From assembly GCA_965371515.1 (NCBI GenBank), contig CBDUYR010000025.1:1-36438 (forward strand): 36,438 nucleotides of DNA, written 5' to 3'. Under the pieces are notes generated by a model. It had not been told where the DNA came from and did not search any database. It saw nothing but the letters and a program-made list of their open reading frames with translations. Source of the DNA: an uncultured bacterium (lineage in GTDB: Bacteria; Krumholzibacteriota; Krumholzibacteriia; Krumholzibacteriales; Krumholzibacteriaceae). Of this stretch, positions 1 to 36,438 are shown one piece after another; position 1 is the first letter of the stretch; each line of letters starts with the position of its first letter. The position numbers were made by a program, and so were the translations under genes.

Positions 1-1
1 C

Positions 2-259
2 AGGAAAAGGGATCTACCGCTTGTTATCAGGAGTTTTATTCTATCAGAACCCAGGAACACGGATAACCTGTCCATTGCTGCAGGAAGCTCTCGAAAAAAC
101 AACGGCATATGCTCTGAATCCGGGAATAAGGACGAGCTCCGCCGCCAGATTGAGATTGGTCTAATAAAACATAACGGAAACAAATCGGCGATCGCACGCG
201 AGCTGGGTATCGGACGGGCGACACTTTATCGCCGGCTCCTTGAACTCGAAATAAGCTGA
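2..259 (+). CDS. 3' end of a Fis-type HTH regulator, probably a sigma54-dependent activator (partial, not in ORF track)
   Basis: Frame 2 is open from the window edge and reads RKRDLPLVIR...HNGNKSAIARELGIGRATLYRRLLELEIS* (TGA 257-259). GNKS-ARELGI-R-TLYR is the HTH_8 signature of NtrC-family C-termini. Confidence 0.85.
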   Translation, partial: RKRDLPLVIRSFILSEPRNTDNLSIAAGSSRKNNGICSESGNKDELRRQIEIGLIKHNGNKSAIARELGIGRATLYRRLLELEIS

Positions 260-380
260 TCAGAGCCTGGATTGCTATTGTCACATCGTTCTCATAAGCC
301 CAGCAGTCCATGAACTTCAATACAAACTCGGATTCATTGTCACACTGAACTCTCTGCGACGCTCCGCGTACGGCAACCAG

Positions 381-483
381 ACTGTCTCAACTGTCTCAGT
401 GAGACACATCGGCTGTGAGACAGATACCTAAAGGAGTTACGCTGATTTCACGATGAAATGTGTATCACGGAACTGTCTCACGG
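381..483. promoter_or_regulatory. Cluster of TGTCTCA/TGAGACA motifs, candidate enhancer (UAS) for a sigma54 activator
   Basis: Tandem ACTGTCTCA at 381-389 and 390-398; palindrome TGTCTCA-G-TGAGACA at 392-406; TGAGACA at 416-422; TGTATCACGG at 461-470 and TGTCTCACGG at 474-483. All lie 150-250 bp upstream of a -24/-12 element. Confidence 0.6.
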
Positions 484-630
484 ACAGTGTCGGAATGCTC
501 TGTTTTCCGGAATATCAGCGGGGCCTCACGCTACGCGGACGGGGAAGGCATCCTCTAACGCGTTCAATTTCTGCAGGTTGAAAAACACGTTTCTGCCATT
601 TCCTTCCATCTCGGAATTTCCTCCGTTCTG

Positions 631-645
631 TGGCATGAGGTGTGC
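631..645 (+). promoter_or_regulatory. Candidate sigma54 (-24/-12) promoter
   Basis: TGGCATGAGGTGTGC has GG-N10-GC spacing and resembles TGGCACG-N4-TTGC. It ends about 85 bp before ATG 730. Confidence 0.65.
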
Positions 646-729
646 GTTGCATAGTGGGTGATTTCGTCCGACTCGGCAGCTGTCGTACGTCTGAGTTGAC
701 AGGAGAAAATTTTTCACGGAAGGTGAATC

Positions 730-1236
730 ATGAAACGCTTTACTGTCGTGACAGGGATGCTCCTTGCCTTCGGGTCTCTTATAATCTTCGCGGAAAGTTG
801 TGGTAATAGTGAGCAGATACTCGATCCAACCGAGCATCAACAACAGCCTTTTTTGACGATGTCCGTTAACGGTAACCATGAAATTCTGGAGGAAGGCTCC
901 ATCCTGGTTATTATTCACAAAACAGGAGAGATGAAGGAGATTTCCGATTCCTGGATTTCCGATGCTATACTTTCAATGTTACCTGATGCGACATGGGGGC
1001 GTCTTGCCACCAAGGGAGCGGTGTATGTTGATGACGTTGAGATCGCGGGCATGATCGTGGCTATCGCCGGTATGGAAACCTTTGATGTATCGGGTGGTAT
1101 TATGATAGCCTCAACCGACTGCTCCTGGGGGTGTCTGAAGTGCTGTGGAATAAACCCACCATGCTGTACGCCTTGTCCGCAATGTTGTTGTGATAAAGAT
1201 AAGGACGCAGGTGTTGAGCCTCACAATGTTTTTTAG
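730..1236 (+). CDS. Exported (possible lipo-) protein with Cys-rich C-terminal segment
   Basis: Signal peptide MKR + hydrophobic stretch + Cys24; SD-like AAGGTG; C-terminal CSWGCLKCCGINPPCCTPCPQCCC. Confidence 0.75.
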   Translation: MKRFTVVTGMLLAFGSLIIFAESCGNSEQILDPTEHQQQPFLTMSVNGNHEILEEGSILVIIHKTGEMKEISDSWISDAILSMLPDATWGRLATKGAVYVDDVEIAGMIVAIAGMETFDVSGGIMIASTDCSWGCLKCCGINPPCCTPCPQCCCDKDKDAGVEPHNVF

Positions 1237-1266
1237 ATATTCTTGTCACAAAAGTTGGAGAGTAAA

Positions 1267-2037
1267 ATGAAGGCTATGTTTATTTCTTGCATAATCCTGA
1301 TTGCGTCCTCCTCAACCGTAATCAGCCAGGCAAGTGAGCCATGTTACCCAGACAGCATAACGGATGTATACGAATACCCGATCAAGCCGGGGACGCCCGA
1401 ATGGAAAGAATTGAAAACACAAAAAGCGAAATTGGAGGTGTTGCAGATACCAGAAATTGTCCTCAGTAGTATGTCCTCAGAGGCATTAGTGCTTACCTGT
1501 TTAAATTATCCTTTTATTCATCAAGTAATAGCGTATGACAATTACCAATTTGGCATTGAAACAATTATAAATAACTTCAACGGTCTTCAGGAATTACTCA
1601 AGAGGTTGGAAAGTGCATCAATATTGATAAATATCTACGCCGATCTTGATCCTGCTTATATTGATCCTGATTGGGCAATTATGCAAAGAGGCAATTATAG
1701 ATTTCAATTCATGTCCATCGAGATGTTACTCGGCCAGGAGAAGCTGTTATCGCAATTATCGAAGATAGAGAGAAGACAACTGCTCGAGGAATGTCTTTCC
1801 AAGTATACAGCTAAAGTGCAGGATGAAGCATATGGAACAATGCACTGGAAAACAACCGCCGTCCTCATGGGGAGAATCCTGCTCGTCGAGGGAGACGAGG
1901 ATTTCAGGCAAAAGTATGATGATGAGAAACTCAGAATATTTCTCCGGGATGCCGGAACCTATACGATCGAACAATTGAATACGATAGTCGTATCTGCAGA
2001 TAAGTATATCGACAGAGTTCAAGAAATGCAGGAATGA
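1267..2037 (+). CDS. Secreted hypothetical protein (YPIKPGTPEW...QIPE...CLNYP type)
   Basis: GGAG SD before ATG 1267, signal peptide, mostly helical-looking body. The stop is 1 nt from the next ATG. Confidence 0.8.
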   Translation: MKAMFISCIILIASSSTVISQASEPCYPDSITDVYEYPIKPGTPEWKELKTQKAKLEVLQIPEIVLSSMSSEALVLTCLNYPFIHQVIAYDNYQFGIETIINNFNGLQELLKRLESASILINIYADLDPAYIDPDWAIMQRGNYRFQFMSIEMLLGQEKLLSQLSKIERRQLLEECLSKYTAKVQDEAYGTMHWKTTAVLMGRILLVEGDEDFRQKYDDEKLRIFLRDAGTYTIEQLNTIVVSADKYIDRVQEMQE

Positions 2038-2038
2038 C

Positions 2039-4456
2039 ATGAAAAAACTTATAATTACGATAATTTTCGTGCATATATTGACTCTTCTGCCCGATTCAGG
2101 GTGGGGGCTGTATGACAGCTACACGGTTGTATATACTCCAAAAGGGGCATCGGTTTTAGCACAAATCCGAAATGAGATGTCCGATCAAGACATTTCAACT
2201 GCAAATGATTGGGCGACATCGGAGTATCCCGCAGCCTTGCTTCTTTGTGATGCATCCCGGACATATAATTGCCATGCCTATGCATGGCATATATCGGAGG
2301 GCGGAGATATTGTATGGATAAACGATCCGCAAGCATATTGGGCAGATGGCAGTTATGTTTCAGTAGATTCGGAAGCTTCAGCAACTAAAGTATCATACGA
2401 CGCAACATATCATTCAGCTGTAACAACTACTACTTCAGGATATCATACATCAAAATGGGGGGCATATCCCCTTATGTACCATGCAGCTCTGGATTGTCCG
2501 TACAACGATGCATCACAATTATCGTATTTCGTTAAGAGCGGGGATAATCCCGCTGCCTGCGTTGATGGCTTCTCGGTCATCGGCAGCATCGCAAGATGGA
2601 AAGTGTCGTCAGAATACAACTCAGAAAGCTATCTGGTCGAGGGAAGTGAAGGATGTAAAGGTCCATGGATCAGAGTCAGCCAGATAGACCCTCCAGGCCC
2701 GGGATGGCATACCGTGGACGTGACCTGCCAAGGGGTCACATGTTTCAGGCTTATCGAGATTGAAAATAGCGGTAAACGGATAATTCACGGTGTGGCCACG
2801 CAGCGCAGCAAGGAAATCGTCGAGAAACCGCCCCAATCGTCATTAAGTACGGTATCGGAAGATCTCATCAAGCTGAAAGAGGTGCAAAGAGAAAAGACTG
2901 GTGAACAACTTAGAAGCATCGGCGATGGAGAGACGTGCATTATATTCACACCGGATTCCCTGAGTGATGCAGTCGAGCTGTATGTTGCCGATTACTGGAA
3001 GTGGATCTGGGATTACAATGTGATTGTACATACAACTGATGGGTTCCCGAGTAGCCCCGATGAATTCAGGGATTCGTTGAAGTCAGCCATAGCGGATTAT
3101 GCCGCTGAGGGGGTGTTCTACTTTCACCTGATCGGAGATGCCAACGATTGGCGCGAATTCGACGGCGATTTGACTTCATCATTATGGGTAAACAGCTGGG
3201 AACAGATAAGGCTGAATTATTTGGCAAGCGAATATCCTGCGGGGGGTCAACCAGAGAATGATATTATTCCAACATTCGCTATTCCGGACACTCTTCCACG
3301 AGATAGAAATACAGCTTATTATGCTCCCTATATCTTCAGCGACATGCCGTTCGCAGATATTAATGACGATTCCATTCCAGATGTTGTCGTTACCCGCTGG
3401 CCGGTGAATTCAGCATCCGATGTCATGCGGCTGGCGTTGAAGATGCAGAATTACAATCGTGGTTATAATCCCGAAGACCAAATATTCAAAGTGGGGTTTT
3501 TTGTTGGGGACGTAGATCATGATGGAATAGGAGATGGTACATACGCACGAGATGTCGCATGTAACGTAGAAGCTGTATTGCCGTCAGCACAGGAAATAGT
3601 ACATCTATATGAATCAGAATGCATAATCGATGCTGATCGAAATATAGCAGCGGTTGATTTGTGGAATAATGAGCGTCCAGAGTTATTGGTAATCATCTCC
3701 AGTTATTCAAACCGCTCGTGGCCTGGTAACTTCTTCGACCAGACATTGCTCAGTGGTTCATTTCATATGGGAATGATTGAGGATGACAACGGACACACGC
3801 CCCTGATAATAGCAGGGTCATGTGGTGGAAGCGATTATGCGAGAACCGAAGATCCGGATTTTGGCACACCAATAGCTGAGAAGTTTCTATTTGCGGAAGC
3901 CAAAGGGTCCATAGCTTGGGTTGGGCCAACAGCAGGAAGTTGGCAGGAAGGCAACAGCATCATCGTTCAATATATAATTGAAGAAATATTTTCAGATCTT
4001 TCGCGCCCGATGGCGGCATCGTGGTTAGCTGCCATGCAACGCATTTGTAACGATTGCCAAAACCAACGAGATATTCTTCAAACGGCTAAAGCGTATATGT
4101 TTCTTGGTGATCCTCTTTCTAGACTCAGTCATGTATTAGACACTATTACTGACGCGAACAAGGAATCAGAGCATCTTTGTAAATTAGCGCTTGAGCAAAA
4201 TATTCCTAATCCGTTTAATCCAAGCACGAGTATTTCATTTACACTCCCCAAAGCAGATTTAGTAAGTATAAAGGTGTATGATGTAACAGGAAAGCTTGTT
4301 AAGGCATTGGTGGACAATAAACTCCCTGCAGGAAGACATGTTGTGAACTGGAAAGGCTATAACGATGCAGGCGGCACGGTCGCTTCTGGCATCTACTTTT
4401 GTAGGATGAATACATGTGAGGGCAGCAAAACTATTAAAATGGTTATTATTCGGTGA
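2039..4456 (+). CDS. Secreted multidomain protein: papain-like NCHAYAW domain + C25 (gingipain)-like domain + T9SS/FlgD-type C-terminal domain
   Basis: Signal peptide; YNCHAYAW...HSA...SKWG; C25-like FHLIGDA, SDMPFAD, VTRWP, GSCGG, YMFLGDP; C-terminal QNIPNPFNPST...YDVTGKLV...W.G...VASGIYF. Confidence 0.8.
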   Translation: MKKLIITIIFVHILTLLPDSGWGLYDSYTVVYTPKGASVLAQIRNEMSDQDISTANDWATSEYPAALLLCDASRTYNCHAYAWHISEGGDIVWINDPQAYWADGSYVSVDSEASATKVSYDATYHSAVTTTTSGYHTSKWGAYPLMYHAALDCPYNDASQLSYFVKSGDNPAACVDGFSVIGSIARWKVSSEYNSESYLVEGSEGCKGPWIRVSQIDPPGPGWHTVDVTCQGVTCFRLIEIENSGKRIIHGVATQRSKEIVEKPPQSSLSTVSEDLIKLKEVQREKTGEQLRSIGDGETCIIFTPDSLSDAVELYVADYWKWIWDYNVIVHTTDGFPSSPDEFRDSLKSAIADYAAEGVFYFHLIGDANDWREFDGDLTSSLWVNSWEQIRLNYLASEYPAGGQPENDIIPTFAIPDTLPRDRNTAYYAPYIFSDMPFADINDDSIPDVVVTRWPVNSASDVMRLALKMQNYNRGYNPEDQIFKVGFFVGDVDHDGIGDGTYARDVACNVEAVLPSAQEIVHLYESECIIDADRNIAAVDLWNNERPELLVIISSYSNRSWPGNFFDQTLLSGSFHMGMIEDDNGHTPLIIAGSCGGSDYARTEDPDFGTPIAEKFLFAEAKGSIAWVGPTAGSWQEGNSIIVQYIIEEIFSDLSRPMAASWLAAMQRICNDCQNQRDILQTAKAYMFLGDPLSRLSHVLDTITDANKESEHLCKLALEQNIPNPFNPSTSISFTLPKADLVSIKVYDVTGKLVKALVDNKLPAGRHVVNWKGYNDAGGTVASGIYFCRMNTCEGSKTIKMVIIR

Positions 4457-4499
4457 TTATATCCTTCCACAAACGCCAACCTTCAAGAGGAGCAAGAAA

Positions 4500-5789
4500 A
4501 TGACCTGGAAACGAACGGCTATCGTTCTATTGGCAATCTCACTCCTTTTATCGATAGCACATGGATGCAGCGAGGAAAAGAAGGATCAGAGGTTTCCATC
4601 AGAGATCGAAACGGCCATCAGTGACAGCGTCATGTCTCTTGTGCGAGAAGGTAAGGTAACCTCGCGCGACCAATTCGACGAACAGCGGAACAATCTCGCG
4701 AAGACCTGGATCAATGAGGTGAGGACCGACAGCCTCACAAGATCAGACAGCTTGACCTATGGGTCACTCCTGTTCAGGTCGGGGAACCTGGAAGCAGCGA
4801 AAGCGATATTGGGACACATAAGCGAGGGCAGTGACAGAAAGGCCAGGAGTGCCTATGAGAGCTTGATCACCGTGGAGATCGAGACGGGTAACGGTGAGCG
4901 TGCCGAAGAGCTCATGAAAAAATACCGAGAGCTTTATCCACCAAGCCCGGACGACGCATTTTACCTTTATGAACAAGTCGAGAATCTGGGTGGCAGGTAT
5001 AACGATATGAACCGCCTCGACGATGCGATAAGGGTATATCTGGACGAATTGTACTCGCGGCCGTTCGATACGCTATGTGTCTCGTTCAGGTTGACCGGTG
5101 ATCTCATGAATGTTTGTCAGGAAGCCGGCAGGCTCGACGTATTGAGGGAAGTTCTAGGGAGAATGAAGCAGGGCCTTATGATGGGTCTCAAGGGATATAA
5201 GGGTCAGGTTGTCTGTACGGATTCCACGGAGCGAGCTGAGGATCACATTTCTCAATCCTACGCATTGTATATAGACAACTGCGACCAAATGATGGCGATT
5301 GTTGATATGGTCGGCAAGCCGGCGCCAGAAATCGGCTTCACTTATGTCTATAATGCGGATTCGACTTCAATGCTGTCTCTGGATGATTTCAAGGGACAGG
5401 TGCTGGTGCTCGATTTCTGGAATACCTGGTGCATACCCTGCGTCATAGGATTCGAAGAGGTGAAGACCCTACTCGCTGATTATGGAGACAAGGGACTGAA
5501 GGCCGTCGGAGTCACTTCTTTTCAGGGTTATTACCGTGATATAGATACGGGTGAGATGGAAGAGGAACTCGATGAGCAGAGGGAGATCGAGATTACCGGT
5601 GAATATATCGAGAAACGGGGGATGACCTGGCCAATCGGGATTGGCGACCAATCCATATTCAAGAAGACTTACAATATATTATCGATTCCGACATTCGTGA
5701 TCATCGATAGAGAGGGTAATGTCAGGTTTGTCCATTCAGCAATCGGTCAAATGAAACAGAAGCGCAGGATTATCGAGAAGCTGTTGTGA
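4500..5789 (+). CDS. Lipoprotein with TPR-like region and C-terminal TlpA/ResA-type thiol-disulfide oxidoreductase domain
   Basis: GAGGAG SD before ATG 4500; lipobox-like AHGC; KGQVLVLDFWNTWCIPC (CxxC) and IPTFVIIDREG. Confidence 0.85.
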   Translation: MTWKRTAIVLLAISLLLSIAHGCSEEKKDQRFPSEIETAISDSVMSLVREGKVTSRDQFDEQRNNLAKTWINEVRTDSLTRSDSLTYGSLLFRSGNLEAAKAILGHISEGSDRKARSAYESLITVEIETGNGERAEELMKKYRELYPPSPDDAFYLYEQVENLGGRYNDMNRLDDAIRVYLDELYSRPFDTLCVSFRLTGDLMNVCQEAGRLDVLREVLGRMKQGLMMGLKGYKGQVVCTDSTERAEDHISQSYALYIDNCDQMMAIVDMVGKPAPEIGFTYVYNADSTSMLSLDDFKGQVLVLDFWNTWCIPCVIGFEEVKTLLADYGDKGLKAVGVTSFQGYYRDIDTGEMEEELDEQREIEITGEYIEKRGMTWPIGIGDQSIFKKTYNILSIPTFVIIDREGNVRFVHSAIGQMKQKRRIIEKLL

Positions 5790-5851
5790 TATGATTTATT
5801 GTACTGCGAGAGTATTGATCTGATACCTGTCTCTGCACGGGGGAGGCGGCC

Positions 5852-6052
5852 TCAGCCGCCGTGGGCGAGGTGGAAGAGTCCGACCTTCGAGCCGTCGGGC
5901 ACGGTTTGGGTGCCGTAATCATCTTCTGGAACGAGCGTTCCCTCTATTGTCACCGTTATAAGCGCGTAATCGTAACCCATCGCGTCGAGCACATCCTGGA
6001 CGGTCATACCCTCGCGCCACTCGACCTTGTCCCTGTTGTTTACCAGTATCAT
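5852..6052 (-). CDS. thiS: Ubiquitin-like sulfur carrier protein, ThiS/MoaD family
   Basis: 66 aa beta-grasp pattern ending in GG; ATGA overlap with thiF. Confidence 0.9.
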   Translation of the reverse strand: MILVNNRDKVEWREGMTVQDVLDAMGYDYALITVTIEGTLVPEDDYGTQTVPDGSKVGLFHLAHGG

Positions 6053-6657
6053 TTCTTGTCTCCGGTGAGCAGCTCTATCGCTACGTTTGCCTGCATGCTC
6101 GCCGCCATCATCACTCGCGCTGCGCAGAGCCCCATCGTCATCTCCGATTCCTCGTCGCCGCAGACATGTATGTTACCCGACGAGTGGACCTTCATAGCTC
6201 CGGTGTTGCCGCAGCCGGAAACCCCGCTTGCCACCACGATCGGCCTGTCGGGGTAGGCGACGCACCACGACTCGATGAGCCATCTCTTGCTGTCTGCACT
6301 GTCGAACGCTTCGATAAGAAGATCGGCATCGGCATAGATTCCCGGTACGTTTTCGGGGGTGAGTTCAATGTTATGGAGAACCAGTTCGACATCGGGGTTT
6401 ATGGCTCTGAGGTGCGCGGCAAGCGTCTCGACCTTCTTCTTTCCGATATCCTGCTGGAAATAATGCTGGCGGTTGAGGTTCGATGCTTCTACGACGTCGT
6501 GGTCGGCGAGGATCAGGTGCCCGACGCCGGCGCGTACGAGCGCCACCGCCGCGTTTGAGCCGAGCCCACCGCATCCGGCGATCCCGACAGTTGCTTTCTG
6601 GAGCTTCTCCGTCGTACCTGGGACGTTCCGCTCGAATATCGGATTGCTGTCTTTCAT
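6049..6657 (-). CDS. thiF: Sulfur carrier adenylyltransferase, ThiF/MoeB family
   Basis: GIAGCGGLGS, DVVEASNLNRQ, EAFD motifs. ATG 6657 is preferred over TTG 6675. Confidence 0.9.
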   Translation of the reverse strand: MKDSNPIFERNVPGTTEKLQKATVGIAGCGGLGSNAAVALVRAGVGHLILADHDVVEASNLNRQHYFQQDIGKKKVETLAAHLRAINPDVELVLHNIELTPENVPGIYADADLLIEAFDSADSKRWLIESWCVAYPDRPIVVASGVSGCGNTGAMKVHSSGNIHVCGDEESEMTMGLCAARVMMAASMQANVAIELLTGDKK

Positions 6658-6675
6658 ACCTGGAATATACACCAA

Positions 6676-8673
6676 CTATTCCTGGTCGTCCTTTATTATC
6701 TCTACGAGTTCGGGCATATCGATGCCGAGCTCTTTTAATCTCTCGATCTTCGGGACGCCGTCGCGGGTCCAGCCCCTCTTGTCGTAAGCGGCGTCGACTA
6801 CACTGTTGTACTGATCCATGCGGAACTTACGGATCGCTTTCATCTTCTCTTCGGTCGTTTTACCCTTAGTGTCGAATCCGGCGAGCTCCGTGAGCTGTTT
6901 GTCGTATCTCTCGGCGCGCGACTCGTACTCCTCGGCTGTGACCGGCCCGACCGCCCTGTAGGGGGGCATGTCGTCCTTGCGGGTGCCGTAACCGAGCATC
7001 CTCGTCATTACGCGCTGCAGGTTGTGCACGCGGGCCGACTGGGCGAGCATCCCTTCCTCGTCGAGCGGTTCACCGGTCATTCCCTCGTAGAAGCGGAAGA
7101 AGTCCTCGACATGGTCGGGGACCTTCGCCGCTACCTGGGGCTCGTAGCTCTTGTTGCTCAGCGGGACGATGTCATTCCAGATCAGCTTGCAAAGGCCGTG
7201 AAGCCCGAACCATGTCCTCCAGAGGGGATAGTAGTAGAGGGCCATGGCCTTGTCCTCGAAAGTGGGTATCTGGTTGTTGACCATGTCCATGAAGATCAGC
7301 CATGCCTCGTCGTGCTGCGGCCCCTTGACGGCCATTGTGTAGCCGGCCTGCTGGGCGAGTGATTCCTTGCATACGTACTCGGAGTACTCGAGGCCCTTGA
7401 CCTCCATCCCGATATCCTGCAGGAAATCGGCGTCGGCGCCGAGTTCCCTTATCCATTTCTCCTTGAGGTAACGGATGCCCTGGCCGACCTCGACACCGAA
7501 GCCCTTGCCCACGGCGATCTCGTGCATGCACTCCATTACCGCGTCGGTGGCGCCGAATTTCAGCTCCTTGCCGCCCGTGTGCTCCGTCGTTATGACGCCT
7601 GCCTCGAAAGCCTCCATCACGAAGGCCATGCAGGTGCCGAAGGAGATAGTGTCGATCCCGTACGTGTCGCAGTAGAAGTTCCACTCGACGATGAAGTCGG
7701 CGTCGAAGCAGCCCATGTTGGCCCCCGCGGCAGATGTCTCGTACTCGGGACCGTCGACTACTACTCGATCGCTCTTGTACGGGCCGGTCCTGAGCTCGAA
7801 GCCGTCCACGGCCTTGGAACATGCCATCGAGCATCCCTTCCAGCAGCCATCGGGGTGGTCCTGCGTGAAGTACTTCGCCTTGAGGATCTTCGAGTCGATG
7901 TTCTTCGTGTCGGGATGCGAGCCGAACTTGTAGTTGTGGACGGGGAGCAGGTCGTAGGCGTCCATCACGTCGACTATATTCGCAGTTCCGACCTCGCGCA
8001 TCCTGCACTGGTCCTTGTCGAGGGTGGCCATCTCGGCGTTTATACGCATCCCGAAATCGCGGATCATCTGCGGATTGACCGGGTTGTTCATGTCGTCGAC
8101 GATCTCGATCGCTCCTGTCGGGCAGACATAGGCGCACGATGTGCAGTTGATACAGTGAGGATCGACCTCGCCGAAGGGCATCGTCAAGTGACGCTTGATC
8201 CCGCGGCCGGCGAAATCGAGTATCCTCTCCTTGATGAACTCGTCGCACGCGCGCACGCAGTGGGTGCAGAGGATGCAGGCCTTGGGGTTCTCGTCAGTCA
8301 GCTCGCTGCGATATTTTTCTTTATCGGTAGCACCGCATATCGCCGCGACCTCCTGGATCAGCGGAACGTTCGGCCAGCGGCCGAGGTACATCTCGGCGAG
8401 TACCCTGCGGTGGGTCTTTACTCTCTCCGACTCGGTATCCACGGCGATCTCCCCGCGTACGGGGAAGTTACACGACGTGACGAGCTTCTTCTTTCCTCTC
8501 TGCTCGACCTCGACTACGCAGAGCCTGCATGTCCCCGAGGGGGTGAGGTCCTTGTGGTGGCAGAGCGTCGGGACAGCGACTCCGTTGTCGCGGAGCGCCT
8601 GGAGGAGATACGAGCCCTTCTGGACGGTGGCCTCGATACCGTTTATCGTTATGTTGATCTTCCCGTCGGCCAT
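6676..8673 (-). CDS. Fusion: HydA/NuoG-like N-terminal Fe-S domain + aldehyde oxidoreductase (AOR/WOR) C-terminal domains
   Basis: aa 1-190: PTLCH...GTCRLC...SC [2Fe-2S], CILCTHCVRAC, CINCTSCAYVCP. Then AOR motifs: LPVHNY, CWKGCSMAC, DGPEYET, CDTYGIDTIS, GLCK, RGW...GVP...L.ELGI. Confidence 0.9.
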   Translation of the reverse strand: MADGKINITINGIEATVQKGSYLLQALRDNGVAVPTLCHHKDLTPSGTCRLCVVEVEQRGKKKLVTSCNFPVRGEIAVDTESERVKTHRRVLAEMYLGRWPNVPLIQEVAAICGATDKEKYRSELTDENPKACILCTHCVRACDEFIKERILDFAGRGIKRHLTMPFGEVDPHCINCTSCAYVCPTGAIEIVDDMNNPVNPQMIRDFGMRINAEMATLDKDQCRMREVGTANIVDVMDAYDLLPVHNYKFGSHPDTKNIDSKILKAKYFTQDHPDGCWKGCSMACSKAVDGFELRTGPYKSDRVVVDGPEYETSAAGANMGCFDADFIVEWNFYCDTYGIDTISFGTCMAFVMEAFEAGVITTEHTGGKELKFGATDAVMECMHEIAVGKGFGVEVGQGIRYLKEKWIRELGADADFLQDIGMEVKGLEYSEYVCKESLAQQAGYTMAVKGPQHDEAWLIFMDMVNNQIPTFEDKAMALYYYPLWRTWFGLHGLCKLIWNDIVPLSNKSYEPQVAAKVPDHVEDFFRFYEGMTGEPLDEEGMLAQSARVHNLQRVMTRMLGYGTRKDDMPPYRAVGPVTAEEYESRAERYDKQLTELAGFDTKGKTTEEKMKAIRKFRMDQYNSVVDAAYDKRGWTRDGVPKIERLKELGIDMPELVEIIKDDQE

Positions 8674-11600
8674 TTATATCACCTCCACAGCGTCGAAATT
8701 GCAGACTTCGTAACAGATACCGCACTTGATGCATTTCCCGGGATCGATCACGTGGATCTCTTTTTTCTCCCCGGTAATTGCGTCAACGGGGCAGTTCTTG
8801 AAGCAGAGCGTGCATCCCGTGCAGTTGTCCGCGCTGATTGTGTACTCGATCAGCGCCTTGCACACCCCGGCGCGGCATTCCTTTTTCTTTATGTGTTCCT
8901 CGTATTCCTCGCGGAAGTAGTTGATAGTGCTCATCACCGGATTGGGCGCCGAACCTCCAAGCTGGCAGAGGCTCGTGTCCTGCACTGTAGCGCAGAGTTC
9001 CTCGAGCCGCTCGATGTCTCCGGCCCGGCCCTCTCCCTTGCAGAGACGATTCAGGATGTTGCTCATCAGGTGGAGCCCCTCGCGGCAGGCGGTGCACTTC
9101 CCGCACGACTCGTCCATGAGGAAGTCGATGAAGTAGCGTGCGACGTCGACCATGCATGTGTGATCGTCCATGACGATCATTCCGCCCGATCCCATCATCG
9201 AGCCGGCCTCAGTGAGTGAGTCGAAGTCGACCTTCATGTCGAGCTTCGCAGCCGGCAGGCATCCGCCCGACGGCCCGCCGGTCTGGACGGCCTTGAACTC
9301 CCGTCCTTCGGGGATGCCGCCGCCGACCTCCTCGATGATCTCTCGGAGCGTTATACCCATCGGGACCTCCACGAGACCGGTGTTGCGGACGTCGCCGACG
9401 AGTGAGAATACCTTCGTGCCCGAAGAGCCGTTCCACGGATTCTCGCTTACGTCGCCTGTGCCGATAGATGCGAACCACTTCGCGCCCTTCGATATGATCT
9501 CGGGGATGTTCGCCCAGGTCTCGACGTTGTTGAGCACGGTCGGCTTGTCGCGGAACCCATACTCGACACTGTGCACGTACTTCGCGCGCGGTTCGCCGGG
9601 CTTTCCGGCCATCGAGGCCATCAGTGCGCTCGATTCTCCGCAGACGAACGCGCCCGCGCCGCGGTGCACGTGAATGTCGAATGAGAACCCGCTGCCGAGG
9701 ATGTCGTCGCCGAGCAGTCCGTACTCGCGGGCCTGGTCGATCGCCTTGGCCAGCCTCGTCTGCGCGAGCGGGTATTCCTTTCTGATGTATATGTAGCCCT
9801 CGCTGGAACCGACGGCGCGAGCGCCGATGATCATTCCCTCGATCACCGAATGGGGGTCGGTCTCGATGATCGAGCGGTCCATGAAGGCGCCGGGGTCGCC
9901 CTCGTCGGCGTTGCAGACTACGAAGATCTCCTCCTCGCGCTCCTGCGCGGCCTTCCAGCCTGATCTCCATTTCACGCCGGCGGGGAAACCTCCGCCTCCG
10001 CGCCCGCGGAGACCAGAGGCAATCACCTCGTCGATGATATCTTCCTGTTTCATTCCGCCGAGGACCTTGCGGAGCGCGTCATATCCGCCGCGCGCGATAT
10101 AGTGGTCTATGTTCTCCGGGTCGATGATTCCCTTGTTGCGCAGCGCGATGAGCTGCTGCTTGCTGAAGAAGGGGATGTCGCCCATCTTCTCGTTGATCTC
10201 ACCCGAGACCGGGTTTTTATAGAGGAGGCGTTCTATCGTCTCGCCGCTATCGAGTGAGGCGACGATCTCGTCGAGGTCCTTCTCCTTTACCTTCTGGTAG
10301 AATATTCCATCGGGTTGGACGACGATAATCGGGCCTGAGGCGCAGAAGCCGTTGCAACCGGTCGCGACCACGGCGTATTCGGAAGAGACTCCCTTCTCCG
10401 AGAGAGCCTTCACTAGCCCGTCGCGGATGTCGAAGCCCTTGGCCGCAACGCAGCCCGTGCCGGTGCATACCATCAGCATCTTCTTGAAACCGGCATCTTT
10501 TTCTTTCTGTGCGGATGCGATCTTCTCGAGATCGGCCGGAGCGATCTTCGCAGCGCCGTCCTTCGCGATCTCCGCAGCAGCCTCTTTTTTCTTCGCACCG
10601 CCGCTCTTCGCCTGCTTCAGGAGCTTCTCGACGTCCTTCGACTGGACGTTGCCAAATACCTCCTCGCCGATCTTCACTACCGGCGCTATCGAGCAGGCGC
10701 CGAGGCAGGCGACTGCCTCGAGCGAGTATCTGTTGTCGTCTGTAGTCCCTCCGGTGTCGACTCCGAGAACCCTCTCGAACGAGTCGAGGATCTTTGCTGA
10801 GCCCTTGACGTGGCAGGCGGTCCCCACGCAGACCTGAATGACCGTCTCGCCCTTTGGCTCGAGGGAGAAGGTCTTATAGAAGGTCGCGATGTGGTAGAGA
10901 TGTGACTTCGGCTTGCCCGTCTTGCGGTTGATCTCGTCGATCGCAGTCCTGGAGATGTGGCGGAAACGATCCTGGATGTCCTGCATCATCTCGATGACAT
11001 ATTCGGGATCACAGTTCCACCTCTCTATGATCTCGTGGAGTTCCACGATCTCGCCCTTGCACTGGATCGAGATCTTCTTCGGGGTGATCATCTTCGCGAC
11101 CTTGTTCTCCTCGATCTTCCACGCGGGAGTGACCTGGTTGTTTTTTATGACCACTGCCTTGATCTTCTTGTCGCGGAAGACGGTGCCGATTCCGCCGCGC
11201 CCGGCCTGCTTGAGCCGCGCCGCACCACGCCGCCAGTCCCAGAAGGAGAAATTGAGGATGCCCATCCTCGTATGCTCCGCGCCGCGTCCGGCCGATACGC
11301 ACGCGATGTTCCGGAGGTCGAGTTCGTCGTCGGCGTACATCTCGGCTAGCTCTTCGGCGATGAGGTGCGAGTCGACGCTCTCCAGGGGTGCCTTCTCGAT
11401 AGTCACATTTCCCGCGACTGCGTCGATCAGGACTATAACGTCCTCATCTGCCTTGCCGATTACCATCATCGCGTCGAAACCGGAGAACTTGAGGTACGGC
11501 CCGAAGAATCCACCGACGTTGCAGTCCATGATCGAACTGGTCAAAGGGGATATCGCCGTGGCGATCGTCTTGCCCGAGCCGGGGAAGGAGACTGTGCCGC

Positions 11601-11880
11601 CGAGAGGGCCGGATGAGAAACAGATCGGATTATTCGGGCTGTTCCACTTCGTGTCTTTGTCGATCTCCCCGAACGTCATCCAGAGATCGAAGCCTTTCCC
11701 GCCGGTCCAGAGTCTCTTCATCTCGTCATCTATGGGGTGGATCGAGATCTCTCCAGTACCAACGTCGATTCGCAGCCAGCGGTTCGCGTAGCCCTTGTCC
11801 AGGGGCACGACCTCGAAGTCGAAACGGGTGACGACTTCGCGCGCCCCCTTCATTTCAGCGATACGATCATGTGAAGACAT
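8674..11880 (-). CDS. Fusion: AOR/WOR N-terminal domain + HydC/NuoE + thioredoxin-like [2Fe-2S] + HydB/NuoF + 2x[4Fe-4S]
   Basis: aa 1-245 AOR_N (GPLGG, SPLT, GGFFGPYLKFSGFD, GRGGIGTVFRDKKIKAV); NuoE (ATFY, CVGTACHVKG, CLGAC); CTGTGC...GCNGFC; NuoF (GRGGGGFP, CNADEGDPG, CGKCTACREG); two CxxCxxCxxxC motifs. GGAGG SD. Confidence 0.92.
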   Translation of the reverse strand: MSSHDRIAEMKGAREVVTRFDFEVVPLDKGYANRWLRIDVGTGEISIHPIDDEMKRLWTGGKGFDLWMTFGEIDKDTKWNSPNNPICFSSGPLGGTVSFPGSGKTIATAISPLTSSIMDCNVGGFFGPYLKFSGFDAMMVIGKADEDVIVLIDAVAGNVTIEKAPLESVDSHLIAEELAEMYADDELDLRNIACVSAGRGAEHTRMGILNFSFWDWRRGAARLKQAGRGGIGTVFRDKKIKAVVIKNNQVTPAWKIEENKVAKMITPKKISIQCKGEIVELHEIIERWNCDPEYVIEMMQDIQDRFRHISRTAIDEINRKTGKPKSHLYHIATFYKTFSLEPKGETVIQVCVGTACHVKGSAKILDSFERVLGVDTGGTTDDNRYSLEAVACLGACSIAPVVKIGEEVFGNVQSKDVEKLLKQAKSGGAKKKEAAAEIAKDGAAKIAPADLEKIASAQKEKDAGFKKMLMVCTGTGCVAAKGFDIRDGLVKALSEKGVSSEYAVVATGCNGFCASGPIIVVQPDGIFYQKVKEKDLDEIVASLDSGETIERLLYKNPVSGEINEKMGDIPFFSKQQLIALRNKGIIDPENIDHYIARGGYDALRKVLGGMKQEDIIDEVIASGLRGRGGGGFPAGVKWRSGWKAAQEREEEIFVVCNADEGDPGAFMDRSIIETDPHSVIEGMIIGARAVGSSEGYIYIRKEYPLAQTRLAKAIDQAREYGLLGDDILGSGFSFDIHVHRGAGAFVCGESSALMASMAGKPGEPRAKYVHSVEYGFRDKPTVLNNVETWANIPEIISKGAKWFASIGTGDVSENPWNGSSGTKVFSLVGDVRNTGLVEVPMGITLREIIEEVGGGIPEGREFKAVQTGGPSGGCLPAAKLDMKVDFDSLTEAGSMMGSGGMIVMDDHTCMVDVARYFIDFLMDESCGKCTACREGLHLMSNILNRLCKGEGRAGDIERLEELCATVQDTSLCQLGGSAPNPVMSTINYFREEYEEHIKKKECRAGVCKALIEYTISADNCTGCTLCFKNCPVDAITGEKKEIHVIDPGKCIKCGICYEVCNFDAVEVI

Positions 11881-11994
11881 TCCGTGAGGCCTCCTTCGTT
11901 TTATCGATTGCAGAGATAGTAAGGGGTAAGAATATACACACTTTGGATTCAGATATGAAGCATAAATTATTTTATGAAAGGATATTACGGCAAC

Positions 11995-12018
11995 CGATAT
12001 GCATCGCCGTACATATCC
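11995..12018. promoter_or_regulatory. Candidate ModE-family operator
   Basis: CGATATGC-N8-ACATATCC, with inverted GATATG/CATATC, resembles the ModE-type CGnTATR-N-YATAnCG box and abuts the wtpA -35. Confidence 0.6.
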
Positions 12019-12019
12019 A

Positions 12020-12047
12020 TTGACAACCCGTTGTTATTTGATATTTT
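12020..12047 (+). promoter_or_regulatory. Candidate sigma70 promoter of the wtp/mod/moa operon
   Basis: TTGACA (12020-25), 16 bp, then TATTTT (12042-47) preceded by TGn. Confidence 0.6.
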
Positions 12048-12089
12048 GCAGTATCAGGAGGGAATTTTATTACCTGGAGGAACGATTGG

Positions 12090-13076
12090 ATGAGGGTTCG
12101 TGTACTGACATTACTGGTGGCAGCTGTGATCCTTTCCGGCTCGCTTTTCATGCTGTCACGCGGTGGTGAGGAAAAGCCGGAGAAAAGTGCCGGGCAGAAA
12201 CTGATCGTATTTCACGCGGGCAGCCTGTCGGTGCCGTTCAGGAAGATCTCCAGGATGTTCATGAGGGATCATCCCAACGTTACCATCCTGCTCGAAGCGG
12301 CGGGAAGCAGGTCATGCGCGAGGAAGATCTCCGACCTCGGCAGGGAATGCGACGTGATGGCGTCTGCAGACTACACGGTGATCGACGCGCTCCTCATCCC
12401 GGACCATGCATCCTGGAACATCAAGTTTGCCAGCAACGAGATGGCGATTGTATACACGGAAGATTCGAAGCGGCACGGGGAGATCGACGCGGGGAACTGG
12501 CACGAGGTGCTTCTCGACCCGGACGTCGCCTTCGGGCGTTCCGATCCCGACACAGATCCGTGCGGATACAGGGCCGTCCTGACGATGAAGCTCGCGGAGA
12601 AATATTACAGCGAAAGCGGCCTGGCCGGTCGCCTGCTCGAGAAAGACAACCGTTTCATCAGGCCGAAGGAGACCGATCTTCTCGCCCTGCTCGAGACGGG
12701 CACGATAGATTACATCTTTCTCTACCGCTCGGTGGCTCAGCAACACGGGCTCGAGTTCCTTGTCCTGCCCGACGAGATTAATCTCAAGAATCCCGGATTC
12801 ACAGATATGTACGGAGCTGTAGGTGTCGAGATCTCGGGGAAGAAGCCCGGAGAAAAGATGGTGAAGCGCGGCGCTCCTATGGTCTACGGGATCACGATCC
12901 CCTCGAACTCGCCGAGCGCGGAGCTCGCGCAGCATTTCATAGATTTTATCCTCGATGCTGACCTAGGGATGAAGGTGATGGAGGAGGCCGGGCAGCCTTC
13001 CATGGTTCCATCATCCTCGGAGACTTACGAGGCGATCCCTGCCGCATTGAAAAAATACGCGAAGCCGGCTTTATAG
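12090..13076 (+). CDS. wtpA: Tungstate ABC transporter substrate-binding protein
   Basis: FHAGSL, EAAGS, SADY, DPCGYR, RPKETDL and YRSVA motifs of the WtpA family; GGAGG SD. Confidence 0.9.
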   Translation: MRVRVLTLLVAAVILSGSLFMLSRGGEEKPEKSAGQKLIVFHAGSLSVPFRKISRMFMRDHPNVTILLEAAGSRSCARKISDLGRECDVMASADYTVIDALLIPDHASWNIKFASNEMAIVYTEDSKRHGEIDAGNWHEVLLDPDVAFGRSDPDTDPCGYRAVLTMKLAEKYYSESGLAGRLLEKDNRFIRPKETDLLALLETGTIDYIFLYRSVAQQHGLEFLVLPDEINLKNPGFTDMYGAVGVEISGKKPGEKMVKRGAPMVYGITIPSNSPSAELAQHFIDFILDADLGMKVMEEAGQPSMVPSSSETYEAIPAALKKYAKPAL

Positions 13077-13106
13077 AGCCGGGGTGTCTACAGTGAAGGA
13101 ACGGTA

Positions 13107-13901
13107 TTGAGTATCTCCCGTATCGAACCGATGCATCTCGTCTTCGCGGCGCTCGGAGGAGTATTGCTCCTCTTCATAGTCGCGCCGCTGGCGGGGATGT
13201 TTCTCAACGTCGGCAAGGAGGAACTGTCCGAGGCAGCCGCCGATCCGGAGGTGACTTCGAGCATCTGGCTGACACTGGGCGCCTCGATGACGGCCACACT
13301 CATCGTCTCGCTGTCTGCCGTTCCCTTCGCCTGGATCCTGGCGAGAAAGGAATTCCCGTTCAAGAGACTGGTCAACGGCATTGTCGATCTTCCGATAGTC
13401 ATACCGCATTCGGCGGCGGGGATAGCCCTGCTCGGAGTGCTCGCGCCGGGAACCCCGGTCGGTTCGCTCGGTGAGAGACTCGGGATTTCCTTCATCGGCG
13501 GAGTCGCGGGAATAATGGCCGCGATGGCTTTTGTCTCCGTTCCCTTCCTCGTCAACGCCGCCAGGGATGGATTCGCCGCCGTGCCTGTACGGCTCGAGCA
13601 GGCCGCGCTCAACCTGGGCGCGTCTCCGCTGAGGGTGTTTCTCACCGTCTCGATGCCGATGGCGTGGAGGTCGATCATCTCCGGCCTCGTTCTGATGTGG
13701 GCGAGGGGTATGAGCGAGTTCGGCGCTGTGCTGATCATCGCCTACCACCCGATGATCACTCCCGTACTGATCTACGAGCGCTTTGGCGCTTTCGGACTGA
13801 AATACGCGAGGCCGGTGACGGTCCTCTTCGTCGCCGTTTGTCTCGTCTTCTTCATAGCGCTGAGGATGATAGCAGGGAGGCGGAGCAATGCCGAAGTGTG
13901 A
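13107..13901 (+). CDS. wtpB: Tungstate ABC transporter permease
   Basis: DLPIVIPHSAAGIAL, LEQAALNLGAS (EAA loop), WARGMSEFGA. Start is uncertain (TTG 13107 or ATG 13131). Confidence 0.9.
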   Translation: MSISRIEPMHLVFAALGGVLLLFIVAPLAGMFLNVGKEELSEAAADPEVTSSIWLTLGASMTATLIVSLSAVPFAWILARKEFPFKRLVNGIVDLPIVIPHSAAGIALLGVLAPGTPVGSLGERLGISFIGGVAGIMAAMAFVSVPFLVNAARDGFAAVPVRLEQAALNLGASPLRVFLTVSMPMAWRSIISGLVLMWARGMSEFGAVLIIAYHPMITPVLIYERFGAFGLKYARPVTVLFVAVCLVFFIALRMIAGRRSNAEV

Positions 13902-14982
13902 GAAGATCAGATGTGCCGCCATGCTGGAGGTCGATGGGCTTGCGAAGAGACTCGGGGAGTTTTCGATCTCGGATGTCTCGTTTACTATCGACGAAGGGGA
14001 ATACTTCGTTCTTCTCGGCGCTTCGGGCACGGGGAAGACGGTCCTCCTGGAGACGTTGACAGGCGTTATCCAGCCCGATTCGGGGCGTGTTGTTCTTGCC
14101 GGGCGCGACATCACCCGCGAGAGGATGCAGCGCAGGAAACTCGGGATGGTCTTCCAGGACCAGGCACTCTTTCCCCACATGTCGGTGAGAAGGAACATCG
14201 CCTACGGGCCGGCCTCCTCGGGGATGAAACGCTTCGATATCGAGAAACTCGTCGAATCGCTCGCGTTCGAGACGGGCATCGGCCATCTGCTCGACCGCAG
14301 CCCGGCGACACTTTCCGGCGGCGAGGCGCAGAGGTCCGCACTCGCGCGCGCCCTGGCCGTGGATCCCGACTGCCTTCTGCTCGACGAGCCGTTGTCTTCG
14401 CTCGATTCGGGGGCGAGGATCGAGATTCGCATGCTCCTCAAAAAGCTCAACCGCGGCGGGATGACGATGCTCCACGTTACGCACGATTATGAAGAAGCGG
14501 TGGCCCTGGCCACGAAGATCGGCATCATGGAGAACGGAACGGTGGTTCAGGTAGACACGCCGCAGCGTATTCTCACCCACCCCGGTTCAGAGTTTGTCGC
14601 GAGGTTCGTCGGGATCAGGAATGTGTACAGAGGCCGGCTTCGAAGGGAATCGGACGGAACGGCCGTATTCGAGTCAGATGCTGATGTCCCGTTCCGACTC
14701 GAGACATTGTGCGAGGCCAGTGAGGGCGAGGCGACCGCCATAGTGAGGAGCGAGGACGTTACACTGTCGGCATATCGTCCCGACACGAGTGCGAGAAATC
14801 TGTTCGAAGGAACGGTCAGCGAGATAGTTCCCGCAAGAAGGGGAGCTGAGGTTACCATCGACGCCGGTGCGGCGATAGTCGCGATGGTTACCGAGCGGTC
14901 GGTGGAATCTCTCGGCCTCGAGAGGGGGAGCAGGGTCTTCGCCTCTATCAAGGCGAGCGCTGTGAAGATAATCGAAGGATGA
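13888..14982 (+). CDS. wtpC: Tungstate ABC transporter ATPase with C-terminal TOBE domain
   Basis: GASGTGKT, LSGGE, LLLDEP, HVTH; C-terminal SARN...IKAS TOBE. Alternative start 13921. Confidence 0.9.
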   Translation: MPKCEKIRCAAMLEVDGLAKRLGEFSISDVSFTIDEGEYFVLLGASGTGKTVLLETLTGVIQPDSGRVVLAGRDITRERMQRRKLGMVFQDQALFPHMSVRRNIAYGPASSGMKRFDIEKLVESLAFETGIGHLLDRSPATLSGGEAQRSALARALAVDPDCLLLDEPLSSLDSGARIEIRMLLKKLNRGGMTMLHVTHDYEEAVALATKIGIMENGTVVQVDTPQRILTHPGSEFVARFVGIRNVYRGRLRRESDGTAVFESDADVPFRLETLCEASEGEATAIVRSEDVTLSAYRPDTSARNLFEGTVSEIVPARRGAEVTIDAGAAIVAMVTERSVESLGLERGSRVFASIKASAVKIIEG

Positions 14983-14986
14983 TGCG

Positions 14987-15370
14987 ATGAAGAAGAAATC
15001 AGGTGCGGTGAATCCTGGGATCAGGCTCTATCTCTACGACGGTGGGAGCGAGGGGCTGTTCGGCGACGGCAAATGGCGCCTGCTCAAGTCGGTAGATGAA
15101 GAAGGATCGATCAGAAAAGCGGCCGAAAAACTGGGCAGAGGATACCGTAAGGCCTGGGGCGACATCAAGAGGACCGAGAGCGCCCTCGGCCGTAAAATTG
15201 TCAGAAAGACGAGGGGAGGGCCGACAGGCGGTGCGACCGAGCTCACCGAGTTCGGCAGGGAACTGCTCAAAGGATGGCAGAAGTACAGGGAGGCCGTCAT
15301 GAAGGGGATGGACGGAGCGTTCGAGCTATATCTCTCCGGCCTTCTCGAAAGGAGCGAAGATGAACACTGA
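14987..15370 (+). CDS. modE: ModE-family winged-helix regulator (DNA-binding domain only)
   Basis: FGDGKWRLL...GSIRKAA..LG.GYRKAW...RGGPTGGATELTEFG; no TOBE domain. Confidence 0.85.
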   Translation: MKKKSGAVNPGIRLYLYDGGSEGLFGDGKWRLLKSVDEEGSIRKAAEKLGRGYRKAWGDIKRTESALGRKIVRKTRGGPTGGATELTEFGRELLKGWQKYREAVMKGMDGAFELYLSGLLERSEDEH

Positions 15371-15548
15371 AGAGTTCGGAAAGATCATAGAAGAATCGTC
15401 GATCGAACAGGACGGCAGGAAGAGTCTGCCCTGCGCGAAGGCCTTCGAGTTGTCCGAAAGATACAGTATTCCGCTGAAGGATATCGGCGCTTACTGCAGC
15501 GACAACGGGATCAGGATAAGTATGTGCCAGCTCGGCTGCTTCGAGTGA
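15360..15548 (+). CDS. Small Cys-containing protein (LPC..AF...CQLGCF type)
   Basis: 62 aa, four Cys, AGGAG SD, overlaps the modE stop. Confidence 0.8.
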   Translation: MNTEEFGKIIEESSIEQDGRKSLPCAKAFELSERYSIPLKDIGAYCSDNGIRISMCQLGCFE

Positions 15549-15560
15549 GACTGACAGCGG

Positions 15561-16001
15561 ATGAAGACTATCGTCATATCGGGAGCGAGATCGAACATCG
15601 GCAAGACGACGCTGGCGGAGAAGATCCGCCAGTTGCTTCCCGGAAGTGTGCGCATAAAGCTCGGGCATGGGGAACTGAAAGAAGATATGGATGATGTTTT
15701 CTATGATGCAGGGACCCCATATGAGCGGATAAAAGAGGAAAATCCGCAAGCGGATTTTCTGATTATAGAGAGCAACAGGATACTGGAGGAGATCGAGCCC
15801 GACCTGGCGATCTATCTGCCCGCCGACGAGCCGAAGCCCTCCGCGGCGCTTGCAGAGGCGAAAGCCGATCTGATCAGGGGATGTGAGGGTGGATCCGACG
15901 CGGCGGAGCATGTTGCCGGGAAACTCGGGATAGATGAACGGGCCGCCGCAGAGATCGTAAGACTGGTATGCATGACCGGCGAGACGGAAGATGGATCATG
16001 A
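15561..16001 (+). CDS. Small P-loop NTPase, MobB-like
   Basis: IVISGARSNIGKTT Walker A and LIIESN; located in a pterin cofactor operon. Confidence 0.7.
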   Translation: MKTIVISGARSNIGKTTLAEKIRQLLPGSVRIKLGHGELKEDMDDVFYDAGTPYERIKEENPQADFLIIESNRILEEIEPDLAIYLPADEPKPSAALAEAKADLIRGCEGGSDAAEHVAGKLGIDERAAAEIVRLVCMTGETEDGS

Positions 16002-17242
16002 AAAAGAGTAATGGGAAAAAGGATTTCGGCCGCAGGAAACTAATGCCGTTCGACGATGTGATGGACATAATACTGGGTTCGGCGCGCCTGCTTGGCAGTG
16101 AAGAGGTGGACCTCACCGATGCGGCGGGCAGAGTGCTCGTCTCCGATATCGTCTCCGACATCGACATGCCGCCGTTCGACAAGTCGGCTATGGACGGCTT
16201 CGCCTGCAGGAGAGCTGATCTCGATCGCCCGTTGAGGATCGTCGAGACGGTTGCGGCAGGCCGGATTCCGGAAAAGAAGATCGGCGAGGGCGAATGCGCG
16301 AGGATCATGACTGGTGCGGCTGTGCCCGGTGGGGCGGACACAGTCGTCATGGTCGAGGACACCGGGGAAAAAGACGGTATCGTCACGGTGGTACGCCGCA
16401 GTGGCAGCAGTAACATATGCCTTCTCGGCGAGGATCTTCGCGAGGGGGATACGGTCCTGAAAAAGGGATCTCTGATCCGTTCTTCGGAGATTGCAGTCCT
16501 CGCAGCGACGGGCAGCGCGAAGGCGCCGGTCGCGGTCAGGCCCACTCTCGGGGTCGCTGTCACAGGCGACGAGCTTGCCGAACCGGGCCAGCCGCTGAAC
16601 GCGGGGATGATACGGAACTCTAACGGACCGCAGTTGATGGCGCAGGCGGCTGAAACCGGTCTGCCGGCGAAGTATCTCGGCATCGTACCCGACGATCCCG
16701 GCGCCGTTCCGGAGTTGATCGAACGCACCTCTGGAGAGATAGACGTATACATATTTTCCGGCGGTGTATCGATGGGCGACTATGATTTTGTTCCCGGAGG
16801 ACTGGAGGAGGCAGGATTCGAGCTGCTTGTGCATGGAGCGGCGATAAAGCCGGGTCGCCCCCTTCTCTTCGGCAGGCGCGATGACGCCTGGGTGTTCGGG
16901 CTTCCGGGAAATCCCGTTTCGGTGTTTGTTCTCTTCGAGATGATCGTCAAACCGTTCTGTTTCCGATTGATGGGTCACGATTACAGGCCGCTGGAAGTCG
17001 CGGCGCGTCTCGAGAGGGATTTCACGAGAAAGGATGCTGTACGGACTGCGCATGTGCCGGTACGGCTGACGCCCGACGGATGGGTCCGATTCATCGAGTA
17101 TCACGGTTCGGCACACATCCATGCCTACACACGGGCGGACGGGATACTTCGCATACCTGCGGGCGTCGAGTCACTGAAGAAGGGCGAGGAGGTCAGGATC
17201 GTCGTTCCTGGACCGCCGCGTCTCACGGATGGAATGAGATAG
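15998..17242 (+). CDS. moeA: Molybdopterin Mo/W insertase
   Basis: PPFDKSAMDGFA, RIMTGA, TGDEL, SGGVSMGDYD, IKPGRP, GLPGNPVS; ATGA coupling at 15998. Confidence 0.95.
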   Translation: MKKSNGKKDFGRRKLMPFDDVMDIILGSARLLGSEEVDLTDAAGRVLVSDIVSDIDMPPFDKSAMDGFACRRADLDRPLRIVETVAAGRIPEKKIGEGECARIMTGAAVPGGADTVVMVEDTGEKDGIVTVVRRSGSSNICLLGEDLREGDTVLKKGSLIRSSEIAVLAATGSAKAPVAVRPTLGVAVTGDELAEPGQPLNAGMIRNSNGPQLMAQAAETGLPAKYLGIVPDDPGAVPELIERTSGEIDVYIFSGGVSMGDYDFVPGGLEEAGFELLVHGAAIKPGRPLLFGRRDDAWVFGLPGNPVSVFVLFEMIVKPFCFRLMGHDYRPLEVAARLERDFTRKDAVRTAHVPVRLTPDGWVRFIEYHGSAHIHAYTRADGILRIPAGVESLKKGEEVRIVVPGPPRLTDGMR

Positions 17243-17244
17243 TG

Positions 17245-18057
17245 ATGAGAGACAAGATCGGAAGAGAGATAAACTATCTCAGGGTGTCGGTGACCGACAG
17301 GTGCAACCTCAGATGCGAGTACTGCATGCCCCCCGAAGGAATAGAACTCAAGAGCCACGGCAACATGCTTTCCTACGAGAAGATCGCGGAGGTCGTTCGT
17401 GCGGCGGCCGGCCTCGGGATCGACAAGGTCAGGCTGACCGGGGGAGAACCGCTTGTGAGAAAGGGGTTGTCGGGCCTCGTTCGGATGCTGAGAGAGATCG
17501 AAGGCCTGGACGAGATCTCGATGACGACGAACGGGATCCTGCTCACCCTGCAAGTGGCCATCGAACTGAAGGAGGCGGGGCTCGACAGGCTCAACATCTC
17601 GCTCGACACACTCGATCCGGCCAGGTACCAGAAACTGACCCGCGGAGGGGACGTGACCGATGTCATCAGGGGGATCGCGGCGGCGCAGACGGCGGGATTC
17701 GAGGGGACCAAGGTCAACATGGTCGTATCTGCGACCGAGTCGCGCGAGGATGTCGACAGGATGCGGTCATTCTGCGCGCGGGAGGGACTTGTCCTGCAGA
17801 CGATAAACAGGTTTTCCCTCGTAAAGCGGACTGGCGAGACCGAATCCCCGCACGACTTCGACAGGCCGCTTCCCTGTGACAGGTGCAACAGGCTGAGGCT
17901 GACTGCCGACGGATACCTCAAACCCTGTCTCTTTTCCGACATCGAGATAAAGGTCAATTTCGATGATATCGAGGAAAGTATCAGGAAAGCGGTGGATGCC
18001 AAACCGGAAGAGGGCACGTCCTGCGGTGGAAGGTCGATGAGACAGATCGGAGGCTAG
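17245..18057 (+). CDS. moaA: GTP 3',8-cyclase (radical SAM)
   Basis: YLRVSVTDRCNLRCEYC, TGGEP, CDRCNRLRLTADG.LKPCL, C-terminal MRQIGG. Confidence 0.95.
   Translation: MRDKIGREINYLRVSVTDRCNLRCEYCMPPEGIELKSHGNMLSYEKIAEVVRAAAGLGIDKVRLTGGEPLVRKGLSGLVRMLREIEGLDEISMTTNGILLTLQVAIELKEAGLDRLNISLDTLDPARYQKLTRGGDVTDVIRGIAAAQTAGFEGTKVNMVVSATESREDVDRMRSFCAREGLVLQTINRFSLVKRTGETESPHDFDRPLPCDRCNRLRLTADGYLKPCLFSDIEIKVNFDDIEESIRKAVDAKPEEGTSCGGRSMRQIGG
18037..18053 (+). repeat. 17-bp direct repeat, copy 1 (moaA 3' end)
   Basis: ATGAGACAGATCGGAGG is identical to 21695-21711. Confidence 0.95.
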
Positions 18058-18062
18058 AGCAG

Positions 18063-18425
18063 TTACCACATCTTCTCGAAATCTTTTCTGTCCGTTTTTT
18101 TCTCCAGGTCAACGAAGTATGAATCATAATCCTTCGAGAGCATCAAGGGATCCTTCCGGAAAATCTTCGAGAGCATGGAAAGGGGGAACAGAATCAGGTA
18201 GAACACCATGCTCAACAGGATATTGGGGACGATGTATCCGAGCAGTTTCCCCAGTTTCATCCATGCCCACTCGATCTTTCTGCTCAGAAACGGCGATACT
18301 ATTCCGATGATTCCAGCTGTGAGAGACACGATGACGGCCCATTGCCAGGCTTTGATCAGGTAGAGTACCAGGAAGCCCATCGATATTATCAGCATCGTCG
18401 ATTTCGAAGTATCTATTTTCCTCAT
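18063..18425 (-). CDS. SxtJ-family membrane protein
   Basis: Hydrophobic N-half, WMKLG..LG.I...ILL..VFY....P, KDPL.L; follows DUF5989 and a carbamoyltransferase. Confidence 0.85.
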   Translation of the reverse strand: MRKIDTSKSTMLIISMGFLVLYLIKAWQWAVIVSLTAGIIGIVSPFLSRKIEWAWMKLGKLLGYIVPNILLSMVFYLILFPLSMLSKIFRKDPLMLSKDYDSYFVDLEKKTDRKDFEKMW

Positions 18426-18439
18426 AAGAACCTGTTTCC

Positions 18440-18589
18440 CTAGAACAGTGTATAGATGAAAGGCGCTATCGCGCTGCCCGCTCCGAAGACGATCAGCAGA
18501 CCCAGAAGCAGCAGTATAACTATGATAGGCGCCAGCCAGAACTTCTTGCGTTCCTTAATGAATAGCCAGAGGTCTTTCAGTATCTCCAA
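18440..18589 (-). CDS. DUF5989/SxtK-like small membrane protein (49 aa, not in ORF track)
   Basis: AGGAG SD and TTG start: MEILKDLWLFIKERKKFWLAPIIVILLLLGLLIVFGAGSAIAPFIYTLF*. Confidence 0.9.
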   Translation of the reverse strand: MEILKDLWLFIKERKKFWLAPIIVILLLLGLLIVFGAGSAIAPFIYTLF

Positions 18590-18608
18590 GGTATCTCCTG
18601 CCCATTCA

Positions 18609-19691
18609 TTAATTGCTGTTTCTCAGATAGTCAAAGAGCACATCTGCGACGAATTCATGACCATACTCATTCCAATGTCCATCCAACTCAAAGGTGAATT
18701 TTCTCCCGTTGGCTCTATAGTCGTCCAGCATCAGAGGGGTAAGGTCCAGAAATTCAACGTCATAAGTGTAGCACATATCCTTCATCATGTCATTCAGCCA
18801 CAGCACCTGGCTGTTATCCAGGGTGTTGGTATAGATCTCTCCTTTCGGAGCGTCGAAGACAAAGATGATCCTTCTGTCGCTGTTTTCCTCGCGAATGGTC
18901 CTGACCAGATAATCCGTAGCTTCAAATATCCGGGTCTTATTCATTATTACCTTATCGGCTGCGATATTGGCTTCAAAGTTCCTGTCATCGATTCCTGCGA
19001 TATTACGCCGAATCTGCCGTATTTTCAGGTTAAAATCGAGATAGCGAAACAGAGCGCTCTTGTAGACGACCCTCTTCCATGCGGTGTATTGAGGATACGC
19101 AAAATTAGGGCGCGGCACTGTCTCGATGAACGAACCGTCTTCATCGGCCGAAACCTGCATGAAACAGAATCTGTTAGGATATAGTTCTTGGATGCTCTCT
19201 TCGAAATCGTTGTGCACCATGTTGAAGATGAGAATATCAGGGTCGAAGTGCCTGTTTACATATCTGCTCACATGCAAATAGTGCGATAATGAGGCGCCCG
19301 ATTTCCCGAAAGCATATACTTCATAATCCGGATCAAGTCTATTTCTCAACAGAAACGGGTACTTCTCATCCGCATCGACCTGAAATGCCTCGATATAGGA
19401 ATCGCCGATGACAGCGATCAAATTCCGGTCTTTGACAGGAGTGTAGTCGATCGGATAATTCCAATGCTCATTATTTATATGCCATCGCGCTTTTATCTGG
19501 GCGAATCTGCCTATAGTTATCAGTCCCTCTTCCCTCTGGTTGCTGAAATAGTACATCCGTTCTTCTTCGCTAAAGAAACCCATAGGTGGATCTGTCGCGG
19601 GGATTACGATACGAAAGAACAGTTCGAGCAGTAGAACCAGTATTAATATCGCAGGCAGCGAGACCAGAATTATGTTCTTTAATGTTTTCAT
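18609..19691 (-). CDS. Membrane-anchored SGNH/GDSL hydrolase-like protein
   Basis: N-terminal TM (LLLELFFR), IGDSY, HND, DGHWNEYGH. Confidence 0.85.
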   Translation of the reverse strand: MKTLKNIILVSLPAILILVLLLELFFRIVIPATDPPMGFFSEEERMYYFSNQREEGLITIGRFAQIKARWHINNEHWNYPIDYTPVKDRNLIAVIGDSYIEAFQVDADEKYPFLLRNRLDPDYEVYAFGKSGASLSHYLHVSRYVNRHFDPDILIFNMVHNDFEESIQELYPNRFCFMQVSADEDGSFIETVPRPNFAYPQYTAWKRVVYKSALFRYLDFNLKIRQIRRNIAGIDDRNFEANIAADKVIMNKTRIFEATDYLVRTIREENSDRRIIFVFDAPKGEIYTNTLDNSQVLWLNDMMKDMCYTYDVEFLDLTPLMLDDYRANGRKFTFELDGHWNEYGHEFVADVLFDYLRNSN

Positions 19692-19707
19692 TTCATAATC
19701 GTAAGGC

Positions 19708-21573
19708 TTAATCCAGCTCGAATTTCTCCATCCACTTTTCCCGGTTTTCCCAGTCCGGCTGATCGGTTTTCTTCAGCAGGAAATCATTTACTACCAGATA
19801 GTCCATTTCGGTGCGCATAAAGCATTTGTACGCGTCCTCGGGCGTGCATACGATCGGTTCGCCCCTGACGTTAAAACTGGTATTCACAATAACTCCGTAA
19901 CCCGTCTTTTCCCTGAACGTATTTATCAGCTGCCAGTATCTCGGGTTTGTCTCCCGGTGAACGGTCTGCACGCGCGCCGAGAAATCCAGGTGCGTTATCG
20001 ACTGTACGTCGCTTCTTTCGAAATAGAGCCTGTCCCACAGGTCAAGTTCGTTGTAATCGCCCGGAACCGGTTTTCTTCTTTCTTCATTGACGTAGCCGAT
20101 GAGCAGCATGTATGGCGAGGCTGCAGGCAGGTCAAAAAACTCTTTTGAACTCTCGATAAGTACAGAGGGGGCGAAGGGCCTGAAACTCTCCCTGTATTTG
20201 ATCTTCAGGTTAAGTTTTTTCTGCATGTCGACGTTTCTCGCGTCACCCAGTATGCTGCGATTTCCGAGAGCCCTGGGACCATACTCCATCCTGCCCTGGA
20301 ACCATCCGACAACATGACCATTATCGATAAAACCGGCTACTTCATCGCACAGATCGTCGAAATCATCGAATTTACTATACGCCGCATCATGTTTTTTAAA
20401 GGCTTGGACCGATTCCTTGTCTGAGAAATACGGGCCGAGAAGAGCCCCCTTCATTGCGTCACTGCCGCTGGAAACCATACGGTCATGCCCATAGTACATG
20501 TAATGGATCGCTTGAGCAGCTCCCAGCGCTCCACCCGCATCACCGGCCGCAGGTTGTATGAAAATATCCTTGAACATTTTTTCCCTGACAAGTTTTCCAT
20601 TCGCTACGCAGTTAAGCGCGACGCCGCCTGCCATGCATAGATATTCCGAACCAGTTATCCTTCTGGCTTCTTCGGCCATCTTGAATACTATTTCTTCCGT
20701 AACATGCTGAATAGCGTAAGCAAGATTGCAGTACTTCTGTTCGATCATGCCGTCGGGCTTGAGGGCAGGAAATCCAAACAGTTTTTCCCATTTCTTCTCT
20801 TTGACCATCTTGAGCCCGGTAGCATAGGCGAAGTAATCCTGGTTCAACCAGATCGACCCGTCGCCCTTGATTGAAACGAGATGTTCCTTTATCAGCCTGA
20901 TGAACTCCCCGGTCTGCTCCGCATCGGGATTTCCGTATGGAGCCAGCCCCATCAGCTTGTATTCACCCGAATTGACCCGGAACCCGAGATAGTATGTAAA
21001 GGCCGAGTAGAGAAGACCTACAGAATGAGGAAATCTCATTTCCTTGATCATGGTGATATTGCTGCCGGTACCGTGGCAGATCGAAGCTGTCGCCCATTCT
21101 CCGACGCCGTCAACAGTCAGTATCGCTGACTCCTCGAATGGTGACGGGTAAAAGGCGCTGGCAGCGTGCGAAAGATGATGCTCCGGGAAAAGAAGGTTCA
21201 GCCTCTTTTTTTTGTATTCCTGAGCCTCTGCAAGGCCTTCATAGATAAGCTTTTTCGAAAACATCTTCTCTTTGAGCCAGACGGGCATCGAGGTGAGAAA
21301 TTGCCGCAGTCCTCTCGGAGCGAACGCATAATAGGTCTCCAGCAGCCGTTCGAACTTCAGGAGTGGCTTATCGTAGAAGACAATCGCATCGAGCTCATCG
21401 ATGCTGCATCCGGAAAACTCCAGACAATACCTGACTGCATTTACCGGAAAGTCAGGGGTATGCTTTTTCCTGGTGAATCTCTCTTCCTGCGCTGCGGCTA
21501 TTATCTCACCGTCGATCAGGATCGCCGCCGCGGAATCGTGATAAAATGCTGAAATACCCAGAATCTTTTTCAT
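19708..21573 (-). CDS. O-carbamoyltransferase, NodU/CmcH/SxtI family
   Basis: ILGISAFYHDSAAA, QEERF, EHHLSHAASAF, EYKLMGLAPYG, GGVALNCVANG, GPRALGNRS, RESFRPFAP, NTSFNVRGEPIV. Confidence 0.95.
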   Translation of the reverse strand: MKKILGISAFYHDSAAAILIDGEIIAAAQEERFTRKKHTPDFPVNAVRYCLEFSGCSIDELDAIVFYDKPLLKFERLLETYYAFAPRGLRQFLTSMPVWLKEKMFSKKLIYEGLAEAQEYKKKRLNLLFPEHHLSHAASAFYPSPFEESAILTVDGVGEWATASICHGTGSNITMIKEMRFPHSVGLLYSAFTYYLGFRVNSGEYKLMGLAPYGNPDAEQTGEFIRLIKEHLVSIKGDGSIWLNQDYFAYATGLKMVKEKKWEKLFGFPALKPDGMIEQKYCNLAYAIQHVTEEIVFKMAEEARRITGSEYLCMAGGVALNCVANGKLVREKMFKDIFIQPAAGDAGGALGAAQAIHYMYYGHDRMVSSGSDAMKGALLGPYFSDKESVQAFKKHDAAYSKFDDFDDLCDEVAGFIDNGHVVGWFQGRMEYGPRALGNRSILGDARNVDMQKKLNLKIKYRESFRPFAPSVLIESSKEFFDLPAASPYMLLIGYVNEERRKPVPGDYNELDLWDRLYFERSDVQSITHLDFSARVQTVHRETNPRYWQLINTFREKTGYGVIVNTSFNVRGEPIVCTPEDAYKCFMRTEMDYLVVNDFLLKKTDQPDWENREKWMEKFELD

Positions 21574-21643
21574 CTGTTAATTGTAAAGGAATTTTAAGTC
21601 ACACACAAGGATATCAGATGGCCGGACAGGAAAACCGGGGGAC

Positions 21644-21672
21644 TTGTAGAGATTCTGGAAAAGGAGTATATT
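21644..21672 (+). promoter_or_regulatory. Candidate sigma70 promoter for moaC-MOSC-mogA
   Basis: TTGTAG-17 bp-TATATT ending 48 bp before the moaC start. Confidence 0.4.
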
Positions 21673-21694
21673 CAGGTCCGTCTGCTACGGTCCC

Positions 21695-21711
21695 ATGAGA
21701 CAGATCGGAGG
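21695..21711 (+). repeat. 17-bp direct repeat, copy 2 (contains the moaC SD)
   Basis: ATGAGACAGATCGGAGG; its GGAGG lies 8 nt before GTG 21720. Confidence 0.95.
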
Positions 21712-21719
21712 TTGTCAGG

Positions 21720-22172
21720 GTGAAGGATTTCTCGCATATCGACAGCAAGGGAAAGGTGAAGATGGTCGATGTCTCGGGCAAGCCCGTATCGAAACGCACG
21801 GCGGTCGCCGCGGGCTCGATCAGAATGGCCGCGGCGACGGTTATCAGGCTGCGCGAGGGAACGCTGAAGAAGGGCGACGCCCTGGCGACCGCGAGAATCG
21901 CGGGCATAATGGGGGCGAAGAGGGCCAGCGACCTGATCCCTCTCTGTCATCCGCTGCCGATCGACGACATCGCGGTCAGGCTTGAATTGAAGGAAGAGGC
22001 GGTAGAGATAGAAGCGACCGTTATAAGCACCGCACGGACAGGTGTCGAGATGGAAGCGCTGACAGCGGTCTCGGTTACCGCACTTGCCCTGTACGATATG
22101 TGCAAGGCTGTCGACAAGGGAATGATAATAGAAAACGTCGCGCTGAGATCGAAGACTAAGGAAAATGTATGA
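21720..22172 (+). CDS. moaC: Cyclic pyranopterin monophosphate synthase
   Basis: [36 protein letters not shown]. Confidence 0.97.
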
Positions 22173-22609
22173 CGAAGAGCTTCGAGATTCTGTCGCTTAA
22201 CATATCGAAGGAGAAGGGCACTGCAAAGAGCCCGGTGCCGCGGCTGGTGTTTGTCGCGGACCACGGAATCGAGGGGGATGCGCATGCGGGGCCGGGCAGG
22301 AGGCAGGTTTCGCTTCTGGCCGACGAGGATATCGAAACGATGCGCAAAAAGCTCAAAACCCTTTCTCCCGGAGATTTCGCCGAGAACATCACGACGAGGG
22401 GGATCGACCTCGCCTCGCTTCCCGTCGGTACAAGGCTCTTTATAGGCGACGCGATCCTCGAGATCTCCCAGATAGGCAAGGAATGTCACAGCGGGTGCGC
22501 CATCCGGGAGAAGACGGGCGACTGCGTGATGCCGCGAAGGGGCGTCTTCGCGGTGGTCGTCGAAGGCGGTGAGATCACGGATGAAGATACTGGTCGTTAC
22601 CATATCTGA
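22169..22609 (+). CDS. MOSC domain protein
   Basis: [46 protein letters not shown]. Confidence 0.9.
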
Positions 22610-23048
22610 CAGGGCCTCCCGGGGAGAATACGAGGATCTTTCGGGTCCGGCCGTAAAAGAGATACTGGAAGAAGAAATCGCCGGCGCCGAAGTAGAGATC
22701 GTCATCGTGCCTGACGAGGAGGATGAGATCGAGCGGGCGCTTGAATCGGGGTTATCCGGAGACGTGATCATCACGACCGGGGGAACCGGCCTCGGGCCGA
22801 GGGATATCACTCCCGAGGTGACGGAGCGTTTCTGCGATCGTGCCGCACCTGGAATAGCCGAGATGCTCAGGGCCGAATCCCTCAAGGAGACCCGCAACGC
22901 CGCTTTGTCGAGGGGGTATGCCGGCATGAAGGACAGTACACTCGTTGTGAACATCCCAGGTTCCGTGCGCGGAGCTTCTTTCTGCGCCAGGCTGCTCGCT
23001 CCTCTGCTTATCCATGCCGAAGGCATGATCAGGGGCGAGGGACATTGA
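22581..23048 (+). CDS. mogA: Molybdopterin adenylyltransferase, MogA/MoaB family
   Basis: TISDRAS.G.YEDLSGP, VPDE, TTGGTGLGPRDITPE, SRG.AG, NIPGS. Confidence 0.92.
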   Translation: MKILVVTISDRASRGEYEDLSGPAVKEILEEEIAGAEVEIVIVPDEEDEIERALESGLSGDVIITTGGTGLGPRDITPEVTERFCDRAAPGIAEMLRAESLKETRNAALSRGYAGMKDSTLVVNIPGSVRGASFCARLLAPLLIHAEGMIRGEGH

Positions 23049-23072
23049 GTTATCCTGTATTCTAAGTGAGTC

Positions 23073-23654
23073 CTACCACTTGACCTGGAGCGCCATTCCC
23101 GGTTTCCCGTCAATGGAGATCGCTGAGACGTCGACGTTGTCCGAGTATGGCGTGGTGAAGATCAATGCGGAGATCATACTGATCGAGGCGCCCGCCATCA
23201 CGTCGCCCGCCCAGTGCCTGTCCGCATAGACCCTGCTGAAGCCGACAAATCCGGCGAGGAAGTACAGCGGCACGGAATATTTCCAGCCGTACCTGCGATG
23301 GATGAATGAGGGTCCGATAAAGGCGGATGCGGTGTGCCCCGAGGGGAAGGAGGTCGCCTCGCTCTCGTCGGGCCTTGTTCTGGCCACAGTGTACTTGATG
23401 GCGTAGGTGGTTCCGAGTGATGCGAGAGTCGTATAGGTCAGTTCCTTCGTTCCGACCCAGTCCTTCTTTACGAGCGTCACGCCGAGGGCAGTCACCGGGA
23501 GTAGTATCTGCAGCCAGTCGCCGGCCTCGATTATCTTCTCGTCCCTTTCGGATGCAGCAGTAGCGGCGGGAAGCAATATGCCCGCAAGCATGGCCAGGGC
23601 GACTGCGGTGCAGACCGTCCGGGTGAATCTCCCCTTTATAAACGCCGCCATCAT
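23073..23654 (-). CDS. PAP2-family phosphatase (LpxE/PgpB-like)
   Basis: K...R.RP, SFPSGH and SRVYADRHW..D PAP2 motifs; signal peptide. Confidence 0.9.
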   Translation of the reverse strand: MMAAFIKGRFTRTVCTAVALAMLAGILLPAATAASERDEKIIEAGDWLQILLPVTALGVTLVKKDWVGTKELTYTTLASLGTTYAIKYTVARTRPDESEATSFPSGHTASAFIGPSFIHRRYGWKYSVPLYFLAGFVGFSRVYADRHWAGDVMAGASISMISALIFTTPYSDNVDVSAISIDGKPGMALQVKW

Positions 23655-23656
23655 CC

Positions 23657-24625
23657 TCAGTATCTCCCCGTGACAACGTAGCCCTTGAAGTAGACGCTGT
23701 CTTCCGGATCGAGAACGACGATGTCATCGTCGCCTTCCATGTACCGCAGCCTTCTGTCGAAGAGGTATCCGACGTCGAGCCGTATGTAGAGGTACTTGTC
23801 GAACCAGTATCCGATCCCCCCGCCGATGCTCGAGACCGAGTAGGAGAGGAAAGGATCCTCGATCTGCGGGAAATCATTCCCGTCGCGCGCGTACTGGTGG
23901 CCCCATATCTCGTAGGCCAGCCCGAATTCGAATCCGTTACCCATCTTGTAGAAGATGTCGGTGTAATGCGGGAGATAGATCTCGAAGCGGTAGTGCTCGG
24001 TCTCTTTCTCGGCGATGATGGAGGGCAGGACCCTCGGTACGCCGGTGTCGTAGGTGTAAACCGCGCCGATCCCGACTTTCCATCCCGAATCGGGGAACCA
24101 CATCATGTGCAGCGCCCCTTCCGGGGTGAAGGATTTCGACCACTCGACGTCACCGATATCGGAGGAGAACCCGGGGCCGAAAACGCCCCTGAGGGCATAT
24201 TTATCATCCATCTGCCAGAGGCCGCCCCACTTGAGGTTTATATGCGTGGTGCGGTCGAAGCTGTATTCTCCCGCGGCCCGCCAGTCCTCGAAGTCGAGGC
24301 TGAGCATCCCGTAGTTGAACAGGAGCCAGGTCTTCGAGCCGTGCTCTCCGATGTCCCTTGTGCCGAATGCGAAGAAGTTAAGCTCTGCTGTGTACAGCGA
24401 GCCCCAGTCCTCACCGGCTACCGGTTCCTTGAATTTTGACGAGGGATAGCCGTCAAACCTCAGTGCGATGAATGAGCCGTTTTTCCAGTCGGTGTAGTTT
24501 TCGGCCGGGGCGGGGACAGCGGACAGGCAGGTTATGACGGCAACGAGAAGCAGCGCAATGGATGCCCTGCTGACACCGAAATTCACCGTATGATTTCTAT
24601 GCCTGTTCATTGCGTCAGAAAGCAT
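23657..24625 (-). CDS. Outer-membrane beta-barrel protein (DUF6268-like)
   Basis: Signal peptide, alternating aromatic strands, terminal aromatic residue. Start may be 24610. Confidence 0.7.
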   Translation of the reverse strand: MLSDAMNRHRNHTVNFGVSRASIALLLVAVITCLSAVPAPAENYTDWKNGSFIALRFDGYPSSKFKEPVAGEDWGSLYTAELNFFAFGTRDIGEHGSKTWLLFNYGMLSLDFEDWRAAGEYSFDRTTHINLKWGGLWQMDDKYALRGVFGPGFSSDIGDVEWSKSFTPEGALHMMWFPDSGWKVGIGAVYTYDTGVPRVLPSIIAEKETEHYRFEIYLPHYTDIFYKMGNGFEFGLAYEIWGHQYARDGNDFPQIEDPFLSYSVSSIGGGIGYWFDKYLYIRLDVGYLFDRRLRYMEGDDDIVVLDPEDSVYFKGYVVTGRY

Positions 24626-25259
24626 ATCCCAGGCCGGCCATGACGTGCAATGCGTAATTCGAGGTATATGCCCTTCCTTCCGGCACTCTCACCCTGGCCC
24701 TGGCAGCGGAGAACTGCAGGTCGAGCGAGGCGAAGAGCCCGCGCCACATCTGTATCCGCCTGCCCGCGCCGGCGATGAACGCCGGCCCGGTGATCTCGTA
24801 TCCCGAGTCGGACCTGAGCCCCCTGATGACGGCGTCCGTATGCGCGATCACTACACCCGCTCCGGCTCTGAGCGCGACGGGAAGGGAATAGTAGCCGATG
24901 TTCATAGTAAGTATGTTGAATCCGTGACTGATCTCGAACTGCTGCACCTCGGGCGGCCTGTTCTCGAGGTAGATCTTGTGATGGATCATCTGCAGCTCGA
25001 GTCCGATACCCTTCCCCACCGGTCCGGTCAGGGCCAGACGGATGGCCCAGTATACAGGCTGAGAAAATGATCTCGTGTCCCATTCGGCGCTGAAATCGAG
25101 GGTATTCTCACCTTCCTGCTCTATCTTCAGGTTTGTCGAGGCGTTCAACGCCCCGCCGAAAAAGAACTCGACGGAAAAATCGGCAGCGTGACCATATATC
25201 GGGCTCAGCGCCAGAAGAATGAGTGAGAAGATGATCGCCGGAATAATCCTGATGTGCAA
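24615..25259 (-). CDS. Outer-membrane beta-barrel protein, LpxQ-like
   Basis: Signal peptide; W.TRSF.QPVYWAIR, LEL...HHKIY, FEISHGFNILT.N, GAGVVIAH; C-terminal GLGYAF. Confidence 0.65.
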   Translation of the reverse strand: MHIRIIPAIIFSLILLALSPIYGHAADFSVEFFFGGALNASTNLKIEQEGENTLDFSAEWDTRSFSQPVYWAIRLALTGPVGKGIGLELQMIHHKIYLENRPPEVQQFEISHGFNILTMNIGYYSLPVALRAGAGVVIAHTDAVIRGLRSDSGYEITGPAFIAGAGRRIQMWRGLFASLDLQFSAARARVRVPEGRAYTSNYALHVMAGLGYAF

Positions 25260-25358
25260 TTCAAGCCTCCGATGTGGGCCAAAGGCATGATTTCAATAGA
25301 ACTCCCTCAGCCGGTATGGTACAAGATTGGAGATTGGTAAAGCAACCGGAGATAAGAG

Positions 25359-26783
25359 ATGAGATCCCTGAGTCTGAAGCTCGCATACATCCTGCCAGTC
25401 CTCTTTCTGGCGCTGCTCCTGATGCCCGGGCGGACGTACGCCCAGGACGCGCACTACTGGACGCTGCAGTACGGAACGAGGGCCGAGCTGCTCGGCGGCA
25501 CGGTCGTTGGAAGTATCAAGGATCTCAGCTCGACCTTCTACAATCCCGGCGCCGTCGCCTACTCGACCGACCAGAGCCTGCTGTTCACGACCGACGCGAT
25601 CGAGATCTCGAACCTCGACATCCATATCACGGACAATCTGAGCGTCGACCTCTCGGATACGAAGGCGATAAAGGCTCCCGGTATGATCGCCATGAGGTTT
25701 CCTTTCGAAGTCATCGGCGTTAGCCAGATATCCCTGTCCTACCTCACCCGCCAGCATTTCGAGCTGAATCTCTCGAACAATCATATCAACTCGTGGTGGG
25801 ATCCCGGGATGGGCGGCGACGAGAGTATCACGAGCGAGTTCAAGTTCGATGAGTACATGCAGGATACATGGATCGGGGTCAGCTGGGCCAAAAGGATCAG
25901 TGACAGGATGGCCCTCGGGGCTACGCTTTACGGGGCATATCGCAGCCAGAATACGAGGATACAGACGATCCTCCAGGGAAAGCAGGTGGACGGTCCCGGC
26001 GCTTCGGCGACCTTTATCAGGGATTACTCGTACTGGAACGTCAGGACCCTGCTGAAGGCGGGGGCGTCTTTTGATTTCAGGCCGCTTGCTTTCGGTGTTG
26101 CCCTCACGCTGCCGAGCATCAATCTCTTCGGGGAGGGGAACACATTCTACGACGACTCCGTGGTCAACATCGACCTGAACGGAGACGATATTCGCGATTC
26201 ATATCTCACGAGCAATTACCAGGAGGGTCTTCCTTCGACCTACAAGTCAGCGCCCTCGGTTGCGATCGGGACCTCCTACGGTTACCGGACGACGACATTT
26301 CATTTCAGCGCCGAATATTTCGGCAGGACCGATACCTACGATATTCTCCAGACGGAGGATTTCCGCTCACAGACGACTGGGGATGCATTCAATGTGGACG
26401 TCACCGGAGGGATGGATGAAGTCTTTAACTTCGGGGTCGGACTGGATCACCGGTTCAGTGACGGGTTCTCGCTGTACGGGGGATTCACGACGGACAGGTC
26501 CGGCTGGCGGTCCGATGTCAATACCACATTCACCAGCTGGGACCTCTACCATATAACCCTGGGAAGCGCGTTCAGGGCCTTCGCGATCGACTGGACGATG
26601 GGGATGGGTTTCAGCTGGGGCGGCGACGATCTCGACCTGAGGTTGGATTTCCTCGAAGATGATGGCAGCGGCAGTGTCATCGGTCCGGATGGACTGATCG
26701 GCACGGCCGATTACACCAAGTTCAAGTTGATACTGGGATTCGCTTTCCCGACAGCAGAGAAGGAAGAATCGAGCGGTGGCTGA
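25359..26783 (+). CDS. Outer-membrane protein, FadL/OmpP1-like barrel
   Basis: Signal peptide, G.R....GG.......D.S..FYNPG N-terminal motif, beta-strand pattern. Confidence 0.7.
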   Translation: MRSLSLKLAYILPVLFLALLLMPGRTYAQDAHYWTLQYGTRAELLGGTVVGSIKDLSSTFYNPGAVAYSTDQSLLFTTDAIEISNLDIHITDNLSVDLSDTKAIKAPGMIAMRFPFEVIGVSQISLSYLTRQHFELNLSNNHINSWWDPGMGGDESITSEFKFDEYMQDTWIGVSWAKRISDRMALGATLYGAYRSQNTRIQTILQGKQVDGPGASATFIRDYSYWNVRTLLKAGASFDFRPLAFGVALTLPSINLFGEGNTFYDDSVVNIDLNGDDIRDSYLTSNYQEGLPSTYKSAPSVAIGTSYGYRTTTFHFSAEYFGRTDTYDILQTEDFRSQTTGDAFNVDVTGGMDEVFNFGVGLDHRFSDGFSLYGGFTTDRSGWRSDVNTTFTSWDLYHITLGSAFRAFAIDWTMGMGFSWGGDDLDLRLDFLEDDGSGSVIGPDGLIGTADYTKFKLILGFAFPTAEKEESSGG

Positions 26784-26850
26784 CATGAAAGGCATCTGGA
26801 TGGACTTCGCGAGCCCGCGCAGGAAACACTGAAACAGGGAAGGCACAGGC

Positions 26851-27627
26851 ATGCCGACGGGGAACGCAATATCTCTACAGCAGAGGATGAAGAAGCTCTT
26901 CGTCGAAGGGTTCTCCGTGATGGATATTGCCGGGCCCCTGCCCGTGATCGACTCGTGCCAGCCGGTGACCGATGCCTACGCGATGATAGAGAAGACAAGG
27001 CTGCCGATACTCGGGGTCGTAGAGGAGGGCAGGATAACGGGATTTCTGAGGGTCGAGGATATCTCAGAAGGAGAATGCGGTTTCGTCCCCAGGCCGTTGG
27101 AAGAGCTGCCGATCCTCGATGAGACTGCGTCGTTTCCCACAGCCTTCGAGGCGCTGACCGACTCGCCGTTCTGCTTCGTGCGGGCCGGCGGCGATGTTCA
27201 GGCGATCGTGGGAAGGATGGACATCGAGAAGCCGCCGGTGAGGATGTGGCTCTTCGGGATGGTCACGATCATCGAGATGTTCATGTCGAGGATCATAACC
27301 GATGCCTACCCCGACGATGGGTGGGTGGACCTGCTGTCGAAGAGCCGGCTGAGCCGGGCTGAAAGATTCATGAACGAAAGAGCCAGGCGAGGTGTGGGGA
27401 TCCGTCTGATCGACTGCCTTCAGCTCTCCGACAAGGCGAATATCGTCATCAAGGATCCGGAGCTCTTCGCCATGCTGAGGTTCGAGTCGAAGAGGTCGGC
27501 CCGGAAGGCCGTCAAGGACTTCGAATCGCTTCGGAACAACCTCGCCCACGCGCACGATCTCAGTTTCAACTGGGACACGATACTCGGCATATCGAGGGAT
27601 ATGGACATCATAGTCACCCGCATCTGA
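26851..27627 (+). CDS. CBS-domain protein with C-terminal HEPN (Swt1-like) domain
   Basis: Degenerate CBS pair (VMDIA.PL, LGVVEEGRITGFL, AIVGRMDI.KPP); helical C-terminus with LSDK and LRNNLAH (RxxxxH). Confidence 0.7.
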   Translation: MPTGNAISLQQRMKKLFVEGFSVMDIAGPLPVIDSCQPVTDAYAMIEKTRLPILGVVEEGRITGFLRVEDISEGECGFVPRPLEELPILDETASFPTAFEALTDSPFCFVRAGGDVQAIVGRMDIEKPPVRMWLFGMVTIIEMFMSRIITDAYPDDGWVDLLSKSRLSRAERFMNERARRGVGIRLIDCLQLSDKANIVIKDPELFAMLRFESKRSARKAVKDFESLRNNLAHAHDLSFNWDTILGISRDMDIIVTRI

Positions 27628-27641
27628 CTCCCGGTTATCGG

Positions 27642-27670
27642 TTGACCGCGCTGGCGGCGGAGAGTATGAT
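27642..27670 (+). promoter_or_regulatory. Candidate sigma70 promoter of the dodecin gene
   Basis: TTGACC-17 bp-TATGAT. Confidence 0.6.
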
Positions 27671-27710
27671 GGACCCGGTAATCAATCCCTGAAATCGAAA
27701 GGAGACAACG

Positions 27711-27920
27711 ATGTCAGACAGCGTCTACAAGGTCATCGAACTGGTCGGAACGAGCCCCGATTCGTGGGAAAAAGCGGCAACGAACGCGATAGACAGGGCG
27801 GGCAAATCGATTCGCGACCTGCGTATCGCCGAGGTCATACAGCTCGACATGCACCTCGAGGACGGCAAGGTCAAGGAGTATAGGGCCAAGGTGAAGGTCT
27901 CTTTCAAGTTCGAGGGCTGA
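27711..27920 (+). CDS. Dodecin (flavin-binding protein)
   Basis: VYKVIELVGTS..SWE.A...AI..A.KS.RDLR.AEV...YR.KVKVSFK; AGGAG SD. Confidence 0.93.
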   Translation: MSDSVYKVIELVGTSPDSWEKAATNAIDRAGKSIRDLRIAEVIQLDMHLEDGKVKEYRAKVKVSFKFEG

Positions 27921-28049
27921 AATCGCACCGTTGACGCGGAATCGATAATCATTTAAATTAAGCGGGTAACCGTTGCCGGTGTGCCGCGTACCGCGGAGTG
28001 CTTTATCTGCCGGCTTTACAGTCATGTACGAAACTCCGGAGGTATCTCG

Positions 28050-28643
28050 ATGAGAACGGTCAGTCTCGTTTCCCTTTTAATTCTGGCGGCGGTTCTTCTC
28101 GGCGGCTGCACAGCAACGAAGATGGCGAGTACAGAGAAGGTCTATGAGACACCGATTGCCGTCGATGCCCATTACACGGAAGGCGTCGATTTCAGCCAGT
28201 ACAAGACCTGGACGTGGATACCTTCGGTCGCTGAGACCGGCTCGGAACGTCTCGACGATCCCGAATTCCGGGATGTAGTCGGTACGGCCGTACAGAAGGA
28301 AATGTACGCGAGGGGATACGCTAAGACGACGGAGAGTCCCGACCTGGTATTGAACGCTTTCGTGAGTCTGGTAAAGATCGACAAGAAATACATCGAAGAG
28401 AATTTCAGCGGCACCTATAAACCCGACTACTATGCGGATCTTCCCGACGGTGGAAGCAGCAAGGTGAGCTGGGAAGAGGGCACATTGATGCTCTTTATCT
28501 ACGACGCGTCCAAGGGACAGGTCGTATGGTACGGCACCGCCAAGACCGAAACGATAAAGAACGCTCCGGACGGCATGTGGCAGAAGAGGGTGCAGGGTGT
28601 CGTCGCACAGCTGCTCGACAGCCTTCCTTCACGGGCGGAGTAG
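28050..28643 (+). CDS. DUF4136-like lipoprotein
   Basis: Lipobox LGGC; DFSQYKTW, RGY, PDL, EEGTL.L..YD......VW.G.A. Confidence 0.8.
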   Translation: MRTVSLVSLLILAAVLLGGCTATKMASTEKVYETPIAVDAHYTEGVDFSQYKTWTWIPSVAETGSERLDDPEFRDVVGTAVQKEMYARGYAKTTESPDLVLNAFVSLVKIDKKYIEENFSGTYKPDYYADLPDGGSSKVSWEEGTLMLFIYDASKGQVVWYGTAKTETIKNAPDGMWQKRVQGVVAQLLDSLPSRAE

Positions 28644-28697
28644 CGCTGACGATACCGTGGACGGTCTGAGTTGACAGGTAAGGAAGGGAGACCGGCG

Positions 28698-29198
28698 ATG
28701 CCATCAAAAGAGAATCTCGAAGCCGCGTTCGCAGGCGAGAGCCAGGCGAACCGTAAGTACCTCGCATTCGCGAAAAAGGCCGATGCTGATGGTTATCCGC
28801 AGGTAGCGAAGCTCTTCCGCGCGGCCGCCGAGGCAGAGACTATCCATGCCCACGCGCACCTGAAGGTGCTCGGCGGTGTCGGCGAGACGGCCGACAATCT
28901 CGTCGACGCAGTCGCGGGCGAGGGGTACGAGTTCAGGGAGATGTACCCGAAGTTTCTCAGCGAGGCAGAGACCGAGGGCAACGATGCCGCGGTGCGGTCG
29001 TTCCGCTTCGCTCTTGCCGTGGAGGAGGTCCATCACGGCCTCTACGAGAAGGCCCTGGAGGCCGTAAAGGGTGGCGGCGATCTCGCTTCGACGCCGATTC
29101 ATGTGTGCCCCGTATGCGGTAACACATTCGAGGGCGAGACCCCCGAAAAGTGCCCGGTATGCAACGTCCCGAAGGAAAAGTTCTTCGAGGTGAAGTAG
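28698..29198 (+). CDS. rbr: Rubrerythrin
   Basis: NLEAAFAGESQA, E..HA, GE.YE...MYP, E..H, C-terminal CPVCG...CPVC. Confidence 0.95.
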   Translation: MPSKENLEAAFAGESQANRKYLAFAKKADADGYPQVAKLFRAAAEAETIHAHAHLKVLGGVGETADNLVDAVAGEGYEFREMYPKFLSEAETEGNDAAVRSFRFALAVEEVHHGLYEKALEAVKGGGDLASTPIHVCPVCGNTFEGETPEKCPVCNVPKEKFFEVK

Positions 29199-29354
29199 CA
29201 GGGCACGGCAGGTTTGATATCGATGGAGCCGTCTTTCCGCCATTCAGATCCGCGGAGAGCGGCTCCTCTCAACATATGGAAAGAACGAGCTTTTAGAATA
29301 TGCTGGACAATGGGCAGTATTTGCCCAAAAATAACTGCAAAGGGAGGTATCATC

Positions 29355-31670
29355 ATGAAACTGAGGATTATCGCCGCGGCCGTCCTTCTGGCCGCGCTTC
29401 TCGTATCTTCTTCCGCTTCCGCCCTGGACTGGCCGTTCAGGATCGAGGCGGGTGACACGACGATCGTCATTTACATGCCGCAGATCGAGTCCCTGAACGG
29501 CGACATGGTCACTGCCAGGTCCGCGGTCTCGATTTCCGTTCCCGCGGTGGAGACACCTGTATTCGGCGCAGTATGGTTCGAGTCGTATGCATTGACGGAC
29601 CGCGAGACGAGAACAGTGGTCCTCTCCGACGTTAAGATAATGGGGGCGAGGTTCCCTTCGCAGGAGGGAAAGAATCAGGACAGGTTCGGGGAACTTGCCC
29701 GAAAGGAGATCGAGCAGTGGGAATTCCTCATCACTCTCGATGACATGAACGCCATGCTCGAATATGTCGACAAGCAGAATATCGCGGTGGAAGGGATGAA
29801 GAACGATCCGCCGAAGATCTATGTCAAGAGCACGCCTGCCGTTCTGATCCTCATAGATGGTGAGCCGAAGGAGCAGGATCTCGAGAATACCAATCTGAAA
29901 TACGTAGTCAACACGGCTTTCTTCATCGTCTACGACAAGAAGAGTAAATCGTACTATTTGAGGGGAGGCCCATGGTGGTACTCCTCGAAGAAGGTCGATT
30001 CGGGATATGCGCCCGTCGACAAGGTGCCGGACGAGGTGGCAAAACTGGCCGAAGAGGCGGAAAAAGCTACAGCGGAAGACGCAGCTGCCGCTGCCGCCGC
30101 GGCGGAAGCAGCCGGAGAGGATCCCCCGGCCGCCCCCGATTTTACGGGCCAGTCGCCGCCCGAGATCATCATCTCGACCGAGGCCGCCGAACTGATCGTT
30201 ACCGAGGGCGAGCCTGAATTCGCCGCCATCGAGGGCACCGAGCTGCTCTACATGACCAACACCGATTCCGATGTTTTTATGGACCTCAAGGGTCAGCAGT
30301 ACTTCACGCTGATATCGGGCCGCTGGTATATCGCGCCGTCGATGGAGGGCGAGTGGAAACATGTCGCCTCCGATGGCCTTCCCGCGGATTTCGCGAAGAT
30401 ATCACCTGATTCACAGAACGGTCACGTGCTTGCCAGTGTCGCCGGGACCGACCAGGCGCGCGACGCCGTTCTCGACATGTACGTGCCGCAGACGGCCGAG
30501 GTGGACAGGAAGGAAGCGACCGTAAAGGTGGAATACGACGGCGAACCGAGGTTCGAGAAGGTAGAAGACACCGAAATGACCTACGCGGTCAACACCTCGA
30601 GCGCCGTGATCAAGGTCGCGAATAGCTATTACTGCTGCGATGAGGCGGTCTGGTTCGAGGCAGCGGCGCCGGCCGGGCCCTGGGCAGTCTGCGTAGAGGT
30701 GCCCGATGCGATCTATACGATACCGCCGAGCTGCCCCATATACAACGTGATCTACGTCTACGTCTATGACTACACACCCGATGTCGTCTACACAGGGTAT
30801 ACGCCGGGCTACACCTGCTCATACGTATACGGCGGCACCGTAGTCTATGGAACGGGCTGGTACTACAGGCCGTGGTACGGCGCCTATTACTATCCGCGTC
30901 CTGTCACGTGGGGATACGGTGTCCACTGGAATCCATATACCGGCTGGGGTTTCTCCGTCGGCATCAGGTTCGGCGGCCCGTACGGGTGGTTCAGGATCGG
31001 ATGGGGATCTCCCTACAGGTACTGGGGCCCGAGAGGTTACAGGCACGGCTATAATCGAGGATACAGGCATGGATATCACCACGGGGCGAGACATGGTTAC
31101 CGCGCCGGCTACGCTGCCGGGCAGCGTAGTGGCGGATCAAACAATATGTACAAGAACAGGGCCAACGGGGTGAAGAGAACGGGTGACGTCCGTACCGCCG
31201 ACAAGAGACCGGCCGGCACTCCCTCGACGAGGGACAGGCAGCAGGCAGGCGGTAACAGGAGTAACACCTATGCCGACAAGAACGGGAATGTCTACCGCAA
31301 CAACCAGGGTAACTGGGACAAGCAGGGAGGCTCCAGGGACAAGTCCGCTCAGCAGCCCAGCAACGCATCGAGAAACGATCTGAACAATCAGAAGGCAGCG
31401 AGGGACAAGGGTGCCAGCAGCAGCAGTCAGTACCAGAGAGATAAATCGACCGGGCAGAGGGACACGCGATCTACGAGCACTGGTCAGAGGGACACAGGCC
31501 AGAAGAGCACCGGGCAGAGGGACACGCGTCAGACCACGACTGGCCAGAGGGACACTCGATCAAGTTCGTCGGGTCAGAGAAACACGAGATCCACGAGCAG
31601 CGGCCAGCGCAACACGAGGTCGAGCAGCAGCAGGCGCAGCTCGGGGGGCGGAGGGGGCAGGAGAAGATAG
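29355..31670 (+). CDS. Large secreted hypothetical protein with Tyr/Gly/Trp-rich region and low-complexity basic tail
   Basis: GGAGG SD and signal peptide from ATG 29355; repeated LISGRWY/NT...motifs; YxxG and 10-aa repeats near the C-terminus. Confidence 0.8.
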   Translation: MKLRIIAAAVLLAALLVSSSASALDWPFRIEAGDTTIVIYMPQIESLNGDMVTARSAVSISVPAVETPVFGAVWFESYALTDRETRTVVLSDVKIMGARFPSQEGKNQDRFGELARKEIEQWEFLITLDDMNAMLEYVDKQNIAVEGMKNDPPKIYVKSTPAVLILIDGEPKEQDLENTNLKYVVNTAFFIVYDKKSKSYYLRGGPWWYSSKKVDSGYAPVDKVPDEVAKLAEEAEKATAEDAAAAAAAAEAAGEDPPAAPDFTGQSPPEIIISTEAAELIVTEGEPEFAAIEGTELLYMTNTDSDVFMDLKGQQYFTLISGRWYIAPSMEGEWKHVASDGLPADFAKISPDSQNGHVLASVAGTDQARDAVLDMYVPQTAEVDRKEATVKVEYDGEPRFEKVEDTEMTYAVNTSSAVIKVANSYYCCDEAVWFEAAAPAGPWAVCVEVPDAIYTIPPSCPIYNVIYVYVYDYTPDVVYTGYTPGYTCSYVYGGTVVYGTGWYYRPWYGAYYYPRPVTWGYGVHWNPYTGWGFSVGIRFGGPYGWFRIGWGSPYRYWGPRGYRHGYNRGYRHGYHHGARHGYRAGYAAGQRSGGSNNMYKNRANGVKRTGDVRTADKRPAGTPSTRDRQQAGGNRSNTYADKNGNVYRNNQGNWDKQGGSRDKSAQQPSNASRNDLNNQKAARDKGASSSSQYQRDKSTGQRDTRSTSTGQRDTGQKSTGQRDTRQTTTGQRDTRSSSSGQRNTRSTSSGQRNTRSSSSRRSSGGGGGRRR
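31446..31625 (+). repeat. Six degenerate 30-bp coding tandem repeats (STGQRDTRST-like)
   Basis: GGnCAGAGGGACAC-like core recurs every 30 nt. Confidence 0.9.
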
Positions 31671-31773
31671 ATACGTAGTCAGCTCATTGAGGATTGACTT
31701 TGAATGCAGTCGTAGTGTATATACACTGGGTCAATCAGTTTGTAACCGTTCCTTTTAACTGGAGGTAATTCTC

Positions 31774-32235
31774 ATGAGGAAGACCTGTCTTGCAATCGTA
31801 CTAGCAGTTCTCATGACCGTTCCCGCCGCCGCGTTCGCGCAGGAGGCGCTTCTCGAGGTGCTTCGCTCGGATGTCAGGGCAGAGAAAGTGGCTTTGATCA
31901 CCGAGATGATGATGTTCACCGACGAGCAGGCAGAGGTTTTCTGGCCTGTCTACAGGGATATGGTGAACGAAGCCGACAAACTGACTGATAAGCGGATCGC
32001 CATGATCAAGGAATATGCTGAGAATTACGACGAGATGACCGACGAGGTAGCGACGGATATCATCAAAAAGGCGTTCACCCTTCGCGAGAAGCGGTTGGCA
32101 CTCGAGAAGAAGTACTACAAGAAATTCTCAAAGGCCCTCGATCCGATAACGGCGGCGAAATTCTTCCAGCTCAACCGTGAGATCAATCTCATGATCGATA
32201 TCCAGATCTCGGCAGGGCTGCCGTTCTTCAAGTAG
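31774..32235 (+). CDS. Periplasmic helical hypothetical protein
   Basis: Signal peptide (AFAQ), T.EQA..FWPVY motif; GGAGG SD. Confidence 0.8.
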   Translation: MRKTCLAIVLAVLMTVPAAAFAQEALLEVLRSDVRAEKVALITEMMMFTDEQAEVFWPVYRDMVNEADKLTDKRIAMIKEYAENYDEMTDEVATDIIKKAFTLREKRLALEKKYYKKFSKALDPITAAKFFQLNREINLMIDIQISAGLPFFK

Positions 32236-32287
32236 ATTGATTAGTAGAGGCATTCAGGGAGGAAAAGCAGGAAGGGAGGTCCAGGAA

Positions 32288-32956
32288 ATGACAGTGAAGA
32301 TGAAGCGCGGAAATGGCGCGGGGCATGTCCTCGCGGCGGCGTTCGGGATCATGTTGCTCGTCATGGGCGGATGCGCGCCCGATTCCGGATTCACCAGCGT
32401 CTCCGACTACGACGTCGTGGTGACACACTACGACCCGGAGGCGGATTACCAGACGTACACTACATTCGCCGTCGCCGATACGGTAGCCCATCTCGGCAAC
32501 CCGGACGGAGACGACGACGGGATATCGAAAGAGCTCGACGATATGATTATCGCCGAGATTACAGAGCAGATGATCCGGATGGGGTATACGCTGGAAAACG
32601 ATCCAGCGAATAATCCGCCCGACCTGGCAATGCTGCCAGGGATCACGGTCTCGACATGGACGGGTTACGTGCCCGGCTATCCGTGGTATGGAGGCTGGTA
32701 TGGGGGCTGGTATCCGTATTATCCTTGGTATCCCGGCTATATGCCCGGATATACATACTCGTACGAGACGGGAACCCTGTTCATCGACATGGCCGATTAT
32801 TCCACTCTCGATGAAGAGACCGGGGATATCCTGGTTATCTGGACTGGCGCTATAAACGGAGTACTCAGCAGCTCGGTGTCATCGAATGCACAGAGAGTAA
32901 CTGACGGCATCAGGCAGACTTTCGACCAGTCACCTTATCTGAAAAAGACCTCTTAG
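32288..32956 (+). CDS. DUF4136-like lipoprotein
   Basis: GGAGGT SD; lipobox-like MGGC; YTTF, MGY, PDL, YPW/GW-rich loop, YETGTLFIDM, IWTG, FDQSPYL. Confidence 0.85.
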   Translation: MTVKMKRGNGAGHVLAAAFGIMLLVMGGCAPDSGFTSVSDYDVVVTHYDPEADYQTYTTFAVADTVAHLGNPDGDDDGISKELDDMIIAEITEQMIRMGYTLENDPANNPPDLAMLPGITVSTWTGYVPGYPWYGGWYGGWYPYYPWYPGYMPGYTYSYETGTLFIDMADYSTLDEETGDILVIWTGAINGVLSSSVSSNAQRVTDGIRQTFDQSPYLKKTS

Positions 32957-32993
32957 GAGCAGAAATGACTGCATATCGGGAAAGGAGAATATT

Positions 32994-33590
32994 ATGAGAA
33001 CGATTCTTGCGGTTTTTCTGGTCCTGGTTCTTTGCGCTGGAGCAGTGAAGGCCGATGACGCGATAGGCGTAGTGACTTACGACGTTTCGTTCCCACTCGA
33101 GGACATGAAGGATTATATCGACAAGACGAGCTGGCGCGGATTCGGGCTCGAGGGAAGATGGCTCGTGAAGCCGAACTGGACGCTCGGGCTGTCATGGCAC
33201 TGGAACACGTTCTCCGAGACGACAAATGAGATGATCGAGATCACTAACGGCAACGTCACCGGCAACCAGTTCAGGGTACTGTACAGCTCACCGATAATGG
33301 CCACGGCTTACTGGTATCCGAGCTCGCCCCTGGACAATCCTGATTTCATGCCGTACTTCGGTCTCGGTGCCGGGACGATCTGGATGAAGGAACGCCTCGA
33401 GATCGGTATTGTGGCGTTCGAGGAGAGCAGCTGGCATTTCGGGCTCACGCCCGAGGTGGGGATCATGATCCCGGTCGGCTACTATACCAACTTTATCGCT
33501 GGCGCAAGATACAACTACGCGTTCAAGAGCGGTGATTCACCCGAGTACCAGTGGTGGACCCTCAGCGTTGGATTCGCCTGGACGAACTAG
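32994..33590 (+). CDS. Outer-membrane beta-barrel protein (8-strand OmpA/OmpW-like)
   Basis: Signal peptide, PYFGLGAG, FGLTPEVG, terminal aromatic strand. Confidence 0.8.
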   Translation: MRTILAVFLVLVLCAGAVKADDAIGVVTYDVSFPLEDMKDYIDKTSWRGFGLEGRWLVKPNWTLGLSWHWNTFSETTNEMIEITNGNVTGNQFRVLYSSPIMATAYWYPSSPLDNPDFMPYFGLGAGTIWMKERLEIGIVAFEESSWHFGLTPEVGIMIPVGYYTNFIAGARYNYAFKSGDSPEYQWWTLSVGFAWTN

Positions 33591-33608
33591 ACGGGAGGCA
33601 ACTGAAAG

Positions 33609-34241
33609 ATGTTCAAGAGAACGTACGCAGCGCTTGCTGTAGCTCTCGTCGTCCTTACGACGCTGACCGGAAGCGCCATTGCTCAGGACAAGGGCATCAT
33701 GATCGTCCCATTTGCCGCATACCAGTGGGGCGGGACTTTCCAGGGTTATTACGGCGAAGCAAAGCTCAATGACTCCGGGAGCTGGGGTATCGCGCTGGAT
33801 ATACCTGTAGGATATGATACCTACGTCGAGCTTATATACTCGAGACAGCTCACCGAACTGACCTACAGGGAATACGGATCGGGCAATCCGGCGGATGAGA
33901 TCTTCGACATGGCCGTTGAATACTACCAGATCGGCGGACTCTACACTGTGGACAAGGACGGCCCGAAGCCGTTCGGGACGATGTCGATTGGAGCGACAAG
34001 GTTCGCACCGCAGAACACTGTCTACAGTTCGGAGTGGAAGTTCTCAGCAGCGTTCGGTCTCGGAATCATCGTTCCGGTCAGTCAGAGGATCGGGATCAGG
34101 ACGCATGTCAGGCTCCTTCTTCCCTTCATGTACACAGGCGGTGGCATGTGGTGTGGAACGGGCGGCTGCTCGATCGGTGTCAGCGGCGGCAGTGCCATTG
34201 CGCAGGGCGATGTAGCTATCGGTCTCGTGATCAGGATCTGA
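33609..34241 (+). CDS. Outer-membrane beta-barrel protein
   Basis: Signal peptide, VELIYSRQ, YYQIGG, PFG...IGATRF, CGTGGC loop. Confidence 0.8.
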   Translation: MFKRTYAALAVALVVLTTLTGSAIAQDKGIMIVPFAAYQWGGTFQGYYGEAKLNDSGSWGIALDIPVGYDTYVELIYSRQLTELTYREYGSGNPADEIFDMAVEYYQIGGLYTVDKDGPKPFGTMSIGATRFAPQNTVYSSEWKFSAAFGLGIIVPVSQRIGIRTHVRLLLPFMYTGGGMWCGTGGCSIGVSGGSAIAQGDVAIGLVIRI

Positions 34242-34269
34242 TAATAATATACACGATGAGCGATCATTG

Positions 34270-34301
34270 CGGGCCGCCTTCGGGCGGCCCGTTTTATTTT
34301 T
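34270..34301 (+). terminator. Rho-independent terminator
   Basis: CGGGCCGCC-TTCG-GGCGGCCCG followed by TTTTATTTTT. Confidence 0.9.
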
Positions 34302-34373
34302 CCCTGTCAATTTTTCAATGTCCGTCCGATAATCCGGGACGAAGCGGACAGATCGCGAAACGGGGAGCGTTAT

Positions 34374-35393
34374 ATGGCCGAGAACCATTCGACATCGAGG
34401 ATACTCATCACATTCGCCGCCTTCATCGTCATCGTGGCGGGTATGAAGGCAGCCGCAACAATCATCGTCCCGTTCATTCTCGCCCTTTTTATTGCCATAA
34501 TATGCTCCTCTCCGGTTTCGTGGATGCAGGGGAAACGCGTCCCCGCATGGCTGGCGATAATAGTAGTGATCGTCGCGATCGTCGCTGTCAGCACCCTGGT
34601 CACGGGATTCCTCGGCGCATCAATAGGAGACTTCGTCAGGTCCTACCCGCGTTACACCATTGCCCTCGAGCAGCGGTTCTCGGGAATATATGCGTGGCTG
34701 GAGGGCCGGGGAATCGACATGGAGAATATCGACATTCTCGACAGGATCGAGCCTGGCAAGGTCATGGGCTATACGGCGACACTTCTCAAAAGCCTGAAAG
34801 ACGCTCTTGCCAACGGATTCCTCATCATAATAACCGTTGTGTTCATGCTGCTGGAGGCTTCGAGTTTACCGAAGAAACTCAGGGAAATCCTGGACGATCC
34901 TGATAAAGCCCTGCCGCATTTCGAGGGATTAGCCAACGAGATAAAACGCTATCTCGCATTCAAGACGTGGATATGCCTCGCGACCGGCTTGTTCGCCACT
35001 GGCCTTCTTCTGGCGACGGGGGTGGACTATCCTTTCCTCTGGGGAGCGCTGGCCTTCCTTCTCAACTATATTCCTACGATCGGCTCGCTGGTAGCGGCTA
35101 TTCCGCCTGTCCTGCTCGCATTCGTCCAGTACGGGTACACAAGGGGGATCATCGTGGCTGCCGGGTACATCGTGCTTAACCTCGTCGTCGGCAATTTCAT
35201 AGAGCCTCGAGTGATGGGAAAAGGGTTGGGACTCTCGACCCTCGTCGTATTCCTTTCTCTGATATTCTGGGGATGGGTCTTCGGGCCGGTCGGCATGATC
35301 CTGTCGGTACCGCTCACGATGATGACCAAGATCGCACTGGAGACAAGGGAAGATACGAAATGGCTGGCGGTCCTTCTCGGATCGCCCGAATAG
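34374..35393 (+). CDS. AI-2E family transporter
   Basis: Multi-TM; LNYIPTIGS, IEPRVMGKGLGLS, WGWVFGPVGMILSVPL. Confidence 0.93.
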   Translation: MAENHSTSRILITFAAFIVIVAGMKAAATIIVPFILALFIAIICSSPVSWMQGKRVPAWLAIIVVIVAIVAVSTLVTGFLGASIGDFVRSYPRYTIALEQRFSGIYAWLEGRGIDMENIDILDRIEPGKVMGYTATLLKSLKDALANGFLIIITVVFMLLEASSLPKKLREILDDPDKALPHFEGLANEIKRYLAFKTWICLATGLFATGLLLATGVDYPFLWGALAFLLNYIPTIGSLVAAIPPVLLAFVQYGYTRGIIVAAGYIVLNLVVGNFIEPRVMGKGLGLSTLVVFLSLIFWGWVFGPVGMILSVPLTMMTKIALETREDTKWLAVLLGSPE

Positions 35394-35416
35394 ATACTCT
35401 GGGATCATTCGATACG

Positions 35417-35461
35417 AATATATAATATATAAAGAGGGCCGCGGCATCACCGCGGTCCTCT
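35417..35461 (-). terminator. Hairpin between convergent genes, probable terminator of the FadL-like gene
   Basis: AGAGGGCCGCGG-CATCA-CCGCGGTCCTCT (35433-35461), with a T/A-rich run on the minus-strand 3' side. Confidence 0.7.
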
Positions 35462-35488
35462 GCATTCTATCAGGTATTCGACTGCAGC

Positions 35489-36438
35489 CTATAAGCTTCT
35501 GCTGTACATCAGCTGCCAGTTGTACTGCTTGTGAGTAGTCTCCACCGGCGGCATCATCGCTCCGTCACCGGGGTTGGTCGCATTGCTCTCAAGGCCGGTC
35601 TGGAACGAGGCGTTGATCCCGTTGACTTCGGCCCACTCGTAGCCCGCGCCGACCGTGATGTGGTGCTCGACGATGGCGGGGAAGAGGGCGTTGACGTACT
35701 GGTCCGGAACAGGGTTCTTGCCATAGTTGTAGCCGCCCCTCAGTGTCAGTGCCTCGGTAGCCTCATAGGCTCCGCCGAGGGCTATGACGAGCTGGTTCTC
35801 CCAGTTCTGGAAGAGGTTGGCGTCCATCTCGAGACCGGCGAATGCGCCGTTCTCGGCTGTGTCGTCGGCCTTGAAGCTCATCTTGAAGTCCTTCATGGCG
35901 CTTTCCCAGCCGATGAGCTTGAGGTCGAATGCGAGAAGGAGCTTCTCGTTGGCGTCCCATGCGACGCCGCCACCGATGACCCACGGCCACTGGAAATCCT
36001 TGATCGTGATCTTGCCAGCGACGGCAAGGTCCATATCCATGTATGTGCCGGTCGGGGCGCCCTCGAAGACGCCGGGGTCGATATTGACGCCCATGCTGAG
36101 CCTGGCGTTATCCGTTGTGAGGTCCTGGAGCCATGTCTGCGAATGATATGTCGCGCCGACGGTGATTGCCGGTGTGACCTCATAGGTCAGGCCGAGCTTG
36201 CCGGCCGCGCCGTAGCCCTTAGCCTCACCGAAAAAATCGCTGTCGTTGGAGAAATCGAAGTAGGCGTGGTAGAGCTGGGTTATGCCCGTGCCGCCGATGG
36301 GCTCATAGAGAGCGCCGATAGCGTCTACCATAGAGCCGCTGACCTGACCGATCGTCTGTGCGTCAGAGTTGGCCATATCGACGAACTGAGCCTCGCTCAT
36401 CGCCATCTGCAGGTCCATTCCGGCCCAGACGAAGTCGA
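35489..36438 (-). CDS. FadL/TodX-family outer-membrane transporter (5'-partial)
   Basis: Frame is open to the window edge; WENQ.V.ALG..Y, LRGGYNYGKNPVP, LFPAIVEHH. Confidence 0.88.
   Translation of the reverse strand, partial: DFVWAGMDLQMAMSEAQFVDMANSDAQTIGQVSGSMVDAIGALYEPIGGTGITQLYHAYFDFSNDSDFFGEAKGYGAAGKLGLTYEVTPAITVGATYHSQTWLQDLTTDNARLSMGVNIDPGVFEGAPTGTYMDMDLAVAGKITIKDFQWPWVIGGGVAWDANEKLLLAFDLKLIGWESAMKDFKMSFKADDTAENGAFAGLEMDANLFQNWENQLVIALGGAYEATEALTLRGGYNYGKNPVPDQYVNALFPAIVEHHITVGAGYEWAEVNGINASFQTGLESNATNPGDGAMMPPVETTHKQYNWQLMYSRSL

Follow-up and report, generated by a model that had tools for sequence, protein, structure and literature searches.

A split tungsten-type aldehyde oxidoreductase with the parts of a predicted electron-bifurcating Bfu module between its halves

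We consider it reasonably probable that two abutting genes of an uncultured bacterium are the halves of one tungsten-type aldehyde oxidoreductase (AOR) joined to the parts of a BfuABC module, and that their products make up a likely obligate two-chain aldehyde oxidizer, predicted to reduce NAD+ and ferredoxin in a coupled manner. The genes lie in a stretch of 36,438 nucleotides (contig CBDUYR010000025.1), which we call the window. Their layout, conserved in many uncultured anaerobes, is likely a two-chain version of a known five-subunit bifurcating enzyme. The initial annotation could name no characterized enzyme with this interleaved arrangement, and in the literature searched we likewise found no description of a two-gene split layout.

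Gene layout and junctions

Gene 1 is an open reading frame of 1068 codons at 8674–11880 and gene 2 one of 665 codons at 6676–8673, both on the reverse strand and abutting with zero gap. Gene 1 runs from AOR domain 1 through BfuC to BfuB; gene 2 runs from a BfuA Fe-S module (A1, A2, A4) to AOR domains 2–3. Pfam assignments in gene 1 (AFOR_N 34–247, a thioredoxin-like [2Fe-2S] domain at 282–424 plus one further stretch, Complex1_51K 621–793, NADH_4Fe-4S 912–996, Fer4 1015–1066) bear out its first reading as an AOR N-domain followed by NuoE/HydC, NuoF/HydB, and Fe-S domains. Those in gene 2 (Fer2_4 5–82, Fer4_7 133–188, AFOR_C 211–651) agree with a HydA/NuoG N-terminal part ahead of the AOR C-domains, with the refinement that the BfuA part has no His-ligated A3. 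The AOR/Bfu fusion is stop-free and in frame in both genes. The N half of the AOR ends near gene 1 residue 248, right behind the KKIKAVVIK strand, and the C half starts near gene 2 residue 196; reading frames and Pfam thus place a hydC-hydB-hydA(N) block inside an aor gene at that linker, as had been proposed.

Chimeric assembly had been named as one danger to this reading. Junction 1 (about 11137–11050) is spanned by single contigs with 0 differences in runs X2 and X3, which belong to one study, the same as the possible source, and also in X17 (24 differences) and X19 (11 differences), from two other studies; junction 2 (about 8090) is spanned in X3 (0 differences) and in X5, X16, X17, X18, and X19. 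An assembly chimera, or a dead gene broken by an inserted operon, could draw on the fact that all 32 split loci known to us come from metagenome-assembled genomes and that the locus of one relative (L091) is riddled with frameshifts. Against it stand these junctions in other runs and studies, a layout conserved under about a dozen phylum labels, with identities as low as about 51%, invariant catalytic residues, and a newly conserved P-x-W motif. That reading retains practically no probability and is already refuted. The host genome, 99.6% complete, holds one AFOR_N and one AFOR_C, both at this locus, and no further AOR half was found elsewhere in it.

Among the relatives, apparent single-chain fusions of genes 1 and 2 (frames of 1785 aa in G073 and 871 aa in G084) were rejected as alternative-frame read-throughs over a normal gene 1. 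Four RNA-labelled runs yielded relatives' contigs across the locus; such contigs cannot show transcription.

A predicted tungsten site divided between two chains

AOR domain 1 (AFOR_N) occupies gene 1 residues 1–248 (11137–11880, reverse strand; Pfam AFOR_N 34–247, E 8.6e-46) and aligns to 1AOR 6–210. Its residues S111-P112, N121, and R228-G229 are kept in 27/27 split and 44/44 intact rows. AOR domains 2–3 take up gene 2 residues 196–665 (6676–8088, reverse strand; AFOR_C, E 5e-85), with fold matches to 1b25, 9g7j, 9mqx_D, and 1aor. In alignment to 1AOR and 8C0Z, gene 2 T230, E310-Y311-E312, Y433, and H454 correspond to PfAOR T243, E311-Y312-E313, Y427, and H448; these residues, together with D336, D341, and the AOR [4Fe-4S] ligands C277, C281, C285, and C495, are all kept in the 27 split rows. 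The C277–C281 spacing is one residue off that of PfAOR, as in intact relatives. Compared with 44 intact relatives the halves show zero overlap and miss about 5–7 linker residues. Aligned in this way, the two halves prove complementary, with every tested cofactor ligand conserved, and a bis-pterin site would form between domain 1 of chain 1 and domains 2–3 of chain 2. The proposed check on the pterin site came out in favor of two halves that would jointly carry it.

A complex model of gene 1 residues 1–260 with gene 2 residues 125–665 reached a docking score of 0.94, the best control scoring 0.00, with contact agreement of at least 90% and a partner pLDDT of 90; the listed interface extends to the Fe-S module (residues 176 and 178). 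Of solved pairs, 116 of 157 attained the docking mark, against 2 of 215 mismatched pairs. Since split-gene halves can pass through likeness to solved AORs, the score speaks for compatibility only. To that extent the heterodimer anticipated earlier, with both the W site and the bifurcating core assembled across the chains, finds support in sequence and model, while bifurcation, metal, and substrate are predictions.

The best solved match to both halves is 1AOR (E 3e-25 and 3e-21); the AOR part is 19–24% identical to solved WORs, and its clade contains no close solved relative. Two departures from PfAOR, Trp458 for Tyr452 and Gly490 for Asp489, are common to intact relatives. These substitutions, the distance from solved structures, and the missing aldehyde activity of some WORs noted in the consulted part of PMC13328260 leave room for an enzyme that bi- or confurcates with another third reaction: NADH and reduced ferredoxin reducing carboxylic acids, a non-aldehyde substrate like that of class II benzoyl-CoA reductase, or Mo in place of W. 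Yet all four second-shell residues typical of aldehyde-oxidizing WORs, as named in the portions consulted of PMC13328260 and PMC12096430 (Thr243, Glu313, Tyr427, and His448 in PfAOR), are matched here (T230, E312, Y433, and H454, in 27/27 split rows), and a WtpA-type transporter adjoins the genes; we hold such a reaction to be unlikely.

The Bfu module and the case for bifurcation

Behind AOR domain 1 comes a new tail and linker (gene 1 residues 249–280; 11041–11136, reverse strand) recognized by homologue conservation and carrying the P-x-W motif. P252 and W254 are invariant in 60 homologues, and the motif occurs in 120/120 gene-1 matches listed and 27/28 split loci; a Trp in that window is found in 0/47 intact AORs, which marks the motif as split-specific. 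Residues 251–259 have pLDDT below 50 in the single-chain model. BfuC/HydC/NuoE follows at residues 281–425 (10606–11040, reverse strand), assigned by Pfam and by the positions of its C1 [2Fe-2S] ligands C351, C356, C392, and C396. An Ala/Lys-rich linker to BfuB (residues 426–465; 10486–10605, reverse strand), predicted to be flexible (pLDDT below 50 at 427–442), is the least conserved block of the gene.

BfuB/HydB is complete (residues 466–1068; 8674–10485, reverse strand). It has an FMN/NADH site, an SLBB GGPSG at 868–872, and ligands for B5 (C472/477/509/513), B1 (C926/929/932/972), B2 (C909, H996, C1002, C1007), and B3/B4 (8 Cys, 1020–1060). Its last codons hold a GGAGGT Shine-Dalgarno-like motif that would serve gene 2; a GTGGAGGT tail is seen at 26/28 BfuB ends, and an ATG stands at the stop or just behind it at 26/28.

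The BfuA/WorA N-terminal module fills gene 2 residues 1–195 (8089–8673, reverse strand), with 9mqx_A (WorA) as best PDB match over residues 5–195 (E 5e-35). It provides the A1 [2Fe-2S] and two [4Fe-4S] clusters, A2 and A4, in a domain poorly modelled at 135–195 (pLDDT below 50). An A3 motif sought between residues 68 and 133 was absent, as was any Cys set between residue 184 and the AOR part, which leaves gene 2 with neither A5 nor a zinc finger.

Bifurcating Bfu enzymes require an invariant BfuBC core of B1–B5, the FMN site, and C1, according to the part of PMC9304861 consulted, and all of these are present in gene 1 by alignment to 7q4v_B and 9mqx_B; the WorA, WorB, and WorC domain sets are likewise all present, as fused domains. 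The beta-subunit markers of bifurcating enzymes are Ala/Glu232, Met234, GGPSG, and Phe367 (PMC7311640). With T. maritima numbering transferred by offset, A665, M667, and GGPSG 868–872 agree with the first three; positions 745 and 803, candidates for F367 in displayed alignments that do not include the T. maritima chain, are both Phe. Given all cluster ligands and three markers, the enzyme likely works as WorABCSL does, without its WorS, and the bifurcation itself we infer.

Electrons would pass from W to the AOR [4Fe-4S] (C277/281/285/495) and on through A4, A2, and A1, all on chain 2, to B1, FMN, B5, and C1 on chain 1, from where a hydride may go to NAD+ and low-potential electrons via B3/B4 to ferredoxin. 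The AOR domains would take the position of the HydA H-cluster, as in a Type 1-like Bfu, so that a WorS nanowire becomes dispensable and each Bfu core has one predicted W site.

Relatives lend some color to a two-chain AOR that does not bifurcate, sending electrons to NAD+ alone or ferredoxin alone like NAD-linked Class III WORs or non-bifurcating Hyd homologues. All domains and three motifs are complete in only 80 of the 120 gene-1 homologues listed, B5 is missing from 25 of these 120, and loss of B5, of the NADH loop, of B3/B4, or of the entire FMN domain is seen in deletion variants that keep the AOR halves. Because the Bfu module has decayed in so many, the architecture does not depend on NADH coupling; nor is bifurcation thermodynamically needed for aldehyde oxidation (PMC12318220), and WOR1 has been shown only to distribute electrons to ferredoxin and NAD+, without an endergonic step (PMC12096430). 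This copy, however, retains B1–B5 and C1 as well as A/M and GGPSG, markers absent from non-bifurcating enzymes in the account consulted (PMC9304861, in part), and its BfuB is closer to bifurcating subunits (7q4v_B, E about 1e-220; 9mqx_B, about 1e-216) than to NuoF (about 1e-100). A non-bifurcating enzyme seems to us quite unlikely here.

Comparison with known systems

Tungsten-linked bifurcating enzymes, initially described as proposed, have in fact been purified and solved: WorABCSL of Acetomicrobium mobile (PMC12318220, PDB 9MQX). The chemistry is therefore known and only the architecture is new. The present enzyme shares with WorABCSL and with ElWOR1 of Eubacterium limosum (PMC12318220; PMC13328260, in part) a WOR fold and a BfuBC core with B1–B5 and C1; A3 is absent from BfuA here and from A. 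mobile WorA alike, and 9mqx_A and 9mqx_B are the best and second-best PDB matches to the BfuA module and BfuB, respectively. WorABCSL, however, comprises five separate subunits in an ABC(SL)3 arrangement; its WorL is intact and belongs to clade 87, WorS forms a nanowire, and WorA bears a zinc finger with an adaptor helix. Here there are two chains: WorL is divided at the linker between domains 1 and 2 and its pieces are joined to BfuC and BfuA, WorS and the zinc finger are absent, and the AOR part is about 19% identical to 9mqx_D. No separate ferredoxin-type (WorS-like) gene lies between thiS and wtpA within the window. Two chains likewise set the enzyme outside Class IV WORs, defined in the consulted part of PMC13328260 by five subunits and a WorS with four [4Fe-4S].

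Type 1 Bfu enzymes (FeFe-HydABC, Nfn-Bfu/StnABC, Fdh-Bfu; PMC9304861, in part) carry their catalytic domain at the BfuA C-terminus. Here AOR domains 2–3 sit there, with a predicted A4 feed, but BfuA holds only two-thirds of the catalytic unit, domain 1 being on the BfuC-BfuB chain. We found no Type 1 Wor enzyme described in the portion of that review consulted. The lack of A3 and A5 resembles Type 2, but the catalytic halves are fused and no separate subunits feed BfuA. Class II benzoyl-CoA reductase BamB-I is also an AOR-family W enzyme, with a WorABC-homologous BamIHG (PMC13328260, in part), but differs in its eight subunits, intact BamB, Hdr-like modules, and ring reduction.

Within the same AOR clade, intact AOR/WorL proteins of about 720–775 aa occur, for example, in Desulforadius tongensis, at locus L061, and in many Bacteroidota, Chloroflexota, and Thermoplasmata metagenome-assembled genomes. 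They share active-site residues and clade-specific substitutions, with 49–60% identity over domains 2–3, but each is a single chain whose linker is short; a ferredoxin-like gene of 127–170 aa often comes before it, and the flanks examined hold no adjacent bfu genes.

Distribution and origin

The domain-architecture search proposed at the outset shows the fusions recurring: 32 of 80 genome loci are split in the same manner. Gene 1 has at least 120 homologues, all 120 of the matches listed beginning with AOR-N and BfuC, and gene 2 at least 120, the matches listed (its own record included) all carrying Fer2_4 and AFOR_C. Of the 151 genomes searched in the host phylum, 27 carry the split AOR, as do many other uncultured anaerobes. 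Among relatives the layout takes 2-, 3-, and 4-gene forms, and decay of NADH sites is seen.

Trees of the N and C halves agree on a 23-row clade (99, 100) and on seven sister pairs with support; they are congruent and, as the annotation demanded, put both halves in one AOR clade. A rooted tree gathers 15 split rows into a single clade (90/91) nested in intact AORs, and the cassette tree sets 32 split sequences apart from 17 other Bfu (100/99). By these phylogenies the split arose inside intact AORs and the cassette is of single origin. An archaeal (Thermoplasmata) copy, L029, carries the same cassette lineage on a different AOR backbone; with one cassette on unrelated bacterial and archaeal backbones, it would have moved into an aor gene already in place or been excised cleanly, restoring intact enzymes. 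In a more careful tree L029 and its intact kin group with other intact AORs (94/95), but an AU test does not reject their joining the split clade (p 0.80). The quick trees are suboptimal at deep nodes, since the constrained tree lies 25 lnL above the quick free tree. Over concatenated positions 261–400, L029 has a sliding identity of 0.64–0.81 to Fermentibacterota-type split genes vs 0.54–0.74. A donor-derived recombination patch past the cassette in L029 was considered and dropped, as the AU test allows grouping of that segment with intact Thermoplasmata AORs (p 0.77).

The linker between domains 1 and 2 of an intact aor gene may have received a bfuC-bfuB-bfuA(N) block, with a subsequent C-B fusion giving the present two-gene form, while lineages elsewhere would have split further or shed the NADH site. 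It is possible, if somewhat doubtful, that this is a minimal two-chain bifurcating tungstoenzyme with a W site formed solely in trans, and that a portable bfuC-bfuB-bfuA cassette, by inserting into the domain 1/2 linker of a plain ferredoxin-linked AOR, made that enzyme NADH-coupled. The genes appear to offer a clear case of an operon inserted in a cofactor-binding enzyme with function retained.

How Bfu-type enzymes bifurcate has yet to be settled (PMC12318220), and the sole tungsten example with a solved structure is a nanowire complex of nine chains. With two genes, 1733 residues, and one predicted W per core, the present enzyme would be the simplest Wor-Bfu for expression and study. Its relatives that lack B5, the NADH loop, B3/B4, or the FMN domain would, if the reading is true, serve as a natural cluster-deletion series for what bifurcation needs. 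A WOR survey (PMC13328260, in part) included only single sequences with N-terminal IPR013983 and C-terminal IPR001203; here AFOR_N is found in gene 1 only and AFOR_C in gene 2 only, and just the pair has both. In databases the chains go under the names NADH oxidoreductase subunit E/F or (2Fe-2S)-binding protein. On both counts such split enzymes will have gone uncounted. Six of the genome names gave no match in three supplements of PMC13328260.

Neighboring genes

Rfam at gathering thresholds gave 0 matches over the whole window, hence no known riboswitch, and an intergenic alignment of only 3 sequences established no regulatory site. Downstream of gene 2 lie a ThiF-family adenylyltransferase, a likely source of cofactor sulfur (6049–6675, reverse strand; NF006395 above cut-off), and a ThiS/WorX-like sulfur carrier of 66 aa with a GG end (5852–6052, reverse strand; TIGR01683 above cut-off), with homologues at 23/32 and 25/32 split loci, respectively. 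Divergently oriented, a WtpABC-type tungstate ABC transporter occupies 12090–14982 on the forward strand: TIGR03730 (WtpA) scores 306 bits against a cut-off of 243, NF003196 scores 351 bits, just below its cut-off of 355, and WtpB and WtpC are the best families, below cut-off, for the remaining genes. It is followed by a ModE-type regulator domain and MoeA- and MoaA-like pterin synthesis genes (14987–18057, forward strand), for which ModE_repress, MoeA, and moaA are the best matches, all below cut-offs that are equivalog or subfamily thresholds. WtpA adjoins 4 of the 32 split loci.

Architecture of the gene pair

Two abutting minus-strand open reading frames encode the enzyme. P0001 (11880-8674; 1068 residues) comprises AFOR_N (residues 34-247), a NuoE-type [2Fe-2S] domain (282-424), a second thioredoxin-like [2Fe-2S] domain, an FMN/NADH domain (621-793), the B1 region (912-996) and a 2x[4Fe-4S] domain (1015-1066), while P0002 (8673-6676; 665 residues) comprises Fer2_4 (5-82), 2x[4Fe-4S] (133-188) and AFOR_C (211-651). 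ORF calls and domain matches thus agree with the layout described for both genes in the initial annotation: the amino-terminal half of an aldehyde oxidoreductase (AOR) followed by BfuC and BfuB, then BfuA followed by the carboxy-terminal half.

This split architecture is real and widespread. Both fusion points are spanned by contigs of other sequencing runs: the AOR-N/BfuC junction by single contigs in X2 and X3 (0 differences), both of which share a study with the possible source, as well as in X17 and X19, which come from two further studies; the BfuA/AOR-C junction by single contigs in X3, X5 and X16-X19. Among the best matches listed, 120 of 120 homologues of P0001 residues 1-430 start with AOR-N joined to BfuC; for P0002 residues 1-420 the listing likewise gave 120 proteins, among them the record of P0002 itself, and every one joins Fer2_4 to AFOR_C. 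A survey of 12 of the 64 parts of the genome collection, in which the best 80 of 598 relatives were kept, returned 32 split loci, all from MAGs, 47 intact single-chain AORs and 1 locus truncated by a contig end. Titles of the split loci include Krumholzibacteriota (nearest, 95%), Melioribacteraceae, Aminicenantes, Fibrobacteraceae, Eisenbacteria, Bacillota, Synergistia, Cloacimonadota, Sumerlaeota, Bdellovibrionales, Aegiribacteria/Sabulitectum (Fermentibacterota) and Thermoplasmatales archaea. Within the host phylum, the BfuA-AOR-C fusion occurs in 27 of 151 searched genomes, and a search of these at E <= 1e-30 turned up no intact AOR of the clade. The window's own genome (99.6% complete) holds one AFOR_N and one AFOR_C, those of P0001 and P0002; its second bfuCBA set (L116; G000:C38, about 8800-14900) has a 1227-residue A subunit that resembles Sporomusa-type Nfn/Stn in its FAD and molybdopterin-type domains.

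Two halves of one AOR

In alignment with 44 intact relatives, the N half extends to residue 248, past the final strand of domain 1, and the C half begins at P0002 residues 196-198, such that about 5-7 linker residues are missing and the halves do not overlap. By alignment to P. furiosus AOR, T243, E311-Y312-E313, D338, D343, Y427 and H448 correspond to P0002 T230, E310-Y311-E312, D336, D341, Y433 and H454, and C288/291/295 to C277/281/285. W458 and G490 of P0002 depart from the P. furiosus enzyme, which has Y452 and D489 there, and both changes are common to intact relatives. Alignment to 8C0Z gives C495 as the fourth ligand, the counterpart of C494 in P. furiosus AOR. The mapped active-site and cluster residues are retained in 27 of 27 split rows.

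Nor do the halves stem from different WOR clades: the N-half and C-half trees are congruent, with seven sister pairs in common and one 23-row clade of identical membership (SH-aLRT 99 in the first tree, 100 in the second). The predicted complex of P0001 1-260 with P0002 125-665 scored 0.94 in three runs against 0.00 for the best control, with contact agreement of at least 90% and partner pLDDT of 90. The mark applied is passed by 116 of 157 solved pairs and 2 of 215 mismatched pairs; because likeness to solved AORs may be enough for two such halves to pass, the score denotes compatibility rather than binding.

Electron transfer and proposed mechanism

The BfuB part of P0001 matches the HydB and WorB PDB chains (E about 1e-220 and 1e-216), which we take to be from A. 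woodii and A. mobile, respectively. No ligand for C1, B1, the B2 site, B3/B4 or B5 is missing from P0001; PMC9304861 names this set as the core that does not vary among bifurcating Bfu enzymes. Judged by its residues, the electron-transfer module of the window's copy is complete. P0001 also carries the bifurcation markers described in PMC7311640 at A665, M667 and GGPSG (868-872); for a further marker of that paper, F367, P0001 offers two candidate positions, 745 and 803, both of them Phe. That the enzyme is nevertheless non-bifurcating seems quite improbable.

For the BfuA part of P0002, the best match is WorA of 9MQX, the structure of WorABCSL, a five-subunit tungsten enzyme of Acetomicrobium mobile. 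The A3 cluster is absent from both, and at the point where WorA would enter its zinc finger, P0002 continues as AOR domain 2. The pair likely works like WorABCSL, in which, according to PMC12318220, electrons pass from W through L2, the WorS clusters, A4, A2 and A1 to BfuBC. In P0001/P0002 they would travel from W through L2, A4, A2 and A1 to FMN/B1/B5/C1 and NAD+, with a low-potential branch through B3/B4 to ferredoxin; the enzyme would dispense with WorS and hold one W per core. We infer the WorS-free path because, in P0002, the L2-bearing domain directly follows the A2/A4 domain on one and the same chain. A different third reaction or metal is unlikely; a direct W-L2-A4 route bifurcating to NAD+ and ferredoxin is, on balance, the probable mechanism. 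C143, C174, C177 and C180 of P0002 are presumably the A4 ligands, by homology with HydA and complex I. In the complex model, P0002 residues 176 and 178 lie at the interface with AOR domain 1, the A2/A4 domain being poorly modelled on its own. The single-chain model predicts a flexible BfuC-BfuB linker, which would permit the C1-domain movement proposed in the Bfu literature. Small ferredoxin-like ORFs in the window's genome are candidate partners.

The WOR survey PMC13328260 took only proteins with both WOR domains, and so excluded split halves by design; by its definition the pair is not a Class IV WOR, since it has neither the WorS nor the intact WorL of that class. The words 'split' and 'fusion' are absent from the main text of that survey, as are 'split', 'fused' and 'fusion' from that of PMC9304861; neither 'split' nor 'fused' occurs in the 8,449 readable characters of the latter's supplement. 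The accessible portions of PMC12096430 and PMC11406978 hold nothing on an interleaved AOR/Bfu layout. The initial annotation knew of no characterised enzyme so arranged, and the literature searched, with few subscription papers within it, yielded no description; this is apparently an undescribed architecture of a known enzyme type.

Origin and marks of the split state

A careful AOR tree of 48 rows (16 of 27 split, 23 of 44 intact and 9 further representatives), rooted on distant AORs, places 15 split rows in one clade (90/91) nested inside intact enzymes, so that the split state is a derived one. The cassette tree (BfuB and BfuA), with outgroups from one phylum only, separates the 32 split loci from 17 other Bfu modules (100/99). 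The exception is L029, a Thermoplasmatales locus: its cassette is sister to Fermentibacterota cassettes (100/99), but both AOR halves group with intact Thermoplasmata AORs (support 100), and the AU test rejects monophyly of the 27 split AORs (p-AU 2e-84). Either the cassette moved into the corresponding linker of an aor gene already present, or its loss produced the intact Thermoplasmata genes. Transfer is favoured by the careful tree (94/95) and by the linker of these Thermoplasmata AOR genes, which is of the intact type and has a conserved Gly; loss is not rejected by the AU test (p 0.80). A donor patch suspected in the archaeal copy was not confirmed on testing. L027, from another Thermoplasmatales MAG, likewise combines a Fermentibacterota-sister cassette with AOR halves in the intact Thermoplasmata clade.

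The split state bears two signs suggestive of selection. One is a P-x-W motif located behind the N half in 27 of 28 split loci and in 120/120 listed P0001 homologues, including cases in which that half is encoded by a gene of its own; Trp occupies this position in 0 of 47 intact AORs. As the motif is disordered in the single-chain model, it likely contacts something once the complex is assembled. Secondly, BfuB ends with a GTGGAGGT tail in 26/28, and an ATG lies at or just past its stop, also in 26/28, a sequence arrangement that suggests translational coupling to bfuA-aorC.

Gene forms and decay in relatives

Among the 32 split loci from the best 80 of 598 relatives, 8 have the two-gene form of the window, 9 carry three genes (AOR-N-C / B / A-AOR-C), 4 carry four genes, with AOR-N free, and 6 show a decayed two-gene form; 5 are truncated by contig ends. 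All domains and motifs are present in 80 of the 120 gene-1 homologues listed; 25 are without B5, some also without B3/B4 or the FMN domain. A decay series with intact AOR halves (L002, L018, L035, L004, L020, L028, L092; P0077, P0104, P0115, P0121) begins with proteins of about 900 residues that lack B5 and the NADH loop; B3/B4 and half of BfuC are additionally lost at about 780 residues, and in a variant of about 690 the whole FMN domain is gone.

P0247, a divergent BfuA-AOR-C fusion (43% identity), keeps its Fe-S cysteines and has apparently lost the Glu-Tyr-Glu and His second-shell residues; it is possibly a non-catalytic paralogue. In P0248, an AFOR_C of this clade is preceded by FG-GAP repeats, with no AFOR_N or Fe-S module, and may be a misassembly. 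The whole split operon of L091 (G139:C6:62000-68477) is broken by many frameshifts and stops, reflecting sequencing errors or a pseudogene. L026 has about 1 kb (7003-7992) between bfuB and bfuA-aorC, which abut or nearly so at most other loci.

Neighbouring genes

Downstream of the pair lie thiF and a 66-residue thiS; divergent, upstream of P0001, are a WtpABC-type tungstate transporter, a ModE-like domain, moeA and a moaA-like gene. The divergent intergenic region (11881-12089) has no Rfam match; about 170 of its bases are almost identical to the counterpart in L001, and an AT-rich imperfect inverted repeat lies near 11960-11976. Long ORFs of 474 (25359-26783) and 818 residues (29214-31670), neither with a Pfam match, lie near two DUF4136 genes and rubrerythrin. 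SxtJ-family, GDSL/SGNH and carbamoyltransferase genes at 18063-21907 have a GC of 0.46-0.49 versus about 0.58, and a low-GC stretch at 2039-5789 encodes a Peptidase C25 with a FlgD/secretion C-terminal domain, followed by a TPR-redoxin lipoprotein-like gene.
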